Shown: positions 1 through 64,000 of the stretch, piece by piece
How the letters are laid out: each line of letters opens with the position of its first letter
Position numbering within the stretch: the first letter of the stretch is position 1
Assembly: GCA_039927695.1 (NCBI GenBank)
Contig: JBDSUM010000007.1
Span: 11,700-75,699, forward strand
DNA from: Minisyncoccota bacterium
GTDB lineage: Bacteria; Patescibacteriota; Minisyncoccia; Phycocordibacterales; Phycocordibacteraceae
DNA length: 64,000 nucleotides
Direction of reading: 5' to 3'
Translations under genes and position numbers: made by a program
Notes under the pieces: model-generated
What the model was told of the DNA's origin: nothing
The model's database searches: none
Seen by the model: only the letters and a program-made list of their open reading frames with translations

Positions 1-688
1 ATCTACGGAATCTGTGTCAGCGAATGCTAGCGAGGTTTTAGATCAAACTTTGCCAACAATTCGTTTCAGTACAACTACTGAGGATACTTTAGATGCAAAA
101 CTTGGGAATGATGCTTCATCTATACAAGACTCTTCCTCCACGACCCTAGATAGCAATGAAGTTAATATTTCTATATCTACTAGCTCAATTCAACAAGATT
201 TAAGCCCCACACTTGAAATAGCAAGTTCAACGCAAGTGCAAGCGTCTCTAGAGCTACCTGTTTTTATAAGAAAAAATATTGAGCCTGTACCAGCACCTGA
301 ACCTGCATCATTTAAAGTTCAACCAACATTGCGACTCGCTCCAATGAGTCCAGCTAATTTCCCGATCATTCCTCCTCCTGTTTTTGGAGTAATTGAAATA
401 ATTGCCACGACGTCAGCTACAACAACTATTACTGAGGCTAGTTCAACTGATGTAATACCTACTTCAGTCCCGGATACTAAAGAAGATGATAAAAGCAACT
501 TAATGCCATCGGTAGATACCCAAACTGCTACAACTACGGCATCAACATCGGATTATGTGAATGGAAATGACGAATTACCAGCACCATCAACTGATTCAAC
601 TGCAGGTTCTACCTTTCCAGATACTAGCGCTACAGTTACTAAGACAGATGACACGACTGTGCTCCTGTTGGAACCATTAACTGATTAA
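1..688 (+). CDS. Ser/Thr-rich low-complexity protein, C-terminal fragment (open at window start)
   Basis: Reading frame open from position 2; S/T/A/P-rich sequence typical of a secreted or surface protein; no catalytic motif seen. Confidence 0.45.
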   Translation, partial: STESVSANASEVLDQTLPTIRFSTTTEDTLDAKLGNDASSIQDSSSTTLDSNEVNISISTSSIQQDLSPTLEIASSTQVQASLELPVFIRKNIEPVPAPEPASFKVQPTLRLAPMSPANFPIIPPPVFGVIEIIATTSATTTITEASSTDVIPTSVPDTKEDDKSNLMPSVDTQTATTTASTSDYVNGNDELPAPSTDSTAGSTFPDTSATVTKTDDTTVLLLEPLTD

Positions 689-713
689 AATATATTGCTT
701 TGGGTTGTCGCAT

Positions 714-2033
714 TTAAGCACAGAGTTTAATTGCTTTATCGCTAAGCATAATTCTACTCCTTAAGCATCCAAGTAATTCACGCTTTTCAATATCAGCTCC
801 TTCTCGTAGAAGGTATTTTGCATAGTTCCTAATATCAATATCTCCGACCTGGATTTTGGTTTTCGTATTAGCAATAGCTTGCTGAAACTTCTTGAATCTC
901 TCTACTTCGGCCTTGATTTTTTCTTTGATGCCAATCTCGTTAATATCGATAGTATCTATGAGACCTATAAACTGCTCTATAAGATCCGTTTCATTTATAT
1001 ATCCAGACTTACAGTTCACATCCTTGCCCTTACCACAGCCGTAATAGACATGACGGTGAATATTTCCATTCTTTTGTTTCTTGAACTTCTCATCAGCTGA
1101 AATGCTTGAACCACACAGTCCGCATTCCATGAGTCGAGTGAAGGCAAATTCTTTAGTCTCCGCGCGAATGATTGAACGCGTAGTCTGTTCTTGAACTAAA
1201 TCAAATAACTCTTTCGTGATTAGCGGCTCGTGCTTCCCTTGGTACCAACGTCCTGAATTCTTAGGGTATTCAAATACTCCGTAATAGAAGGGGTTTTGAA
1301 GAAGGATATAAATATTGCTTAAACTTAGATTCTTATTCCCGGCAGCGGTCTTGAAATTAAGATCGAACTTGAGCCAGTTATATACCTTACGTCCACTCCA
1401 TTTCTCATATCCTACCTTTTCAAACATCTTCTTAATTATCATCGCTCGATCGGGATCAAGAATACTTTGGCACTTTCTGTCCAGTCGCTGTTCCTTTAAA
1501 TAGCCAGTTGGAGCACGTCCTGGCAGAAGTCCCATTTCAACCCTCGTCTTTAAACCTCTCTTTACATTAATACTCTTGTTGTCGTTTTCGAGCTTCGCTT
1601 GGCTGCAAAGAATCATTAGAAGGAACTTTTCGTTAGGGGAGTTCCTGAAATGCTGTCCGTAAGTGCGAATCTCTAACAATAGCTTCTGATCCATTAAATC
1701 TACGAGCGTCCCTAAGTCACCAGCATTCCTACTTAACCTATCTGGTGCCCAAGTAAGGACAGCATTGAATCGTCCTCTCCTAATGTCTTCGAGTAGCTCC
1801 TGATATACCGGCCGCTGTCCTGAATCTTTGGCTGAATGCGACTCTCTCCGTATATCTATTATTTCTAGATTCTCTCGCTCGGCTATCTGTAGCATTTCTT
1901 TAATCTGCGAATCTATCGAAAGGGCTTGCTTCTCGTCTGATTCGGTAGATTTGCGAGCGTACAGACAGTATTTGATTTTCTCTTCAATGATGACGGGCGA
2001 TAGCCCTATTTGAGAAGTTTCTAATCTTTGCAT
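714..2033 (-). CDS. Large serine recombinase (resolvase/integrase family)
   Basis: N-terminal resolvase motif YARKST with catalytic Ser; recombinase domain; C-terminal Cys-rich zinc ribbon (CGLCG...YYGCGKGKDVNC); 439 aa. Confidence 0.9.
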   Translation of the reverse strand: MQRLETSQIGLSPVIIEEKIKYCLYARKSTESDEKQALSIDSQIKEMLQIAERENLEIIDIRRESHSAKDSGQRPVYQELLEDIRRGRFNAVLTWAPDRLSRNAGDLGTLVDLMDQKLLLEIRTYGQHFRNSPNEKFLLMILCSQAKLENDNKSINVKRGLKTRVEMGLLPGRAPTGYLKEQRLDRKCQSILDPDRAMIIKKMFEKVGYEKWSGRKVYNWLKFDLNFKTAAGNKNLSLSNIYILLQNPFYYGVFEYPKNSGRWYQGKHEPLITKELFDLVQEQTTRSIIRAETKEFAFTRLMECGLCGSSISADEKFKKQKNGNIHRHVYYGCGKGKDVNCKSGYINETDLIEQFIGLIDTIDINEIGIKEKIKAEVERFKKFQQAIANTKTKIQVGDIDIRNYAKYLLREGADIEKRELLGCLRSRIMLSDKAIKLCA

Positions 2034-2037
2034 ATAG

Positions 2038-2340
2038 TTATTTTAATTTACGTAATGCCTCAGCTCGAAGTCTCTCCGTATCTCGAAGTACGGACAAATA
2101 TACCCTCCGACTTTTCTTTGTCCTTGGATGAGTGTTGAGCCAATCGATCAGCTCGTCTGGTACATACGTGGCGAGGGAGCTATAGGCAACTATCAGTTCT
2201 TCTATCCTCTCAAGAATTGCTCGCTTCAGATCCTTCTTGGAATTGGGGAGTAGGGAAATTCTGTTCAGACAGGCAGAGTCGGACTCCTTTGTAAACCGAT
2301 AATGGGCTGCGGTATCTAATATTTTGTCCCTGTCTTCCAC
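2038..2340 (-). CDS. Small hypothetical protein co-transcribed upstream of serine recombinase (possible directionality factor/regulator)
   Basis: 100-aa basic ORF 4 nt upstream of recombinase on same strand; no recognisable motif. Confidence 0.3.
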   Translation of the reverse strand: MEDRDKILDTAAHYRFTKESDSACLNRISLLPNSKKDLKRAILERIEELIVAYSSLATYVPDELIDWLNTHPRTKKSRRVYLSVLRDTERLRAEALRKLK

Positions 2341-2611
2341 CTATTAATTGATGCCAGACCAGGTGGTGGTGCATAGTCTATGCAAAACGAGCGATTCGTA
2401 GCATGGTCGTGGAGGGCTTAGCAGAACAACCAGACTGCGATATTATGAAGAGGTAATACGGGGCTATGTATTACATCAATATGGCCTAAACCGAGCAATT
2501 GCCCGGCATGGCCGAATAACCGCGACCAGCATAGAAAACCCGTCATCAGGGCGCTGGTCGCGTTATCAGGGGAAACTCTGATATGTCCTTCGGGACTCCT
2601 GGTGGCGGGTT

Positions 2612-3331
2612 TTGTGCTACCCACCAGAATTACAAATCGCGACCAGCAATATTATGGATAATCCATCACAGCCTTCTACGAAGGCTACTCACCTTACCCT
2701 AGGTAAAATTATTATTTGGCTTCTGAGTGTCGGACTCTTGGTTTCGGGAATAATATCCCTCTTTACTAACTTCGGCATGGGACTGACCATCATTCTGGCA
2801 AGTTTGGTGATCTTACCACCGCTGACAAAATATCTGAAAGAGAAACATAACTTCTCAATCTCTGGACCACTCAAAATAGTGCTCCTGTTCGGGATCATCA
2901 TGATAGGAGGATTTATTATTAGCCAAGGTAAGGATACGGCTCCTGCTGCTACGGAAACACGTCCATCTGCAGCATATGATGTTCCTTCTCTCCTAGGACT
3001 AAGTCTCAAAGAGCTTGAGGCGAAGCTTGGTACATCCTCATACGATACCGAACCGACAGCACAACAGCTCGCTATCGGTGGAATCGATACATGGGAGAAA
3101 AGCTGGAATAATGGTGACTACAGTCTTATGGCTACGTACGACATAAAGACCAAGAAAGTTACTGACCTCTTCCTTAGTGCAGATACGGATGCCGCATTCA
3201 AGAAATTCGAGGATACTGACAATATTCTTACAGCAGGGAATCTTTCAAAGAACGACTCTCATTACTCGGTTGAATTTGTTAAAGCAAAGAATGGTCCTGG
3301 TTACACAGGAGCAATTGTTCGCCTCAAATAA
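2612..3331 (+). CDS. Membrane protein, 2-3 N-terminal TM helices plus soluble C-terminal domain
   Basis: Hydrophobic stretches at N-terminus; no family recognised. Confidence 0.45.
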   Translation: MCYPPELQIATSNIMDNPSQPSTKATHLTLGKIIIWLLSVGLLVSGIISLFTNFGMGLTIILASLVILPPLTKYLKEKHNFSISGPLKIVLLFGIIMIGGFIISQGKDTAPAATETRPSAAYDVPSLLGLSLKELEAKLGTSSYDTEPTAQQLAIGGIDTWEKSWNNGDYSLMATYDIKTKKVTDLFLSADTDAAFKKFEDTDNILTAGNLSKNDSHYSVEFVKAKNGPGYTGAIVRLK

Positions 3332-3387
3332 CTGATTTGCTCAGAGCATAAAGATTCTCAGGTTACAGTTGAACATTCGAACTAGCT

Positions 3388-4878
3388 TTACCAGGAAAGA
3401 TCGCTCCAGTTCATGCTGTAGACACGAGGTACGCTAGGCGGATCTTGAGAGACGCTATGAACGAGGTTTGAGAATGCGTCGGCAAGGTCGTCATGCTTCT
3501 CAACTCCGAAGTGGACTATCTGCTGGATTAACTGCTCAGCTCCTTCTCGAGGGAACACGACTTTTCCGTCTCTGATTGAATTTGCCGTAAGGACAAGACG
3601 ACTTCGCTTATCGGTGGCACCAGGACGGACGGTCTTAACGTTGTGTACGCCTTCTTCCTTCAATTGTTGTGGCAGTGCTTTCTGATACGCTACATCCTCA
3701 ATAATAAAGATAGGGTATCGCTTATCCGATTCGTAGTAACTCTGTTCCAGAATCTTGCACGTATCTACTGTTTCAGGGAAGTTCAGTCGTTTGTTAATGA
3801 TCTTGGGAAGAATATACAACCGATAGCCTCTCTCAAGTTCATAGAGGAGTCCTGGTACCATGGCGGTATAGTCCGCAGTTGCGCTCTTCGAAATCGCTGG
3901 GTCTATACCAATACGCACTTCACGATACGAGGAATAACCGCTTTTGAATCGAATCGGTGGTGGTATCTCGTCGTAGTACTGGATCCATTCGCGGTAAATT
4001 GCTTGGTCGTCGGCTGGGACGATATTCAGCATATATTCGCGCTGCCAGGCGTACTCGTTTCCGGCTCGTCGCTTTTCGTTTTCAATTTCCTCCATATTTG
4101 AGTACTTACCCGGCCATAGGATTTCTCCGTCTTTTGTTACGAGTGGATACTCTTTGAACACGGCGTCGATTGTGTTTTTCTCAACGCGCTCTTTTAAACG
4201 CATAAGAAGCGAATCCTCGTGAAGTAAGTTACCGATAACAACGATACGTGTAGTGCGATCTCCGGTCGGGATAACCTCTCCAGTGAACCATTGGAAGGTC
4301 TTGTCGCGACCTTCGCGCGTCTTCGTGGAAGCGATATCCTCTACGTCGTCTCCAATGATGAGATCAGGGCGATGCTGGTTGTGACGCAAACCACGGATAC
4401 TCTGCTCACTTGAAGCTGCCGTAATGCGTGCGCCGCGCTCGGCAAATACGAGTGAGAACGAACCCCATTCGTCCGCCTCTTCTTTGAATGGCCCTAAATC
4501 ATCCTTCAACATCGAATTATTCTCTAATTCGTTTCGCAAGTTTCGCATATGCTGCTTCGCTTGGCTCTGTGTCTGACAGAGAATCAGCACGAACTTCTTC
4601 TGTTGTTTTCCGAGGATTGCCCAGATAGGATAAGAAGTTGTAATAATTGTAGACTTACTGCTTCCGCGAAACGCGACTACGAACAAGTTTCCGATGTTCT
4701 CGTCTTCAATCAATGAGATCATCTCTGACTGAAACGGAGCAGTCGCGTATTTAACGTAGTGAGCGAAGTAGAAGTGGAAGAAATACCACAGACTATTTTT
4801 AGTGATTGCTATTCGCACTGCTCGATCCTTCATCATCTTCTCTACTAGTTCCGGTGGAAGCATATTTACCTGGTTCAT
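3388..4878 (-). CDS. Phage terminase large subunit
   Basis: Walker A-like FRGSSKST; ATPase + C-terminal RNase H-like nuclease architecture; 496 aa; directly downstream of a small HTH protein. Confidence 0.85.
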   Translation of the reverse strand: MNQVNMLPPELVEKMMKDRAVRIAITKNSLWYFFHFYFAHYVKYATAPFQSEMISLIEDENIGNLFVVAFRGSSKSTIITTSYPIWAILGKQQKKFVLILCQTQSQAKQHMRNLRNELENNSMLKDDLGPFKEEADEWGSFSLVFAERGARITAASSEQSIRGLRHNQHRPDLIIGDDVEDIASTKTREGRDKTFQWFTGEVIPTGDRTTRIVVIGNLLHEDSLLMRLKERVEKNTIDAVFKEYPLVTKDGEILWPGKYSNMEEIENEKRRAGNEYAWQREYMLNIVPADDQAIYREWIQYYDEIPPPIRFKSGYSSYREVRIGIDPAISKSATADYTAMVPGLLYELERGYRLYILPKIINKRLNFPETVDTCKILEQSYYESDKRYPIFIIEDVAYQKALPQQLKEEGVHNVKTVRPGATDKRSRLVLTANSIRDGKVVFPREGAEQLIQQIVHFGVEKHDDLADAFSNLVHSVSQDPPSVPRVYSMNWSDLSW

Positions 4879-5264
4879 GTTTGGTTTTCAGTTGGTAAGT
4901 GGCCAGCAAGGCGTAACGCCTCACGTACCGTTGCTTCTTGTTCAGGATTCAGCTCTTCCTGTTTCGGTTTCATTTCAACCTCAATTTTGTCTTTGAACTT
5001 TGGGTTACGCTTGCGAAGCCAGAAGGATATGGCGTGCCAGTTCTTCTCACGAATAAGAACGAGGAGTTGGTTCTCACTCATGTCGTTTACTAACGCTTCG
5101 CCGTCAATGAGTGCGGTTTCCATTTCTTGAGCAAACTCAGGGTCATCGTTTTTCCAACGGTACACGCTGTTTCGCGACACACCGACCTTTTCACACGCAA
5201 CTTGTACAATCGGCACCTTACGAAGCTGCTCCAAGAAAGTGTCTTTTACCTTGTTCTTTTTCAT
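4875..5264 (-). CDS. Terminase small subunit-like HTH protein
   Basis: 129 aa; HTH segment VACEKVGVSRNSVYRWK; stop overlaps the start of the large terminase. Confidence 0.55.
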   Translation of the reverse strand: MKKNKVKDTFLEQLRKVPIVQVACEKVGVSRNSVYRWKNDDPEFAQEMETALIDGEALVNDMSENQLLVLIREKNWHAISFWLRKRNPKFKDKIEVEMKPKQEELNPEQEATVREALRLAGHLPTENQT

Positions 5265-6538
5265 ACGCGCTTCGCCTTATTGCCCGTCAGCTTCTCGTAT
5301 CGTTTGATGGCGAGGTCGCAGAACACTGGCTCAAGCTCAACCGCATAGACGCGACGTTTCAACTGCTCGGCCGCAATCATGGTGCTACCGGAACCTGAAA
5401 AGCTGTCGAGAATAATGTCGTTTGGTTTTGTGCAACGGCGAATCGCTTTCTCGTGAAGCTTGGGAGGCTTTGACGTTGCGTGTTCGTAGTCCTTGCCGGA
5501 CAAACGCTTAACCATCCACACGTCGAGATGGTCGAGCGTTTCTTCGATTAGATTATTGCCGGTCGTAATTTCCTTATTCAGTACCTCGTTCAGGTTCTGA
5601 ATAGACTTTGTAATATATGGCTTACCGCGCACGCCATAGACGCAAGGTTCGTAGCACTTATTGAATGCAACTGACGGCACGGGATTCTGGGAATTCTTGA
5701 GCCACAGGCAAACGCGCTTGTTCGCGATACCAAGTTCGCGGTACAGCTCCTGCATAAGGCCGATATAGATCTGGTCGCACCAGTAGAAGACGTGAGTATC
5801 AGCCTTTGCAACAGAAAGGGCAGCGATCATGGTTTTGACGATAAACTCCTTGTATTCAGCGTCGGTGCGGTTATCAAGAACGTTCCCACCATAGTTCTTC
5901 TTGCCACCAATACCGCCGTTGTAGTCGATGTTGATGTTATAGGGCGGATCGCTATATATCATGGACGCACGATCATCACCGAAAAGGCGAGTGAGAACGG
6001 CAGGGTCTGTGGAGCTTCCACAGATAAGGCGGTGTTGGCCGAGCTGAATTAAATCACCGACTTTTGTTACAGGCTCTGTTATCTTCTTAAACTCCTTTTC
6101 TTCGTCGAAGTCGTCGTCTTCAGCTTCAAGGTTCTGCGCCCACAGATCGGATAAATCGCTCTCGTCAAAGCCGCTCTCAAGGAGTAGATCAAGGTCAAAA
6201 GATTTAAGCTTCTCAAGATCCCACTCTCCACTTATGGCATTTGAAGAAATTAAATACTGCTCAAACTCTTCTTTTGTGAGCTTGCGGTTAGGTACTCGTA
6301 CATCGATTTCTTCGTCTCCGCGATCAAGTAGCTGTAGGGCTTTGAGTCTTTGATGTCCGGCGACTACAGTATTGTTGGTATCTATTGCCGGGATCTCGAC
6401 AAGGTTAAATTTCTGAAGACTCTTCTTCAGGTCTTGTAATTGCTTATTAGTAAGTTTGCGAGGGTTCGCCTCGTATGGCAGGAGAGAGCTGACTTTACGT
6501 TGCTCTGTGTGCCAGGAAAGTTTTGCGCGTATGGGCAT
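5261..6538 (-). CDS. ParB-like nuclease domain fused to N6-adenine/N4-cytosine DNA methyltransferase (beta class)
   Basis: N-terminal ParB box (VVAGHQRLKA); motif IV SDPPYN precedes motif I FSGSGST (beta-class order); typical phage ParB-MTase fusion. Confidence 0.85.
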   Translation of the reverse strand: MPIRAKLSWHTEQRKVSSLLPYEANPRKLTNKQLQDLKKSLQKFNLVEIPAIDTNNTVVAGHQRLKALQLLDRGDEEIDVRVPNRKLTKEEFEQYLISSNAISGEWDLEKLKSFDLDLLLESGFDESDLSDLWAQNLEAEDDDFDEEKEFKKITEPVTKVGDLIQLGQHRLICGSSTDPAVLTRLFGDDRASMIYSDPPYNINIDYNGGIGGKKNYGGNVLDNRTDAEYKEFIVKTMIAALSVAKADTHVFYWCDQIYIGLMQELYRELGIANKRVCLWLKNSQNPVPSVAFNKCYEPCVYGVRGKPYITKSIQNLNEVLNKEITTGNNLIEETLDHLDVWMVKRLSGKDYEHATSKPPKLHEKAIRRCTKPNDIILDSFSGSGSTMIAAEQLKRRVYAVELEPVFCDLAIKRYEKLTGNKAKRV

Positions 6539-6603
6539 GAAAGCACCATAAACAACTTCGGTGCAGTCTATGTTTCAGATAAAGAGATCCCTTATCTGTA
6601 TAG

Positions 6604-7395
6604 CTATATTTCTCCTAGTCGCTTTCGTGTTCTTGTCACGATTGTACGGATAAGGTTTGTGGTTAATTTCGGCCATTGATTCGCTAATTCTGAATATATG
6701 AACATATCGCTCGCCATCATCGGATCAGTGTGGCGTTTCTTACCATCCATTCTAAACTTTTTGTACTCTGTATATACTTGCAAATCGCGCTCCATATTCC
6801 GCCATGCCTTATTCTTTTCGATGCGATCTTTGAAGAGAAACTCTTGTTCCTTCTTAATCCAGTCCCAATGAGTTTGGAAATCCTCTTTAGTGGTGTGTGG
6901 AAATATCTCTACGAGAAGTTCCCATGTATCGTCTTTCTTTCGGCGCATACTCACCTGAAATGGGGACGTGTATAGCTCCTTTTGCCCAAAAAAGAAGTAC
7001 ATCTCCAAGAAATCCTTGAATGCCGGATTATCCTTCAATCCATAGTGGTTCAGTATTTCTCCAAATACCTGACCGTATATAGGTGGGAGGTATTCTTTAC
7101 GGAAGGATTCTAGCTCGTTGTACTCATCCAAATTGAGCATTTCTTTGCCACAAGTGATCTGCTTAGCACGCTCCTTGAACTCAGAACCATTCTCCATTTC
7201 CCCATACCGCTTCCAGAACCGATCGTTCCACTCTAGGTATTCCGAATACTTCTTGAAAGGCTCCTTAGAAATCGGACAGCCTATTTCTTTGAACCTAACC
7301 TTGAGCCAAGCCTCTTTCTTGAGGAACCACTCGTCTCTCAGTAGGGCAGCTGCTTTGTGGTAGTCCTGGTTATGTATGGTGCGACTTTTGGGCAT
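6604..7395 (-). CDS. Hypothetical protein
   Basis: 263-aa ORF in prophage-like segment; no recognised domain. Confidence 0.45.
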   Translation of the reverse strand: MPKSRTIHNQDYHKAAALLRDEWFLKKEAWLKVRFKEIGCPISKEPFKKYSEYLEWNDRFWKRYGEMENGSEFKERAKQITCGKEMLNLDEYNELESFRKEYLPPIYGQVFGEILNHYGLKDNPAFKDFLEMYFFFGQKELYTSPFQVSMRRKKDDTWELLVEIFPHTTKEDFQTHWDWIKKEQEFLFKDRIEKNKAWRNMERDLQVYTEYKKFRMDGKKRHTDPMMASDMFIYSELANQWPKLTTNLIRTIVTRTRKRLGEI

Positions 7396-7502
7396 ATGGC
7401 TAAGTATAAGACTCTCTTAGAACAAGCTGAAACTTCTTAGCTTCACATATAAACCACCCTTATTCATTATCATTAGACATTATCGGCTAAACAAGCTAAT
7501 AT

Positions 7503-7856
7503 ATGAAAAACAACATGACCTTAGGGACATTTATCAGAGGAAAGAGAGACGAGCTTGATTTATCGCTCACGGAGTTTGCCAAGCTAATTGGTAAAACAGC
7601 TCCGTTTCTATATGACATTGAATTAGATAGACGACATCCATCTGATGAAGTTCTAGATTTGATTGCACAAAACTTAAAGGTATCGCGAGTTGAATTAGAT
7701 AAGCACGATACTCGTCCTCCAACTAAAAATATTAGAACGCAAATACAAGCAGACCCGCAGTACGCTTTTGCATTTAGAAAGACAGCAGATAGTGGCTTAA
7801 GTCCAGCTGAGATAATTGCTGCAATTGAAAAGGCTCAGAAGAGTAAGCGGGGTTAA
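7503..7856 (+). CDS. XRE-family HTH transcriptional regulator
   Basis: HTH_3-like LSLTEFAKLIGKTAPFLYDIE near N-terminus; paired with downstream ImmA-like peptidase. Confidence 0.75.
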   Translation: MKNNMTLGTFIRGKRDELDLSLTEFAKLIGKTAPFLYDIELDRRHPSDEVLDLIAQNLKVSRVELDKHDTRPPTKNIRTQIQADPQYAFAFRKTADSGLSPAEIIAAIEKAQKSKRG

Positions 7857-7864
7857 CAACTTTT

Positions 7865-8557
7865 ATGAAAAATATTCGCGCATTCGAAGGTCCCCATAAA
7901 GATCGGCCTTTTTATGAGAATCACGAGATTGAGCGAATGTGTATTGAAGAGTTGAGTACATACAATCTGCTCCCAGATGAACCGTCGCCAATTCGTATCG
8001 AACGATATATAGAGAAGCGACTCGGCATTACTCCAGCTTACGAAGAGATACCATCTAACATTCTTGGATTCACAAAGTTTGGCACCGCTGGAGCAGAAGC
8101 AATCGTCGTATCACGTTCGCTTCAAGAAGACGGTACTCAATCTTCTGAGCGGCGTGTACGTACGACACTCGCCCATGAAGCTGGGCACGCGTTACTCCAT
8201 GCACATCTTTTTATGAAGCCGACGAGGAAGATGAAAGAACTTTTTGATGACGAACACACAGACATGTCGAAGGTGCTTTGCCGCGACATCGTTGAGAAGA
8301 CCTCTGAAGACGCTCCAAAGTATTCATGGTGGGAATTTCAGGCGAATGCTGCCATGGGTGCACTTCTACTACCCGAGAACCTTTTTCGTACGGCGGCCAA
8401 TCCCTTTTTTGAGTCCACGGGGCTACTCGGCGATACCCCCGTCATCACGCAAGAGGGAAGGGGTGAGCTCGAACGCTCGCTCGCAGACGTATTCGACGTA
8501 AATCCTATCGTCGTACGACATCGTGTCCAGCAGGTGTACTTCCCTAACCGTAAGTAA
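7865..8557 (+). CDS. ImmA/IrrE-family zinc metallopeptidase
   Basis: HEAGHALLH (HExxH) motif in a ~230-aa protein immediately after the XRE regulator. Confidence 0.8.
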   Translation: MKNIRAFEGPHKDRPFYENHEIERMCIEELSTYNLLPDEPSPIRIERYIEKRLGITPAYEEIPSNILGFTKFGTAGAEAIVVSRSLQEDGTQSSERRVRTTLAHEAGHALLHAHLFMKPTRKMKELFDDEHTDMSKVLCRDIVEKTSEDAPKYSWWEFQANAAMGALLLPENLFRTAANPFFESTGLLGDTPVITQEGRGELERSLADVFDVNPIVVRHRVQQVYFPNRK

Positions 8558-8589
8558 TAGGCCATATCTGTGCCGCCCTTCCACAATAC

Positions 8590-8907
8590 TTGCATCTTCG
8601 GCAAAAGAAGCTAATATTTATGATAACGCAGAGGAACCCCTCATTTAAAAGCGCCATAGATATGCCCAATTACCATGTTACGAATCCGAAAGGATCACCA
8701 GTTTGGAGAGTAGTGAAGGACAATGCTTCACGAGCATCAGCTACAGCCAGTACACAGAAGGAAGCCGAAAAGATTGCGAAGCAGATTACCCATAACGCCG
8801 GAGGAGGGGAAGTCCGAATTCATAAGCCGAACGGGGGACCGATTCGCGATAGCGATACGGTCAAGCCCGGGAATGATCCCTATCCACCAGTAGACAAGAA
8901 ACACTAA
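8590..8907 (+). CDS. DUF2188-like small protein
   Basis: MPNYHV...W.V...GA....T..EA...A...A.....GGEVRIH..NG.IRDSDT pattern; true start probably the internal Met near 8663. Confidence 0.5.
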   Translation: MHLRQKKLIFMITQRNPSFKSAIDMPNYHVTNPKGSPVWRVVKDNASRASATASTQKEAEKIAKQITHNAGGGEVRIHKPNGGPIRDSDTVKPGNDPYPPVDKKH

Positions 8908-8912
8908 AATAT

Positions 8913-9797
8913 ATGCATAACGTACCATCGTCGGTTGTCGAACCGCTCCTGCGAGGACCTTCGCCACGAAAGATCACTCAGGTTGCGCAGCTACAGAATG
9001 ATATTCAAACTCTGCTCGGCTCTACACACCATACGTTCCTTCAGGGCTCTTACAAAAATAATACGGCACCATCTGATATCAACGATGTCGATATTGTCGC
9101 TGTACGGCGAACTACGTATAGCGGCGTACATTCACCTCAACGAAACAACCAGCATGATCGTATAGCTTGGGATTCTATATTTTCTGAACTTGAAATACTT
9201 TTAGACGGACATCCAGAGTACGACTGGACTGTAGAGCGTGGAGACAAGTGTATAAAGCTCACTGGTCCGTTTAATGTCGACGTTATTCCCGCGGTCGTCT
9301 ACAGTACTCATGACGAAGATCCAATAGTGGTCTATTCAATGCGTGATGGGCGAGAAATCGTAAATCATCCCCGAACGCACTATGAGAATGGAGTCGAGAA
9401 ACACGCTTCAACAGGAGAGCTCTATAAGCCAACCGTACGTATGTTTAAGAACTGGAAACAGAATCACTACGGACAGGACAAGAGTATGGTCTCATCCTTT
9501 AAGATTGAAGCTTTGGTTAACGCAGTCGACGATGCGGAGTTCGTTGAAGATCCGGTCGCACGATTCATCCTCGTGGGTGCAAGTATCCTCGAGCTTATGA
9601 ACATGCGTTCGTTAGTACCGACGCGTATCATGAGTGTGTGCGGAAATGAGGATATTACTGAGCACTGGGATTTGGGCGCGCGACGTCAGTTCGTCGCTCA
9701 GCTATCCGAATCTGTGAATCACGCACGGCTTGCATTCTCTGCCCCGACAGCAGCGGTTGCTACACAGCATTGGAATAATGCTTTCAACGTCTACTAG
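8913..9797 (+). CDS. Pol-beta-superfamily nucleotidyltransferase, SMODS/CD-NTase-like
   Basis: GS-x9-D-x-D motif (QGSYKNNTAPSDINDVDIV) with downstream acidic residue (FNVDVIP); 294 aa, too large for a minimal MNT; next gene is a 2TM protein. Confidence 0.6.
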   Translation: MHNVPSSVVEPLLRGPSPRKITQVAQLQNDIQTLLGSTHHTFLQGSYKNNTAPSDINDVDIVAVRRTTYSGVHSPQRNNQHDRIAWDSIFSELEILLDGHPEYDWTVERGDKCIKLTGPFNVDVIPAVVYSTHDEDPIVVYSMRDGREIVNHPRTHYENGVEKHASTGELYKPTVRMFKNWKQNHYGQDKSMVSSFKIEALVNAVDDAEFVEDPVARFILVGASILELMNMRSLVPTRIMSVCGNEDITEHWDLGARRQFVAQLSESVNHARLAFSAPTAAVATQHWNNAFNVY

Positions 9798-9798
9798 T

Positions 9799-10422
9799 AT
9801 GAAGAAACATCGCACAACCTATAAGTTTTACTTGTTATTCACGCTAATCACTATTGGCCCCGCAACGTGGGTCGCTGGAAAAGTCGGAGAGATAATGTCT
9901 CTTGCGATCAACTCAAATAATCCACTGCTTGCATGGGGTGTCGTCCAACCACCTACGGTAGTGCTTGTTCTTGGTATATTCTTCCTCATCTACGAACGCT
10001 GGATTTGGAAGACTCCGCCATTCTCATGGATTCACTTCCCGTACCTTGGTGGCCGATATGAAGGCTCAGTAGTATCTAGCTACGATAACGGAGAATATCC
10101 TGTCGTGCTTGAAGTGCGACAGAGCCTACTTACAACCTTGGTTTGTCTCTACACGCCTCGGTCGGCTTCGTATAGCATTACTGCAGATGTCGGCACGAAT
10201 GAAAACGAAAATGAGTCCCTTGCTTACATTTACCGCAATACGCCTCGAACCGTAACCGATAATCTGGATATGACTTCTCATTACGGTATGGCCGTTCTGG
10301 AATATTTTGGCGATACATCTTCGCTCAAAGGTTTCTACTTCAATGACCCAAGGGATCGCGGCCGTCACGGCACTCTTGAGTGTAAGCGTGTTAGTCGTCA
10401 ACGTAAGAAGCGTTTTGAGTAA
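9799..10422 (+). CDS. Two-TM effector-like protein (SLATT-like architecture)
   Basis: ATG 1 nt after the NTase stop; two TM helices then ~110-aa soluble tail; the 9730 start in the ORF track overlaps the NTase and is rejected. Confidence 0.45.
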   Translation: MKKHRTTYKFYLLFTLITIGPATWVAGKVGEIMSLAINSNNPLLAWGVVQPPTVVLVLGIFFLIYERWIWKTPPFSWIHFPYLGGRYEGSVVSSYDNGEYPVVLEVRQSLLTTLVCLYTPRSASYSITADVGTNENENESLAYIYRNTPRTVTDNLDMTSHYGMAVLEYFGDTSSLKGFYFNDPRDRGRHGTLECKRVSRQRKKRFE

Positions 10423-10427
10423 TTAAG

Positions 10428-10835
10428 ATGAATACCGCCCCCTCGCCATTCGGACCAGATTACATAAAGCAGACGGTAGATCTGCTTACTACCGGTATTA
10501 CTCAAGCGACTGCCCATGACTATCGGATAGGATGGGATATTCTTCTCTCATTCCTCGCACACCATTGGCTCGGAACTCTTGGGGTACTGCTGGCTATCCT
10601 CGCGTATGCAGTACTTAGATATCTAATCACGGGACGATGGCGGGTACTTGGAAGTGTCCTCTATAACTATGTCTACTTTTTCATTATGTTCCTTATAGGA
10701 CTGATAGGAGGACCGGAACTTTACGCGAACGATTACTTCCCAATAATCGCTACTATTGTTTATGTAGTCTCATTCACTGTAGTTGGATTTATCCTTTTAA
10801 CTACAGGCGTACGCTCGCCATACGGAAGAAGGTGA
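10428..10835 (+). CDS. Small 3-TM membrane protein
   Basis: Three hydrophobic helices; 5 nt after the preceding gene, same operon. Confidence 0.45.
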   Translation: MNTAPSPFGPDYIKQTVDLLTTGITQATAHDYRIGWDILLSFLAHHWLGTLGVLLAILAYAVLRYLITGRWRVLGSVLYNYVYFFIMFLIGLIGGPELYANDYFPIIATIVYVVSFTVVGFILLTTGVRSPYGRR

Positions 10836-10949
10836 CAGTGCGATGTAACTATTTATGTGACACTCAAAACCTCGTTCCTGTGTCACTTTTGTAACTTTCC
10901 TAGGTGCACGAGACGCGTCGTTTTGAATTTTGAAAACTCACCAAACGGA

Positions 10950-12449
10950 CTAAGCAGGGCTTGATTCTATACGGTTCGAACTCGAGACGGCCAGCAAAGT
11001 TTCAAAATCAGCATTTTTAGGTGTTAGTGCGAGTAGGTTGTATGGGCTTTTGAATTGTATCTGCGCCATATTTCCATTTTCAATGGTCATGTTCGAAAGT
11101 AGTTTTTGAAGCATTTCTCGCTTTTCTACATCATCAACAAGCAAATACTTTTCTGCGGCTCTACTGCCTTCTATAAACACGTTTTGTATTTGTTCGAAAG
11201 TTACAGCGGCTACTCCATTTTTTGATTCAATTTCGTCTATTTGTTTCTGAAGTTCAACTCGTTTATTAGCTATCTCCTGCATCTTTTCTTGAAAGAGTTC
11301 TTTGCGGATTAAGCCAGAGCCAAAGCCATCAGTGAGACGAGATTCTGCTTCGGAAAGGGAAGCAAGTTCTTTGTTTAAGTTCTCTCGAGCAGAAGCGACA
11401 TAGTCAGTCTTTGTTTGGTAGCGAGTTTTGTATGCTTCACCGCAAATGGAAATAAGCTCCTCATCAAATTTAAGTTCAAGGAACATTTTTGAAAGGAGGG
11501 TATCTATTGCTTCAGAGCGTATGTATTTCTTTTTTTGATCACAACCCTGTTTACCGTTCGTACAATAGTAATACTGATGCCCACGCTGAGTATCGGCAGT
11601 AATGGCGCAACCACAGGATTCGCACCGAAGGTATCCTCGAGCAGAGTAGAAATTTCTTTTAGGCCGTGGGTGCTTACGAGCATGGAGGATGTCATCACAT
11701 GTATTAAAGAGCGAAACTGAAACGATAGCTTTATGTTTCCCAGGGTATACAACGCCATCTCGCTCCATGAGTCCGCAATAGAACTTATTTATAAAGAAGC
11801 GATGTATCTGATTCTTGAATACCTTTCCTCCCGTACGAGTTCGAAGACCTTCCTCATACAAGACCTCTACGATTTGTTGAAGCGTGTAGCCACCAGTCGC
11901 ATAGAGATTAAAAGCACGTACTACATACGGAGATAATTTCTTATCAATTTTGATACTCTTAGTTGCTTTATCATTTAGATATCCAAATGGTGCATGATTC
12001 GGCCATTCTCCCCGAGCTAACTTTTCTCGATTACCACGCTTCACTAGTTCGCTTAGATCACGAACGTACTGCGTAGCCATTGCTTGTTCAATACTCATGA
12101 GAAGAACATTGTCAGAAGGACTATAGTTCCGATCAAAAGTGCGGATGTTCTTTATGTTCCCATTCTGTAGAAGCCATTGAATTTGTCCGCCATCTACAGG
12201 GTTGCGAGTAAGGCGATCAACTTTCCAGCATAGAATAGCATCAGCTTTTCCTTTAGAAATATCTTTAAGCATTTGGTTAAAGATAGGGCGACCAGGTTCT
12301 TTAGCAGAACGACTTTCTCGAAGAGTGGAGACAATTTCTAATCCTTCTCGTTTAGCAACACCAATAAGTTCACGTTCTTGAGATTCAAGCGAAAGAACCT
12401 GCTTGTCTTCAGTATCAGTAGACTTACGGCAATAGAGGATGTACTTCAT
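10950..12449 (-). CDS. Large serine recombinase
   Basis: YCRKSTDTEDKQ catalytic Ser motif; recombinase domain; zinc ribbon CESCGC...YYYCTNGKQGC; coiled-coil C-terminus; 499 aa. Confidence 0.9.
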   Translation of the reverse strand: MKYILYCRKSTDTEDKQVLSLESQERELIGVAKREGLEIVSTLRESRSAKEPGRPIFNQMLKDISKGKADAILCWKVDRLTRNPVDGGQIQWLLQNGNIKNIRTFDRNYSPSDNVLLMSIEQAMATQYVRDLSELVKRGNREKLARGEWPNHAPFGYLNDKATKSIKIDKKLSPYVVRAFNLYATGGYTLQQIVEVLYEEGLRTRTGGKVFKNQIHRFFINKFYCGLMERDGVVYPGKHKAIVSVSLFNTCDDILHARKHPRPKRNFYSARGYLRCESCGCAITADTQRGHQYYYCTNGKQGCDQKKKYIRSEAIDTLLSKMFLELKFDEELISICGEAYKTRYQTKTDYVASARENLNKELASLSEAESRLTDGFGSGLIRKELFQEKMQEIANKRVELQKQIDEIESKNGVAAVTFEQIQNVFIEGSRAAEKYLLVDDVEKREMLQKLLSNMTIENGNMAQIQFKSPYNLLALTPKNADFETLLAVSSSNRIESSPA

Positions 12450-13228
12450 GGTGAGAGAATGTCTTCAAGAGGGTCGTAGTCGGGCTTAGGCAAAATGTAC
12501 GTCTTCTTAGTCATATTGCCAAGAAAGTCATGTTTCGTTTCCCATTCTTTTACAGGTTCACGTTCTAAGAACGCATACTTAAGCTGTTCAGCATGTTCTC
12601 CGCGAATAATCGTTTCTTTAGGGAACCCGTGCGATATACGAAGGAGTCTCATAGCAGTAAACATTATTTCTCCACCGCATTTGGTGAGGTATTTGGCCAG
12701 ATAACCTGCCAGTGCTGGAGAACCGTCAGTTTGGAGGACATCAACGAAACCCTCTCCCCAAAGGGTAGCCAAGGTTCTCGTTTGGCGTTCCGTCCCGTCT
12801 TGAAGTCGGCGTTTACCTTGGCGCGTATCTCCGAGATGCAATGGCACGTTAAAGAGAAGCCCATGAAAGTGGATTCGACCTCGAGGGGAGAGTTCAGGAA
12901 TAAAGAGGGATTGCGCACCAGGAAATTTACGGCGCAACCGCACTTGGAAGTCGCGTAGGGAATCGTTTGCGTATGAAGCATCGGAAGCGTCTCCAGCGAA
13001 GGTGAAGGTAGCCAGGAGCGGCACCCCAAATAGCGCAATGCCAGCATGCACCCTCCGCACACATATTTGTGCGGTTCGGCGAAGATTATCGGATCGCCTA
13101 GGTTGGTGTACAAAATCCCTCTCTCGAGGACGACGTAGCCGTACTTTGGGGGCAGGCGTTTTCTCGAATTCAGTGATTTCAACGACTTGACCATATTTCT
13201 TGAAGACAACGGGCATGTTTAAAATCAC
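12446..13228 (-). CDS. Rolling-circle replication initiator (HUH endonuclease, two-Tyr superfamily I)
   Basis: Motif 1 ATFTFAG; motif 2 HFHGLLF (HUH); motif 3 GYLAKYLTK (Y-x-x-K-Y as in phiX174 gpA / Microviridae VP4 / pC194 Rep); stop overlaps the recombinase start. Confidence 0.65.
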   Translation of the reverse strand: MILNMPVVFKKYGQVVEITEFEKTPAPKVRLRRPRERDFVHQPRRSDNLRRTAQICVRRVHAGIALFGVPLLATFTFAGDASDASYANDSLRDFQVRLRRKFPGAQSLFIPELSPRGRIHFHGLLFNVPLHLGDTRQGKRRLQDGTERQTRTLATLWGEGFVDVLQTDGSPALAGYLAKYLTKCGGEIMFTAMRLLRISHGFPKETIIRGEHAEQLKYAFLEREPVKEWETKHDFLGNMTKKTYILPKPDYDPLEDILSP

Positions 13229-13464
13229 TAACTGTGAGGGGATATCAAGTCAGGCGCTGGCGCGCCTGCCCCCTCGTCGCTTAAGCGAGCGTCGGTGTCA
13301 GGCGCAACCCCGCGCTCCCCACAAGCCGCAAAAACCGCCATGGACGAATAGAGTTCAGCAAATTGACCCAGATACTCATCTGCGGTCTCATCGCTAATCT
13401 CAAGCCCCAGACGGGCTGAGAAGTAGCGCTTAGTTCGATCAATTAAATGCTCGGTAAATTCCAT
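13228..13464 (-). CDS. Small hypothetical protein upstream of Rep in a GC-rich patch
   Basis: 78-aa ORF overlapping the Rep start by 1 nt; local GC clearly above surroundings. Confidence 0.3.
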   Translation of the reverse strand: MEFTEHLIDRTKRYFSARLGLEISDETADEYLGQFAELYSSMAVFAACGERGVAPDTDARLSDEGAGAPAPDLISPHS

Positions 13465-13800
13465 AGTGGTTTGAATGGGCGCAGTGGTGGAACTCCTCAG
13501 GAAATAGAAAACGCCCTTTTGGGGCGTAATGAATGCCTGTATTTTCGACCTAAAAGCAAAAAGCCGGCTGGTTGCCGGGCTACTCCTATATTTTTATATG
13601 CTTATTGTTGTGGTTTTTATTAGATTTCTTCTTAATTTGAATGTTTTGTTGGGTTTATTTTATTTATCTGTGCTTCCTACCAGCATATAACCAGTGCCCA
13701 AATCAAAAGGTTGCACCCCCGTGTGGTGTAATTTGACGAATAATTCGATAATACACAACTCACTCTCTTCGAAGATTAATATATGCTACGGTGAAAAGAA

Positions 13801-14208
13801 ATGAAGATTCCCCGCAGTACGATTATTGTCACACTACTAATACTTATAATTTCTTGTTATGTCCTTTACGAATTCCATTCGTGGATTTCTGGAATAGAAA
13901 ATAATCCCTCATCTGTTTCAGCCGAAGAACTTGTCTCTTATGTGTCAATCAAGGAACTAAAAACACAAATAGCTCTCGATAAATACCGAACAGAAGAAGG
14001 TGCCTATCCGAAGACATTAGCGGAACTTATACCAAGATATTTAAAAGAAATTTCCAATACTCCTGTTAAAGAAGTAAACGTATCGTATGAAAGAGTAAGC
14101 ACTACTTCATATAAGCTTTGTATGAAGCTCTCCACAGGCAGTGTCTCTTGTGGTAGCGAAAGTGCTACTATGGAAGGAAAGACTTTTAATAGCTATTCAA
14201 ATCCATGA
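13801..14208 (+). CDS. Membrane-anchored protein with GspG/pseudopilin-like C-terminal region
   Basis: N-terminal TM; QIALDKYRTEEGAYPKTLAELIPRYL resembles the conserved T2SS pseudopilin segment; no canonical prepilin cleavage motif. Confidence 0.35.
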   Translation: MKIPRSTIIVTLLILIISCYVLYEFHSWISGIENNPSSVSAEELVSYVSIKELKTQIALDKYRTEEGAYPKTLAELIPRYLKEISNTPVKEVNVSYERVSTTSYKLCMKLSTGSVSCGSESATMEGKTFNSYSNP

Positions 14209-14738
14209 AAGAATCAAGCACTTCACTCAGATTGTTCTTTGGAGCAATCGCAGTTTTATATCTCATATCATTTGGTTTCTTCAGTCTTGCTATGAGCTTT
14301 ATCGGACTCGGTGGGGAATATCTTTTCGGATCTGTGAGCGCAATAATGGGCTTTCTGGTAGGTATAATAGAAGCGATTATTTTGCTTTATTTCGCCATTA
14401 CTCTTCCCAAATACCTAAATGCAGAAAAGGTTAAATATGTGAAATGGTTCCTAATAATTTCCTTCTTGCTTGCGCTTATACCAGGAATTAGTAGTTGGGT
14501 CATGAGCCAAACAGCACCCAATATAATCAGTATTGTAGTTAGTGCGCTTGTGACCTGGTACCTATTTCATAATGTCTCCCGCCTTTCTCGGCCTGTGCCA
14601 GTAAGCGAGCCAGTGCCCGCGCAGATGGGCCCGCAGCCAACAGGCATAAAGAAAAGAATTTCTGGTGGTACGGCTTTTATTATTATCTTGGCGGTCATCG
14701 CTGTTGCAGTTATTGGGTTAATTTTTGCAGGGCAATAG
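14205..14738 (+). CDS. Polytopic membrane protein
   Basis: At least 4 hydrophobic helices; overlaps the previous stop (operon). Confidence 0.5.
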   Translation: MKESSTSLRLFFGAIAVLYLISFGFFSLAMSFIGLGGEYLFGSVSAIMGFLVGIIEAIILLYFAITLPKYLNAEKVKYVKWFLIISFLLALIPGISSWVMSQTAPNIISIVVSALVTWYLFHNVSRLSRPVPVSEPVPAQMGPQPTGIKKRISGGTAFIIILAVIAVAVIGLIFAGQ

Positions 14739-14759
14739 TTATGTTGCTGGAATCAGTAC

Positions 14760-15176
14760 CTATTTATTAAAGAGTTTCCAAAACGGTTGAGCATCAATCC
14801 ATTTTTGAGTCTCGAAATCAATATCATCTAAGTAGGACTCATTACTACTACACGATTCCCAAGAAAACATAGTAGATCGCGTATATACATTTCTTACCCA
14901 ATAGTGGCCTAGATTACTACATAGAATATTTTGATAACACGAAACTGCAATCAATATTAATGCAAGACCAATAGATGTAAAAAGCACTGATTTTAATTTA
15001 GAGAACTTCTTTTTATTCAGGTAAGCGTACAGCGAGGAGAAAATTCCAAATGCCAGAATTATTGGCCACCATTTTGCAAAATATGTTGTAGAGCCTGGCG
15101 CGCTAATGAATACAATAGCAAGAATTACTAAAAGAACTCCCGGAAGCGCTTTTAGAGGAATTTTGACCGTTTCCAT
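14760..15176 (-). CDS. Membrane protein
   Basis: 3 TM helices; convergent with the preceding genes. Confidence 0.45.
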   Translation of the reverse strand: METVKIPLKALPGVLLVILAIVFISAPGSTTYFAKWWPIILAFGIFSSLYAYLNKKKFSKLKSVLFTSIGLALILIAVSCYQNILCSNLGHYWVRNVYTRSTMFSWESCSSNESYLDDIDFETQKWIDAQPFWKLFNK

Positions 15177-15235
15177 CTAAACAATATAGCGCATCATTAT
15201 CTCAGATTTTAACTTCAATGAACAACCTACTTAAA

Positions 15236-15263
15236 TTTGTTCGAATATCGTCCCAGACGGTGC
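15236..15263 (+). repeat. Conserved intergenic repeat, copy 1
   Basis: tttgttcgaatatcgtcccagacggtgc. Confidence 0.8.
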
Positions 15264-15355
15264 TATGGTGGTGACCGCCACGCTGTTCGTCTCATATTTT
15301 AAATTCAAAAAGTGGGTATAAGAAAGCTCCACTCACACTTCTAAAAGTGATAAAT

Positions 15356-15381
15356 TAGTTCGGATATTGTCCTGGACGATC
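15356..15381 (+). repeat. Conserved intergenic repeat, copy 2 (diverged)
   Basis: tagttcggatattgtcctggacgatc; dyad kept as GTCC-TG-GAC. Confidence 0.6.
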
Positions 15382-15471
15382 TTGAATTGACTTATTCTGT
15401 ATTTAATATATAAAGTAATAGGAATTTAACCTGGTTCTTTGATAGAACCATAGCTGAGAAAGGAACCTCAA

Positions 15472-16539
15472 ATGCCCAGAATATGGACCGCTGAGGCCGT
15501 TGTCTCAGCGATTAAAACACTTCAAGATAATGGAGAGGCTCTTGATCTAACCTCAATCAACCAAGCTCACCGAAATCTACTTTGGGCTGCTACGAAATAT
15601 CATGGTACCTGGAGAAAGGCTGTTGAGGCATGTGGGATTGAATATTCATCAGTCTCACGAATTGCAATTGATCGCCAGTCCTGGGATAAGGAAAAGATAA
15701 TTGCGACACTGAAGAGTTTGTACGAACAGGGTCTTCCCTTGAATTCCAATTACGTACAGACAAAGCAACAACGTCTCTTTGGTGCTGCAACTAAATATTT
15801 CGGTGGTTGGCCTCAAACAGTGGAAGCTGCTGGTCTGAATTATGACAGGTTGCGAAAGGTAAAACTGCGCAACTGGTCCATAGAAGTAATCATTGAAGCA
15901 GTCATACATAGAGCACACTCCGAGAAATCGATAAGTGGGGCTGTTGTCTATGAAGAAGATAGAGGTCTATATCAAGCAGCTAAAAGACACTTGGGTAAAG
16001 GTGGTTGGGCTAAGGCACGAGTACTTGCAGGTTTCGCTCCAATCGATCCAGATCCCAAAAGGAAATGGACTGAAAAGAGTGTGACTGAAGAGATTCAGCG
16101 TCTTCATGCAAATGGAGTACAGCTTTACACCCAAGCCCTACAACGGAGCGAATTCAGTTATATTCTTGCAGCTGGTCGGAAAGTATTCGGAACATGGGCA
16201 TGCGCAATTGAACGCGCTAGCTTAAATTACGCTGAAATTCGAAAGGGCCGCAAGAACTTCTGGACACGTGAAGAAGTACTCCGAGGAATTAAAGGTCTTG
16301 AGGCGCAAGGTGTCCGCCTTAGTTTAAAGGAAGTAAGAGTTGGTCGTAGTGGTCTTATTGCAGCTGCGATAAAGTATTTCGGTTGCTGGAGTCAAGCGGT
16401 GGAAGCCGCAGGAATTCAGTACCGTTTACATTGCCAGACCTGGTCAACAAAAGCATGGCTGCGTCGCATGCATGTAGATGAATACAACGCGACTCTTGAA
16501 ACTTCACGAACACTTGCTAAGAAAAGGAGAATGCAATGA
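15472..16539 (+). CDS. Tandem-repeat protein (homing-endonuclease-associated-type ~50-aa repeats, no nuclease domain)
   Basis: Five repeats with core a.KYfGsW..AvEaAGi.Y (ATKYHGTWRKAVEACGIEY, ATKYFGGWPQTVEAAGLNY, AIKYFGCWSQAVEAAGIQY and two more). Confidence 0.5.
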   Translation: MPRIWTAEAVVSAIKTLQDNGEALDLTSINQAHRNLLWAATKYHGTWRKAVEACGIEYSSVSRIAIDRQSWDKEKIIATLKSLYEQGLPLNSNYVQTKQQRLFGAATKYFGGWPQTVEAAGLNYDRLRKVKLRNWSIEVIIEAVIHRAHSEKSISGAVVYEEDRGLYQAAKRHLGKGGWAKARVLAGFAPIDPDPKRKWTEKSVTEEIQRLHANGVQLYTQALQRSEFSYILAAGRKVFGTWACAIERASLNYAEIRKGRKNFWTREEVLRGIKGLEAQGVRLSLKEVRVGRSGLIAAAIKYFGCWSQAVEAAGIQYRLHCQTWSTKAWLRRMHVDEYNATLETSRTLAKKRRMQ

Positions 16540-17582
16540 GTATTTCAGCTATCACTAAGCACGGGTTCAAGTTGATTCCGGTTGCTGATATCCAAGAAAC
16601 TGTGGTGCAACTTCGCACCCATTATGCCAATGAGCCTCTTCAAGAACTGGGCAATTCTCTCGAAGATGATGGACTACTTCAGCCCATTGTCGTTGCCCCT
16701 GGTGATGAATTCAAATTCGAACTCATTATCGGCTCACGCCGTCTTCGGGCAGCACGTCATAAGGGTATGGAAGAAATTCCAGCCCTCGTGATTGAGGAGA
16801 CCAGTCCTCTGAATTATCTGCTGATTGCACTCGGCGAGAACCTTCATCGAGAAGACCTGAATCCATTTGAGGAGGCACACGCGTTCCTCCGTCTTATGAA
16901 GGATTACGGGCTTGGTGTGCAGGAAGTAGCCGTAAGAACGCATAAGGGCGAAGCGTTCGTTCGGAAGCGGATGGAATTGCTCAGTATGCCTGAGAATGTT
17001 CAGGCAATGATTGCTGAGAAGAAACTCGCCCTCCACTTCGTCCAAGCACTTGCTCGTTTGCCTACGGGTGAACAACAAGTGTATTACGCGCAGAAAGCTC
17101 TCTCTGAGGGTCTGTCAATCAGCGAGCTTCGGCAGTTGATTACAAGTGACGCGGGCGAGATGGCACCAAGAACAAAGCGGGATTTCTCCGCTGATAAAGT
17201 TCGTGTTCGTATCGATATGTTCGCTCGCTGGATGAAGCGACTCTCGGCGAACAGTGCCTTCAACAGAAGCCTCAATGCAGAAGAACGGGCTGCACTCGCG
17301 CGATCTGTCCAATCTCTGGATGGAGAGCTACGTGTTGCTCGTTCGGTGTTTGGCGAGTGGGTAGGTCGCACACCTGTGCGCTCGATCCCCAATCTGAGCA
17401 ATATCGTTGATGATCCCGATAACCATGGTGACCAGTGGTCACTGCGGCATATCGAAATGATTACCGCCAACGATCGCCCTTCTGACGATATGCTTGCAAC
17501 CAAGCTCGGCAGAAGTGTTGCTGCTATTCGTGGTATGCGATCCAAGATGCAAAGAGAAAGGAAGGATCGAAAAACCGGGTAA
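16536..17582 (+). CDS. ParB-like N-terminal domain protein
   Basis: ParB box LQPIVVAPGDEFKFELIIGSRRLRAARHKG; start overlaps the previous stop (ATGA). Confidence 0.75.
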   Translation: MSISAITKHGFKLIPVADIQETVVQLRTHYANEPLQELGNSLEDDGLLQPIVVAPGDEFKFELIIGSRRLRAARHKGMEEIPALVIEETSPLNYLLIALGENLHREDLNPFEEAHAFLRLMKDYGLGVQEVAVRTHKGEAFVRKRMELLSMPENVQAMIAEKKLALHFVQALARLPTGEQQVYYAQKALSEGLSISELRQLITSDAGEMAPRTKRDFSADKVRVRIDMFARWMKRLSANSAFNRSLNAEERAALARSVQSLDGELRVARSVFGEWVGRTPVRSIPNLSNIVDDPDNHGDQWSLRHIEMITANDRPSDDMLATKLGRSVAAIRGMRSKMQRERKDRKTG

Positions 17583-17606
17583 TACCGGAATATCGATCTC
17601 AACCTT

Positions 17607-17638
17607 AGACCCCTCCAAAAAGAGGGGTCTATTTTTTA
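17607..17638 (+). terminator. Rho-independent terminator after the ParB-like gene
   Basis: agacccctc-caaaaa-gaggggtct perfect 9-bp stem followed by attttttat. Confidence 0.8.
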
Positions 17639-17642
17639 TATA

Positions 17643-18224
17643 TTGTGTTATCCTGTTTACAGACAAGACATCAAGAGCATAGAGGTGCAAAGGGTTCTGG
17701 CCCAATACTCTATCCGCAACCTGCCTATAATCGGTAAGGTGCGAATTCCAGCCCGTAAGGGAAGATGTAACCAACCGAACAGACGGCCATCTCCCGGAGG
17801 TGGTCTTTTGTCCTTTATAAGGAGAAGTATCGTGACTGGTCATATTAAAATTATTGATCTGGAAAATGACCTTATTCCCGAGCTGGGAAATAAGAAAGAT
17901 ACCTTTCGTTCCAAGCAGGTATTTCGTTGCCCAGTATGTACATCGCTAACGAACAATATTGAAATTCGTGGCGGTTTTAAAGGTTGGCGCGCAAGCCCAT
18001 TTCCTATATGTCCGCATAGGGAACAGGAATGGCACGTCTTACTTAGAGTAAAGATTCGGCTTTCAGACCCTGCTCATCCCGTTTCTTACAGAAAGGAGCT
18101 TGAAGTTGAAATTGATTCATTAAGGTTAAACGCCAAGGATGATATATCGGGATCAGCAGATCTTTCATGTGAGAGGAAATTTCCCGCTACAAAGCTCATC
18201 ATAGAAGATAGAGGATATGACTAG
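17643..18224 (+). CDS. Hypothetical protein with Cys/His cluster (CPVC...CPH); likely shorter than the ORF
   Basis: ORF between two rho-independent terminators; possible Zn-binding residues; start uncertain (GTG near 17826 possible). Confidence 0.3.
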   Translation: MCYPVYRQDIKSIEVQRVLAQYSIRNLPIIGKVRIPARKGRCNQPNRRPSPGGGLLSFIRRSIVTGHIKIIDLENDLIPELGNKKDTFRSKQVFRCPVCTSLTNNIEIRGGFKGWRASPFPICPHREQEWHVLLRVKIRLSDPAHPVSYRKELEVEIDSLRLNAKDDISGSADLSCERKFPATKLIIEDRGYD

Positions 18225-18226
18225 TA

Positions 18227-18256
18227 CAAGGGGGTCAATTGACCCCCTTGTTTATT
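18227..18256 (+). terminator. Rho-independent terminator (perfect palindrome)
   Basis: caagggggtcaattgacccccttg followed by tttatt. Confidence 0.7.
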
Positions 18257-18270
18257 AATAGATAGCTAGA

Positions 18271-18300
18271 TTTGTTCGAATATCGTCCCAGACGGCCAGC
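18271..18300 (+). repeat. Conserved intergenic repeat, copy 3 (consensus-like)
   Basis: tttgttcgaatatcgtcccagacggccagc. Confidence 0.85.
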
Positions 18301-18303
18301 AAA

Positions 18304-19050
18304 TTGACTTATAATCTAACAAAGACAGGTGCTGCTTGGTGTCTAATAATCTTTGCTGCTTTTCTGGTATTTTCAGTAATCTTCCTAGCGTTCAGTATAG
18401 AAGATATCGAACATCTTTTTAGTATCGGCGGCTCACTCTCAATTGTAGTCGCACTCTTGGCGTATTTATATAAAAAAGAACAGGATCAAATCATCTCAAC
18501 AATTGATCAGATAACATTTTTTCGCGAAATAATAATTCCAGAGTCTGACTCAGTTAGAAAAGAAATGATTAAAAAGGATCCTCAGTTCGTAGTCTCTAGA
18601 ATAAGCCTCAAGAAACCTTCCATAGTAGAAATAAAAGAAGAGTTGCCTACAAATTTTGATAGACAATTAGAGATATTTTTTGATGCAAAAACTGCATATC
18701 CAAGTTTTATATTAGACGCAAAGATACTGGACAGACAGATTACATTACTAAACTTGCTTGAGGAATTTTCCCTCAAGGTCTTGGCTCGAGGAACAACTAG
18801 CAGTCCTGTATTAAAGGCGCTGCATAATGTGTTCGTTGAGACGGTAGAACAAAACTCTGTGGCGCTTTTGTTTGTAAGAGATTTAAAGAATACACCGCCA
18901 ACATATGAATCCATCCTTTCCCTTTATCGCGCGTGGGTAGATGGCACGACAAAAACTGTCTTGATTAAGAATCTGTATTCTGCGGGACTTATTAATAAAG
19001 AACAGAAGGATTATTTTTATACCGTTCGTCGTGAAGAAAAGGGTTTCTAG
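18304..19050 (+). CDS. Hypothetical membrane-anchored protein
   Basis: TTG start right after repeat copy 3; N-terminal TM pair. Confidence 0.4.
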   Translation: MTYNLTKTGAAWCLIIFAAFLVFSVIFLAFSIEDIEHLFSIGGSLSIVVALLAYLYKKEQDQIISTIDQITFFREIIIPESDSVRKEMIKKDPQFVVSRISLKKPSIVEIKEELPTNFDRQLEIFFDAKTAYPSFILDAKILDRQITLLNLLEEFSLKVLARGTTSSPVLKALHNVFVETVEQNSVALLFVRDLKNTPPTYESILSLYRAWVDGTTKTVLIKNLYSAGLINKEQKDYFYTVRREEKGF

Positions 19051-19074
19051 TTTTCTTAATATAAAAGATATATA

Positions 19075-19104
19075 TTTGTTCGAATACCGTCCCAGACGGC
19101 CAGC
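19075..19104 (+). repeat. Conserved intergenic repeat, copy 4
   Basis: tttgttcgaataccgtcccagacggccagc. Confidence 0.85.
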
Positions 19105-19144
19105 CAAGTTGAGATAGGTTCTGGCGTCCGAGACGCATTGATAT

Positions 19145-19193
19145 AACCAAAGGAAGAAAACCACCTCAATGAGGTGATTTTCTTCCTTTGGTT
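19145..19193 (+). terminator. Long stem-loop (possible terminator or structured RNA) after repeat copy 4
   Basis: aaccaaaggaagaaaaccacctca / tgaggtgattttcttcctttggtt; ~23-bp stem with one mismatch; 3' arm U-rich. Confidence 0.5.
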
Positions 19194-19255
19194 ACTCGAC
19201 GCTGGATCTTGTGTCGATAGTCCTGTAAGATATAGAATGTAAGTAGTTATTTTTC

Positions 19256-20941
19256 ATGAAACGAAAACCCCAAGTCATTGATTTCTTTTGTGGTGCCGGA
19301 GGCTTCTCCGAAGGCTTTCGTCAGCAAGGGTTTGAAGTCGTTATGGGTATCGATAATTGGTTGCCGGCAATAGAGACACACAACCTTAATCACAATCTTA
19401 ATGACAAGGTTAGAGACGTGCTCGAATTTGGCAACTCGCTTGAAGAAATAAATTCGCTGCCCGATACAGAGGTTATCGTGGGAAGTCCTCCTTGCGTGCT
19501 TTTCTCTCTCTCTAACAAAGGAGGTAAAGCTGATAAGACACTCGGTATTCGATTGATCGAATCCTATCTGCGTGTAATCGCTATAAAAAAGCACCAGCCA
19601 TCGTCGCAACTAAAGGCATGGTTTATGGAGAATGTTCCGAACTCTAGGAACTATATTCGTCCCACCTATACATTTAGCGAGCTGGATCTGACTGAATGGG
19701 CAAGAAATCACGGTTTTGATCCTAATCAGATTGCTCTGAACGGCTCATCAAACGGAATCGTATTAAATACAGCTGAATTTGGTGTCTCTCAAAAACGAGA
19801 ACGTTTTGTGTGTGGTGAGATCATCTCTACGGGCAAGTTCCCGAACCTAGAAAAATTTATGAGCAAGACGTATCGCAGCATTGGAGAGGTAAAAGGAAAG
19901 ATGCCTGCGCCTAATTTGCCGCTATCAAATAAATTATTTTCTGACCCTAATTATCCTTCCACATCTTTTAAGATGAAGGATATGACTGATCATTTCTATG
20001 ATTCAGGTATATATGAAATCCAGTGGAGGAATGCTCAATATCTAAAGGTAAATCATCCCTTCATGGGAAAGATGTCCTTTCCTGAAGACGAGAAGAACCC
20101 GAGCCGTACTATCATGGCAACCCGTTCAATGACCACACGAGAATCTCTAATATACAAATCAGAATATAGTCGACGAGGAGATGGGGAATACAGATTACCT
20201 ACTATACGCGAGATAGCAACTCTCATGGGTTTTCCATACTCGTATCAATTCTCAGGAGCGGAGAATACAAAATGGAGACAGGTTGGTAATGCCGTTTGTC
20301 CTCCTATGAGTTCAGCTCTTGCCAAGAGCGTAAGACTATCTATTGGATTAAGTGTAATTCCCGTTTCAAAAATTACCTTCAATTCTCTTAAGGGTAAGCT
20401 AGACAGGATTCAGAACATAAATACTTTCTCTGAAAAGAAATTTAATGATCCGCCAAAAAGGAAACTAAATGCGCGTTTCCGAAGGCATCCTTTTAAGGAT
20501 GGTAATATGACGGTTGCTTTAACGAACTTTAATCCGGTATCTCCAATCGATTCTCCTGAAGTCACAGAGTGGTATTCATCTGTATTCATGGGCTCTGGTA
20601 AAGACTTTACTATTAAAATTCTCACTAAGAGTCAATTCAAAGAAATTGCTAAATTTATTGAAGTAAATAATAAGGACTTGAGTACAAAATTTACTCAGGA
20701 ATTTAATGAAAAGTTTAAAGCTGTTATTGGTAATACTCACAAGTTTCAAGAAGCCTACGTGTTAGAAAACTCTCGCTTGCCTCATGAGCCTGGACGTTTG
20801 GTAGATGAAATTAGTGACTTCATACGCGCGTTTGATTCAACGGAAAAACACATGCAAATTCCAGATTTTCTTCCAGGAAAGAATCTGTTACCTATCCGAC
20901 AAGTCCTCGCCATGTACGCTCTCAATAGACTTGTGTCGTAA
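19256..20941 (+). CDS. DNA (cytosine-5)-methyltransferase
   Basis: Motif I FFCGAGGFSEGF; motif IV GSPPCVLFS (PC); motif VI ENV (WFMENVPN); motif VIII QKRERF; long C-terminal target-recognition region. Confidence 0.9.
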   Translation: MKRKPQVIDFFCGAGGFSEGFRQQGFEVVMGIDNWLPAIETHNLNHNLNDKVRDVLEFGNSLEEINSLPDTEVIVGSPPCVLFSLSNKGGKADKTLGIRLIESYLRVIAIKKHQPSSQLKAWFMENVPNSRNYIRPTYTFSELDLTEWARNHGFDPNQIALNGSSNGIVLNTAEFGVSQKRERFVCGEIISTGKFPNLEKFMSKTYRSIGEVKGKMPAPNLPLSNKLFSDPNYPSTSFKMKDMTDHFYDSGIYEIQWRNAQYLKVNHPFMGKMSFPEDEKNPSRTIMATRSMTTRESLIYKSEYSRRGDGEYRLPTIREIATLMGFPYSYQFSGAENTKWRQVGNAVCPPMSSALAKSVRLSIGLSVIPVSKITFNSLKGKLDRIQNINTFSEKKFNDPPKRKLNARFRRHPFKDGNMTVALTNFNPVSPIDSPEVTEWYSSVFMGSGKDFTIKILTKSQFKEIAKFIEVNNKDLSTKFTQEFNEKFKAVIGNTHKFQEAYVLENSRLPHEPGRLVDEISDFIRAFDSTEKHMQIPDFLPGKNLLPIRQVLAMYALNRLVS

Positions 20942-20985
20942 TTGACAAAAGGCTCAAATGCAGGGAATATGATGATTAAGACTGC

Positions 20986-22413
20986 ATGAACAAAGCCACT
21001 CGAAGTCAGAAGATTGGGGAAATCACTGCTGGCGAACCCTACGGCAAGCAAGATATTCTCTGGCATGGAAAGCTCGTGTCAATGAACGTATATGAGATTC
21101 CTCTCGAGTATTTGATTTACAACAGGTACAACGGACGAATTCTTAGTCGAACAAAGACTCTTGAAAAGCAGGGACGGGATATAAATCCTGAATCCGATGA
21201 GGGCAAGAAGCTCATCGAGAATCTTCTTTGGAAATCCAAGGAATCGAGAAACGATATCACTATGAAAGATATCTCCGATAAGGGTCAATTGAAGATTGGT
21301 ATTGTAACCAAAGATGGAATCGTTATCGATGGAAATCGGCGCTTGATGCTTCTTAACAGAATTAAAAAGCATCGCCACTTTAAAGCAGTAGTTCTTCCTG
21401 TCGCCCTTGAAGATGATCCTATTGAGATTGAGAAGCTGGAGACAACATACCAAATGGGTGAGGATGAGAAGCTCGGCTATAACCCAATCGAGAAGTATCT
21501 CAAAGCAAAACAAATCTATAAGAAGCTTACAGAGCAAGAAACTCACGATGATGCCATAAAGCAGATTGCTGAATGGATGGGGGAGGAAAAAGGAGTTATT
21601 GAAGACTGGCTAGAGGTAGTCAAAATGATAGATGATTATCTCGAGTATCTAAAGTACGACGGGATATACTCCATGGCTGACACTCCAAACGACGGTAAGG
21701 AAGACCTCTTCTTGTATATAAAGAAATGGCTAAATACTTTCCACGATAAAGAGTCTAATAAAGGATTCGATGGGTACAGCCAAATGGATGTAGATGATCT
21801 TAAACAAATTTCTTTTGACTATATTCGCGCTAAGATTGGAAAATCCTATGATGGAAAACAGTTTCGTTACATCGCTGATGGTCAAAAGCAGAAACATTTC
21901 TTTGGAGACAAGAAACTGTGGGCTAGTTTTAGCGAAGATCACTTTGCGGCAGTTACCCCCGCAATCGAAAAGATAGATTTTGAATATCCAATTGATTATA
22001 ACTCTGAAAATATTGAAGCATCTCTCTCAAATAGAGATGCAAAGTTCAGAGATGAGGTATTGGATGTTCTGACAAAGAATATTGAAGAACATGTGACAGA
22101 CCTCGGCTATGCTGAAGCTGCTGATAAACCTCTCAAGCTCGTAAGTAATGCGCGAAAGGCTATTGAATCTATTGATCAAAAGCACAAAGCCTTCTCAGCG
22201 CCTGAAGTCATTGAGCAGGTTGAAGAATTGATCCAGACTCTCATAGGAATGCTAAAGAAGAAGTCTCCTGAGGAAACGGTCTCTTTAGTTGCGAATCTGC
22301 TCGAATCTCTTGAATTGAATTCGGGATCGATTGACAAGGAAGGTATGCTCGAAAAGGTAAAGGAAATATCGCGTCTAGCTTATCAAATTGAGAAAGACGT
22401 TAAATCGCTGTGA
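20986..22413 (+). CDS. ParB/Srx-fold (ParB-like nuclease domain) protein
   Basis: GQLKIGIVTKDGIVIDGNRRLMLL matches the ParBc core; rest unrecognised; 475 aa. Confidence 0.55.
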   Translation: MNKATRSQKIGEITAGEPYGKQDILWHGKLVSMNVYEIPLEYLIYNRYNGRILSRTKTLEKQGRDINPESDEGKKLIENLLWKSKESRNDITMKDISDKGQLKIGIVTKDGIVIDGNRRLMLLNRIKKHRHFKAVVLPVALEDDPIEIEKLETTYQMGEDEKLGYNPIEKYLKAKQIYKKLTEQETHDDAIKQIAEWMGEEKGVIEDWLEVVKMIDDYLEYLKYDGIYSMADTPNDGKEDLFLYIKKWLNTFHDKESNKGFDGYSQMDVDDLKQISFDYIRAKIGKSYDGKQFRYIADGQKQKHFFGDKKLWASFSEDHFAAVTPAIEKIDFEYPIDYNSENIEASLSNRDAKFRDEVLDVLTKNIEEHVTDLGYAEAADKPLKLVSNARKAIESIDQKHKAFSAPEVIEQVEELIQTLIGMLKKKSPEETVSLVANLLESLELNSGSIDKEGMLEKVKEISRLAYQIEKDVKSL

Positions 22414-22425
22414 TAATGAATATTC

Positions 22426-24402
22426 ATGAGCCAATCTATAAATATTCATACAGATAACGAGAGACATAGTTTCTATTTAACAGGTAATATCCCAGAGTTA
22501 CTTGCGAATTCTAGACTGCTTTTCTCGCTCAAGAGATTACAATACACCCCTCACGAAGAGGGAATGTTAGTACCATTTGAAGATAAGACTAAAATTAAAG
22601 TTCTCCAAGAGATTCAAATGCTCATGGAGAAGTTTTCTTTCGATGTTGAACTTTCGATAGAAACCAAGAAAGATGTTTCTAGCTTTGATCGTGAGCAACA
22701 GACATTTAAGGAATTCTCAGAGAAGGCACGAGATATCCGTAACAATCGGTTCAAGGATGAACCTGAGTTAGTTGTAGACTTCGATTCCTTTCAGAAGGCA
22801 TTAAAGGATAAAATCGTACGTCCTTTATATCCTCTGCAATTATTGTCTGCTTTTCACATGGCTTTCTCGCAAAATGCTTGTAATTTTGCAGTGCCAGGTG
22901 CAGGAAAGACCTCAATTGTTTACGGTGCGTATACCTACCTAAAAAGTCTTCCTACTGATCATCCTAAACACGTCGACAAGCTTCTTGTGATTGGCCCGCT
23001 TTCATCTTTCGCGCCGTGGGAAAATGAATATGAGGCTTGTTTTGGTGAAAAGCCCACCTCGCAAAGATTGTCAGGGGACGATAAGGTTTTGCGTAATCAT
23101 AAGGAGCAACACCTTTTTTCGAGTAATCCTGCTGAACTAACCCTTATATATCATGGAGGTGTTGTTCATCTTCAAAATGAAATACTTTCTTTTCTAAAGA
23201 GAAATAAGACTATGGTGGTAGTTGACGAGGCACACCGAATTAAGAATCCTGAGGGTGTATGGGGCAAGAGCGCCGTAGAGATTTCAAAAGAAGCGGTCTC
23301 CAGAATCATTCTTAGCGGTACACCAGTTCCCAATGGCTATGAGGATTTATTTAACTTATTCCAATATCTATATCCGTATCGCTATAAGGACATACTACAT
23401 TTCCACTACGATAATTTAGTTGAAATGACCAAAACAGCTTTGCCCGATAGCGATCGAGTAAAGCAATTCATAGATAATATCTCACCTTACTTTATACGTA
23501 TTAAAAAGTCTGATCTTAAATTGCCTCCAGTTAAGGAGAATAACGTAATGGTTGATATGGATTCTCACCAAAGAGAAATCTATGATTTTATTGAGACAAA
23601 ATACATACGTTCCTTTGAAAATAGTAATACGGCGGCAGCAAAAGATGTCTTAAATAAAGCGAAATTAATTCGTTTAAGACAGGCAGCTACAAATCCCTCT
23701 CTGCTCCTTAAGCCCATAGTAGAAACCCTCTATGCTGACGACTACGAATCAAGAATCTCTATAGGCGGACGTATGCCTGAAGAATTTCAAGATGATTCAG
23801 AGATACTCTCAAAGATATATAACTATCAGAAGGTAGAGACCCCTAAGAAATTCTATGAAATTAAGAAGTTGTTAGAAGAAAAAATCCTTGCAGGTAATGG
23901 TAAGGCAATTATTTGGACGATATTCATACAGAATGCCAAACAACTTCAAGAGTATCTAATGGAGAATGGTATTCCGATTCGTCTACTTATTGGAGAGGTT
24001 GAACAATCAGAGAGGGAGGTAATTATCACAAAATTCAATGATCCGAATGACAGTGATTTTCAGGTAATCATCGCAAACCCATTTGCCGTGTCAGAGTCTA
24101 TATCTCTGCATAAGGGATGTCACAACGCTATTTACATGGAGCGTGATTATAACTGTTCTAACTTCCTTCAATCAAAAGATCGTATACACCGATATGGCCT
24201 AGCGGACAATCAAGAGACTAATTATTACTATTTCTTATCACAAGATTCTATTGATGGAGTCATTCACGATAAATTAGAGGAGAAGGTCAAGAGAATGGAA
24301 AGAATTATCGATGAAGAAATACCACTTTTCGCTCGACTTAATGACTCTGACGAAACAGATTTGATAACAGCTCTTATAGACGATTATGCTAAAAGAGCTT
24401 GA
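22426..24402 (+). CDS. SNF2-family helicase/translocase
   Basis: Motif I PGAGKT; motif II DEAHRIKN; motif III LSGTPVPNGYEDLFNLFQYL; helicase-C motif VI SKDRIHRYG. Confidence 0.85.
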   Translation: MSQSINIHTDNERHSFYLTGNIPELLANSRLLFSLKRLQYTPHEEGMLVPFEDKTKIKVLQEIQMLMEKFSFDVELSIETKKDVSSFDREQQTFKEFSEKARDIRNNRFKDEPELVVDFDSFQKALKDKIVRPLYPLQLLSAFHMAFSQNACNFAVPGAGKTSIVYGAYTYLKSLPTDHPKHVDKLLVIGPLSSFAPWENEYEACFGEKPTSQRLSGDDKVLRNHKEQHLFSSNPAELTLIYHGGVVHLQNEILSFLKRNKTMVVVDEAHRIKNPEGVWGKSAVEISKEAVSRIILSGTPVPNGYEDLFNLFQYLYPYRYKDILHFHYDNLVEMTKTALPDSDRVKQFIDNISPYFIRIKKSDLKLPPVKENNVMVDMDSHQREIYDFIETKYIRSFENSNTAAAKDVLNKAKLIRLRQAATNPSLLLKPIVETLYADDYESRISIGGRMPEEFQDDSEILSKIYNYQKVETPKKFYEIKKLLEEKILAGNGKAIIWTIFIQNAKQLQEYLMENGIPIRLLIGEVEQSEREVIITKFNDPNDSDFQVIIANPFAVSESISLHKGCHNAIYMERDYNCSNFLQSKDRIHRYGLADNQETNYYYFLSQDSIDGVIHDKLEEKVKRMERIIDEEIPLFARLNDSDETDLITALIDDYAKRA

Positions 24403-25360
24403 GCAATATGAGAACCTTGGCACGCCAGCGTTCTTTGCAGAGTTATTTAACCAACTCCACGGAGCAGAACTCCCTTGGACGTCTAGCCACGTAAGAGGTT
24501 ATTTTTATAACAGGATTGTAGATGACAATTCTGTCTTTGATGGCTGTCTTACCTTAGTTGAAGCCATTGGTGCAGTGACCATCGATAGCGGTGGAAACAT
24601 CACACTAAACCCTTCTTTGGTGCCAATGCTCGTAAACGAGAGATACCTTGCGAACAAGTTACTTGAGATGCTATTGGCTGTAGTAAAGGAAGATGAAATT
24701 TTTCATGAAATATTCTGTCCCAAGAATCTCTCATACGACATTATATATAAACTGATTCAAATTGATGGTTCAGCTTTTCGATTCCGCTATGCTAGTTTTA
24801 GGCAATTGCTGGTAAGTTTTGAATTCTTATACCCTCATCCTGAGAAGAGCATCAGAAAATATATAGTTAATTCAAGGTATAAGAAGCTGTTTGATCAACA
24901 GATTTTACCTGAAATACGTCAGCGTAAACTTGGCATTGAAGAACTCGAGGCTCTTCTAGAAAGGAAACAAATCTATGGAGAACAGGCAGAATCATATGCC
25001 CTCGAATATGAAAGAAAAAGATTGGCCAAACATTCAAGTTTGGGCAATGTTGAATTGATTTCTGGATATGATGTCGCCGCAGGATATGATTTGATCTCCT
25101 ACGAAGATGAATCTTCAACAGAGCTCGATCGGTTTATAGAAGTAAAATCCTTTTCAGGTACTCCAAGCTTTCATTGGTCACGCAATGAAATAGATGTCTC
25201 AAGACTAAAAGGGAAGAGATATTTCCTCTATTTAATAAATAGAGACGAAATGGCAAATTCAACCTATGTTCCTACAATCATACAGAATCCCTACGATGAA
25301 GTATTGTCGGATGATAGTTGGACGAAGCGTGTAGATAGTTATTTTATAATTAAGAACTAG
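24386..25360 (+). CDS. DUF3883-like (predicted PD-(D/E)xK nuclease-related) C-terminal domain protein
   Basis: GYDLISYEDESSTELDRFIEVKS resembles the DUF3883 core; overlaps the SNF2 stop (operon). Confidence 0.45.
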   Translation: MLKELEQYENLGTPAFFAELFNQLHGAELPWTSSHVRGYFYNRIVDDNSVFDGCLTLVEAIGAVTIDSGGNITLNPSLVPMLVNERYLANKLLEMLLAVVKEDEIFHEIFCPKNLSYDIIYKLIQIDGSAFRFRYASFRQLLVSFEFLYPHPEKSIRKYIVNSRYKKLFDQQILPEIRQRKLGIEELEALLERKQIYGEQAESYALEYERKRLAKHSSLGNVELISGYDVAAGYDLISYEDESSTELDRFIEVKSFSGTPSFHWSRNEIDVSRLKGKRYFLYLINRDEMANSTYVPTIIQNPYDEVLSDDSWTKRVDSYFIIKN

Positions 25361-25606
25361 GTCTTAGTGATACCACTTTTTCCTTCAGTTCAATTTTCCC
25401 GCGTAGACAACCGAGCAGTTCTCTTTTCTCCATATCTTTTCCTTCGCGTAATAGATACTTTGCATAAGCTCTTATATCAATCTCCTGAACGTGTTTATCA
25501 GATAAGGCCATATCAGCTATGCTAGGGCTAAAAATGGGACGCCAATCCTTAATGGGGAGGCGTGTCCCATTTGTCTCATTTTGCGATAAGCGTATAGTTT
25601 GGCTAT

Positions 25607-25888
25607 ATGGATGAACAGAAGATTATTGATGATTTAACTTCGCAAGGGTACGACAAGGTCTGGCCTTATGAAGCTGAACCTGGAGAAGTAGACGAGGAAC
25701 ATGAACATGACTTTGATACTCATCTCGTCGTTCTAAGAGGACAGATCTCAATAACTTCTTTAATTGATGGGGTGGTTACGAACATGTCTCATAGTACGGG
25801 GAGCAATATATTTATCGCTCGAAATACACCTCATGCGGCTAAAGTGAGTGCAGAGGGTTGTCGCTACATTGTTGCTGAAAAGCACTAG
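25607..25888 (+). CDS. Small cupin-fold protein
   Basis: 93 aa; His/Glu-containing beta-strand segment typical of cupin_2; weak. Confidence 0.35.
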   Translation: MDEQKIIDDLTSQGYDKVWPYEAEPGEVDEEHEHDFDTHLVVLRGQISITSLIDGVVTNMSHSTGSNIFIARNTPHAAKVSAEGCRYIVAEKH

Positions 25889-25955
25889 TCCGAGACGGGT
25901 CAAATTCAGAAGATAAAATTCGCTCAGAAAGCCTTGTGGGGCTTGGCGGGAGAAA

Positions 25956-25977
25956 GTTCGAATCCCAGACAGCCAGC
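25956..25977 (+). repeat. Conserved intergenic repeat, copy 5 (internal 6-nt deletion)
   Basis: gttcgaatcccagacagccagc. Confidence 0.55.
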
Positions 25978-26059
25978 ATTTTAGAAAAGTATCGAAGGAC
26001 CTAGAGGGGTCGGTTTGGGACTAAGTGCTTTAGAGTGAATTTTCTATATAATTCTAGTT

Positions 26060-28768
26060 ATGAATAGACTGGATAGTGAAATACTAACGATCGATACAGC
26101 CATCTGTGAAAATATCGATAAATTCCACGCCTCAGAAAGAGGTCTTTTGTCGCAGAATATCTTGGCTCAGCTTAGGAATTTTGTTGAGCATATCGCCCTA
26201 AAAGAAGAATCAAACGGACAAGACATTGATTTTACATTTGAAGATTTAAAGAACGCGCCTAATAGAATACAACCGAAGGGATCGCTGGCATACTTGAGGA
26301 GATTTCATAATTTTTTACAAGGAGTGGCCTCACACTATACGCAGAGCAAAGAAAACTCAGAACGCCTAATGCTGAAATACTATGAGTATTTAATCAGGAT
26401 TAAATCCCGTCTTAAGAACACCTATGGCTTAGAGGTGCTAAGTAATATTGATAAGTTCCCAACAAATACGGATCCTGCCTTGCAGGAATATTACGAAAAG
26501 ATAGTGGAGAAAATCGAACGCCCAACAAAAGCGAGAAGGGTCAGTCCTTATAGTGATCGGTACTATATCCAGAAGATCAAACCATTTTTTGTTAAGCACG
26601 AAATATACTACGAAGTCACTTTTACAATTGCGAGCGCTCAAGTTAGTAAATTTGATAGAGTCATCGCTTTTACCAAGCTAGATATTTCCGATAATTACGC
26701 CGTTAAACTTTCCGTAATACATGACGATATTGAGGTCTTGGGCAAAAAGATGCCTATTCACATCATTGATAAATGGGAGGTTTCTGTTCGACCTTGCGAG
26801 CTTAACAACTTTAGTCGCATTTTGGGTGAGAATGTAGATATTCAATCAAAGAGTACGGAATACAAAAACCTGATGAGTTTTTTGACAGAGACTAGTCTAA
26901 GTTTCGTTGAGCTTATCGATCTCTCTGATGATTACTATGATGCTGCGAAAAGCCGTATCGCTCAGGGGGTACAAGCAATACACTTCCTAACTGTCTTAGA
27001 TAAGGCAAAGGCCTTGGTTAGGGGTAATGAAGTTGGTACTAACGTGGTGAGATATTTACTGCGATCTTTAAACAATAGGATTATAAAGCTACAACGAAGT
27101 CGCTATGGCGGGTACAAACTTCGAGAAGATTTAGGCTTCAATCTTGGATGTAAGCCGTTCGATACAATGCCTTTCAACTCCTCACTGATAGGACACAACC
27201 CAAAGATTTCAGATGTTTTTGAGTGTATTAGTGCAGCAGATCGAGAGCATGAACTTTTTGCAAGACTAATTAAGGACAATACAGAAAATAAAGGAAAACT
27301 ATATACGCCTGTAGAAGGTTTACCTCAGACAAAGGAAGAGATTGCAGAGCTAGTCGCTACTTACAACGCTGAGCTTTACTACAAGCACACACATCGCAAG
27401 TTAGAAAACTTTAGAGATTTTATTTATATAAACGGTTATGAAAAAGATACTTTAGACATAATTAAAAGACTCAAAGAGTTGTCATCAGGTGGGATAAACA
27501 ACTATTCGAATTCTGTAGATTCGTGGCTGAAGTCGTCCGCATATCAAATTGACTGCGAAGATAAGGAAAGGATTCTAAGACAGATGTTTACAGATTCTGA
27601 AGTGGCATTGATATACGGTGCAGCTGGTACTGGAAAATCAACGTTGATAAACCACATATCAAACTTTTTCAACGAGAATCAGAAGCTCTACTTAGCCAAT
27701 ACCAATCCCGCCATTGATAACTTGAAGAGAAAAGTTAACGCATCAAATAGCACCTTTCAGACGGTTGCTAAATTCCTATCGCATCGAAATACCGAAACAG
27801 AATTCGATCTCCTTATTATTGATGAGTGCAGCACCGTTAGTAATAAAGATATGATTGATGTTTTGAATAAGGCAAAGTTTAAATCCCTTATATTGGTTGG
27901 TGATGTATTCCAGATAGAATCGATAATATTTGGAAACTGGTTTAATGTTGCAAGATCCTTTGTGCCAAAAACGGCGGTATCCGAACTAACAGTTCCTTAT
28001 CGGACTACGAATCAAGAACTGATTAAATTTTGGAACAGAGTTAGAAATCTTGAAGACAATATTCTTGAAAGCATGACGAGGAATGGTTATACCACCGTCT
28101 TAAATGAATCCATTTTTGAGACCCTAGAGGACGATGAAATTATTCTCTGTTTAAATTACGACGGTCTGTACGGCATAAACAATTTAAACAAGTTTCTTCA
28201 GGGTAGTAATGAAAATGTTCTTGTGCATTGGGGCATACAAACTTACAAGATTGGTGACCCTGTTCTCTTTAACGAAACAGATCGATTTGCGCCAATAATC
28301 TATAACAACCTAAAAGGCCGAATTGTTGGTATAGATAAATCTGAAGATCAGATCCAATTTGATATTGAGATAGATAAGGCAATAAATGAATTGCAAGCAT
28401 CAGGCTATGATTTTGAATTGGTCGGGAGTGCTGCAAACGGGAATTCAGTAGTCAGATTCTTGGTTAGCAAGCAAGGAGACACGGACGAAGATGATGAGCC
28501 GCTAGATTCAGTGGTCCCATTTCAAGTCGCCTATGCTGTGTCAATTCATAAGGCTCAAGGTCTAGAATACGGTTCTGTGAAGGTTGTGATTACGAATGAA
28601 AGCGAAGAGATGATCACTCATAACATTTTTTACACAGCCATAACTAGAGCTAAGGAGAAACTTAAAATATATTGGACGCCTGAAGCAGAGAAAAAAGTAT
28701 TAAGTGGTTTTAAGAAGCTAGATGCGACAGAAGATGTCGGACTTCTGTCCTCGAAGCTCACCTCATAA
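26060..28768 (+). CDS. SF1 helicase (RecD/Pif1-like, AAA_30 + UvrD_C_2) with ~500-aa uncharacterised N-terminal domain
   Basis: Walker A GAAGTGKST; Walker B LLIIDECS; VGDVFQ motif III; C-terminal VSIHKAQGLEYGSV...FYTAITRAKEKL. Confidence 0.8.
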   Translation: MNRLDSEILTIDTAICENIDKFHASERGLLSQNILAQLRNFVEHIALKEESNGQDIDFTFEDLKNAPNRIQPKGSLAYLRRFHNFLQGVASHYTQSKENSERLMLKYYEYLIRIKSRLKNTYGLEVLSNIDKFPTNTDPALQEYYEKIVEKIERPTKARRVSPYSDRYYIQKIKPFFVKHEIYYEVTFTIASAQVSKFDRVIAFTKLDISDNYAVKLSVIHDDIEVLGKKMPIHIIDKWEVSVRPCELNNFSRILGENVDIQSKSTEYKNLMSFLTETSLSFVELIDLSDDYYDAAKSRIAQGVQAIHFLTVLDKAKALVRGNEVGTNVVRYLLRSLNNRIIKLQRSRYGGYKLREDLGFNLGCKPFDTMPFNSSLIGHNPKISDVFECISAADREHELFARLIKDNTENKGKLYTPVEGLPQTKEEIAELVATYNAELYYKHTHRKLENFRDFIYINGYEKDTLDIIKRLKELSSGGINNYSNSVDSWLKSSAYQIDCEDKERILRQMFTDSEVALIYGAAGTGKSTLINHISNFFNENQKLYLANTNPAIDNLKRKVNASNSTFQTVAKFLSHRNTETEFDLLIIDECSTVSNKDMIDVLNKAKFKSLILVGDVFQIESIIFGNWFNVARSFVPKTAVSELTVPYRTTNQELIKFWNRVRNLEDNILESMTRNGYTTVLNESIFETLEDDEIILCLNYDGLYGINNLNKFLQGSNENVLVHWGIQTYKIGDPVLFNETDRFAPIIYNNLKGRIVGIDKSEDQIQFDIEIDKAINELQASGYDFELVGSAANGNSVVRFLVSKQGDTDEDDEPLDSVVPFQVAYAVSIHKAQGLEYGSVKVVITNESEEMITHNIFYTAITRAKEKLKIYWTPEAEKKVLSGFKKLDATEDVGLLSSKLTS

Positions 28769-28787
28769 GAAGTAGTTCCTGGGGTCA

Positions 28788-30110
28788 TTAAATTATATCC
28801 ACACGTTTGTTGTTTAGGACTATTTTACTCTTCAGACACGTCAATAAATCTCGCTTCTCAAACATCGATCCTTCGGTCAGAAGATACTTTGCATAGTTCC
28901 TGATGTCGGCTTCCTTTGCATAATAGATTTCTTCGGCTTTGCCCATGATGCCGGAGTGGAACTTCTTGTGCCGTTCAATCTCGGCCTCCAGTTTCTTCTT
29001 GATGCCTGAATGATCAAGGTCGACTTGGTCGATGATTTCTGTTAGTTGGTTGATGAGAATCTTCTCTTCGATATACCCCTCCTTGCAATTGATGTCTTTG
29101 GATCGGGTGCAGCCGTAGTAAATATACTTTGCAATTGAACCGTCCTTGAGGTTTTTAAACTTCTCCTGGGCAGTTACGCCTGAACCGCACGCTCCGCAGG
29201 AGAGGAGTCGAGTAAAGGCAAACTCCTTGTTCTTATTTGGCGCGCGGATTTGAAGATGGAGTTGTTTCTGGACGGCATCGAATAATTCCTTAGATATGAG
29301 CGGTGCATGCTTTCCCTGGAACCATCGTCCGCTTGTTTTCGGATACTCAAACGAACCGTGATAGAAGTGGTTGGCCAGAATAACGTAGACATTGCTCAAA
29401 GTGAGAGGCTTTCCGGTTCTTGTGACGAACTTAATATCCTTGAGCCACCTGTATACCTTACGGCCACTCCATCCCTCGTTCGCTACTTTCTGGAAGAGTT
29501 CCTTGATAATCGGTGCTCGGTCGGGATCTATGAACACGACACCCTTCTGATCCTTATTCTTGGAGTTGAGGTATCCAGTTGGCGCTACTGACGGCCAGAG
29601 ACCCATTTCGCATTTGGTCTTGAGGCCGCGCTTTACGTTAATACTCTTGTTGTCGTTCTCAAGCTTGGCTTGGGAGCCAAGAATCATGAGGAGAAACTTC
29701 TCGTTCGGATTGTTGGTGAAGCGTTGGCTGTAGGTACGGATTTCTATGAGTTTCTTCTGATCGAGGAGGTCTACTACTGCACCGAGGTCTCCCGCATTTC
29801 GAGCTAGGCGGTCAGGATGCCAGACGAGGATGCCGTTAAACTTTCCCTCGCGGATATCGAGAAGCAGTTTGTTGTATACCGGTCGCTGTCCGGCATCCTT
29901 TGCGGAATGTGACTCTCGATACATATCCACCACGTTCAACCCATCTCGCTGAGCTACGGCCAACATCTCGTTTAGTTGGGAATCTATGGAGAGTGCCTGC
30001 TTCTCTTCAGCTTCGCTCGATTTACGGGCGTACAGGCAATACCTGACGGGTTCCTGCTCCTGGAGGCCGGGAATAGTTATATTCGCTCCATATGCTGTTG
30101 CGGTTTCCAT
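28788..30110 (-). CDS. Large serine recombinase (paralogue of 714..2033)
   Basis: YCLYARKSSEAEEKQ catalytic motif; roughly three-quarters identical by eye to the 714..2033 protein over the catalytic domain; zinc ribbon CGACGSG...YYGCTRSKDINC. Confidence 0.9.
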   Translation of the reverse strand: METATAYGANITIPGLQEQEPVRYCLYARKSSEAEEKQALSIDSQLNEMLAVAQRDGLNVVDMYRESHSAKDAGQRPVYNKLLLDIREGKFNGILVWHPDRLARNAGDLGAVVDLLDQKKLIEIRTYSQRFTNNPNEKFLLMILGSQAKLENDNKSINVKRGLKTKCEMGLWPSVAPTGYLNSKNKDQKGVVFIDPDRAPIIKELFQKVANEGWSGRKVYRWLKDIKFVTRTGKPLTLSNVYVILANHFYHGSFEYPKTSGRWFQGKHAPLISKELFDAVQKQLHLQIRAPNKNKEFAFTRLLSCGACGSGVTAQEKFKNLKDGSIAKYIYYGCTRSKDINCKEGYIEEKILINQLTEIIDQVDLDHSGIKKKLEAEIERHKKFHSGIMGKAEEIYYAKEADIRNYAKYLLTEGSMFEKRDLLTCLKSKIVLNNKRVDII

Positions 30111-30302
30111 ACGACACGAACATACCGGACACGGCTACGAAGTCTAGTGCATAACGACTTACGGAGCAGAAGGGTGGAAGAGTCAACGACTATACAAGTT
30201 CGGAGAATGAAGCTAAGGTACGGACGTTCGCTAAGAATGCTTATTTCTGTCATAATTTACCCGTATAAGGCTTGGGTAAGAAAGATTGAGCCGAATAACT
30301 TT

Positions 30303-31478
30303 ATGGAAAATAAATCTCAAAATAAAGGTCTAACTGCAGCAAAGAAGGCAAAGAACGATGAGTTTTATACTCAGCTTGTTGATATTGAAAAAGAGCTGAA
30401 GCACTACAAAAGCCAATTTCGCGGAAAGGTTGTCTACTGCAACTGCGACGACCCTTTTGAAAGCAACTTCTTTAAATACTTCGCTGGTAATTTTAACGCA
30501 CTTGGACTAAAACAGTTGATTGCGACTAGTTACAAACCATCTCCAATTGCCAATACCCAACTCGGGCTCTTTGGTAACAGCACGGTGTTAGCAACGACTA
30601 AAGGTCGTCAAAAAGTAACTGCCAATAAATTCATTATCAATGAGGTTGACGATATTGACGGTGACGGTGCTTTTGACTTGCGTGATATTGCTGAGCAGCT
30701 TAAGGCTAATAAAAATAATGAATGGTCACCGTTAGATGGTGAGGGAGATTTTAGAAGTGCAGAAAGTATAGAATTGCTCAAGCAAGCTGACATTGTAGTG
30801 ACCAATCCACCTTTTTCACTCTTTCGTGAATACGTTGCACAGCTAATGGAGTATAAAAAGAAGTTTTTGATTCTTGGCGATCAGAACGCTATTACCTACA
30901 AGGAAACCTTTAGCTATATCAAAGAGGACAAATTGTGGCTTGGTTATGACAATGGTGGCACAAAGTGGTTTCAGGTCCCGATGGATTACGACATACCAAC
31001 AGAATCAAGAAAGAAAATTGAGAACGAGGTGAAGTACTTCAGTATGGGAAGAATTATGTGGTTTACGAACCTTGATACCACTAAGCGGCATGAGGAACTG
31101 ACATTGTATAAAAAGTATTCTAAAGCAGAATACCCAAAGTACGACAATTACGACGCAATAAACATTGATAAAGTTTCCGACATTCCAGCAGATTACGATG
31201 GCGTAATGGGTGTGCCAATTACTTTTTTAGATAAATACAGCCCTGAACAGTTTGAGATTATTGGTATTACTAAGAAATTGGGATTCCATTTGAGGACACG
31301 CGTCTACCCCAATCAAACACAGGTCAGTGCCGACGGAGTACGGAGTGTGGTCTCGAAATTGAACGATGGCGCTACGATAAAGCTTTCCAAGGCTCCAGTT
31401 GGCAAGACGTATTATATTGTCGGTGATGAGTTTTTTGTCCAACTCTATGCGCGTGTCTTAATTAAAAGAAAAAACTAA
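30303..31478 (+). CDS. N6-adenine DNA methyltransferase, EcoRI-methylase-like family
   Basis: N-terminal KKAKNDEFYTQ...KVVYCNCDDPF block; NPPF motif IV (IVVTNPPFSL); ORF-track N-terminal extension overlapping the recombinase is rejected. Confidence 0.7.
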   Translation: MENKSQNKGLTAAKKAKNDEFYTQLVDIEKELKHYKSQFRGKVVYCNCDDPFESNFFKYFAGNFNALGLKQLIATSYKPSPIANTQLGLFGNSTVLATTKGRQKVTANKFIINEVDDIDGDGAFDLRDIAEQLKANKNNEWSPLDGEGDFRSAESIELLKQADIVVTNPPFSLFREYVAQLMEYKKKFLILGDQNAITYKETFSYIKEDKLWLGYDNGGTKWFQVPMDYDIPTESRKKIENEVKYFSMGRIMWFTNLDTTKRHEELTLYKKYSKAEYPKYDNYDAINIDKVSDIPADYDGVMGVPITFLDKYSPEQFEIIGITKKLGFHLRTRVYPNQTQVSADGVRSVVSKLNDGATIKLSKAPVGKTYYIVGDEFFVQLYARVLIKRKN

Positions 31479-31479
31479 T

Positions 31480-32583
31480 ATGAAAATAGAACTACATAAA
31501 ATCAAAGTGCGTGAAGTGGTCGATGGCTACAAAGATAGTCACGAGGAAGGCGTCGTGGCGTATGGCGGCAAACTTGATGTTCGTCCAAAATATCAGCGCG
31601 AATTCGTCTACAAAGACAAGCAACGTGATGCGGTTATCGATACTGTCAGACAAGGATTTCCTCTTAACGTTATGTACTGGGTACAAAGTGGAGAAGGCAG
31701 TTTTGAGGTGCTAGATGGACAACAGCGAACAATCAGTATTGGTCAATATGTAAACGGAGATTTCTCAGTTGATTTCAGTGGACGAACAGCAATGTTCCAT
31801 AACCTCACCAAAGAAGAACAGGAGCAGATTCTCAACTATGAGTTGATGATCTATTTTTGTGAAGGAACCGATAAAGAAAAGCTCGATTGGTTCAAGATTA
31901 TTAACATCGCTGGAGAGCGTCTTACGGATCAGGAATTACGCAACGCCGTCTACACCGGCCCATGGCTTTCAGATGCGAAACTCAAGTTCAGCAAATCCAA
32001 TTGTGCCGCGTATCTTTTGGCGAACGACGGTGGTGCATTACTTACTGGCTCACCAATTCGGCAAGAATATTTGGAAACTGCACTGGACTGGATAAATAAC
32101 GCCGAAGTTGCTGAGTATATGGCAAAACATCAGCACGACAAAAACGCTAACGAATTATGGGAGTATTTTCAAAATGTAGCTGAGTGGGTACGGAAAACAT
32201 TTCCCAATTACCGCAAAGAGATGGCGAATGTTAATTGGGGTGAGTTGTATAACGAATTTAAGGATAGGAAGCTTGACGCTAAAAATCTAGAATCCGAAGT
32301 TGCAGAATTGATGCAGGATGAGGACGTAACAAAGAAATCAGGTATTTACCCTTACACACTCACTAGGCAAGAACGGCATCTTTCGATACGCGCTTTCAAC
32401 GATAAGATGAAGCGTGAAGCTTATGAGAGACAGAAGGGTATCTGCGTAAAGTGTGGAAAGCACTTTGAAATCGAAGAGATGGAAGCGGATCATATAACCC
32501 CATGGCACGAGGGTGGTAAAACGACAGCACAAAATTGTCAGATGCTGTGCAAGCAAGATAATCGAACCAAGTCAGATAAGTAA
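31480..32583 (+). CDS. DUF262 (ParB-like, DGQQR) + C-terminal HNH nuclease; GmrSD-like type IV restriction enzyme family
   Basis: YQREFVY...[12 protein letters not shown]262 signature; C-terminal CVKCGK...[32 protein letters not shown] motif. Confidence 0.8.
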
Positions 32584-32588
32584 CATCT

Positions 32589-33866
32589 ATGAATGAGATT
32601 ATCTGCCCACACTGCAAAAAGGCTTTCAAAATAGACGAGGCAGGTTTTGCCGATATCTTAAAGCAAGTTCGCGACCATGAGTTTGAGAATGAACTTCATG
32701 AGCGTGCGGAGTTATTTGAGAAGGATAAGGAAAGCGCGGTCAAACTTGCGGAAGCTAATCTCAAGAACACACTACAAGCAGATCTCGCAAGAAAGGAGGC
32801 TGAGCTAGTTCAGTTGGAGGCGAATAAGGATCGCGAACTTGCCGAGCTTGAAGCAAAAAAAGAAGCAGAGATTGCTGAGGTGAAATCAAAGATAAGTAAT
32901 GCAGATCTCGAGAAGAAACTTGCCGTCACTGAAGCGGTAAATAAGATTGAGAAAGAACGTGATGAACTTGCTGGTGAGCTAAAAATTAAAGATACGGAGA
33001 AGCAATTGCTCGAGACATCTCTAAAAGATAAATACGCAACTGAGCTTAAGACCAAGGACGACATCATTAAGATGAAAGACGAAGAAATTGCTCTTCGTAA
33101 GGACATGAAGGTAAAACTCTCAACCAAAATGGTTGGCGAAACACTAGAGCAGCACTGTGAGACTGAGTTTAATAAGCTCCGTGCGACTGGTTTTCAAAAC
33201 GCATATTTCGAAAAAGATAATGATTCGACGAGCGGCAGTAAGGGTGACTACATATACCGTGAGACTGACGAATCTGGAAACGAGATTATATCCATCATGT
33301 TCGAAATGAAGAACGAAGGTGATGAGACTGCTACCAAGAAAAAGAACGAAGATTTCTTAAAGGAACTTGATAAGGATCGTACCGAGAAAAAGTGTGAGTA
33401 CGCCGTTCTCGTTACACTTTTGGAGTCGGAGAATGAACTGTACAACACTGGAATTGTTGATGTATCTCACAAATATCCAAAAATGTATGTGGTTCGTCCG
33501 CAATTTTTCATTCCTATAATCACGTTACTACGTAACGCAGCTATGAACTCGCTTAAATATAAAGCCGAGCTTGCTGTAGTAAAGAATCAAAATATCGACA
33601 TCACCAACTTTGAGGAAAATATAAGTAAGTTCAAAGAGGCGTTTGGTAAAAACTATCAACTTGCTTCTAGTAAATTTAAGACAGCAATCGAAGAGATAGA
33701 TAAAACTATCGATCATCTTCAGAAAACTAAAGACGCACTCCTGTCTTCTGAAAACAATCTTCGACTTGCTAATAATAAAGCAGAGGATTTGACGATCAAA
33801 AAGCTTACGAGAGGAAACCCTACAATGCAGGCAAAGTTTGACGAGCTTCCTGATGCGGACAAATAG
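32589..33866 (+). CDS. DUF2130-family coiled-coil protein
   Basis: N-terminal [23 protein letters not shown] then a long coiled-coil; architecture as in DUF2130. Confidence 0.55.
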
Positions 33867-33935
33867 CTAAACTTGCTCCGTTGCTTTTGAAATAGGGGAT
33901 AACTCTATTACGACCTTTCTGCAAAGGAAGCTAAG

Positions 33936-34295
33936 TTACTCATACGCCGACTTCGGCGCAAATATGGCATCAATCCTTTCATCCTCTTCGTCACCAATCT
34001 TGCGCTTATGTGTTTTTCTAGCAGTCTCGCCATCTCCTCTATATGGCGGCGGCTTTCCATCCCTATATTCCCAGATCATTTTGATCATCTGCTGGTCTCC
34101 CTTAAGAGCCATTTGGACGATTCTTTCAATCATCAGCTTCTCTATAGTCTTCCGGTCTTTGCCTTCTCCAACCGTCTGCTGGAGAACCTCCAAAATGACG
34201 GTCTTCATGTTCTTTGATCCTGGCGGCCGTCCATTCAGATTTCGCCTTGGATCATAGCCGGACCGGAAGGGTTTTAACGTATGTGGGTTACTCAT
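33936..34295 (-). CDS. DUF5681-like phage-associated small protein
   Basis: N-terminal FRSGYDPRRNLNGRPPGSKN resembles the GxSGNPxGRPxGxxN motif. Confidence 0.4.
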   Translation of the reverse strand: MSNPHTLKPFRSGYDPRRNLNGRPPGSKNMKTVILEVLQQTVGEGKDRKTIEKLMIERIVQMALKGDQQMIKMIWEYRDGKPPPYRGDGETARKTHKRKIGDEEDERIDAIFAPKSAYE

Positions 34296-34598
34296 GCCGA
34301 TAACAATATCGGCTGTTTTCGTATTAACTATAGGAATTACTTTACGCAGTAAAAATCACAGTTAAAAAGGGAGAAAACGGTGACCCGAAACCGGCTTCTT
34401 CACCGTATTTTTCCCGTATTAACGGTCAGGAGTAGGACGACCTAGAGCCGTTAGTCTCGCAGCAAAATATTCGCTAGAATACCCTTACAACAGCTCATGT
34501 CAGTCGGTACCAGACTAAGCATCGCAGCCAACTCGTGCTAGGTTATCGCGCTCGAGACGCGTCGGTAAATTTCGTCTAAAAGTGATAGCATGTAGATA

Positions 34599-35321
34599 AT
34601 GAATGTTGATATTGAACAAATCCGAACATTGTTGAGAGTCAATGGATTAGATGAACAAAGTTCAGATACGCAAATATCTAGTATTTTGCAACAAGCAGGA
34701 TATGCCCCCGATCAGCAAGAAGCAGCTCTGCGTCTATTAAAGCAAGGTCAAGCACCTTCGTTATTATCCAGTGCTGAAGCGCGTCCTAATCCACCCCATT
34801 CAATAAGTATCCCTGCTCTTCAAAAGCAGGACCGGGTCGTGAGTTGGCTTAGAGTTTACTATATTCTACTTGTTGTATACCTCATTGCATTTACCATTGT
34901 TACGTTAGGGTTCGGTCCACTTCTGATACAAGGGTATTTTCTCGAATCACTCATTGTAATTACTTTCCTATTCGTAATCAGTTTATGTTTACCAACAGTT
35001 CGTAGACACAAGAAGCAAACCTTCTTCTTCCTTCTAACATTCATCTTTGCCGCTTCACCATTATTTCTCATACTAAAGCCTGCGATTGGACTATCCAATA
35101 TCCCTCTTTTTATTAAGGTCAGCGGCATGGAGTCGAAAGCTAGCAAAGGGGATCTATTAATGTGGCAAAAACGGTATAAAGAAGATGAAGCCACAGGATA
35201 TTTTGAAACCCATCCAGGAAGTAAATTTGATGAGACGTTAAGAATTAAAGAATCCAGAGACAAATATTGCGCTGACTCTTTTAGCAAAGGCGATTCTGAC
35301 TACAAAAGCTTGTGTCAGTAA
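34599..35321 (+). CDS. Polytopic membrane protein
   Basis: 3-4 TM helices in the central region. Confidence 0.45.
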   Translation: MNVDIEQIRTLLRVNGLDEQSSDTQISSILQQAGYAPDQQEAALRLLKQGQAPSLLSSAEARPNPPHSISIPALQKQDRVVSWLRVYYILLVVYLIAFTIVTLGFGPLLIQGYFLESLIVITFLFVISLCLPTVRRHKKQTFFFLLTFIFAASPLFLILKPAIGLSNIPLFIKVSGMESKASKGDLLMWQKRYKEDEATGYFETHPGSKFDETLRIKESRDKYCADSFSKGDSDYKSLCQ

Positions 35322-35362
35322 GCTGAAACATCACTCTTAAAAAGTTTTCTTTATTAATAGCC

Positions 35363-35389
35363 GTTTGAATACCGTCTCAGACGGCCAGC
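35363..35389 (+). repeat. Conserved intergenic repeat, copy 6
   Basis: gtttgaataccgtctcagacggccagc; dyad CGTC-TCA-GACG. Confidence 0.8.
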
Positions 35390-35414
35390 CAGATTGTTTG
35401 ATAGAATAATCGAC

Positions 35415-35888
35415 ATGCGATACGTTGCGCTTTTGCGAGGGATCATGCCAATGAATCCCAATATGAAGAGCGAGAAGCTCAAGGAATTTTTCGAGGATAT
35501 TGGTTTTAAAAATGTACACACAGTCATTGCTAGTGGCAATGTGATATTTGATTCACCGACCACCGACGTTCTTTCGCTTGAAGTCAAGATAGAGAAGGAA
35601 TTACCAAAGAAATTGAAATTCCAAAGTTCGACCTTCATCAGGAGCTATGACGAGCTCAAAAAGCTTACAAGCAAAGATCCATTTAGAGGAGTAAAGGATG
35701 AAAAACCAAATTATTCGGTGGTTACCTTTAAAAAGAGTCCGCGCAAGGAGGTGTGTACCGTTATCGATTTAAATAAAAGCAGTGGCACTGAGATGATGCG
35801 TATGCTTGAGAAAGAACACGGCAAGGAAATTACTACTCGCACATGGAAGACCGTCAATCGTATCTTGAAGAAGATGGAATCTGTGTAG
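35415..35888 (+). CDS. DUF1697-family protein
   Basis: MRYVALLRGIMPMNPNMKSEKLKEFFEDIGFKNV matches the DUF1697 N-terminus; ORF-track start 35394 probably too early. Confidence 0.55.
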   Translation: MRYVALLRGIMPMNPNMKSEKLKEFFEDIGFKNVHTVIASGNVIFDSPTTDVLSLEVKIEKELPKKLKFQSSTFIRSYDELKKLTSKDPFRGVKDEKPNYSVVTFKKSPRKEVCTVIDLNKSSGTEMMRMLEKEHGKEITTRTWKTVNRILKKMESV

Positions 35889-35890
35889 AA

Positions 35891-35920
35891 GTTGTTGAAA
35901 TATCGTCTGAGACGGTCAAC
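35891..35920 (+). repeat. Conserved intergenic repeat, copy 7
   Basis: gttgttgaaatatcgtctgagacggtcaac; dyad CGTC-TGA-GACG. Confidence 0.75.
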
Positions 35921-36138
35921 TCATATATCCTTAGAATATATGACATGAAAATCTAGAAGCATATTCTTTGGGATTGTTGCGGCGCTTACCATACTGGGTA
36001 CGGCATGGTCGACGAAAGGTACTGAAAACCAGAACGCATGGCTCTGGGTATTTAGTGCGTGGCTAGTTTTCACGGCGGCTTTCGAGGCATACTTCAATTG
36101 GAGTAATAGGAGTAAGAAAGTAGAGAGATAAGTAAACA

Positions 36139-36166
36139 GGTTTGGATATCGTCCCAGACTTCCAGC
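36139..36166 (+). repeat. Conserved intergenic repeat, copy 8
   Basis: ggtttggatatcgtcccagacttccagc. Confidence 0.75.
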
Positions 36167-36191
36167 TCGTATTTGTGTCATAATTCTGCTA

Positions 36192-36446
36192 ATGAAGATT
36201 CTTGTTTCAATAGTTCTTCTGCTCTTGGGGATGTCCATGCTGGTATGGAGTAAGAGATTTACTTTCTTTAGTTACTGGTCGAGGCACCTAGGTGAGTTCG
36301 GGGTATTCGGTATGAAAGATTCTTTTCCAGACCTTCCCGGTTGGGAAAGTAAACGGATCCGAAAGACTTATGCAGTCTTAAACCTAGCCCTAGGTATAGG
36401 ATTTATCATTTCTGCAGTACTCATATATCTTAGCGATTTCAGATAA
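36192..36446 (+). CDS. Small 2-TM membrane protein
   Basis: 84 aa with two hydrophobic helices; preceded by repeat copy 8. Confidence 0.4.
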   Translation: MKILVSIVLLLLGMSMLVWSKRFTFFSYWSRHLGEFGVFGMKDSFPDLPGWESKRIRKTYAVLNLALGIGFIISAVLIYLSDFR

Positions 36447-36450
36447 TAGT

Positions 36451-36478
36451 GGTTCCAATGTCGTACCAGGCTTCCAGC
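36451..36478 (+). repeat. Conserved intergenic repeat, copy 9
   Basis: ggttccaatgtcgtaccaggcttccagc. Confidence 0.6.
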
Positions 36479-36498
36479 TCGTTTGATATACTTTCCAT

Positions 36499-36954
36499 AT
36501 GAAGGCAGAAAAATCAATTCTAGTGAGAATGGACAATATGGGCATTGTGGTGGAATCACTCGATGCTGTCATCTCTTTTTTCGAGGAACTCGGACTTAAG
36601 CTCGAGGGGAGAGCTGTTATTGAAGGGACATGGGCTGGGCGTGTTACTGGATTAGGTGATCAGAAGGTGGAGATTGCGATGATGGCCACGCCTGACAATC
36701 ATAGTCGACTCGAACTCTCGCAATTTATACATCCAGCCCTAGTTTCTGATCATCGTAATGCTCCAGTAAATGCTTTGGGATATTTACGAACAATGTTCAC
36801 CGTAAGTGATATTGATGAGACACTAGAGCGACTCCAGAAGCGTGGTGCAACCTTAGTTGGCGAGGTTGTTCAATATGAGAACTCATACCGACTCTGTTAT
36901 ATTCGAGGGCCAGAAGGGCTACTCATTGGATTGGCTGAGGAGCTAAAGACCTAA
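36499..36954 (+). CDS. VOC/glyoxalase-family protein
   Basis: 151 aa with a paired beta-alpha-beta-beta-beta pattern and His/Glu metal ligands typical of glyoxalase/bleomycin-resistance proteins. Confidence 0.6.
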   Translation: MKAEKSILVRMDNMGIVVESLDAVISFFEELGLKLEGRAVIEGTWAGRVTGLGDQKVEIAMMATPDNHSRLELSQFIHPALVSDHRNAPVNALGYLRTMFTVSDIDETLERLQKRGATLVGEVVQYENSYRLCYIRGPEGLLIGLAEELKT

Positions 36955-36955
36955 T

Positions 36956-36990
36956 TAGTTCGGCTCCCACATCGTACCAGAATCCCAACC
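36956..36990 (+). repeat. Conserved intergenic repeat, copy 10 (5-nt insertion)
   Basis: tagttcggctcccacatcgtaccagaatcccaacc. Confidence 0.5.
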
Positions 36991-37058
36991 ATTGACATAT
37001 GTATATATTAATACTATAAATCCTTCAGACGCATTTCGCGTTCATTGGGAGATTTCTC

Positions 37059-37472
37059 ATGGGTAAGTACCGCATCCCAGCTGCTCTTTTCGGCTGGTTC
37101 ATCATCATCGTGAACCTTTCCATTGCATTCGTGCCCGGTCTCAGCAATTTTCTGGTGCATGTCACCATCGAGACGTCACTCGTCTGGCGACTGCTCTTTT
37201 CGGCCTATGTCATTGCGGGGCTCGTTGCTCTCACGGGCGTAATGCTTCCGTTCTCGGATGCGAAGCCGCTTCAGAGCTTTGCAACTGCGAGCTCTATCGG
37301 CTGGCCTCTCGCCTGGATATGCGTCGCTCCGTATGACGGCACTGCCACCTGGAGCCTTACCGCTGTCATGTTCTTCGCGGCGTGGTCATTTACCGCTGCG
37401 GTCTGCATGGCGCGCAATTTGCCACCATTCAAGTTTCGGTTTGAATGGCCGGTGCGGCTCGGTCTCGCTTGA
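37059..37472 (+). CDS. Membrane protein (4 TM)
   Basis: Hydrophobic throughout; preceded by repeat copy 10. Confidence 0.45.
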   Translation: MGKYRIPAALFGWFIIIVNLSIAFVPGLSNFLVHVTIETSLVWRLLFSAYVIAGLVALTGVMLPFSDAKPLQSFATASSIGWPLAWICVAPYDGTATWSLTAVMFFAAWSFTAAVCMARNLPPFKFRFEWPVRLGLA

Positions 37473-37532
37473 GTCGACACCTTACAAGCCCGATTTCGCT
37501 TTTGCGGGGTCGGGCCTCATTTTGTATGCAAA

Positions 37533-37562
37533 ATTGTTCGAATACTGTCTCAGGCCCTCGGC
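37533..37562 (+). repeat. Conserved intergenic repeat, copy 11
   Basis: attgttcgaatactgtctcaggccctcggc. Confidence 0.7.
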
Positions 37563-37628
37563 AAAATTATTTAAGCGTAAATCGCCACATCAATTCATGT
37601 TGATTTACTGCATGCTACGATATAAACA

Positions 37629-38405
37629 ATGGAAGAAGTGATACATAAGAACTTGTTCACAAAAGTAACTCCACTTTCTAAATATCTCGCGATGATACTT
37701 TTTATTGCGATGCCTTTTATTGGCGGATGGGTTGGGTATACATATGCTCCTCGGAAAATAGTTGAAATCGAAAAAGTAGTTTATCAAAAGGATACAAATG
37801 ATTCCTTTGTATTGCCGGAAGAAGCCAAAAACTGGGGACTTTGTGAGCCGACTTCCGCTGTTACTCAAGTTAGTAGAAGTTGGAGTAATCTTGGAAAGAT
37901 TGGATTAGGATTCCAAAAGATTGATGACCAATGGAACAGGCTATTTGTTCCTTTCTATGATTATAAAGTAAAGGGGTATTGCATGAATTATCCCAATACG
38001 TGGAAGATCGCTCCTGCTGGCGTAGAGAATCTAGCGATTTCGTTTAACCGAGATACAAATTCTACAGCCACACCCGAATTTTATTTTGAAGTGGTTAGTT
38101 CAGATTTGCCCTTGGAGAGTTCTGATAAGTTGGTTTATCGATATGAAGAGTCCTCCTCACCACTTGTAGGAATTAACGAGGTAATTGTATCAAAAGAAAT
38201 CAAACACATCGGAGATAAAGATGCACTTGTATTAATAACAAATGAAGGTAATACTGCCTACCTTCGTATATTCGTAAAAGACGAAAGTAAGTTCTACATG
38301 TTAGAGAAATCTTTTCCTTCACCCGAATTCTACACTTCTATCTATGCAGATTTCTTGGCAACCGCATTCGAGATGATCTCTTCCATCCGTCCATTGGGAA
38401 AATAA
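37629..38405 (+). CDS. Hypothetical secreted/membrane-anchored protein
   Basis: N-terminal TM/signal-like segment; no family recognised; preceded by repeat copy 11. Confidence 0.45.
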   Translation: MEEVIHKNLFTKVTPLSKYLAMILFIAMPFIGGWVGYTYAPRKIVEIEKVVYQKDTNDSFVLPEEAKNWGLCEPTSAVTQVSRSWSNLGKIGLGFQKIDDQWNRLFVPFYDYKVKGYCMNYPNTWKIAPAGVENLAISFNRDTNSTATPEFYFEVVSSDLPLESSDKLVYRYEESSSPLVGINEVIVSKEIKHIGDKDALVLITNEGNTAYLRIFVKDESKFYMLEKSFPSPEFYTSIYADFLATAFEMISSIRPLGK

Positions 38406-38418
38406 CACTTTAGCAAGT

Positions 38419-38449
38419 ATTGTTTGAATATCGTCCCAGACTCCCAGTC
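38419..38449 (+). repeat. Conserved intergenic repeat, copy 12
   Basis: attgtttgaatatcgtcccagactcccagtc. Confidence 0.8.
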
Positions 38450-38492
38450 AATATCTTATAGCGCAAGGTGATGTAATCAGTATACTTATCAA

Positions 38493-38963
38493 ATGATTAA
38501 GATCAGTTTTGTACGAATCTCACCGACGCATCATCGTTTCTCATATGAACGAGAGAACGGATCAGGCGAGTCTATTGAATTGGAAACGAAAACGTATTTG
38601 CTGCATGATTTTGTGCACTTCTGTGTGGAGAGCGAAGCTCAACTGACTGGAGGTTTTTATGGACAGCTTGCGCAAGGAAGTACATTTGCTGATTTGGTCG
38701 GCACGCCCAACTCCGAACTTTCTGGTATGGGGCTCGATGTAGAAAGGGTGGTAGGGGCACTAACGGGTGTAGTTCAGGGAAGAATTACACCAGATGCGCT
38801 TTTGGATGGCTTGAAGAATCTGTATCAGGCATATGGCAAACCCATACCTGGGTGGGTGAATCAAGAATATATCGCTCAGGTCTCTGAGCGATATCGAAAG
38901 CTAAATGGGCAATGGAATTCTCTCCGATTTGGTGAGCGACTGGATTTAGTTTTCGGGAAATAA
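38493..38963 (+). CDS. Hypothetical protein
   Basis: 156-aa ORF preceded by repeat copy 12 and followed by copy 13. Confidence 0.45.
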   Translation: MIKISFVRISPTHHRFSYERENGSGESIELETKTYLLHDFVHFCVESEAQLTGGFYGQLAQGSTFADLVGTPNSELSGMGLDVERVVGALTGVVQGRITPDALLDGLKNLYQAYGKPIPGWVNQEYIAQVSERYRKLNGQWNSLRFGERLDLVFGK

Positions 38964-38993
38964 AGTTTCCACGTCGTACGAAATACCCAGCTC
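38964..38993 (+). repeat. Conserved intergenic repeat, copy 13 (degenerate)
   Basis: agtttccacgtcgtacgaaatacccagctc. Confidence 0.4.
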
Positions 38994-38998
38994 AACTT

Positions 38999-39853
38999 GT
39001 GTGCCATAATGTGTATATGAAATTCCTCCATGATCTGCGAGCAGCGGTTTATTCTCCTAATTTCCTAGCCCACTTTAAGAATCGAACCTTTAATCAGGCG
39101 GTACTTTTTATTTTCGTACTTGTTCTTATACAGACTTTGATCACAGAAGTGATAGTTCTTACTAGAGTTGTTAATCCATTTATAACGTTCACTTCCGGTA
39201 ATTTCATCAAGCAATACTATCCTGAAGATCTCGATGTCACTGTTACTGATGGTTTAGTTGCTACAAATCAAGCCAACCCATATCTTATTGCAAATCCTGA
39301 TGTAAGAGCTGGTACAGCCACGGGTACTGTTTTCTCTAATATCGTAGTAATTGATACCCAAGCGACAGATACGATTTCTGCACTGCACAGGTACAACACC
39401 TACGTATTAGTGACGCATGATTCTGTAGCATCAGAAAATGGTCCTGATGGAGAGATACGTGTGATACCTCTCAAGAATATAAAGAATCTCCATCTCACTC
39501 AACCTCTGGTACAAGAATATTTTACAAAAGCGATTCCATACATATATGGAGTTGGAATATTGGGAATAATTCTTTTGCCACTATTAGTTGCTGCTTTCTC
39601 ACTTGGTTACTATTTATTCATTCTTTTGGGTCTTGCCTTAATAACTTGGTTCATAGCTAGACTTCGAAAGGTAGATGCAGGGTATAAAAAATCATACATA
39701 CTTTCTGGATATCTTCTTGCGCTACCTATTCTCACTGATTTGGTTCTGGATCTTATCATTCCAGGAAGTCGATTCGTACTCATAGCCGTAATATTCGTAC
39801 TCATAGCCATTCTAAATGTTAAGCAGGAGAAAGATATAATCCAGGCTACATAA
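38999..39853 (+). CDS. Polytopic membrane protein
   Basis: Several TM helices in the C-terminal half. Confidence 0.45.
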   Translation: MCHNVYMKFLHDLRAAVYSPNFLAHFKNRTFNQAVLFIFVLVLIQTLITEVIVLTRVVNPFITFTSGNFIKQYYPEDLDVTVTDGLVATNQANPYLIANPDVRAGTATGTVFSNIVVIDTQATDTISALHRYNTYVLVTHDSVASENGPDGEIRVIPLKNIKNLHLTQPLVQEYFTKAIPYIYGVGILGIILLPLLVAAFSLGYYLFILLGLALITWFIARLRKVDAGYKKSYILSGYLLALPILTDLVLDLIIPGSRFVLIAVIFVLIAILNVKQEKDIIQAT

Positions 39854-39862
39854 GTTCAGATT

Positions 39863-40849
39863 ATGAAAATTGCTAGTCAGGATTTGGAACAGAAGATACT
39901 AACGACCCTCGCGGAGAAGGGTTTCTCTAATGAGGATGCGCAAAGTATCACCGACTACCTTATGTGGGCAGAAAAGTCTGGCATTAAGACACAGGGAATT
40001 ATAAAGATGACTGGCACCGAGCCACTTCAAAATATTCAGCCTAAACATGAAATCAGAATAGAGCGAGATACAAAACTCTCGCAGCTCATAAATGGCGGTG
40101 CGCACCCCGCTCCGTTGGTCAGCCAAAAAGCAACTGATGTAGTTATAGAAAAAGCCAAAGAACATGGTTTCGGTATCGTTGGTGTACGAAACACTTTCTC
40201 TAGCAACGGAGCGCAAGGGTTCTATGCCGAGAAGATTGCTGAACAAGATTTAATAGGAATCGTTTGCAGTCGTTCTCCCGCCGCAACGACTGGTTTCGAC
40301 AGTATTGATCCACTATGGGGTACGAATCCTATTGGTTTTGGATTCCCAACGGAGGGTGAGCCGCTTGTATTTGATATGGCCACATCAGCCATGACATTCT
40401 ATGGCCTTATTCTTGCAAAGGCTCGTGGTGAAAAGATCCCAGACAATATGGCAATCGATAGTGAGGGTAATCCTACGAATGATCCTGCATCTGCGATGGA
40501 TGGTGCGATTCTTCCATTCGATAGGGGATACAAAGGTGCAGGATTAGGTATGGTTATAGAAATGCTTGCAGGTCCTCTAACTAATTCTGCCTGGATCGAT
40601 AACAAGGCCTTCACTGAAGAATGGGGCTCATTATTCATTGCCATTGATCCGAATCTACTAGTAGATACCGTTGTCTTTAAGAAAAATGCCACAGATCTTG
40701 TATCTAAGATTAAATCTTCAAGAAGGAAACAGGGTACAAGTGCAATTCGCCTCCCAGGTGAGCGTGCTGCCGAAAGTAGAAAAGAGGTTGAATTATCCGG
40801 AATGGTTGAAGTTGAAGAGGCTATCATGAAGGAATTAGGATATCTATAA
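39863..40849 (+). CDS. Malate/L-lactate dehydrogenase family 2 (Ldh_2) oxidoreductase
   Basis: Ldh_2-like N-terminus (EQKILTTLAEKGFSNEDAQSITDYLMWAEKSGIKTQGI) and length 328 aa. Confidence 0.65.
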   Translation: MKIASQDLEQKILTTLAEKGFSNEDAQSITDYLMWAEKSGIKTQGIIKMTGTEPLQNIQPKHEIRIERDTKLSQLINGGAHPAPLVSQKATDVVIEKAKEHGFGIVGVRNTFSSNGAQGFYAEKIAEQDLIGIVCSRSPAATTGFDSIDPLWGTNPIGFGFPTEGEPLVFDMATSAMTFYGLILAKARGEKIPDNMAIDSEGNPTNDPASAMDGAILPFDRGYKGAGLGMVIEMLAGPLTNSAWIDNKAFTEEWGSLFIAIDPNLLVDTVVFKKNATDLVSKIKSSRRKQGTSAIRLPGERAAESRKEVELSGMVEVEEAIMKELGYL

Positions 40850-40951
40850 AATATGAAGCTATATAGATTTACCCTGCTAAAGATCAAATAACTCTTTTAG
40901 AGGCGATTCGCTACATTCATATTGAATGTTTCAAGTTAGCCACCTTTTTCT

Positions 40952-41389
40952 TTGAGGCTGGGATGTTTCTGTTATATTTTAAGCATGCTAAAAACAAGGA
41001 CTCGTATATGGTGGTCGACAGCTGTGCTACTAGCGTTTATTTCTGTGGCAGGTCTATGCGCTCATGCGCTCGGCTGGTACCAAGAGTATTGGTTTGCCGA
41101 TGTTATTCTCCATACTCTCTCTGGGGGAATGTTTGGCCTTTTCTGGCTCGGACTTACGTATAAGGAAGAGTATAAGTCGAAGTTAATCTTTATACTTACC
41201 ATAACAATGGCTGGAGTATTCGGAAGCTATTTTTGGGAACTATGGGAGTTTGGTGGTGCGTACATTTTGCCGGGAATAGCGATAGCGTATCTACCGGATC
41301 TGGCTGACACCCTCAGTGACATTGCTTGCGGTATGTGTGGCGCTCTGATAGTTGGTGTTATGTATTTCCTACAGACCAGCAAACGTTAA
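40952..41389 (+). CDS. Membrane protein (4 TM)
   Basis: Hydrophobic profile only. Confidence 0.4.
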   Translation: MRLGCFCYILSMLKTRTRIWWSTAVLLAFISVAGLCAHALGWYQEYWFADVILHTLSGGMFGLFWLGLTYKEEYKSKLIFILTITMAGVFGSYFWELWEFGGAYILPGIAIAYLPDLADTLSDIACGMCGALIVGVMYFLQTSKR

Positions 41390-41414
41390 ACGAAGATACT
41401 AAATTTGTTCTAAT

Positions 41415-41999
41415 ATGACCGAGAAGGAAGTTTCAGAAAAGCCTATTCGTCCCTTTGCGACGGCACAGGTATGGCGCGCCTGGCTTGAAAAGAATCAAGC
41501 GAAGCCAGAGGGTATGTGGCTGCGTATCTATAAGAAAGACTCGGCGAAAAAGACCGTCACTCATCTTGAAGCGCTCGACGAAGCCCTTTGCTACGGATGG
41601 ATAGACGGGCAGAGGAAAGCGTATGACACTGAATCGTTCTTGCAGAAGTTCACGCCTCGTCGATCAAAGAGTCTGTGGTCGAAGCGTAATCGTGAGAATG
41701 TCATGCGTCTTATCAAAGAAAGACGCATGACCGCTGCTGGCCTAGCTGAAATCGACGCTGCTAAAAAGGATGGCCGATGGGAGCAGGCATATGACGCTGG
41801 CAGTACTATGCAAGTGCCGGCAGATTTCCTCGCTGCACTGAAGAAAGATAAGAAGGCATACGAGTTTTTTAAGACTCTGAATAAGGCTAATACCTATGCT
41901 ATTGCCTGGCGTCTACAAACTGCCAGGAAGCCAGAGACTCGAATGAAACGTATGGAGGCACTGCTAGCTCTCATGAAAGAAGGAAGGAAACTGCATTAA
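41415..41999 (+). CDS. YdeI/OmpD-associated (OmdA) family protein
   Basis: WRAWLEKN...GWIDGQRKAYDTESFLQKFTPRRSKSLWSKRNRENVMRLI pattern. Confidence 0.55.
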   Translation: MTEKEVSEKPIRPFATAQVWRAWLEKNQAKPEGMWLRIYKKDSAKKTVTHLEALDEALCYGWIDGQRKAYDTESFLQKFTPRRSKSLWSKRNRENVMRLIKERRMTAAGLAEIDAAKKDGRWEQAYDAGSTMQVPADFLAALKKDKKAYEFFKTLNKANTYAIAWRLQTARKPETRMKRMEALLALMKEGRKLH

Positions 42000-42022
42000 T
42001 TATTCGGTCGTTGCTTGCTCAG

Positions 42023-42049
42023 ATTTGTTCGGATATTGTCTTAGTCAAC
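42023..42049 (+). repeat. Conserved intergenic repeat, copy 14 (last copy; array ends here)
   Basis: atttgttcggatattgtcttagtcaac. Confidence 0.6.
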
Positions 42050-42058
42050 TCTCAAACC

Positions 42059-42748
42059 TTATATAACCTCTATTTCATGCACTTTCTTTGATACGAAGCT
42101 GTAAAATTGAGCCGGCCGATGTTTGTCACCCGATCGCTTGTAAGGAGATTCTTTAAGAACATCCAATTTCAGTATTTTCTTACGGAAATTACGCTTATCA
42201 AGACCTGCTTTCAAAATGCATTCATAGGCTACTTCAAGTTCTGTAAGAGTGAACTCCTCAGGCATAAGCTTGGAGATGAGAGTGGTATACGTGAGGCGAG
42301 AGCGTAGGCGCTTGGTACCAACCGAAAGTATCTCATCATGATCATAGGCTAACTTCGTAGCACGTGTGACCGGTACCCATTTAGAATCATCCGTGTCTTC
42401 TTGTTCTGGAGTTGATAATGCCTCCCAGGGGACTAGCGCTAGGTAGGCAACAGCAACGACTCTGCCGCGAGGATCTCTGTCTACTTTACTAAATGTAAAG
42501 AGTTGCTCTACATATATTTTCCTTGGATCGATATGTGATTTTTCTTTCAAATGTCGCAATGCTGCTATCTCAGCAGTTTCTGATGGATGAACAAGTCCAC
42601 CGGGCAATCCCCAGGCATTTTGATAGTAGGGAGGTCGATGTATGGCAACGAGACGAACAAACAGTTGTTTGTCGCGAACCGTAAACAATGTGGTATCAGT
42701 CGATAGAACTGCAAATCGCAACTCACTATTTTTAGGTACCTTATTCAT
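42059..42748 (-). CDS. nrtR: NrtR-like regulator (Nudix domain + C-terminal winged helix)
   Basis: Degenerate Nudix box GGLVHPSETAEIAALRHLKEKSH; C-terminal FTLTELEVAYECILKAGLDKRNFRKKILKL matches the NrtR wHTH; adjacent to NAD salvage genes. Confidence 0.6.
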   Translation of the reverse strand: MNKVPKNSELRFAVLSTDTTLFTVRDKQLFVRLVAIHRPPYYQNAWGLPGGLVHPSETAEIAALRHLKEKSHIDPRKIYVEQLFTFSKVDRDPRGRVVAVAYLALVPWEALSTPEQEDTDDSKWVPVTRATKLAYDHDEILSVGTKRLRSRLTYTTLISKLMPEEFTLTELEVAYECILKAGLDKRNFRKKILKLDVLKESPYKRSGDKHRPAQFYSFVSKKVHEIEVI

Positions 42749-42800
42749 ATAGATATAATAGTCATACTCTCACTATTCTCCAATTAAGGTTGGTCGCTAA

Positions 42801-42835
42801 GGATAAAAAGAAGTCGGCTGTGTCAAAGCCGACTC
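42801..42835 (-). terminator. Rho-independent terminator downstream of the ADP-ribosylglycohydrolase gene (minus strand)
   Basis: agtcggct-gtgtcaaa-agccgact stem; on the minus strand it is followed by ttcttttttatcc. Confidence 0.7.
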
Positions 42836-42853
42836 CACTACTGACGAGTCTGG

Positions 42854-43798
42854 TTACGAATGATTTCTTTCGTAGAGAAGATCTGCCAGCTCTTTCATGC
42901 GTTCGCCGCCGCGCAGCACAGATATCCATTCGGCTGGGATTCCCTCGATACCATAGGTGGCGCCGAGCAGTGCTCCTGCAACAGCGGCATAAGTGTCAGT
43001 ATCGCCGCCGAGCGCGATAACTGCGCTTATGCCTTCCTCGAAGGAGGATGTCGTGAGCAGTGCCCATAACGCAGCTTGTAACGTAAGCACTGCGTTACCT
43101 CGATCAGGGAAGTTCTTCGGAATGATCGGCTGAACCGTCAGATCTTGAAGCTGATGAGCAAGCGACCAATCGTCGGTATGCGATACCCCATGTGCAACTG
43201 CATAGCGAATGTCGCCACCGTTTAGCAATGCATCAAGGATATGTACGAACACGACGCAGGATTCCATTGCCGTTTCATGCCGATGGGTGACATGCGATGA
43301 ATTGCGCACAGAAGAGTCGATATTCACCATATCGGTATCGTGGAAGAAAAGAGCAAGTGGCGCACTGCGCATCAAACTCCCATTCGTGACTCTCAGCGGC
43401 AGATCCTTCAGATCCAGAGACTCCGCATAGGTTTCAGCGGCAAGAGTCTCGCGCGTTGTACCGCCGAAGCCTTTAACAACTCCATCCCAGAGAAAACTTT
43501 TACCCTGAAGTGCCGTACTCTTGAATCTGCGATATTGATCTTCCAGATCGATGCAGCCACATTCGACCAAGCTTTCTGCAAGCGCGGCCGTTAGTTCCGA
43601 ATCATCGGTAGGGCGTCCAGCAGGGAAGATGCCGTCCACACCCCAAGGGTCAGGGTAGGCAAACGGAACAAGTCCGCCGCGTTTGGCGTAGTCGGCGAGA
43701 ACGGTTTCTGAGAACCATGTCTCATAGGGAGCGCCTAACGCGTCCCCGGCCAATACGCCGACGAGGGTACCTTGATAGCGGTTGCGAAGATGTGTCAT
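42854..43798 (-). CDS. ADP-ribosylglycohydrolase-family protein
   Basis: GVLAGDALGAPYE N-terminal motif and later Asp-rich metal-binding segments. Confidence 0.8.
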   Translation of the reverse strand: MTHLRNRYQGTLVGVLAGDALGAPYETWFSETVLADYAKRGGLVPFAYPDPWGVDGIFPAGRPTDDSELTAALAESLVECGCIDLEDQYRRFKSTALQGKSFLWDGVVKGFGGTTRETLAAETYAESLDLKDLPLRVTNGSLMRSAPLALFFHDTDMVNIDSSVRNSSHVTHRHETAMESCVVFVHILDALLNGGDIRYAVAHGVSHTDDWSLAHQLQDLTVQPIIPKNFPDRGNAVLTLQAALWALLTTSSFEEGISAVIALGGDTDTYAAVAGALLGATYGIEGIPAEWISVLRGGERMKELADLLYERNHS

Positions 43799-43899
43799 TT
43801 CGGTGCCTTTCGAGTTAATCCTCCTACACCTTACTTTCCCCGTTGCTTATTGTCAAACATACACGATGTCCACAGCTCTCACGTATCTTATTGACACAA

Positions 43900-43922
43900 C
43901 TTAGTGTGTAATATACACTAAG
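43900..43922. promoter_or_regulatory. Imperfect 23-bp palindrome overlapping a sigma70-like promoter in the divergent nrtR/ARH <-> pnuC-nadR intergenic region; candidate NrtR operator
   Basis: cttagtgtgtaatatacactaag; TTGACA at 43892-43897 immediately upstream. Confidence 0.4.
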
Positions 43923-43946
43923 TAAATAGAAGTAAAGGAAACTGCC

Positions 43947-44627
43947 ATGAAAACGAAACATACCCAAACACTCCACGTTCTTTCCCTCATCGGTTCAGTG
44001 GCACTTACCTTTGCTTCGTGGCGGGGTCTCGTACCTATAAGTCTTACCGAAGTATTCGGCTTCATAAGTGGGGGACTGTGCGTCTGGCTTACGGTAAAGC
44101 AGAATATCTGGAACTGGCCAATTGGCATAGTAAATAATATCTTCTTTATTATCTTGTTTTGGCAGTCACATCTGTACGCTGATATGGCGTTACAAGTTGT
44201 ATACATCGTACTCAGTATTCTTGGTTGGTACTGGTGGGTGCGTGGCGGGGTGGGTAATACAAGTCTTACCGTGTCGCGAATAGGGATTCGTACTGTATTG
44301 GTACTTACTCTAATTGGTGTTGTAACAATGTATGGTATGACGCTCTACTTGCGAACCGTGCAGGACGCAGCCCCATTCTTAGATGCTCTTACCACCGTAA
44401 TGAGCCTTATAGCTCAGTACCTTCTCACTAAGAAGAAGATTGAAAATTGGTACCTTTGGATGACCGCTGATGTGATCTATGTCTGGCTCTATTGCTTTAA
44501 GCATCTTTATTTGACTGGCTTCCTCTACGCTATCTTCTTCGCGATGTGTATAGCCGGGGTTATAGCGTGGCGTCGTTCAATGAAACTTACCAATAAAGAG
44601 GCAGTCCTCACCGCCCACCATGTTTAA
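43947..44627 (+). CDS. pnuC: Nicotinamide riboside transporter PnuC
   Basis: 7-TM profile with PnuC-like W-rich segments (NIWNWPIG, GWYWW); followed by nadR. Confidence 0.7.
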   Translation: MKTKHTQTLHVLSLIGSVALTFASWRGLVPISLTEVFGFISGGLCVWLTVKQNIWNWPIGIVNNIFFIILFWQSHLYADMALQVVYIVLSILGWYWWVRGGVGNTSLTVSRIGIRTVLVLTLIGVVTMYGMTLYLRTVQDAAPFLDALTTVMSLIAQYLLTKKKIENWYLWMTADVIYVWLYCFKHLYLTGFLYAIFFAMCIAGVIAWRRSMKLTNKEAVLTAHHV

Positions 44628-45594
44628 GCGCGGAGTAGTCATTGGTAAGTTCTACCCGCCTCATTGTGGCCATAAGTACCTTATTGATACGGCTCGTAGT
44701 CAGTGCGAACAGCTCACGGTGATCCTCTGTTGGAAGAAAGGTCAGGAAATATCAGGAGTGGAGCGAGCGCGTTGGATTCAGCACATTCATCCGGATGTTC
44801 AGGTAAAGCTTCTGGATGACGATCGCCTCGGTGAGGATGACTCTAAGGCGTGGGCGGAGAACACGCTCGCCGTACTCGGATTTACTCCTGATGCGGTGTT
44901 TACGTCAGAAGCATACGGCGATCCGTATGCTTCCTTTATGGGCACGGTACATGTGCTCGTTGATAAGGAAAGAACGTATATTCCCATCTCAGGAACAATG
45001 GTGCGGAGTGATCCGATGAAATACGCTGAATTTCTCGAGCCAATCGTTCGAGCATACTTTGCTAAAAGAGTATGCGTGCTTGGTGCTGAATCTACAGGGA
45101 CGACAACGCTCTCGAAAGAACTCGCCGCTCACTATAAAACGGTATGGGTTCCTGAATATGGTCGTCTATATTCTGAAGGAAAGTTCTACGCAGATAAGAA
45201 CGCAGAGTGGAGGAGCGATGAATTTGTAACAATAGCAAAGGCTCAATGCGATCTAGAGGACACGCTCGCAGAAGCTTCTAATGGATTAGTTATTTGTGAT
45301 ACTGATGCTTTTGCTACCAGTCTTTGGCATGAGCGTTATATGGGAACTCGATCAAAAGAGGTCGAAGACATTGCTGCGCGTAGAAACTATACCTTGTACA
45401 TACTTACCGGTGATGAGATTCCCTTCGAACAAGACGGGCTTCGAGATGGCGAACATATACGTCATGGAATGCATAAGCGATTCATTGAACGACTTGAAGA
45501 AGAGAAGAAGAGTTATATTCTTGTATCTGGAAGTAAAGAGCAGCGACTCAAGAAGGCAATTACTGAAATCAATAAGGCAATATCTGCGAATTGA
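44620..45594 (+). CDS. nadR: NadR-type NMN adenylyltransferase / ribosylnicotinamide kinase (no HTH domain)
   Basis: Cytidylyltransferase motif GKFYPPHCGH; second domain has a P-loop-like GAESTGTTT (Lys to Thr at the usual GK[ST] position). Confidence 0.7.
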   Translation: MFKRGVVIGKFYPPHCGHKYLIDTARSQCEQLTVILCWKKGQEISGVERARWIQHIHPDVQVKLLDDDRLGEDDSKAWAENTLAVLGFTPDAVFTSEAYGDPYASFMGTVHVLVDKERTYIPISGTMVRSDPMKYAEFLEPIVRAYFAKRVCVLGAESTGTTTLSKELAAHYKTVWVPEYGRLYSEGKFYADKNAEWRSDEFVTIAKAQCDLEDTLAEASNGLVICDTDAFATSLWHERYMGTRSKEVEDIAARRNYTLYILTGDEIPFEQDGLRDGEHIRHGMHKRFIERLEEEKKSYILVSGSKEQRLKKAITEINKAISAN

Positions 45595-46067
45595 AACGCG
45601 TTAGAATAGAGCGTATGGGAAAGTACGTCATCGTCTGTATTTTAGAGGCGGAATTCCCGCAGGAATTCCAATATGTTGATTGGCCATCGCACACTACATT
45701 ACTGCGCCCCTTTACTACAGATACCTCAAGTCAAAAACTCGCTGAAACACTGCAAAGTATTTGCGAGCAACACCACGCTTTGACTACGGAAGGGAAATCG
45801 AGGGAGTTATTCGGACCAGCATCTGACGTTCCGGTTATAGAACTTGTGAATACTCCAGAGCTTCAAAAACTCCACGATGATATTAGAACGGCATACATTC
45901 AAGAAATAGAATTTACCGCACCGCAATATCCAGACTTTAGACCTCACGTAACAGAAAATAATGGAAAGGGTGTTGAAGTTGGAGAGTCGGTGAAGATATC
46001 GTCACTTTCATTAGTTGAGCTAACCCTAGAGTCTCACAATGTACTTAATACTTTTCTGTTACAGTAA
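45591..46067 (+). CDS. 2H phosphoesterase (LigT-like) family protein
   Basis: Two H-x-T motifs (HTTLL and RPHVT) ~80 aa apart; overlaps the nadR stop. Confidence 0.55.
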   Translation: MKRVRIERMGKYVIVCILEAEFPQEFQYVDWPSHTTLLRPFTTDTSSQKLAETLQSICEQHHALTTEGKSRELFGPASDVPVIELVNTPELQKLHDDIRTAYIQEIEFTAPQYPDFRPHVTENNGKGVEVGESVKISSLSLVELTLESHNVLNTFLLQ

Positions 46068-46099
46068 TGGCGAGGAACTTTTAATAATAGAAATCAAGT

Positions 46100-46534
46100 A
46101 TGGAAAATAATGAATTGATTGTTACTAGAGTCTTCGATGCTCAGCCTGAAGCCGTTTGGAATGCTTGGACTACACCAGAATTAATTGCTCAGTGGTTTGC
46201 GCCGGGAGTTGTTATGGATGTACGCGAACTTGATGTACGAAAGGGTGGTCACTTCAGATTCGCAGACCCTAACGATACGACGTCAGGCGAATATACCGGA
46301 ACCTATATCACCGTTGAGCCTCTCAAAGAACTCTCTTTCAGTGTCATAGATTTCTCTGAAACTGAGGATCCTGCAGGTGTATCAGCTGGGTTCAGAGTAG
46401 TGTTTGAGGAAGTGGGCGAGCAAGCGAAGATAACGCTCACCTCAATTCCACCTGAAAACTCGTTCGACAAAAGGACGTTCGATGCTTGGACAGGCTGCTT
46501 CGACAGATTGGCTGACGTTATAAAATCCCACTAG
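46100..46534 (+). CDS. SRPBCC/AHSA1-like family protein
   Basis: IVTRVFDAQPEAVWNAWTTPELIAQWFAP N-terminus typical of the AHSA1/SRPBCC fold. Confidence 0.6.
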   Translation: MENNELIVTRVFDAQPEAVWNAWTTPELIAQWFAPGVVMDVRELDVRKGGHFRFADPNDTTSGEYTGTYITVEPLKELSFSVIDFSETEDPAGVSAGFRVVFEEVGEQAKITLTSIPPENSFDKRTFDAWTGCFDRLADVIKSH

Positions 46535-46555
46535 TATTACGTTAATGTATTTTAT

Positions 46556-46858
46556 ATGGCGACAATGAAAATGAGTATAGATCACGAATTGTCTGAGGCA
46601 GAGGCGTTGAAGCGCATCAAGAAACTGCTCGGAGAGACAAAGAAACAATACGGTGACATGGTCACCGATCTTAAAGAAAAGTGGCAAGGGAACAAGGGAA
46701 ACTTTAGCTTTGCAGCAAGAGGGTACACTATTTCAGGCACTATGGTAGTTAGCGCTGGCAAAGTACTGCTCGAGGGAGAACTTCCGTGGACACTTAATCT
46801 GATGCGAGGCAGGATTGAAAAGATAATTAAAGAGCGTGCGAAGGTGCTTTTGAAATAA
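46556..46858 (+). CDS. Small polyhydroxyalkanoic-acid-system-like (PHA_gran_rgn) protein
   Basis: ~100 aa; EAEALKRIKKLLGETKKQYGDMV...W.GN...F..RGYTISG pattern; weak. Confidence 0.35.
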   Translation: MATMKMSIDHELSEAEALKRIKKLLGETKKQYGDMVTDLKEKWQGNKGNFSFAARGYTISGTMVVSAGKVLLEGELPWTLNLMRGRIEKIIKERAKVLLK

Positions 46859-46893
46859 GCAGATCAAGTTATTTACATAAGAATTTATTATCT

Positions 46894-47562
46894 ATGATCG
46901 TTATTAAAAATCTGCGTGCTGAAGTACTTGGTGAACCTATCTTTGAGAAGGTTAACCTCGTCATACATACAGGCGAACGCGTCGGTATGCTTGGCTCACG
47001 AGCAAGCGACGTCACTACGTTCCTACGCATTCTCGCTGGAGAAGAAGATATGGACGCTGGTACCGTTTCAACAGAAGGTGAGCGCGTACTGTATGTTTCT
47101 TCAGAAATGATTCAAAGCACCGAGTCTATGGCAAAGTTGCATCATTCAAGACCAACAATGCTTTTGCTTGATGTTGTTGATGCAGATGCGAAAGGAACAG
47201 AAGTCATCAAGCAATTCATGGGAAGTTATCGAGGTGGAATCATCATAGCGACAAATGACACACAGCTTATGCTTGCTGCAAAAGTCACGCGTGTAATTGA
47301 GATACATGCTTCAACGCAGGCGATAAGTTCATACACAGGAAACTACACAGAGTATTTGGTTGAGCGTGAGAAGAACCTGGCGCGTATGAACGAAGCGTAC
47401 GATAAGCAACAAAAGGAGAAGCGAAGACTTGAAGAGTGGCTAGCCAAGAAACGCCTCGAAACTATGACTGATCGTTCACCTGAGAAGGGCGCGACTATTC
47501 GAACAAAAGCCAAATATCTCCAACGCGAGATTCTTGATAAAGAGATACAAAAACCAGACTAA
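46894..47562 (+). CDS. Degenerate ABC-F-like ATPase fragment (Walker A and B destroyed)
   Basis: ABC NBD-like layout: [23 protein letters not shown] in place of GxxGxGKST; LLLDVVDAD in place of LLLDEPTNHLD; KR-rich coiled-coil linker as in ABC-F; single NBD only. Confidence 0.4.
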
Positions 47563-47566
47563 TCTC

Positions 47567-47923
47567 ATGCTTAAACATAATCTTTACGCAACAAGCGTCG
47601 CAAGAGTATATCCATACTATATTGCCAAGGCAGAGAGAAAGGGTCGCACAAAAGCTGAAGTCGATGAAATCATTCGATGGTTTACCGGATACACTCAGAA
47701 ACAATTTGAAGCCGAATTGAAAAAAGAGACTGACTTCCAGACTTTCTACACGAAGGCGCCAAAGATGAATCCTGCGCGCTCCCTCATTACCGGAATGATC
47801 TGTGGCATACGAGTGGAGGAAATCGAAGATCCCCTTATGAGGGAAATCCGCTATTTAGATAAGCTGATTGATGAATTAGGAAAAGGTAAGTCGATGGAAA
47901 AGATCAAGCGTGAAATAGCATAA
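47567..47923 (+). CDS. DUF2200-family protein
   Basis: [32 protein letters not shown]...[35 protein letters not shown]. Confidence 0.5.
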
Positions 47924-48014
47924 TTATTATTTGAGAGAAACTGATTTTATTGCCTTTTACTGAATTAAAAGTACTATCAATCCTGGCCCTGAACACCAAG
48001 GAAGGAACATTGAA

Positions 48015-49445
48015 ATGCTAAATCTATCGCTCCCTGGAAACCCTCGGTATCAGCCGAAGGATCTGCAATCGTGCTTCGGATACGACAACCTGTACAGGAC
48101 TGTCGCCGAAGTCGAAATCGCAACGATGAGGACATTGGCTGAAATCGGAGTCATTTCCGAAGCCGAAATTGCTACGCTAACGCCTGCAATCGAGCAGGAG
48201 CTTCTCGACATTACGACGACTGAAGTCGATGACGTGGAGCGTACCATAACCAAGCATGACATTCGTGCTTGGGTGCGTATCGCTCAAACCAAAGTGAATC
48301 CAGGGCTCAGGCGCTGGATTCACGTTCCACTCACGAGCTATGACGTGCTCGACACTGCTCGAACTCTACAATTCGTTCGTGGACATGAAGTGGTCAAGAA
48401 ACTCACCGATAAAGTGATCGGTCACTTCGTTGAGCAGGTCAACCTCTTCGGATCTCAACCACAAATCGGCCGAACTCATGGACAGCACGCATTGCCGATT
48501 ACCGTCGGATTCTGGTTCGCCACGATCCTCAGTCGTATCCTCACCAATATCCAAAGCGCTAACAACGCTGCAGAGAAATTGGTGGGGAAAATATCTGGAG
48601 CTGTCGGCGTATATAACGCTCAAGTCGGCCTCGGCATCACTGCTCTCTGCGGGGAAAAGACTTTCGAAGAGCGCGTGCTTGAAAAGCTCGGTCTCAAGCC
48701 GGCACTGATCAGCACACAGATTCTCCCGCCCGAACCGCTTGCTGACTATCTGTTTGCATGCGTGAAGCTCTCGTCATCGTTCGGTCAATTCGGACGTGAC
48801 GGCAGGCATCTTATGCGAACGGAAATTGCAGAGCTCGGCGAACCCTTTGAAAAGGGACAGGTCGGGTCATCGACCATGGCTCATAAGAGGAATCCGATTA
48901 ACTTTGAAAACCTCGAAGGAACGTGGATGAAGACTAAGGGCGAGCTTAGCAAGGTGCTCGATACCATGATTAGCGAGCATCAACGCGACTTGGTTGGAAG
49001 TTCGATTGCTCGGGATTTCCCGACTATCGTCGTAAACGTGGTCAGCCAGTTGAATACCTTGCTGCGAGAAGCAGGCGGGAAGCCGTTCATATCTCGCATC
49101 TCGGTCGATGAAGTTGCGCTCAAGCGCAACTTTGAAACTCAGGGCGATGCTATTCTTGCCGAACCGATTTACATTGCCCTGCAGATGGCTGGTTACAACG
49201 GTGATGCTCATGAATTGGTTAATCACGTGGCGATGCCGCACTCAAAGTTTCTCAACGTCTCGCTTCTAAAAGCTACGAAGTTTGCGCTCGAGAAAGAGCT
49301 CGATTATGAGCTGATGAACCAGATCTGGAGTGCTATTCCACCTGACACTCTTCTAATGTTGGAGAGCCCGGAAACGTACGTCGGTGCTGCCGGAGAGAAG
49401 GCGAGTGAAGTGGCAAAAGCCGCCGAAGCCTATCTCAATAGCTAG
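48015..49445 (+). CDS. purB: Adenylosuccinate lyase (fumarate lyase superfamily)
   Basis: IHVPLTSYDVLDTA, GKISGAVGVYNA and signature GSSTMAHKRNPINFE. Confidence 0.75.
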   Translation: MLNLSLPGNPRYQPKDLQSCFGYDNLYRTVAEVEIATMRTLAEIGVISEAEIATLTPAIEQELLDITTTEVDDVERTITKHDIRAWVRIAQTKVNPGLRRWIHVPLTSYDVLDTARTLQFVRGHEVVKKLTDKVIGHFVEQVNLFGSQPQIGRTHGQHALPITVGFWFATILSRILTNIQSANNAAEKLVGKISGAVGVYNAQVGLGITALCGEKTFEERVLEKLGLKPALISTQILPPEPLADYLFACVKLSSSFGQFGRDGRHLMRTEIAELGEPFEKGQVGSSTMAHKRNPINFENLEGTWMKTKGELSKVLDTMISEHQRDLVGSSIARDFPTIVVNVVSQLNTLLREAGGKPFISRISVDEVALKRNFETQGDAILAEPIYIALQMAGYNGDAHELVNHVAMPHSKFLNVSLLKATKFALEKELDYELMNQIWSAIPPDTLLMLESPETYVGAAGEKASEVAKAAEAYLNS

Positions 49446-49475
49446 CGACTTCGACCACGTTTTAAAATACGAGAC

Positions 49476-49506
49476 CTGTTCAGGAAACTGAACAGGTTTT
49501 TTATTT
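49476..49506 (+). terminator. Rho-independent terminator after purB
   Basis: cctgttcag-gaaa-ctgaacagg followed by ttttttattt. Confidence 0.85.
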
Positions 49507-49522
49507 GTGCACGTTAATGAGC

Positions 49523-50590
49523 TTACGTAATTAGTCTGCAGTATCGTCCGATTAGACGACCAAAGCGAGATTGGTTTTGGAACTCGCATGTAGAGAATGA
49601 TATTTGCTTGAGGTTTGCATTCCATTTCTTTATTACTTCTTGGACCTCTTTTATTAAGTCCGCGTCACGTGTAGTCATGTTAAGTTCGTGATTGAAAATA
49701 AGGCTCAATCCATCAAGATTAGTTGATCCAAAGGTCATCCAGACACCGTCAACAATAACTATCTTTGCATGAATCATGTGAGGCGCGTATTGCAATATCA
49801 AACCTTTCTTAAGGAATTTCTTCATATAACTTTCGCGCGCTAGATCTGCAATATGGTGATCAGTACGTTGAGGAGTAAGGAGTGTTATAGAGAGTCCTTC
49901 CGACAATCGACGATTAAGAACACGTCGTAGCTTTGTTGGTGGGGCAAAATAGGGTGTTACTAACATTACTGATTCTGATGCACGCATAATGGCATGACAT
50001 ATTTCCTCATAACAAAAGCGATTTCCAATTCCAGGAGCATTCCCGCTTATATGGTTGGATGCATCTATAGTGGTAAGCGGTGCTAAGAGAGAAGTTTTAT
50101 CCTCAAGGCGTAGTAACTGATTTCTAAATTCTTTATTCAAAACATCGGCAATGTCCTCGCTCTCGAAACGAACCATCAAGTCATCCCAATCTCGAAAGCG
50201 CTCACCGACAACTACACCACCTATCCAGCTAATACGGCGATCAACAAGTAGAAGCTTGCGATGATCCCTTAATAGAAGACGTGCAGGATTAATAACGTTA
50301 TAACCACCTAGATTCTTATAGTAGAAAATCTTTCCTCCAGCATCAGTAAAAAGATTATGGAGAGCGTTATTTTTAAAAAGCTCAAATGATCCCAGGGCAT
50401 CTACTATGCATCGCACCTCAACGCCTTGCTGCTGTTTGTGGATTAACGCATCAATAAAGCGTCGCCCGATGCCTCCATCGTCGAAATCTTCCATGATGTA
50501 CTGCTCCATGAGAATTGAACTTGTTGCACGTTCAATATCCTCGAGTTGCGCCTCCCAGACTTCGTGAACTTTATGAAATACGGAAAACAT
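49523..50590 (-). CDS. Phospholipase D / cardiolipin synthase-like protein (two HKD motifs, no TM)
   Basis: HKD 1 DHRKLLLVD...GG.N; HKD 2 HAKIVIVDGVWMTFGSTNLD. Confidence 0.8.
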   Translation of the reverse strand: MFSVFHKVHEVWEAQLEDIERATSSILMEQYIMEDFDDGGIGRRFIDALIHKQQQGVEVRCIVDALGSFELFKNNALHNLFTDAGGKIFYYKNLGGYNVINPARLLLRDHRKLLLVDRRISWIGGVVVGERFRDWDDLMVRFESEDIADVLNKEFRNQLLRLEDKTSLLAPLTTIDASNHISGNAPGIGNRFCYEEICHAIMRASESVMLVTPYFAPPTKLRRVLNRRLSEGLSITLLTPQRTDHHIADLARESYMKKFLKKGLILQYAPHMIHAKIVIVDGVWMTFGSTNLDGLSLIFNHELNMTTRDADLIKEVQEVIKKWNANLKQISFSTCEFQNQSRFGRLIGRYCRLIT

Positions 50591-50699
50591 ATCTAGTATT
50601 GATTAGTATACTCTTCATATGGAAACAGCATATTGCCATACAAAATCGTCGATAGAAGGAACATACGTGACTCCTGCGTTTCCGTGTTTTAATTAACAC

Positions 50700-51824
50700 A
50701 TGCAGACGCCTCGATATGAATACAATCGATCAAGACTCAATGAGCGATTGGAGGAACTGAAATCGCTCTCGACACCTTTTGGATTGACTGTGCGGTATGC
50801 ACTAAAAGCCAACCCTCACCCAGAGATCATTTCACTAGTGAGTGGGGCGGGGATTAGTTTCGATGCAAGTTCGAGCTACGAAGCCGCAGAGTTATTGGCG
50901 CAAGGAATTCCTGGCGATCGAATATCGCTTTCTTCACAACAGTCAGCACATAACCTCCCGGAACTACTTTCTGGAGGTGTGTTGTATATTGCAGCATCGC
51001 TTAATCAGTTACGCCAATTCTTAGCAGTTTCTGGAAAGCCACCAACGGTGGGTCTTCGCGTCAATCCGGACATGGGATACGGGCACAATAATCGCACAAG
51101 CACGGGTGGTCCGAATTCAAGCTTTGGTATCTGGCACGAATACTTACCGGAAGCGTTGGAGCTTGCCAAGGCGAGTGGTGTGATCGTCGACCGCCTTCAT
51201 ATTCATGTGGGCTCTGGGGCAGACCCAAGCGTGTGGGGGAAGGTAATGGAACGAGCGCTAACTATTGTTGAATTAATGCCGGACGTATTGTCACTCAATA
51301 TTGGTGGCGGATACAAAGTGCATCGCTATGGAGACGAAAAAGAATCTAGCCTGACTGATATCGTTGCAGAGTTCTCACGACATCTAATTTCTTTCAATGA
51401 ACGTACCGGTAGAAAGATACACCTTGAACTTGAGCCAGGAACATATTTGATTGCACATGCAGGTACACTCGTTGCTTCTGTAGATGACATTATTGATACT
51501 GGTTCAGCTGGTTATACATTTCTTAAGCTCAATACAGGAATGAATGATTTTCTTCGCAGCACACTCTATGGTGCGCAACATGAGATAGAGGTAGTGAATG
51601 ACGAAACAGAGACAGCTGACTATGTCGTCGTCGGTCACAACTGTGAATCGGGCGATTTGCTAACACCAGTCAATGGTAATCCAGAAGAAATCGAGCCTCG
51701 TACTCTAAAGAAGGCACATATAGGTGATGAGGTACGCATCAAAGATGCTGGCGCATACTGCGCCAGCATGCGAGCAAAAGGTTACAACTCCTTCCCAGAG
51801 GCGGTTGAGATTTTTGTGGATTAA
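50700..51824 (+). CDS. PLP-dependent Orn/DAP/Arg decarboxylase family 2 enzyme (diaminopimelate decarboxylase-like)
   Basis: YALKAN PLP-lysine motif; NIGGGY; EPGTYL; GHNCESGD active-site Cys. Confidence 0.8.
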   Translation: MQTPRYEYNRSRLNERLEELKSLSTPFGLTVRYALKANPHPEIISLVSGAGISFDASSSYEAAELLAQGIPGDRISLSSQQSAHNLPELLSGGVLYIAASLNQLRQFLAVSGKPPTVGLRVNPDMGYGHNNRTSTGGPNSSFGIWHEYLPEALELAKASGVIVDRLHIHVGSGADPSVWGKVMERALTIVELMPDVLSLNIGGGYKVHRYGDEKESSLTDIVAEFSRHLISFNERTGRKIHLELEPGTYLIAHAGTLVASVDDIIDTGSAGYTFLKLNTGMNDFLRSTLYGAQHEIEVVNDETETADYVVVGHNCESGDLLTPVNGNPEEIEPRTLKKAHIGDEVRIKDAGAYCASMRAKGYNSFPEAVEIFVD

Positions 51825-51879
51825 TCGAATCTGATTCGCGTAAGATTGTGTTGGTTGCCAATACGCTATACTTCAGATA

Positions 51880-52587
51880 ATGGACTTACTACGAGGCGAT
51901 ACTGACTTGGAAGCCTTGAACAAAGAGCTTAATGACCCAGGAGCCCTTGTTGAATACATGAGACCCTATGACAAGTATGCGGTCTCGATGCTTCCGTATC
52001 TGTTGGGAGGATTTCTCGTATGGTCGGGAAATCTTGTATATGGACGTGAACCTTCATATCTAAAATTTCGGGCAGTGGAAGTAATAGCGCGCGTGCCATA
52101 CCACTCGTGGGCATCGGCTGCGTATACGCTTCTAACGCTCTGTTATACAAATGAGAAAAAATCATTGCAGCTTTCAAATATTTCAAAATATGCGAGTCAT
52201 GCGCAAGATAACGAAACCATGCACGTCATTGTTGTTTCTCAGTTAGCGAGAGCAGAGGAGCGAGCGGGATTGTTGCGCCATACGCTCATTCCGATGATAT
52301 TCGCATTCTTCTATTTCTGGTGGTCGTACGTCTTATATCTGATTAACCCTCGGTATTCGTATGAACTAAACTATTTATTTGAGAGTCATGCATTTCAGCA
52401 GTACGATCGATTTCTTGAAACGCGAGGAGAAGAGTTGAAAAAGAAAAGTGCCGAGTGTGAATTTCTTACCTGGTATGGGCGTTATCCACGGAATCAATAT
52501 GAATTATTCCTATCCATACGTAACGATGAAATTATTCATCGCAATACCTCAATCAAAGAAATTGAAGTATGCCGTGCATCTGCATAG
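51880..52587 (+). CDS. Alternative oxidase (AOX/PTOX-like di-iron carboxylate protein)
   Basis: Four iron-ligand motifs in order: VEVIARVPYH, NETMHV (NERMHL-like), FESHAFQQY (E..H), RNDEIIHRN (RADE..H). Confidence 0.6.
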   Translation: MDLLRGDTDLEALNKELNDPGALVEYMRPYDKYAVSMLPYLLGGFLVWSGNLVYGREPSYLKFRAVEVIARVPYHSWASAAYTLLTLCYTNEKKSLQLSNISKYASHAQDNETMHVIVVSQLARAEERAGLLRHTLIPMIFAFFYFWWSYVLYLINPRYSYELNYLFESHAFQQYDRFLETRGEELKKKSAECEFLTWYGRYPRNQYELFLSIRNDEIIHRNTSIKEIEVCRASA

Positions 52588-52719
52588 ATACGACTCTTCC
52601 GCCATTCACTTTGTTACCGTGATGGCAGATTGTATTCACTATTCCTTCATGAAAGGATAGATATTTGCAACCTTTTATCCACAGGGGTCTATCGTGCTTT
52701 CTTTGCTATAGTTTTGGTA

Positions 52720-55700
52720 ATGAAGCAATCTCGGGGTGCAGGCGTTCTTGTAGCAACGTTATTTCTTGCGATCATTCTCTTGATGCCATCGCCCTCGTTT
52801 GCCGCATCTTTCACACAAAATCTTTCACTAGGGTCCACAGGAGCACAAGTTCTTCAATTGCAGGAGATTCTTACCACTCTCGGTTTCTATACCGGTCCTC
52901 AAACAGGATATTTTGGTCAACTCACAAAAATAGCTGTTACTGAATTCCAAAAGGCATACGGTCTTCCTCAGGTAGGACAAGTGGGGCCTCAAACACGCGC
53001 AACGCTTAATGGACAGGGGGGTGGTGTCGCCGTGCCAACGACGCCTTCCACATCTTCAAACTTAGCGCTTATCATTACGCGTCAGCTTTCACTTGGTGCT
53101 ACTGGCGCTGACGTGTCAGCGCTCCAGCAGTTCCTTAAAAATCTCGGCTTCTATACGTTCCCAACTATTACTGGCTATTTTGGTCCGGTGACCGCACAAG
53201 CTGTCTCCGCTTTCCAGTCTGCACATGGTCTTGCACCTGTAGGTGAAGTTGGTCCTCTGACGCGTGCAATTATTGCCGCGATGAGTTCTTCTGCTTCCAC
53301 AGGTACTTCAGGCAGCTCTAATACTACAACCACCACAACGACCACTAGCACCAGTGGCAGTTCTAGTTCTAGCGATGGTGGGGGAGGAGGTCACTACGGC
53401 CCTTCGACGTCTGCTCAAACAGATACAACTCCACCCGTTGTATCTTCTGTTGCTTCTTCAACAGCACAGACAACTGCTGCAATTACTTGGACAACTGATG
53501 AAAGTGCAACGTCTCAGGTTGAGTACGGTACCACCACTTCATATGGCTCTCTCACCACACTCGATTCTGCGCTCGTAACCTCCCACAATGTAAATATCAC
53601 CGGGCTCTCTGCAGCAACGGATTACCACTACCGTGTTCGTTCGGCTGATTCAACGGGAAATACGACAACAGATAGCGACCACATTTTTACTACAACCGCA
53701 GTACCTGATACCACACCACCTGCTCGTTCTGCAGGTGCTCCTTCTGGCATTCTCGCTCTCAATACCACTACCACCACAATCTCTCTCACCACGAATGAGG
53801 CAGCGACTTGTAAATACTCTACGAACTCAGGAGTTACATATGCTTTGATGCCGTCTACGTTTAGTACTACTGGAGGGACGTCCCACTCACAAAATATTAC
53901 GGGTCTCACAAACGGTACACCCTACGTCTATTACGTAAAATGTCAGGATCTTTCTACGAATGCCAATGTGAATGACTACGCTATATCTTTCTCTGTTGCC
54001 GCTGATTCCACAGTGCCCGTTGTTTCTATAACTGCTCCGATTAATAATGATGTCGTTACGGGAAATTCAGTCTCTCTCACCGCAACTTCAACCGATGACG
54101 TATCTGTGTCAGGCGTGCAATTCTTGCTCGATGGCTCAAATCTTGGATCGGAAGACACCTCTTCTCCGTATGCTATTACTTGGGACACTACCGGAAGCGT
54201 AGATGGTACTCACGCACTCAGTGCCACGGCCCGCGATGGAGCAGGGAATGTCGGTACTTCAACTATCGTCTCAGTGCGGGTCGACAATACAGCACCGGTT
54301 GTCTCGAGCACGACGGCAACAGGCATAACGACAACAGGTGCAAATATCACCTGGACGACTAATGAAAGTGCAACATCTCAAGTCATATACGGTGCTACCA
54401 CGTCATATGGCGCAACAACCACCCTCGCTGACACAAGTCCACGCGTGACGAGTCATACTGTTTCGCTTTCCGGGCTTACATCTTCAACCCTGTACCACTA
54501 TCGTGTTCTTTCGACAGACAGTACCAACCACACAACCGTGGGAAGCGACAATACGTTCACAACCTCCGCAGTTGTAGCTGCTCCTGCGGTCACTACATCG
54601 GCTGCTTCAAGCATTACTACTACCAGCGCGATTTTGAATGGAAACATTACCAATACTAACAACGCGTCCTCAACAGCTCGTGGTTTTGTATATGGTCTCA
54701 CCACGTCCTACACGGCAACTACTACCGAAGCAGGTACCTTTGGCACTGGAACATTCGCAACCACTACTTCAGGTCTCACACCTTCCACTCTGTATCACTT
54801 CAGTGCATATGCGACGAACTCTGCGGGCACTGGATTTGGTTCAGATCAGACATTTACCACGAGTGCGCTCGCTGCTCCCGTTATTTCTGCCATAGCTTCT
54901 TCAACTTCAGCGACTACCGCAACCATTACCTGGACCACTGATCAGAATGCTTCGTCGACTGTGAACTACGGCACAACCTCTGCGTATGGCACAGCGTCTA
55001 CTTCAGCGAGTTTGGTCACGAGTCACTCTATTAGTCTTACCGGTCTCGCTGCCTCTACGACGTATCACTTCCAAGTGGGAGGAGCAAACTCAGCGGGCAC
55101 GGTCTCTACCTCAAGTGATAAGACATTCACTACAACGGTGGCTCCTGATGTTACGCCTCCCGTTATTTCAGCTATTTCTTCAGGAACGCCGGACTTCACG
55201 ATAGCAACCACAACCTGGACGACTAACGAGCTTTCGACATCGCAGCTGGTGTATGGAACAACGACAGCGTATGGCGCAACCACGACTCTCGACAGCACGC
55301 TTGTTACCAGTCACTCGGTGATACTCACCGGCCTCACTGCTTCTACGACGTACCACTTCATGATCCGTTCTAGTGACGCTGCAGCAAACCTCGCGACATC
55401 GAGTGATCAAACCTTTGATACTGCAAGCAGTACGAGCATAGCGGGTCTCTATAACTACAATGCAGCGTATCTCGCAAACTGGCGTACCGCGCGAAATGCT
55501 GCCAAAGCAGGTACCGCAGACGCACTCGTGTCATACGCTCCTGGTGACAGTACTACGGCTGGTACAGGAACGGTCAAATCTACTAACGTGGTAAACGATA
55601 CAGCGAATAAGCTGTTGGCGCTTGGTTTCCCAGCTTCTAACGAAGGCTTCTACGGTTCCCATGGATCGGTATCTCCTTCATCACTTGATCCAAACTTGGT

Positions 55701-56511
55701 AATTGGTTCTGGATGGAATTTCATTACCTCACAGTTAACCTATAGCGGTAGATTGTTCAGTCAGGACACTGCAACGGCGACAACTACGCTTAAGTACACT
55801 CCGTACACAACAGTAGATACGTGGGACATCTACTACCTCCTTAGCGCAGGCGCAGGAACATTCACGGTAAGCACAAACGGTGGGGCAGTCGTTGCAACCA
55901 CAAGTGAAGCAAATGGTTCGACCGTAATGGCAAAGATGACTGTTACCGTTCCATCGGGTACTCAGCAGTTGGTGATTACTCCTATATCGGGAACCGGTAT
56001 TGTCTATATTCAGGGTGCCGTTGGGCGAGTCGCTGCAACAAAGCAAATTACGTTCATAAACGGAGGTATAGGAGGTGCAACCGGTGCTACCTGGTCTACA
56101 AACACAAGTGCATATACGGCACGTCCGCAACTCCGCTACCTGGCTCCGAAGCTAACGATCATTAACCTTACGATTAATGACTGGAACGCAACCACAAGTA
56201 CCTCAACGTACACTACCCAGATTCAAAACCTCATTAATGATGGAAAGATCTCAGGAGATGTTCTATTGATGAGCGGTAACCCATCTAACCCATCTGGTTA
56301 TGCAAGCGTTTCGCAGCAACAAACCTATATCGATATAATCAAATCCCTAGCAGTATCGAATAACTGCGCCATGATTGATCTTACAAGCCGATGGGGATCG
56401 TATGCGGTAAAGTCTGCACTGACACCGTCCTGGTATTTTGACAGCCTTCATCCGAGTGCCACTGGCTACAATGATATTGCAACAGCCGTAGCGGGAGTGC
56501 TTGCTCTGTAG
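52720..56511 (+). CDS. Large secreted multidomain protein: signal peptide, 2x peptidoglycan-binding domain, S/T-rich linker, ~6 Fn3/PKD-like repeats, Ig-like domain, C-terminal SGNH/GDSL hydrolase
   Basis: Signal peptide MKQSRGAGVLVATLFLAIILLMPSPSFA; PG_binding_1 repeats (LSLGSTGAQVLQLQEILTTLGFYTG; LSLGATGADVSALQQFLKNLGFYTF); repeated ...TW.T.E..TSQV.YGTT..YG......LVTSH...LTGL...T.YH.R.. units; C-terminal GDS (YAPGDSTTAG), GGIGG, NDW and DSLHPS blocks. Confidence 0.75.
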   Translation: MKQSRGAGVLVATLFLAIILLMPSPSFAASFTQNLSLGSTGAQVLQLQEILTTLGFYTGPQTGYFGQLTKIAVTEFQKAYGLPQVGQVGPQTRATLNGQGGGVAVPTTPSTSSNLALIITRQLSLGATGADVSALQQFLKNLGFYTFPTITGYFGPVTAQAVSAFQSAHGLAPVGEVGPLTRAIIAAMSSSASTGTSGSSNTTTTTTTTSTSGSSSSSDGGGGGHYGPSTSAQTDTTPPVVSSVASSTAQTTAAITWTTDESATSQVEYGTTTSYGSLTTLDSALVTSHNVNITGLSAATDYHYRVRSADSTGNTTTDSDHIFTTTAVPDTTPPARSAGAPSGILALNTTTTTISLTTNEAATCKYSTNSGVTYALMPSTFSTTGGTSHSQNITGLTNGTPYVYYVKCQDLSTNANVNDYAISFSVAADSTVPVVSITAPINNDVVTGNSVSLTATSTDDVSVSGVQFLLDGSNLGSEDTSSPYAITWDTTGSVDGTHALSATARDGAGNVGTSTIVSVRVDNTAPVVSSTTATGITTTGANITWTTNESATSQVIYGATTSYGATTTLADTSPRVTSHTVSLSGLTSSTLYHYRVLSTDSTNHTTVGSDNTFTTSAVVAAPAVTTSAASSITTTSAILNGNITNTNNASSTARGFVYGLTTSYTATTTEAGTFGTGTFATTTSGLTPSTLYHFSAYATNSAGTGFGSDQTFTTSALAAPVISAIASSTSATTATITWTTDQNASSTVNYGTTSAYGTASTSASLVTSHSISLTGLAASTTYHFQVGGANSAGTVSTSSDKTFTTTVAPDVTPPVISAISSGTPDFTIATTTWTTNELSTSQLVYGTTTAYGATTTLDSTLVTSHSVILTGLTASTTYHFMIRSSDAAANLATSSDQTFDTASSTSIAGLYNYNAAYLANWRTARNAAKAGTADALVSYAPGDSTTAGTGTVKSTNVVNDTANKLLALGFPASNEGFYGSHGSVSPSSLDPNLVIGSGWNFITSQLTYSGRLFSQDTATATTTLKYTPYTTVDTWDIYYLLSAGAGTFTVSTNGGAVVATTSEANGSTVMAKMTVTVPSGTQQLVITPISGTGIVYIQGAVGRVAATKQITFINGGIGGATGATWSTNTSAYTARPQLRYLAPKLTIINLTINDWNATTSTSTYTTQIQNLINDGKISGDVLLMSGNPSNPSGYASVSQQQTYIDIIKSLAVSNNCAMIDLTSRWGSYAVKSALTPSWYFDSLHPSATGYNDIATAVAGVLAL

Positions 56512-56529
56512 GTATATCCTCATCTTCGT

Positions 56530-57135
56530 TTGATGGAATTTGTAACGCATTTTCATATATTCCTTACTTTACTTTTTAGCCTGATTTGGGTTGGCATTAC
56601 CGCATATCTTCGGCTGAAGAAAAAGAAGAGTTACGTATACCTCCTATTCTTCACACTATTCTATGTGTATCTCTTTAAGGTTCTGGATTACACCTTATTC
56701 CAATATCAATCACTGCTTTTCCTAAAGCATTTTATGCCAAACCTTATTCTGCGAGGACAAGAAGCAGGGAAGGCTTTAAATCTCATTCCTCTCGCTACCC
56801 TCACTCTCGCAGATCTCAAAACATCACTTTTAAATATTCTGTTACTTGTTCCTTTTGGGTTCGGATTGCCATTCATTATGGATTCCCGTATGAAGAAAGT
56901 AATTATCATTGGAGCTCTCTTTAGTATCGGCATCGAACTCCTGCAGCTGATAACCGGAATCATGGGAAAGATGACATTCCGAGTCGCTGACATCAATGAT
57001 GTGATATTTAATATTGTTGGCGCCGTCGTTGGCTATGCTCTATTCCTTGTATTCATGTATTTGTTTCACCGCATATTTCCGAATGGGAAGGCAATAACGA
57101 ATCCAATCTTGCGATATATTGCTGAACGAGGGTAG
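56530..57135 (+). CDS. VanZ-like family membrane protein
   Basis: 4 TM helices plus VanZ-like LLVPFGFGLPF segment. Confidence 0.55.
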   Translation: MMEFVTHFHIFLTLLFSLIWVGITAYLRLKKKKSYVYLLFFTLFYVYLFKVLDYTLFQYQSLLFLKHFMPNLILRGQEAGKALNLIPLATLTLADLKTSLLNILLLVPFGFGLPFIMDSRMKKVIIIGALFSIGIELLQLITGIMGKMTFRVADINDVIFNIVGAVVGYALFLVFMYLFHRIFPNGKAITNPILRYIAERG

Positions 57136-57159
57136 ATGACCTTGTGATAGTATTTCTAC

Positions 57160-57804
57160 ATGAAGAAGCTCTATTTCGTTCGACACGCCGAGAGCGAAGG
57201 GAATATAAGTGCAGTTCAGCAAGGCCCAGATACGCCGTTGTCAGAGCAAGGTTTTGAGCAAGCTATGCGTATTGCTGAGCGGTTTAGGGATATTGGAATC
57301 GACCGCGTAATCTCAAGTCCACAGACACGAGCAAAATATACTGCAGAGGCAATCTCTAGCGTTATAAAGATAGAAAAAGATATCGAATATTCAGAATTAC
57401 TCATAGAGAGAAAGAGACCATCAGTAGTCATAGGAATGAACAGAAACAGCTCAGAGTTTGCTGCAATTGAAGACTTGATACGGGATAATTTTCACACACT
57501 TGAATGGAAGCATTCTGATGAAGAAAATTTCCTCGATCTAAAAGCTCGAGCGGCAAAACTTCTCGAGTACTCAGAATCTTTAGAGGAAGAAAATATTCTT
57601 ATGGTTTCGCACGGTGTTTTCATTACTATGGTGACTGCGTATTCTATTTTTGGTGAAGCCTTAACTTCACAAGAATACTGGACACTATTTGCAGGCACCG
57701 AACATAGTAATACTGGTATAACAGTAATAAAACAGTCAAAGTTTAAGAATGATCCAATTCGATGGAAGCTTCTTACCTGGAACGATCATGCTCATCTCGG
57801 ATAA
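57160..57804 (+). CDS. Histidine phosphatase (phosphoglycerate mutase family) protein
   Basis: N-terminal LYFVRHAESEGN (RHG catalytic motif); later HG. Confidence 0.75.
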   Translation: MKKLYFVRHAESEGNISAVQQGPDTPLSEQGFEQAMRIAERFRDIGIDRVISSPQTRAKYTAEAISSVIKIEKDIEYSELLIERKRPSVVIGMNRNSSEFAAIEDLIRDNFHTLEWKHSDEENFLDLKARAAKLLEYSESLEEENILMVSHGVFITMVTAYSIFGEALTSQEYWTLFAGTEHSNTGITVIKQSKFKNDPIRWKLLTWNDHAHLG

Positions 57805-57810
57805 CTTTTT

Positions 57811-58806
57811 ATGTCACTCGAACAACCTAATTCCTATAACAAACTACCTGCTGGGCATGAAGCAGTGATTCAGTATCGTCCAAAGTTTATTGCACGAGGA
57901 GGAGACCATCTTGTATATGAAACAGAAGGTCACCCCGATACGGTAATTAAAGCTTCAACGTTTAAGTTAAAAGATATCTTGATGGATAACGCAGAGCGAG
58001 GACAACCACTCGATGATATCTCTGACGAAATGCGTTCTGCTTTGGAGCAGGAATTAGAAGAAAAGAACGCTCAGATACGCTTATACCGAGAATACTTTGG
58101 AGCTAAGCACACTCTTTCAGAACGGCGATACCTTATGCAAGTGCCCATCTCACCGGAAATTATTGAAGAGATATATAAAAAAGATTGGACATATCGCGTA
58201 CCACCTCAGGGTATTGAGAATATTCAGAGCGCCTGGACGGCCGCGGTAATACAGAAAAAGGCACCACAAATTTCTGATCCAAACCATCTTCAATTTTCCT
58301 TTGGAGGTTTTGTTGAAGAACGTACAGTGAAGCCAGATTCAAACGAATACGCAAAACTCAATGATGCTTTTCTTGGTAAGGAAACAATTACACCCGAAGA
58401 CTTAGAACTCTTCTTTAAGATTCAAGACAATCCTGAAATTCACGCTCTGTCTGATCTTCTTGCTAAGGCGGAAGCAGAACCTGCACTGAAAGAAGCAATT
58501 AAAGATTTTATAGGAAAATCTATTATATTTGCTAATGAGACAGGAAATATTTTAGCGTTAGCAGGGGAAGACAACGTGATTCTGTATCCCCAAGATGATA
58601 CCTGGAGTTTTCTCTTGGTTGACGCCATACCTTTGTATAATCAACCGTTATACCAAGAAGCAAAAGAAATACTTATTCGTGAACGAAAGGGAGAAGTGTT
58701 GAATAAGGAAGAGACGGGCTTTTTAACGAGAGGCTATAACTTTGTAAGAACCATGAATGGTCTTGCCGCAGCGCTCGGAATGACGGAAAGATTGCAGCTT
58801 CCGTAA
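57811..58806 (+). CDS. Hypothetical protein
   Basis: 331-aa ORF; start 7 nt after the previous stop; no motif recognised. Confidence 0.45.
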   Translation: MSLEQPNSYNKLPAGHEAVIQYRPKFIARGGDHLVYETEGHPDTVIKASTFKLKDILMDNAERGQPLDDISDEMRSALEQELEEKNAQIRLYREYFGAKHTLSERRYLMQVPISPEIIEEIYKKDWTYRVPPQGIENIQSAWTAAVIQKKAPQISDPNHLQFSFGGFVEERTVKPDSNEYAKLNDAFLGKETITPEDLELFFKIQDNPEIHALSDLLAKAEAEPALKEAIKDFIGKSIIFANETGNILALAGEDNVILYPQDDTWSFLLVDAIPLYNQPLYQEAKEILIRERKGEVLNKEETGFLTRGYNFVRTMNGLAAALGMTERLQLP

Positions 58807-58843
58807 GACTTTTACCGACTAAACAATTTGTTACAATTTACAT

Positions 58844-59197
58844 ATGGAAAAGAAAACAGGCGGATGCCAATGCAAGAAACTGCAGTATGAAGCGGAGATA
58901 GATCTTACGCAGCCAGTAATCGAGTGTAACTGCTCTATATGCCAAGGGAAGGGTATGCTCCTAGCTTTTATCCCAGAAGAGAAGATGACTGTCTTGTCTG
59001 GAGAAGAATTACTTACTGAATATCGATTCAATACAGGAAATATTGCTCATCTATTCTGTAGCGTGTGTGGTGTTCAAGCGTTTGCACGTGCGACTAGTCC
59101 TGCAGGAGAACCAACCTATGCAGTTAATGTGCGCACTATCGATGGTATTGATTTAGACTTACTAAACCGTATGCCGTTCGATGGTAGAAGCAGATAA
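58844..59197 (+). CDS. GFA (glutathione-dependent formaldehyde-activating)/CENP-V-like Cys-rich protein
   Basis: CQC...CNCSIC...CSVCG cysteine pattern in 117 aa. Confidence 0.6.
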   Translation: MEKKTGGCQCKKLQYEAEIDLTQPVIECNCSICQGKGMLLAFIPEEKMTVLSGEELLTEYRFNTGNIAHLFCSVCGVQAFARATSPAGEPTYAVNVRTIDGIDLDLLNRMPFDGRSR

Positions 59198-59210
59198 TTA
59201 TATTTATTGT

Positions 59211-60113
59211 ATGCAAAAAATAGTCCCACACCTCTGGTTTGATACACAGGCTAAAGAAGCGGCAGAGTTCTATGTCTCGGCATTCGAGAACTCTAAGATT
59301 ACGACTGATAAAACACTGAAGGATACACCGTCAGGAGATACACAGCTCGTTGGTTTTGACCTCGCAGGATATTCATTCATGGCGATAAGTGCAGGACCTA
59401 TCTTCACGCTTAATCCGTCAATATCGTTCATGGTGAACTTTGATCCTTCGCGTGATGAGAAGGCACAAGAACATCTAGAGCAATTGTGGGCAAAGCTATC
59501 TGAAGGCGGCAAGACGCTCATGCCGCTGCAGGAGTATCCGTTTAGTAAGCTGTATGGCTGGACCAATGATACGTTCGGTGTGTCGTGGCAGCTTATGCTC
59601 ACGAATCCTGAAGGAGAAGAACGTCCATTCATTATTCCATCGCTCATGTTTACACAAGGCGTCAATGGAAAGAGCGAGGAAGCCACTAACTTCTATATTG
59701 AAACATTCAAGAACGCACGGCGCGGTACTATTATGCACTACCCAGCTGGGAGCGACCCTGCTATGGAAGGAAAAGTCATGTTCACTGACTTCCAATTAGA
59801 AGGGCAGTGGTTCACGGCAATGGACGGTGGCTTAGCACACGACTTTGTTTTTAACGAAGCCCTATCGCTCGTTGTTAAGTGTGATTCTCAAGAAGAGATT
59901 GATTACTACTGGGAGAAGCTCTCAGCAGTTCCTGAATCAGAACAATGTGGCTGGCTCAAAGATGCATATGGTGTGTCGTGGCAGATCACTCCAAGTCGAA
60001 TGGATGACATGATGCGTGAAGGTACTCCTGAGCAAATTGCGCGCGTTACACAAGCATTTCTTAAAATGAAGAAGTTCGATTTGGCTGCTCTCGAGGAAGC
60101 GTATCAAGGCTAA
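59211..60113 (+). CDS. Tandem PhnB-like VOC (3-demethylubiquinone-9 3-methyltransferase domain) protein
   Basis: KIVPHLWFDTQAKEAAEFYVSAF N-terminus; a second half with a similar pattern; ORF-track start 59181 trimmed to the Met at 59211. Confidence 0.55.
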   Translation: MQKIVPHLWFDTQAKEAAEFYVSAFENSKITTDKTLKDTPSGDTQLVGFDLAGYSFMAISAGPIFTLNPSISFMVNFDPSRDEKAQEHLEQLWAKLSEGGKTLMPLQEYPFSKLYGWTNDTFGVSWQLMLTNPEGEERPFIIPSLMFTQGVNGKSEEATNFYIETFKNARRGTIMHYPAGSDPAMEGKVMFTDFQLEGQWFTAMDGGLAHDFVFNEALSLVVKCDSQEEIDYYWEKLSAVPESEQCGWLKDAYGVSWQITPSRMDDMMREGTPEQIARVTQAFLKMKKFDLAALEEAYQG

Positions 60114-60126
60114 GTAGAAGGAAACA

Positions 60127-60169
60127 ACTCAATTAATAAAGAAAAGACCCATCGCAGTGCGATAGGTCT
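60127..60169 (-). terminator. Stem-loop between convergent genes (terminator for the minus-strand SixA-like gene, possibly bidirectional)
   Basis: aagacccatcgc-agt-gcgataggtctt stem; T-rich tract on the minus-strand side. Confidence 0.5.
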
Positions 60170-60194
60170 TAAGGTTTCGGTAGCCGTGGTGCGG

Positions 60195-60866
60195 CTAGTC
60201 GAAGAGTTCGAAGGTTGCTGGCACCATCCTAGTGGTGTCGAAGGTAACGAGGAACGCGCCGGCTTCGACCATGTTGAGGCCGTCGAGGAACGCCGAGACT
60301 TCCTCGGTGTATGGGGAGACCGTCTCGGTTCCCTCATACAACATGACGTCTACGAGACCCTCCACAGCCAGCGGTGTGAAAACCGCGTGGCCGGCGACGA
60401 GAATTGTTTTATCATCGCCACTAGTTATGCGTTCAGCAATCGTGATGCCGGCCTCGCTGCCCAACCTCTCGACCGGGCTATCCTTCCAACCGGTTTTATG
60501 TCGTTGGTTAAGCTCGTGCTCCTTATACGCCGACGGGGGTGCATAGGCGAGGTCGGAGAAAAGCTTCCCCAAGATTTCGCCATCCCTCCCTTCGGGTGTG
60601 AATAGTTCATCGAGGAGTGTGAAGTCACGGCGTGATTTGCATGTGACTAATTCAAGCGTCTCGATCACTCGCTCTGCGATTGAACAGAAGAGATGGTCGA
60701 AGGTGATCCCTTCGAGGGTCTTGCGTCGACGTTCGGCCTGGCTGTAGCCAAGCTGGCTGAGTCCGCGGTGGATATCATCCTCCCGCAATGTGCCAATAGG
60801 TGGCACAGCATTGGCATGACGCAGTCCGATTACTTGTATGATGGCCATGAGGCTCCCTCTTTTCAA
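60195..60866 (-). CDS. SixA-like histidine phosphatase
   Basis: IQVIGLRHANAVP (RH motif) N-terminus; ~220 aa; second conserved His later. Confidence 0.55.
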   Translation of the reverse strand: MKRGSLMAIIQVIGLRHANAVPPIGTLREDDIHRGLSQLGYSQAERRRKTLEGITFDHLFCSIAERVIETLELVTCKSRRDFTLLDELFTPEGRDGEILGKLFSDLAYAPPSAYKEHELNQRHKTGWKDSPVERLGSEAGITIAERITSGDDKTILVAGHAVFTPLAVEGLVDVMLYEGTETVSPYTEEVSAFLDGLNMVEAGAFLVTFDTTRMVPATFELFD

Positions 60867-60992
60867 GTTACAATGGCTTCCGTCGCATGACGGAAGATGA
60901 CTATAATATGACAGAATACATATGTATTGTCAAATTACTCTAATATGCCATACTCAGTTGCATCAAGCATGCTTTAATTATAAAAAGCGTAT

Positions 60993-63900
60993 ATGGAGCT
61001 ACTTAAACCCTTCAACCAGATAGGCAAGGACGATGCCGCGATTGCCGGTGGGAAAGGTGCTTCTTTGGGTGAGATGACCCAAGCCGGTATACCAGTTCCT
61101 CCGGGCTTTGTCATTCTTGCTGACGCATTCGAACGCTTTATCATAGAGACCAATCTAACGATTGAGATTGATTCAATCTTAAGCAAAGTCGATCACCGGG
61201 AAATGCATACGGTTGAGCACGCATCGGAAACCATTCAAGGTTTAATTCTAAACGTAGAGATGCCTGCCGATCTAAAAGAAGAGATCGAGAAGTCATTCAA
61301 AGAACTCAATACAGAATTTGTTGCTGTTCGTTCAAGTGCTACAGCCGAAGACGGAGTAGAGGCTGCGTGGGCAGGACAACTTGATACTTTTTTAAATACC
61401 ACTGAAGAAACATTACTCGAGAATGTCCGTGAATGCTGGGCTTCTCTTTTTACACCACGTGCAATCTTCTATCGTTTCGAGAAGGGAATGAACCTTCAAA
61501 AGATTTCCGTGGCAGTTGTAGTGCAAAAGATGGTTAATAGCGATACCGCAGGTATCGCCTTTTCTGTTCATCCGGTAACTGAAGATCACAATCAAATGAT
61601 TATCGAAGCAGGTTTTGGTCTTGGCGAAGCGGTAGTCTCCGGACAAGTTACACCTGATAGCTACATAGTTACCAAAGAGCCACGAACAATCATTGAAAAG
61701 AATATTAGTGAGCAAGCACAAGGTTTGTACCGTAAAGCGGGCGGTGGCAACGAATGGAAAGAAATTTCAAAGGAAAAGGGTAGTTCACAAGTATTAACAG
61801 ATCAACAAATCCTTTCACTGGCAGAAATTCTTATTACCATTGAGAACCACTATGGCTTTCCCGTAGACACCGAGTGGGCAATGGAGAATGGTGAACTGTA
61901 CATCGTACAGAGCCGTCCGATTACGACGCTTTCAAATAATGTACCAGTAAAGGATTCCATAGTTAGAACTTTCTTGAAGGAAGTCAAGAACGACAAACTT
62001 ACCCTCATAGAAGCTGATTTTATTCCTGCGTTTATTGTTATCGATTGGCTTAACTACTATGACCAAGATGATTCGCTCAAAGATATTTATCCATTCTTTT
62101 ATTACAAGAATGGAGCGTCATCAAAAGTCTATTTAAATCTCACCAAATACCATGCAGTCGCCAAAATGATGCTTGGCCGGTATCTCGATGGCAAACTTGA
62201 TTTGAATGAATGGACGCAGCGATTCGTTGCCATTGAGAGACGCATAAATAAGTCGTATTTAGCTTATTTTAACGATCCAAAGACAGACGAAAAGAGTCTC
62301 TTGAGCCGTTTAGCAGAAGCTGACGAATTACTTCGAGAGATGGTTTCCCTAACGCTTTTCCTCGATATGTTTGATCGTTCAAATGTTGAGGACGTACTCC
62401 AGGAAAGGGATCTTCATATGCAATTGCAGAATATATGGGAAACCTCCGAGTTACAAGATTTCTCATCATTTGATCTGAAGAACAAAGAAGATATTTTGGA
62501 TGCTATAGCGAATAAAGAACAAAGCCTGTTGCAATATGTTTTCGCTAACTACACCTCAGTGCCTTCAGTCCACGAAGTAGAAAAGATAGTGAATGCCTAT
62601 AACATCGAAGAGCTATCAAAAGAAGTTTCTAACGCTAAAGAGAAGATTCAGAAAAATACTCTGCTAAAACAAGAAGCTAGACTAAAACTTAGTCCGAAAG
62701 AACAGGTCATACTTGCCTTTATTGATTGGGCTTCAGCGCTACGTGATCAACGTAAGGCATTGATGAATAAATGTGACGTGCTTCTCTTTAATCTCACAAG
62801 TGATCTATATAAGGTGTGGGATATTGATTCAACTCTTGTTCCTGACTCATTTGTTCTTGATACCTTGAAAGGTAAAGAACACGTACTTTCGCTGGTCGAG
62901 AGTATTAAAGGCCGTAAGAAAAAGATGGCACTTATTTACTACGGTAAGGATCGCTACGTAGAAGACGATAGTTTCCAGGATAACGATCTCATTGAACTCG
63001 ATACTCACTATCTTAATCAGAATAAATTAGAAGATCAGAACTTGATTAAAGGTGAGTCAGCATGCCGAGGTGTTGTGCGAGGAATAGTAAAGGTAATTAC
63101 AACTCAATCTGAGTTCGGGAAGCTCAAGGAAGGGGAGATTCTTGTAACAGGAATGACTCGTCCAGAATTCGTGCCACTTATGAAGCTTGCTTCAGCAATT
63201 GTTACAGATGAAGGTGGTATCACCTCACATGCGGCTATCGTATCTCGTGAGCTAAATAAACCCTGTGTAATTGGCACAAAGATTGCCACTCATATTTTGA
63301 AAGATGGTGACGAGGTAGAAGTGGATGCAAATAACGGCGTAATACGTATTTTAAAGAGCGACAGCACTTGGCTTAGTCACAAAGACTACATCCTAACATT
63401 CGAAGGGAAGGGCTTGCGTACATTACTCACCGAAATCGTCGGTGCAGGATACGTCCCGCTAGAATCAGTGATCTCCTACCAAGACGAAACATATAAGCAA
63501 TATTACTCACGCAAGCACATCGCAGAGATGAGTGAAATTGGAAAAGTATTCTTTGCTGATCCTAACGCCACACAAGACACCATCAGCGCACTCGAGAAGG
63601 AGTTTGAGAGTACGTCGGTTTTCTTTGAGAAGTTCAAGAGTGACGCACCTATTTCAGAAACTGATATTCAAACGCTCTTTGCTGTGTTCGTACGAATGAA
63701 TAAGCTCTATGGTAAATTCGACTTTGCCTATACTGATGCAGCCTATGAATTCTTGAGCGATAATCCTGTCGTTAAACAGAATCTAGATCTGGTTGAAGCT
63801 CACAAGAATCAATTGCGAGAAGAATACAATAAGATTCTTTTTGAAACAGGCAGCTTGTTCACACTCCTACTGGACAAGCTTTCAGCACAGTTTGGAGTTC

Positions 63901-64000
63901 CTGTTGATGATTTGCAGTGGTATTTGAGTACAGACCTCTTGAGCCTTTACAGTACAGGTCCACTCTCTAAAGAAAAACTTGATGGCCGTAAGCGTGGAAT
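60993..64000 (+). CDS. PEP-utilising enzyme (PEP synthase / pyruvate-water dikinase family), 5' partial running off the window
   Basis: PPDK_N start MELLKPFNQIGKDDAAIAGGKGASLGEMTQAGIPVPPGF...VRSSATAEDG; phospho-His mobile domain GGITSHAAIVSRELNKPCVIGT near 63.2 kb; no listed + strand ORF ends in this interval, consistent with one frame open to 64000. Confidence 0.7.
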   Translation, partial: MELLKPFNQIGKDDAAIAGGKGASLGEMTQAGIPVPPGFVILADAFERFIIETNLTIEIDSILSKVDHREMHTVEHASETIQGLILNVEMPADLKEEIEKSFKELNTEFVAVRSSATAEDGVEAAWAGQLDTFLNTTEETLLENVRECWASLFTPRAIFYRFEKGMNLQKISVAVVVQKMVNSDTAGIAFSVHPVTEDHNQMIIEAGFGLGEAVVSGQVTPDSYIVTKEPRTIIEKNISEQAQGLYRKAGGGNEWKEISKEKGSSQVLTDQQILSLAEILITIENHYGFPVDTEWAMENGELYIVQSRPITTLSNNVPVKDSIVRTFLKEVKNDKLTLIEADFIPAFIVIDWLNYYDQDDSLKDIYPFFYYKNGASSKVYLNLTKYHAVAKMMLGRYLDGKLDLNEWTQRFVAIERRINKSYLAYFNDPKTDEKSLLSRLAEADELLREMVSLTLFLDMFDRSNVEDVLQERDLHMQLQNIWETSELQDFSSFDLKNKEDILDAIANKEQSLLQYVFANYTSVPSVHEVEKIVNAYNIEELSKEVSNAKEKIQKNTLLKQEARLKLSPKEQVILAFIDWASALRDQRKALMNKCDVLLFNLTSDLYKVWDIDSTLVPDSFVLDTLKGKEHVLSLVESIKGRKKKMALIYYGKDRYVEDDSFQDNDLIELDTHYLNQNKLEDQNLIKGESACRGVVRGIVKVITTQSEFGKLKEGEILVTGMTRPEFVPLMKLASAIVTDEGGITSHAAIVSRELNKPCVIGTKIATHILKDGDEVEVDANNGVIRILKSDSTWLSHKDYILTFEGKGLRTLLTEIVGAGYVPLESVISYQDETYKQYYSRKHIAEMSEIGKVFFADPNATQDTISALEKEFESTSVFFEKFKSDAPISETDIQTLFAVFVRMNKLYGKFDFAYTDAAYEFLSDNPVVKQNLDLVEAHKNQLREEYNKILFETGSLFTLLLDKLSAQFGVPVDDLQWYLSTDLLSLYSTGPLSKEKLDGRKRG

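Follow-up and report, generated by a model that had tools for sequence, protein, structure and literature searches.

Our analyses suggest that two adjacent genes in the window (the whole stretch of 64,000 nucleotides analysed here), coding for an EcoRI-family N6-adenine DNA methylase and for a candidate DUF262/HNH restriction nuclease, probably constitute a methylation-protected, two-gene restriction-modification operon in which the nuclease has a GmrSD-like fold. This interpretation rests on gene content, motif conservation, gene order and coupling, co-divergence of the two genes, the fold of the nuclease and a match to Type II models. The first-pass annotation had raised the possibility that the nuclease serves as the restriction partner of the methylase, and this is the reading best supported by the conserved gene order, the correlated divergence and the conserved catalytic residues described below.

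The methylase gene (30303..31478, forward strand, 391 aa) is separated by a single nucleotide from the nuclease gene (31480..32583, forward strand, 367 aa), which is followed 5 nt later by a gene for a DUF2130 protein (32589..33866, forward strand, 425 aa). A large serine recombinase (28788..30110, reverse strand, 440 aa) is encoded divergently from the methylase. On the other side, a DUF5681 protein (33936..34295, reverse strand, 119 aa; Pfam E 1.6e-6) corresponds to the final gene before the right-hand edge of a variable island, which ends at a sharp polymorphic junction (34520..34530) in the alignment of the window with loci L095 and L094. The recombinase, nuclease and DUF2130 reading frames were recovered at the positions originally given, with the same spacings, and a Pfam run bore out the earlier domain calls (EcoRI_methylase, DUF262, HNH, DUF2130 and serine recombinase); the motifs first read from the sequence, NDEFYTQ and NPPF in the methylase and DGQQR in the nuclease, were found as well. 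For the methylase, whose reading frame ends at 31478, the ATG at 30303 is the likely start, as the protein encoded from there aligns with M.EcoRI from its first residue on; the ATG at 30237 was chosen by one gene caller. A scan of positions 28600-34700 for promoters and terminators returned counts equal to the shuffled expectation, with no terminator-like signal between the nuclease gene and DUF2130.

The methylase matches the Pfam EcoRI_methylase family over its full length (E 3e-137) and the PADLOC model MTase_II PDLC03297 over essentially its full length (E 7.6e-120). It shares 48% identity over residues 1-324 with M.EcoRI, relative to which it carries an insertion (approximately residues 106-140) and is extended at the C-terminus by a variable segment (residues 325-391). 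Its catalytic and cofactor motifs (NDEFYTQ, CNCDDPF and NPPF, the last at 30804-30815) are intact, the NPPF and NDEFYTQ/CNCDDPF blocks being the most conserved of the alignment (mean column conservation 0.88-0.96 in a methylase profile of 66 pairs), and only loop and recognition segments vary within the protein. A PDB sequence search with the methylase gave no match.

The nuclease begins with a ParB/Srx-type DUF262 domain (approximately residues 1-160; Pfam GmrSD_N, E 3.2e-17) carrying the motifs PxYQR (residues 36-40) and DGQQR (residues 79-83, 31714-31728), continues with a family-specific helical domain (approximately residues 160-305) and ends with a zinc-finger HNH domain (PF01844, E 1.9e-13). 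The latter holds two CxxC pairs and comprises C322, C325, D337-H338 (32488-32493), N352, C353, C357 and N361, while a DUF1524 (GmrD-type) domain gave no Pfam match in the nuclease at E <= 0.01. Residues Q39, R40, D79, G80, R83, C322 and N352 do not vary among 100 nuclease sequences with identities down to 36%, and H338 hardly varies. All eight HNH residues listed above are invariant in one nuclease alignment (A1), and in another (A2) C322 and N352 are invariant whereas C325, H338 and C357 are conserved in at least 90%. Checked in this way for a loss of catalytic residues, the nuclease proved to belong to a family in which the active site is conserved. The structure model used was obtained from the 100-sequence alignment (pLDDT 93.6) and replaced an earlier, poor one built from a shallow alignment of 32 sequences (pLDDT 60.5). 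As modelled, the fold is GmrSD-like: the nearest solved structures are BrxU and SspE, and the structural relatives of the DUF262 part are BrxU, SspE and DndI. The PADLOC model REase_II PDLC03418 matches the nuclease from end to end (1-367 of 372, E 1.6e-146), and mREase_IV is the only Type IV PADLOC model to match it, through the HNH part alone (E 0.0013). No characterised member of the nuclease family was found in the searchable literature on DUF262-HNH, EcoRI and Type II topics.

Relatives of the nuclease are encoded in at least 590 species-representative genomes, form 522 clusters at 50% identity (E <= 1e-30) and occur in bacteria across phyla, in archaea, on plasmids and in phage. We fetched 80 related loci as a gene-neighbourhood sample and checked in them whether the adjacency is conserved: an EcoRI-family methylase lies upstream of the nuclease on the same strand in 73, and abuts or overlaps the nuclease gene in 56 of these 73 (gap of at most 25 nt or overlap; typical gaps 1, -4 and -11 nt). 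The other seven loci have only 0-2.3 kb of upstream sequence or hold inserted genes, and hence cannot show an absence of the methylase; none of them shows a solitary nuclease, and no informative locus contradicts the methylase-then-nuclease order. This order also holds at nuclease identities as low as 38%, on plasmids and in a phage. Some of the plasmids, of sizes down to 7.5 kb, encode nothing but a regulator, rep and the pair itself; the phage is a Flavobacterium phage, with a nuclease identity of 38%. In relatives, the two genes may be separated or flanked by inserted genes for RhuM, Fic, AbiJ, Bro-N and an SMC-like ATPase, which are typical accessory genes of restriction-modification operons.

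Pairwise identities of the nuclease and of the methylase core are correlated (r = 0.73), with means of 0.74 and 0.72, respectively; these means ruled out a nuclease far more conserved than its methylase, a pattern that would have implied methylase-guided targeting. Saturation at synonymous sites, together with pN/pS values of 0.17 for the nuclease and 0.33 for the methylase, indicates that the similarity of the pairs reflects constraint rather than recent transfer. The two genes co-diverge under purifying selection, and the constraint on the nuclease family is unusually strong for a restriction enzyme.

The flanking genes do not share this conservation. The DUF2130 protein (Pfam E 1.6e-89) contains a coiled coil, with a CxxC at the N-terminal end and a PD-(D/E)XK-type motif (GD...EMK) at the C-terminal end, consistent with the classification of DUF2130 among PD-(D/E)XK families (PMC3424549); a PDB sequence search with it gave no match. 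Although it is probably co-transcribed with the nuclease here, DUF2130 lies near the pair in only two of the 80 loci (L010 and L006) and is found without the pair in Mitsuaria and Bradyrhizobium replicons. Its initial inclusion in the unit was consequently not upheld, and it is an accessory passenger in a variable slot rather than a conserved third component; the same co-occurrence ruled it out as the true restriction partner of the methylase. A DUF5681 fragment (40% identical) is present immediately upstream of the methylase in L046.

The recombinase (Pfam Resolvase E 2.8e-24, Recombinase E 1.6e-17 and Zn_ribbon_recom E 1.7e-4) had been described as approximately 75% identical to the one encoded at 714-2033, but the measured protein identity is 61% (77% similarity), and at the DNA level a single 90-nt stretch is 73% identical. 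The divergent recombinase-methylase arrangement recurs in L011 (recombinase 84% identical) and L020 (56% identical), and a recombinase more than 50% identical occurs within approximately 4 kb of the pair in four of the 80 loci (L003, L011, L020 and L040). The proposal of a recombinase-borne unit is only suggestive: a related recombinase accompanies the pair in those four loci only, a search on both sides of the recombinase-to-DUF5681 block for repeats in direct or inverted orientation found no convincing att sites, and the sole sharp boundary, at approximately 34525, is that of the whole island. To the right of this junction the window is identical to the contig of another sample, while the left side is unrelated there (L095 and L094 alignment), and this is also the point where one Logan contig of the same sample stops and another starts. 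When the flanking helicase and recombinase were looked up in other assemblies, only the same contig was retrieved. The pair forms a single cassette within a defence island that spans 34.5 kb or more, with CBASS, PDC-S53 and other methylases as defence neighbours in the window. The recombinase is likely a mobility gene, serving as integrase for either the whole island or a sub-element within it; on the comparison of loci it is not a conserved partner of the pair.

In the proposed mechanism, the EcoRI-family enzyme would place an N6-methyl group on an adenine within a short sequence of host DNA, and the translationally coupled downstream nuclease would attack DNA devoid of the methyl mark through its C-terminal zinc-finger HNH site. 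The ParB/Srx (DUF262) domain, in which every nucleotide-binding signature residue is kept, would probably license or reset cleavage through NTP binding or hydrolysis, in the manner of BrxU, GmrSD and SspE, and the helical middle domain is the candidate for recognising the sequence and its methylation. Protection by methylation, NTP-dependent cleavage and the assignment of the DNA-reading domain are what we infer from the features above. By the textbook definition, a Type II enzyme requires Mg2+ alone, has a fixed cleavage point within or close to a defined sequence and is blocked by cognate methylation; the invariant motif (Q39, R40, D79, G80, R83) suggests a nucleotide cofactor, and the nuclease may therefore fall outside this definition. 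Palindromic 4-mers and 6-mers, AATT, GAATTC and CAATTG among them, showed no clear depletion in the window as a whole, in its island or chromosomal parts, or in the 80 loci pooled. Against the preferred reading, all solved DUF262 structural relatives (BrxU, SspE and DndI) act as sensors of a DNA modification, which does not block them (PMC12707154, PMC9646914).

Different scenarios might also explain the pair. It is unlikely, given the evidence, that it performs a modification-licensed defence of the Ssp/SspE pattern, in which the DUF262 domain would sense the partner's m6A on host DNA and so control a nucleotide-dependent activity, unmarked invading DNA being nicked or cut; in that case m6A would act as a cue that activates or positions the nuclease, either in addition to its shielding role or in place of it. 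The reliance of SspE activity on host modification (PMC9646914, PMC13251355) and the invariant nucleotide-binding motif fit such a model, which the strict nuclease-methylase linkage suits as well as it does the classical one. However, nothing in the sequence demands such sensing, the methylase-first order, translational coupling and minimal plasmids follow the classical restriction-modification/addiction pattern, and the HNH domain (PF01844) belongs to another family than the DUF1524 of SspE and GmrSD. We tentatively put forward, as an unlikely proposal, that the pair might be the m6A counterpart of the phosphorothioate-sensing Ssp, its nucleotide-driven ParB-like nuclease switching between a safe and a cutting state by reading host m6A instead of acting as a Mg2+-only Type II enzyme, and possibly loading at sites and sliding like ParB and Noc clamps. 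If true, one of the most widespread restriction-modification families of Patescibacteria (the candidate phyla radiation) would have a mechanism not described for methylation-based systems.

The DUF262 domain and the GmrSD-like fold also recall an ordinary Type IV enzyme directed against modified phage DNA, beside a methylase that would be an unrelated neighbour or would serve another nuclease such as DUF2130, with its PD-(D/E)XK-type motif and probable co-transcription. This is highly improbable: Type IV enzymes are normally free-standing, whereas here each informative locus has an upstream methylase, which co-diverges with the nuclease and often overlaps its start codon, DUF2130 accompanies the pair in only two of the 80 loci and occurs alone elsewhere, and the mREase_IV match is confined to the HNH part. 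The Type IV reading is already disfavoured. The presence of the pair on very small plasmids and inside a recombinase-rich island, and its spread across phyla and in archaea, might instead point to a mainly selfish addiction (post-segregational killing) module, stabilising its mobile element or plasmid with little role in phage defence. We regard this as quite improbable in view of the defence genes surrounding the pair in the window, and it describes a biological role rather than another mechanism, as the same methylation-protected cutting would be needed.

The coupling of a methylase to a GmrSD-like nuclease, initially considered unusual, is in fact widespread and already modelled in PADLOC-DB as Type II restriction-modification, so that the pair adds a member to a known kind. 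For annotation, a DUF262/HNH protein encoded directly 3' of an EcoRI-family methylase should be annotated as the restriction half of a pair rather than as a free-standing Type IV enzyme. The nuclease family could supply a new enzyme reagent, and its specificity, cofactor and reading of methylation are cheaply testable questions.

Compared with known systems, the nuclease shares the N-terminal DUF262 domain with DGQQR of the GmrSD family (GmrSD, Eco94GmrSD and BrxU), but has a zinc-finger HNH domain in place of DUF1524, is approximately 200 residues shorter and follows a methylase in all informative loci; Type IV enzymes, by contrast, are encoded without such a partner and have modified DNA as their substrate. 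As in SspE and DndI, a DUF262 nuclease accompanies a DNA-modification module; however, the nuclease domain family differs, and the modification there is a backbone phosphorothioate made by a multi-gene pathway, in contrast to the m6A predicted here from a single methylase. No sspABCD or dndABCDE genes surround the pair in the window, where its neighbours are the recombinase, DUF2130 and DUF5681. With Menshen NsnA and PD-T4-2_A it has in common the ParB-DUF262 domain (PADLOC E 4.8e-26 and 4.6e-10, both over residues 30-162), but the match is limited to this N-terminal domain and those systems lack a dedicated EcoRI-type methylase, the partners of NsnA-type systems being NsnB and NsnC (PMC12065111). 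Both proteins match the PADLOC-DB Type II models (REase_II and MTase_II) over approximately their full length and the tool would call them Type II, a model name being an annotation rather than a tested function; separate adjacent genes, intact methylase motifs and an intact nuclease active site are likewise Type II features. Finally, the methylase is a true homologue of M.EcoRI with the same motifs, and both systems are two-gene modules on mobile DNA. Unlike in the EcoRI system, the methylase here contains an internal insertion, is extended at the C-terminus and precedes the nuclease, which it follows on EcoRI plasmids, and the nuclease combines ParB/Srx and HNH domains, whereas R.EcoRI has a PD-(D/E)XK fold. 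Partner swapping between methylases and nuclease folds is normal in restriction-modification evolution.

The interval 28788-33866 comprises a large serine recombinase of 440 aa on the reverse strand (28788-30110; Resolvase, Recombinase and Zn_ribbon_recom domains), followed on the forward strand by an EcoRI-family N6-adenine methylase of 391 aa (30303-31478) with a full-length match to Pfam EcoRI_methylase (E 3e-137), a nuclease of 367 aa (31480-32583) combining an N-terminal GmrSD_N/DUF262 domain (E 3.2e-17) with a C-terminal HNH domain (E 1.9e-13), and a DUF2130 protein of 425 aa (32589-33866, E 1.6e-89). A fifth, small DUF5681 gene (33936-34295, reverse strand) lies just outside. The nuclease starts 1 nt past the methylase stop codon, and the DUF2130 gene 5 nt past the nuclease gene. 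The motifs named in the first-pass annotation were all found in their respective genes, NPPF at 30804-30815 in the methylase, and DGQQR at 31714-31728 and the D-H of HNH at 32488-32493 in the nuclease. The ATG at 30303 is the most likely start of the methylase, since the N-terminal alignment with M.EcoRI begins at residue 1; an alternative, the ATG at 30237, was picked by one gene caller.

The coupling of a methylase to a GmrSD-like nuclease, initially regarded as unusual, turned out to be widespread. Nuclease relatives were encoded in at least 590 stretches in a scan of one genome per species, and the family comprised 522 clusters at E <= 1e-30 in a search of cluster representatives. Eighty loci, whose nucleases are 68-89% identical to that of the window, were retained for neighbourhood comparison; they span many Patescibacteria lineages, Proteobacteria, Firmicutes, Bacteroidota, Chloroflexi and several archaea. 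An EcoRI-family methylase was found upstream of the nuclease, on the same strand, in 73/80 loci, and in 56 of these 73 the genes overlapped or were at most 25 nt apart, typical gaps being 1, -4 or -11 nt. The seven loci with no detected methylase are no counter-examples to the pairing: either the contig ends a few bases from the nuclease gene or an inserted accessory gene fills the short upstream flank. Adjacency is, then, conserved across homologous loci, and these gene-level facts on the pair are directly observed. The full-length pair was also present on 44 plasmid records, among them a Ligilactobacillus plasmid of 7.5 kb that carries no genes beyond a MerR-type regulator, methylase, nuclease and rep, and in the Flavobacterium phage laban6-1, with a nuclease identity of only 38%. 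In one locus (L035, 4006-6150) a lone nuclease gene is preceded by two EcoRI-family methylase genes in tandem, which are 76% and 68% identical to that of the window, and a serine recombinase lies directly downstream.

Among 66 full-length pairs, the nuclease had a mean pairwise identity of 0.74 and the conserved methylase core one of 0.72, and the distance matrices of the two proteins correlate (r = 0.73). The variable segments of the methylase (residues 91-150, 211-255 and 316-375), loops or recognition parts with indels, showed a mean identity of 0.43; the idea that the nuclease is far better conserved than the methylase was dropped, as the gap vanishes once core and variable parts are separated. 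Synonymous sites are saturated (pS about 0.85), with pN/pS values of 0.17 (nuclease) and 0.33 (methylase); therefore, protein identity across phyla reflects strong constraint and not very recent spread. No palindromic 4-mer or 6-mer was clearly avoided in the window or the pooled loci when the recognition site was sought through palindrome avoidance.

An alignment of 100 nuclease family members, with identities down to 36%, revealed invariant columns at Q39, R40, D79, G80, R83, N142, Q151, E152, C322, G346 and N352, and columns conserved in at least 90% of members at Q81, Q82, C325, H338 and C357. The catalytic residues are thus in place, C322 and N352 being among the former and H338 among the latter. 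The AlphaFold model built on the same alignment was confident (mean pLDDT 93.6, pTM 0.81) and bears out the label GmrSD-like as regards the fold.

The conserved coupled order and the co-divergence of the two genes support the first of the interpretations initially put forward, in which the nuclease is the restriction partner of the methylase. The best reading, and in our judgement a probable one, is a classical restriction-modification logic with a non-classical nuclease: the methylase would mark host DNA, the ParB-like/HNH nuclease would cut unmarked DNA, and the conserved nucleotide pocket of the nuclease probably gates the reaction. In this scheme we infer both which way methylation acts and that the nuclease needs a cofactor. 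Its main rival, modelled on the phosphorothioate-sensing Ssp system, would have the nuclease sense the host mark. In its favour, all solved DUF262 nucleases sense modifications; against it, the pair is methylase-first, translationally coupled and plasmid-borne, and we consider such a scheme unlikely. It is quite unlikely that the pair acts mainly as a selfish addiction module, which would in any case be a matter of its biology rather than an alternative mechanism, while a free-standing Type IV role for the nuclease runs against the strict methylase-nuclease linkage and appears very improbable.

The DUF2130 gene, which had been counted as part of the unit, was found near the pair in only 2/80 loci, between methylase and nuclease in L010 and 6 kb away in L006, and elsewhere, on Mitsuaria and Bradyrhizobium replicons, it stands by itself in unrelated surroundings. 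The family has been listed among the PD-(D/E)XK nucleases (PMC3424549), and the window protein has a GD...EMK motif. In relatives, a variable slot between or after the core genes contains RhuM, Fic/DOC, an SMC-like (SMC/AAA_23) ATPase, T5orf172, Bro-N or AbiJ, and seven loci (L009, L013, L014, L042, L044, L060 and L069) mark an insertion hotspot between the methylase and nuclease genes or immediately before them. Such a slot is a familiar pattern of other restriction-modification operons, and DUF2130 is best regarded as a further passenger there. A different arrangement is found in L091 (3001-5067; ENA ERZ27257842 k141_149627), an in-frame natural fusion of an EcoRI-type methylase domain with a DUF262/HNH nuclease (688 aa), in a host that reads TGA as Trp, seven TGA codons falling on conserved W columns. 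Its methylase motifs are degenerate (NPPF to FPSF, NDEFYTQ to NNLFASL), so the domain may serve DNA binding only, and no separate methylase is present within the 6-kb locus. The fusion hints at physical contact between methylase and nuclease.

The recombinase at 28788-30110 is 61% identical at the protein level to that at 714-2033, the earlier estimate of ~75% being the sole wrong detail among the features first observed. Its relatives occur near the pair in L011 (84% identical, divergent), L020 (56%) and, downstream, L003 and L040 (53-56%), and more distant serine recombinases lie <8 kb from the pair in about ten further loci. DNA similarity between loci ends at gene ends, and no convincing flanking repeats were found around the recombinase-to-DUF5681 block. 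A defence island, 34.5 kb or more in length, occupies the window up to about position 34525. It carries three large serine recombinases, a CBASS cyclase together with a two-transmembrane effector, one methylase each of the N6/N4 and C5 types, an SNF2 helicase adjoining a NOV_C protein, and a full-length PDC-S53 helicase; genes to the right look chromosomal. At about 34520-34530 there is a sharp break: to the right of it a contig from another sample (L095) is identical to the window, to the left it is unrelated, and two contigs from the window's own sample end and begin there. This is the right edge of a variable island; no other mobile-element boundary is defined by the data.

Within the island, an SF1 helicase-like protein (26060-28768, forward, 902 aa), matching the PADLOC candidate defence model PDC-S53 over 1-900 of 900 positions (1307 bits), abuts the 3' end of the recombinase at 28788-30110. 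Four consecutive forward genes (19256-25360) resemble one more methylase-linked defence cassette, of unclassified type: they encode a C5 cytosine methylase of 561 aa, a 475-aa protein without annotation, a 658-aa SNF2-family helicase weakly similar to ZorD/DpdE/DrmD, and a 324-aa NOV_C protein with similarity to PD-T4-1 and the TmtA C-terminus. A forward CBASS-like cassette (7503-10422) consists of an HTH regulator, an M78-type peptidase, DUF2188, a CD-NTase-type cyclase (8913-9797) and an effector (9730-10422) with two transmembrane segments and a Cap15-type domain; the third large serine recombinase (10950-12449, reverse) adjoins it. At 15472-17582 (forward), a 355-aa protein with a faint HNH_repeat match precedes a 348-aa ParB_N + HTH_ParB protein, a second ParB-fold gene of the island; neither had a PADLOC match. 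A putative intergenic LOOT RNA (2483-2597, forward; full-length Rfam match, 69.8 bits vs a gathering score of 46.4) adjoins the recombinase at 714-2033. An intergenic element of approximate sequence TTTGTTCGAATAyCGTCCCAGACGGCCAGC, with a small CGTC/GACG hairpin, recurs at 15217-15268, 18252-18303, 19056-19107 and 35341-35392, as an inverted partial copy at 4003-4027, and at about 160-200 of L095. In that alternative contig the similar GTTCGAATCCCAGACAGCCAGCC lies exactly at the polymorphic junction, with a degenerate version on the window side; the element could be REP-like or a recombination target of the island's serine recombinases.

The PADLOC-DB Type II restriction-enzyme model PDLC03418 (372 positions) matches nuclease residues 1 to 367 (E 1.6e-146) and a Type II methylase model matches the methylase (E 7.6e-120); therefore, a standard defence-annotation tool would name the pair a Type II restriction-modification system. 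NCBI's own families provide no specific name for the nuclease, its RefSeq name being "DUF262 domain-containing protein", and full-text literature searches found no published characterisation of a pair made up of an EcoRI-type methylase and a DUF262/HNH nuclease. ParB-like COG1479 nucleases have been linked in general to modification systems (PMC3632139), and a possible targeting of unmodified genomes by ParB-DUF262 domains was suggested in the Menshen study (PMC12065111). The window pair falls into a type of restriction-modification module that is already known and widespread, and the family draws interest as a very common one with a nucleotide-binding domain for which published biochemistry was not found. 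In contrast to GmrSD, a Type IV enzyme defined by a DUF1524 domain, the window nuclease ends in the zinc-finger HNH family PF01844, and it is about 200 residues shorter than either BrxU or SspE. Over residues 1-324 the window methylase shares 48% identity with M.EcoRI, which is encoded on small E. coli plasmids. On these plasmids, and in a Klebsiella relative, the partner is an EcoRI-type nuclease that lies upstream of the methylase. A single methylase family thus pairs with two unrelated nuclease folds, and such changes of partner are normal in restriction-modification evolution.

Follow-up and report, generated by a model that had tools for sequence, protein, structure and literature searches.

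An ordinary vitamin-B3 salvage locus of Candidatus Paceibacterota with a predicted NrtR operator and a threonine-type NadR Walker A motif

Can a NadR whose kinase domain lacks the Walker A lysine still serve nicotinamide riboside (NR) salvage, and which of its neighbours belong to the same regulated system? The question is raised by a locus in a Candidatus Paceibacterota MAG, in which nrtR and an ADP-ribosylglycohydrolase (ARH) gene are divergent from pnuC-nadR, followed by a 2H phosphoesterase gene. ORF and domain analysis of the window (the whole analysed stretch of 64 kb) confirmed the five genes of the locus and its two sequence features, and the Pfam and NCBIfam domains agree with the gene assignments proposed in the earlier note. 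The locus itself is ordinary, an NR salvage cluster with a well-supported predicted repressor site; its interest lies in the threonine-type Walker A motif of NadR. As a whole it is probably an NrtR-regulated NR salvage locus of Paceibacterota (CPR) with a predicted operator, a likely working lysine-less NadR, and an incidental 2H gene.

The nrtR gene (42059..42748, minus strand) encodes a Nudix-like effector domain (Pfam NUDIX, 8e-14) and an NrtR winged-helix DNA-binding domain (NrtR_WHD, 2.4e-21). The NCBIfam NtrR model matches the product with 5.5e-42, yet under the model cutoff. The best PDB match is Shewanella oneidensis NrtR (3GZ5, with further structures 3GZ6 and 3GZ8), which is similar over the full length (E 1.7e-27) and has the same two-domain architecture. 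It is clearly diverged in sequence, however, and controls prs-nadV rather than pnuC-nadR. The Nudix box, read from the sequence, is degenerate (RHLKEKSH vs REUxEExGU), as it is in the S. oneidensis protein (RKLAEKT). The ARH gene (42854..43798, minus strand) belongs to the ARH/DraG family (Pfam ADP_ribosyl_GH, 5.8e-57, 194 bits), with PDB matches to 2CWC (2e-24), Tri1, and DraG. Its metal-site motifs are kept (TDDS, and GGDTDT aligned with GGDADT of 2CWC). The related locus L085 carries a 47%-identical ARH 1.5 kb from pnuC-nadR. The GC content of the ARH gene is 0.52-0.535, against 0.40-0.48 in its flanks. A consensus scan placed a terminator-like hairpin with a T-run (42810..42836, minus strand; 10-bp stem, 6 GC pairs) in the gap from the end of ARH to the beginning of nrtR, so a single ARH-nrtR unit is only putative. 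The same scan found a weak promoter-like TGGAGA-16-TATTAT at 42782-42755, ending 7 nt before the nrtR ATG.

On the other side, pnuC (43947..44627, plus strand) encodes the NR transporter (Pfam NMN_transporter, 2.7e-51; TIGR01528, 98.5 bits against a cutoff of 42.45). It lies directly upstream of nadR in 78/80 related loci. Here nadR (44620..45594, plus strand) overlaps the pnuC stop by 8 nt. Its product consists of an NMN adenylyltransferase domain with the motifs H15-x-G-H18 and I-S-G-T-M-V-R and a ribosylnicotinamide-kinase-like P-loop domain. Only NMNAT and AAA_28 domains were found, which confirms the earlier reading of a NadR without HTH. The NCBIfam NadR models match below their cutoffs (213.9 < 341.15 and 146.2 < 201).

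The divergent intergenic region holds the main candidate NrtR operator, site B (43901..43921), a 21-bp palindrome TTAGTGT-GTAATAT-ACACTAA with a GT-N7-AC core. The palindrome spans 43900-43922, and a longer form (43899-43923) has 12-nt arms with one mismatch. It overlaps the pnuC promoter-like element, as the earlier note had stated. This element (43891..43919, plus strand) consists of TTGACA at 43891-96 and TACACT at 43914-19 with a 17-nt spacer, and matches the consensus at 10/12 positions. Site B extends over the spacer and -10 of this element, with 25 nt separating it from the pnuC ATG. The window has a single exact match to its 21-mer pattern. With a matrix built from orthologous sites of other genomes only, site B scored 26.7 bits, the top score in the window, against a maximum of 14.2 in 30 shuffles. 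The second best score, 15.4 bits, also exceeds this maximum and belongs to site A (TTATTGTCAAACATACACGAT, 43847..43867), a weaker candidate operator on the side of the divergent ARH(-nrtR) unit. Near-identical counterparts of site A are found at the equivalent position upstream of nrtR in L086/L087 (TTATTGTTAAACATACACGTT) and L002. The locus aligns with its closest nrtR-bearing relative, L086 (identity 74% for NrtR and 87% for NadR), at both sites, at the -35, and through the 5'UTR, and the TTGACA is kept in alignment with L085-L087. The same motif also precedes a nudix-nadV-prs operon in L086.

Recurrence of the operator was counted over the 300 bp preceding pnuC/nadR, where up to one mismatch to the core TAGTGT-N7-ACACTA was allowed. 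Such a site was present in 32/85 related loci, a density of 1.44 sites per kb against a background of 0.019 (about 76-fold). The operator is commoner where the locus has nrtR (11/17 vs 23/66, p = 0.03), and is missing from some nrtR-bearing loci (L007, L014, L051, L077). Many operator-bearing loci, two thirds of them, have no nrtR within 6 kb. This would fit binding by some regulator other than NrtR, but the motif follows the NrtR-specific rule of 21 bp with GT-N7-AC. In L002, L037, and L086, as here, it lies between nrtR and pnuC, and L018 and L019 have it upstream of nrtR itself. The NadR encoded here has no DNA-binding domain. A different regulator is therefore very improbable. According to published work, NrtR recognises 21-bp palindromes built around GT-N7-AC, and its DNA binding is relieved by ADP-ribose (PMC2330246). 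Site B is accordingly predicted to be an NrtR operator by its fit to this rule and its recurrence in relatives. The earlier note made the same proposal, which absence from orthologous promoters would have undermined; the motif is present there.

The layouts nrtR<>pnuC-nadR and nrtR-draG were already known (PMC2330246). The closest NrtR regulons are those of Hahella chejuensis (nrtR<>pnuC-nadR), Streptococcus (nadR-pnuC-nrtR), and Streptomyces (nrtR1-draG) (Rodionov et al. 2008, PMC2330246). Shared with this locus are the regulator family, the divergent nrtR / pnuC-nadR layout, the 21-bp GT-N7-AC palindrome, and an ADP-ribosylglycohydrolase beside nrtR. The locus differs from them in its CPR (Paceibacterota) host, in uniting ARH and pnuC-nadR, and in its consensus wTAGTGT-N7-ACACTAw. 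Here ARH is located between the operator and nrtR, whereas the relatives have nrtR directly there.

The Walker A motif of the NadR kinase domain (45082..45108, plus strand) reads GAESTGTTT (G155-A-E-S-T-G-T161-T-T), with T161 encoded by ACG at 45100-45102. Phosphoryl transfer normally requires the lysine that stands here in the canonical motif, which means that the threonine form could be inactive. In HMMER alignments T161 falls on the lysine of GxESSGK[ST] in solved NadR structures (9x6f, 8x7f, 1lw7). The alignment check proposed in the earlier note upheld the loss: homologue alignments have threonine in the lysine column, and no conserved lysine was found in them at a shifted position. Threonine is found in 116/120 close homologues, in 54/80 species-representative loci from many phyla, and in 120/120 sequences of an actinobacterial branch that includes PnuC-NadR fusions. 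Position 161 is only ever Thr (ACC 22, ACG 19, ACT 10, ACA 9) or Lys (AAG 14, AAA 12). The NJ tree requires at least 11 K/T changes, and K-type NadRs inside the Paceibacterota clade are nearer to T-types than to other K-types. Thr-type and Lys-type NadRs alike have E157, S158, G160, T162, T163, E179, R182, D227, T228, R275, and R281 in 100% of sequences; D272 occurs in 169/170 of the former and 30/30 of the latter, and neither class varies at the NMNAT motif residues H15, G17, H18, and R129. A search for a compensating basic residue specific to Thr-type NadRs found none. In these sequences threonine prevails across a very large clade, is kept by purifying selection, and uses all four of its codons.

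The single-nucleotide difference between AAG and ACG might suggest a sequencing or assembly error, or the mark of a pseudogene. This was rejected as having next to no chance of being right: several hundred independent sequences, drawn from many phyla and sources, share this threonine and encode it with all four Thr codons, and nadR is an intact ORF with high conservation outside this position. A less likely but more serious reading is that the Thr-type domain is a pseudo-kinase, whose P-loop would still bind NAD or a nucleotide and which would serve as a sensor or PnuC-docking gate, with NMN coming from elsewhere, for example from NadV. The missing lysine is consistent with this, a binding or regulatory domain would also be strongly conserved, and nadV-prs within the same regulon in L086/L087 gives the lineage a route to NMN that bypasses NR phosphorylation. 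The genome view is 64 kb, and other NMN sources are possible outside it. However, the nearly 100% conserved residues go beyond binding and include the Walker B Asp and the Arg residues of the lid, and the interchange of Lys and Thr among close relatives with the rest of the site unchanged is hard to square with switching between active and dead enzymes. The pnuC-nadR coupling is equally tight in both classes, and fusions to PnuC carry threonine.

The Thr-type kinase domain is therefore more probably functional, possibly re-tuned, than degenerate or decaying, because threonine is clade-wide, the other catalytic residues are invariant, and PnuC-NadR fusions carry it. NadRs of Haemophilus influenzae (1LW7), E. 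coli type (8X7F), and Lactococcus lactis (6GYE) share the NMNAT and P-loop ribosylnicotinamide kinase domains, the conserved Walker B and lid motifs, and PnuC as partner. The NadR here differs from them in the threonine, the missing HTH, a QDGxRDGExIR lid, and its scores under the NCBIfam cutoffs. A clade-wide natural replacement of the P-loop lysine in an otherwise conserved enzyme is also known in Kti12 of Eurotiomycetes, where the K14L variant remains active with lower ATP affinity (PMC7363723). Kti12 belongs to another family (a tRNA-dependent ATPase) and has Leu instead of Thr, and its substitution is limited to one fungal class with no repeated K/X interchange reported (PMC7363723). The large multi-phylum group of PnuC-coupled, HTH-less Thr-type NadRs has apparently not been described so far.

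Family knowledge and comparative genomics suggest how the system may work. At low NAD turnover an NrtR dimer would sit on the 21-bp TTAGTGT-N7-ACACTAA across the spacer and -10 of the pnuC promoter, with the weaker site A facing the divergent ARH(-nrtR) unit, and both units would be repressed. ADP-ribose, an NAD breakdown product, would bind the catalytically degenerate Nudix domain and release NrtR. PnuC would then import NR, and NadR, translationally coupled to pnuC, would convert it to NMN and on to NAD. ARH may free ADP-ribose from ADP-ribosylated substrates and so feed the same signal. The Thr-type NadR domain would still trap NR together with PnuC, and is most likely a kinase whose ATP affinity or regulation has changed.

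The 2H gene (45615..46067, plus strand) probably stands outside this conserved system. The earlier note had it overlapping the nadR stop, which would require an unlikely TTG start at 45591; the ATG at 45615, 20 nt past the stop, is favoured since the NCBI call (150 aa) and the homologue N-termini, aligned residue 1 to residue 1, agree. A role in the NAD/ADP-ribose system, under NrtR and acting on ADP-ribose 1'',2''-cyclic phosphate or a related NAD-derived cyclic phosphate, is improbable. The gene does follow nadR in the same direction with no terminator found between them, its active site is intact, and ADP-ribose-related genes adjoin pnuC-nadR elsewhere (ARH here and in L085, NADAR in L051). 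Recurring membership in the operon was not seen, however: the gene is absent at nadR in 80/80 species-representative loci and those of the closest relatives, and pnuC or nadR was near its 42-63%-identical homologues in 0/7 distinct genomic contexts. It is therefore probably an incidental neighbour, placed downstream of nadR in this genome only and probably co-transcribed with it by read-through from the pnuC promoter. The protein is YjcG/LigT-like (PF13563; Pfam 2_5_RNA_ligase2, 6.8e-12), with motifs H26-T-T and H111-V-T conserved among 146 homologues. Foldseek with its confident AF2 model (pLDDT 96.3) placed Bacillus subtilis YjcG (2D4G) on top, followed by the Arabidopsis Appr>p cyclic phosphodiesterase, which would fit the NAD-linked role, and LigT. 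YjcG is the closest match by sequence as well as by fold, which speaks against that role; the 2H protein here is about 20 residues shorter and 23% identical to it. The pair of HxT motifs and the 2H fold are common to this protein, YjcG, and LigT-type 2H phosphoesterases (TM-score to 2D4G 0.74, normalised to the query), and sequence and model together predict an intact YjcG-like enzyme of the cyclic-phosphodiesterase type.

The locus is an ordinary cluster for nicotinamide riboside (NR) salvage under NrtR control, with two genes on the (-) strand and, divergent from them, three on the (+) strand. The former are an nrtR-like regulator (42059-42748; Pfam NUDIX 8e-14 and NrtR_WHD 2.4e-21) and an ADP-ribosylglycohydrolase, ARH (42854-43798; Pfam ADP-ribosylglycohydrolase, 194 bits). 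The latter are pnuC (43947-44627; TIGR01528 98.5 bits against a cutoff of 42.45, Pfam NMN_transporter 2.7e-51), an HTH-less nadR identified by ORF listing and profile searches (44620-45594), and a 2H phosphoesterase gene (ATG at 45615, end at 46067; Pfam 2_5_RNA_ligase2 46.1 bits against a cutoff of 27). The ORF listing and profile searches upheld the five gene assignments proposed earlier from the sequence alone.

The N-terminal HTH repressor domain, found only in enterobacterial NadR, is missing from the NadR of the window, which has the NMNAT domain at its N-terminus and matches the PRK08099 model from position 65 onwards. The NMNAT motifs H15-C-G-H18 and I-S-G-T-M-V-R are present. The Walker A motif of the kinase domain reads GAESTGTTT and does not match the canonical GxxxxGK[ST]. 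The solved relatives of this protein are 9x6f, 8x7f, 1lw7 and 6gye, and HMMER aligned the motif with GTESSGKTT (9x6f), GGESSGKST (8x7f) and GGESSGKSV (1lw7), so that T161 (ACG, 45100-45102) occupies the position of the Walker A Lys. The earlier note had read this Lys as missing, and the alignments to solved NadRs and to homologues agree: no shifted conserved Lys was found among the NadR homologues, and K166 is variable.

The substitution is widespread. Thr was found in 116 of the 120 closest homologues (65-100% identity), with Lys in the other 4. The species-representative loci, collected with a search pattern that admitted both residues, span Patescibacteria, Chloroflexia, Verrucomicrobia, Acidobacteria, Armatimonadota, Planctomycetes, and Actinobacteria; here 54 of 80 have Thr and the remaining 26 have Lys. 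In the actinobacterial branch, collected with the Phytohabitans flavus protein (a cultured species) as seed and containing three PnuC-NadR fusions of ~530 aa, all 120 sequences are Thr-type. Among 86 loci position 161 is encoded by ACC (22), ACG (19), ACT (10) and ACA (9) for Thr and by AAG (14) and AAA (12) for Lys, and no other amino acid was detected there. Because four Thr codons and two Lys codons are in use with no other residue, the position is under selection, and exactly two states are allowed. The earlier note had also proposed an impaired or altered kinase. The loss of the Lys stands, while impairment as a local event does not, since Thr is the selected state of a whole clade.

The two states have replaced each other repeatedly. 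On a neighbour-joining tree of NadR rooted with enterobacterial and Haemophilus proteins, a Fitch parsimony script counted at least 11 K/T changes, an approximate number. The Paceibacterota clade includes four Lys-type proteins, each of which resembles a Thr-type protein (73-82%) more closely than any Lys-type one (68-76%). Around position 161 the local sequences of both types are otherwise interchangeable. The remaining active-site residues are fixed. H15, G17, H18 and R129 of the NMNAT domain do not vary among 200 homologues of both classes. In the kinase domain neither class shows any change at D227-T228 (Walker B) or at R275 and R281 of the lid, and at the lid residue D272 just one sequence deviates. 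The other P-loop residues, together with E179 and R182, are likewise invariant in Thr-type and Lys-type proteins.

Covariation across the homologues revealed no compensating basic residue tracking Thr versus Lys. Columns 264-267, 190, 255 and 291 do covary and were considered as compensation, then rejected: they follow phylogeny and the covariation is missing in the recent Lys-types of the Thr clade. An Arg-rich lid, QDGxRDGExIR, runs throughout the subfamily to which the window NadR belongs and differs from that of enterobacterial NadR. Such a lid might make the Walker A Lys less critical.

NadR is closely coupled to PnuC. The start of nadR overlaps the stop of pnuC by 8 nt, and the two genes are adjacent in 78 of 80 loci, whichever the Walker A class. 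In three metagenomic proteins of 529-536 aa (P0347, P0353, P0360) they are fused, with NMN_transporter, CTP_transf_like and AAA_28 domains in one chain, and all three fusions are Thr-type.

The Walker A Lys is regarded as indispensable in textbooks. Hundreds of NadR sequences nevertheless keep Thr under purifying selection, and the residue flips between Thr and Lys while the other active-site residues stay fixed. The reading we favour, with a confidence somewhat short of even, is that the Thr-type domain is functional together with PnuC and would most likely be a kinase with altered ATP handling. The broader claim is held just as tentatively: a very large PnuC-coupled NadR clade that spans several phyla, among them Patescibacteria, Chloroflexia, Verrucomicrobia, Acidobacteria, Armatimonadota and Actinobacteria (including the cultured Phytohabitans flavus) may phosphorylate NR without a Walker A Lys, Thr and Lys being functionally interchangeable. 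If true, this would be, to our knowledge, the first widespread natural lysine-less P-loop small-molecule kinase. A natural replacement of the Walker A Lys is documented in Kti12 (K14L), where the enzyme is active with lower ATP affinity (PMC7363723). The main rival explanation makes the Thr-type domain a non-catalytic sensor or gating domain. The missing Lys could accommodate such a role; the kinase residues invariant in both classes and the recurrent exchange of Thr and Lys point towards catalysis, and we consider the rival unlikely.

A literature search of incomplete coverage found no report of a Thr-type Walker A in NadR, or of NadR/PnuC in Patescibacteria. The favoured reading, a working kinase with Thr in the P-loop, is directly testable, with Phytohabitans flavus as a cultured source, and if it is true the many evolutionary T-to-K and K-to-T swaps are ready-made controls. 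Active kinases would provide a natural system for testing the real contribution of the P-loop Lys and may reveal how organisms with little energy to spend tune ATP affinity. Inactive ones would mean that NR salvage annotations of many uncultured lineages are wrong and that PnuC-dependent uptake needs another explanation. Annotation is affected as well: the window NadR scores below the NCBIfam cutoffs (TIGR01526, 213.9 vs 341.15; PRK08099, 146.2 vs 201), NCBI names the Thr-type proteins 'AAA family ATPase', and the curated models in current use leave them unnamed as NadR.

The regulator has the NrtR architecture, a Nudix-fold effector domain at the N-terminus and a winged-helix DNA-binding domain at the C-terminus. 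Its best solved relative is S. oneidensis NrtR (3GZ5; E 1.7e-27, full length). With 143.9 bits it falls below the cutoff of 400 of the equivalog model NF050029 (NCBIfam), and it is a diverged family member and no equivalog of the proteins modelled there. Its Nudix box reads RHLKEKSH where REUxEExGU is expected, a degeneration of the same kind as the RKLAEKT of S. oneidensis NrtR, which suggests that the Nudix domain binds a ligand and is non-catalytic. A weak promoter-like element on the (-) strand, TGGAGA-16-TATTAT (42755-42782), ends 7 nt 5' of the nrtR ATG, and for this reason the nrtR mRNA may be leaderless. The palindrome AATAGT-N9-ACTATT (42757-42777, 6-nt arms) overlaps this element. 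It was rejected as an autoregulatory site: the half-site spacing is wrong and it scores -2 bits against the operator matrix.

According to Rodionov et al. 2008 (PMC2330246), the majority of NrtR motifs are palindromes of 21 bp that share a conserved GT-N7-AC core, and NrtR binding is suppressed by ADP-ribose. The main operator candidate of the window, site B (TTAGTGT-N7-ACACTAA, 43901-43921), is a 21-bp palindrome with this core next to NAD metabolism genes, and its sequence has a single exact match in the 64 kb. A repeat finder extended the palindrome to 43899-43923, with 12-nt arms and one mismatch. Site B is enclosed by a promoter-like TTGACA-17-TACACT (43891-43919) whose -10 element is the right half-site itself, and the ATG of pnuC lies 25 nt downstream of it. 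Against a matrix built from orthologous sites only, whose training sites score 20.6-29.7 bits, site B scores 26.7 bits, and the maximum in 30 shuffles of the window was 14.2. The earlier note had predicted that the palindrome is an NrtR operator. This is strongly supported by the fit to the NrtR motif and by conservation in orthologous promoters.

The comparison set for the latter comprised 80 species-representative loci with a gene for a NadR relative, plus several from closer relatives. The palindrome is not missing from orthologous promoters: in 32 of 85 loci the 300 bp upstream of pnuC/nadR contain TAGTGT-N7-ACACTA with at most one mismatch. The density of the core motif there is 1.44 sites/kb versus 0.019/kb in the rest of the same loci. 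Operator sites are commoner when nrtR is in the locus (11/17 vs 23/66, p = 0.03). The association between the K/T state and operator presence is significant but confounded by phylogeny. In many loci the 7-nt spacer consists of TTGACA plus one base, for example ATAGTGTTGACAATACACTAA; such sites lie upstream of pnuC in L013, L027, L033, L036, L040, L042, L048 and L066. In these loci the operator is centred on the -35 element, while in the window it covers the -10.

A matrix scan of the window detected one further candidate in the same intergenic region, site A (TTATTGTCAAACATACACGAT, 43847-43867, 15.4 bits), and no operator sites besides A and B, the next best match scoring 5.1 bits. Near-identical counterparts of site A occupy the same relative position beside the divergent gene in L086/L087 (TTATTGTTAAACATACACGTT) and in L002, loci of other genomes. 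Between the window and L085-L087 the entire regulatory region can be aligned, from site A through the -35 element and site B to the 5'UTR with its AGGA Shine-Dalgarno. L086 is the closest nrtR-bearing relative; in L086/L087 NrtR is 74% and NadR 87% identical to the window proteins, and the place of the divergent gene is taken by nrtR itself. Downstream of nrtR there (L086 895-4335 (-), and L087) come a NUDIX gene of 303 aa, nadV (NAMPT), prs and a PGDYG-domain gene. The interval between nrtR and this NUDIX gene contains two more operator sites, both strong. The nudix-nadV-prs block is missing from the corresponding place in the window genome. Because the motif also marks nudix-nadV-prs in L086/L087, it probably defines a small NAD regulon in the lineage of the window and L086.

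The window NadR has a 100%-identical counterpart in a Candidatus Paceibacterota MAG, which makes the host a CPR/Patescibacteria bacterium. CPR bacteria depend on salvage for NAD. The NrtR regulon reaches them with a concrete, testable operator consensus, wTAGTGT-N7-ACACTAw. Known layouts include nrtR<>pnuC-nadR in Hahella and nrtR-draG in Streptomyces (PMC2330246). In Phytohabitans flavus NBRC 107702 (L051) the layout is nrtR<>pnuC-nadR with a Thr-type NadR; a NADAR-domain gene (6975-7523 (+); Pfam 2.1e-52) follows nadR with overlapping stop and start, another ADP-ribose-related gene attached to a pnuC-nadR operon, and a further ORF lies at 7466-8332.

The best solved relative of ARH is 2CWC, and Tri1 and DraG were matched as well, with scores under the DraG and Tri1 equivalog cutoffs. 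The metal-site motifs are kept (TDDS, and GGDTDT aligned with GGDADT of 2CWC). Its putative role is to supply free ADP-ribose, the NrtR effector. ARH near nadR is rare, with 2 weak matches in 80 loci. In the relative L085 an ARH 47% identical to that of the window and divergent from nadE stands 1.5 kb away from pnuC-nadR; the association of ARH with NAD genes thus recurs, though not often. In the window ARH takes the place beside site A which is held by nrtR in L086 and L002. Its GC content is 0.52-0.535 versus 0.40-0.48 in its neighbours, and ARH may be a later insertion. A terminator-like hairpin separates it from nrtR. A defence-system reading of ARH or of the 2H gene was dropped, there being no relevant PADLOC matches.

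The 2H gene encodes a genuine, intact 2H enzyme, judging by its motifs and predicted fold. The motifs H26-T-T28 and H111-V-T113 are present, both His being 97-99% conserved in 146 homologues. The AlphaFold (AF2) model has a pLDDT of 96.3, and Foldseek ranked B. subtilis YjcG, the Arabidopsis Appr>p cyclic phosphodiesterase (CPDase) and LigT in this order. The family is small, with 386 matches at E <= 1e-3 among 1.84 billion representatives.

The 2H gene had been described as overlapping the nadR stop and as a member of the pnuC-nadR operon, and neither claim was supported. The NCBI call and the alignment of homologues residue 1 to residue 1 favour the ATG at 45615 over the TTG that would overlap the nadR stop. 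No terminator was found in the 20 nt between nadR and the 2H gene, and because of this short gap without a terminator co-transcription of the two is likely. It would be in keeping with a role of the 2H protein in the NAD/ADP-ribose system. Against such a role, the gene is linked to pnuC-nadR in none of the 80 nadR loci and in no close relative, and its homologues of 42-63% identity occupy seven distinct contexts, none with pnuC or nadR. The gene 3' of nadR is heterogeneous (NrtR in 5 of 51 loci, NADAR and NAD kinase once each). The 2H gene most likely adjoins nadR incidentally, and a role in the NAD/ADP-ribose system is very improbable. In L093-L095 (about 3561-4459) 23 nt separate a small NUDIX gene from a 42%-identical 2H homologue downstream of it, and in L082 and L084 the 2H gene has NUDIX genes no more than a few kb away; NUDIX genes being common, this proximity may be chance. 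Apparent synteny of the 2H gene with locus L001 (nearby OmdA and AHSA1 Pfam families) was discarded, the proteins not being detectably orthologous at E <= 1e-3.

Elsewhere, no tRNA genes were found in the 64-kb window. Its sole Rfam match is a full-length LOOT RNA (RF03000) at 2483-2597 (+), with 69.8 bits against a gathering score of 46.4, directly upstream of the ORF at 2612-3331 (+).
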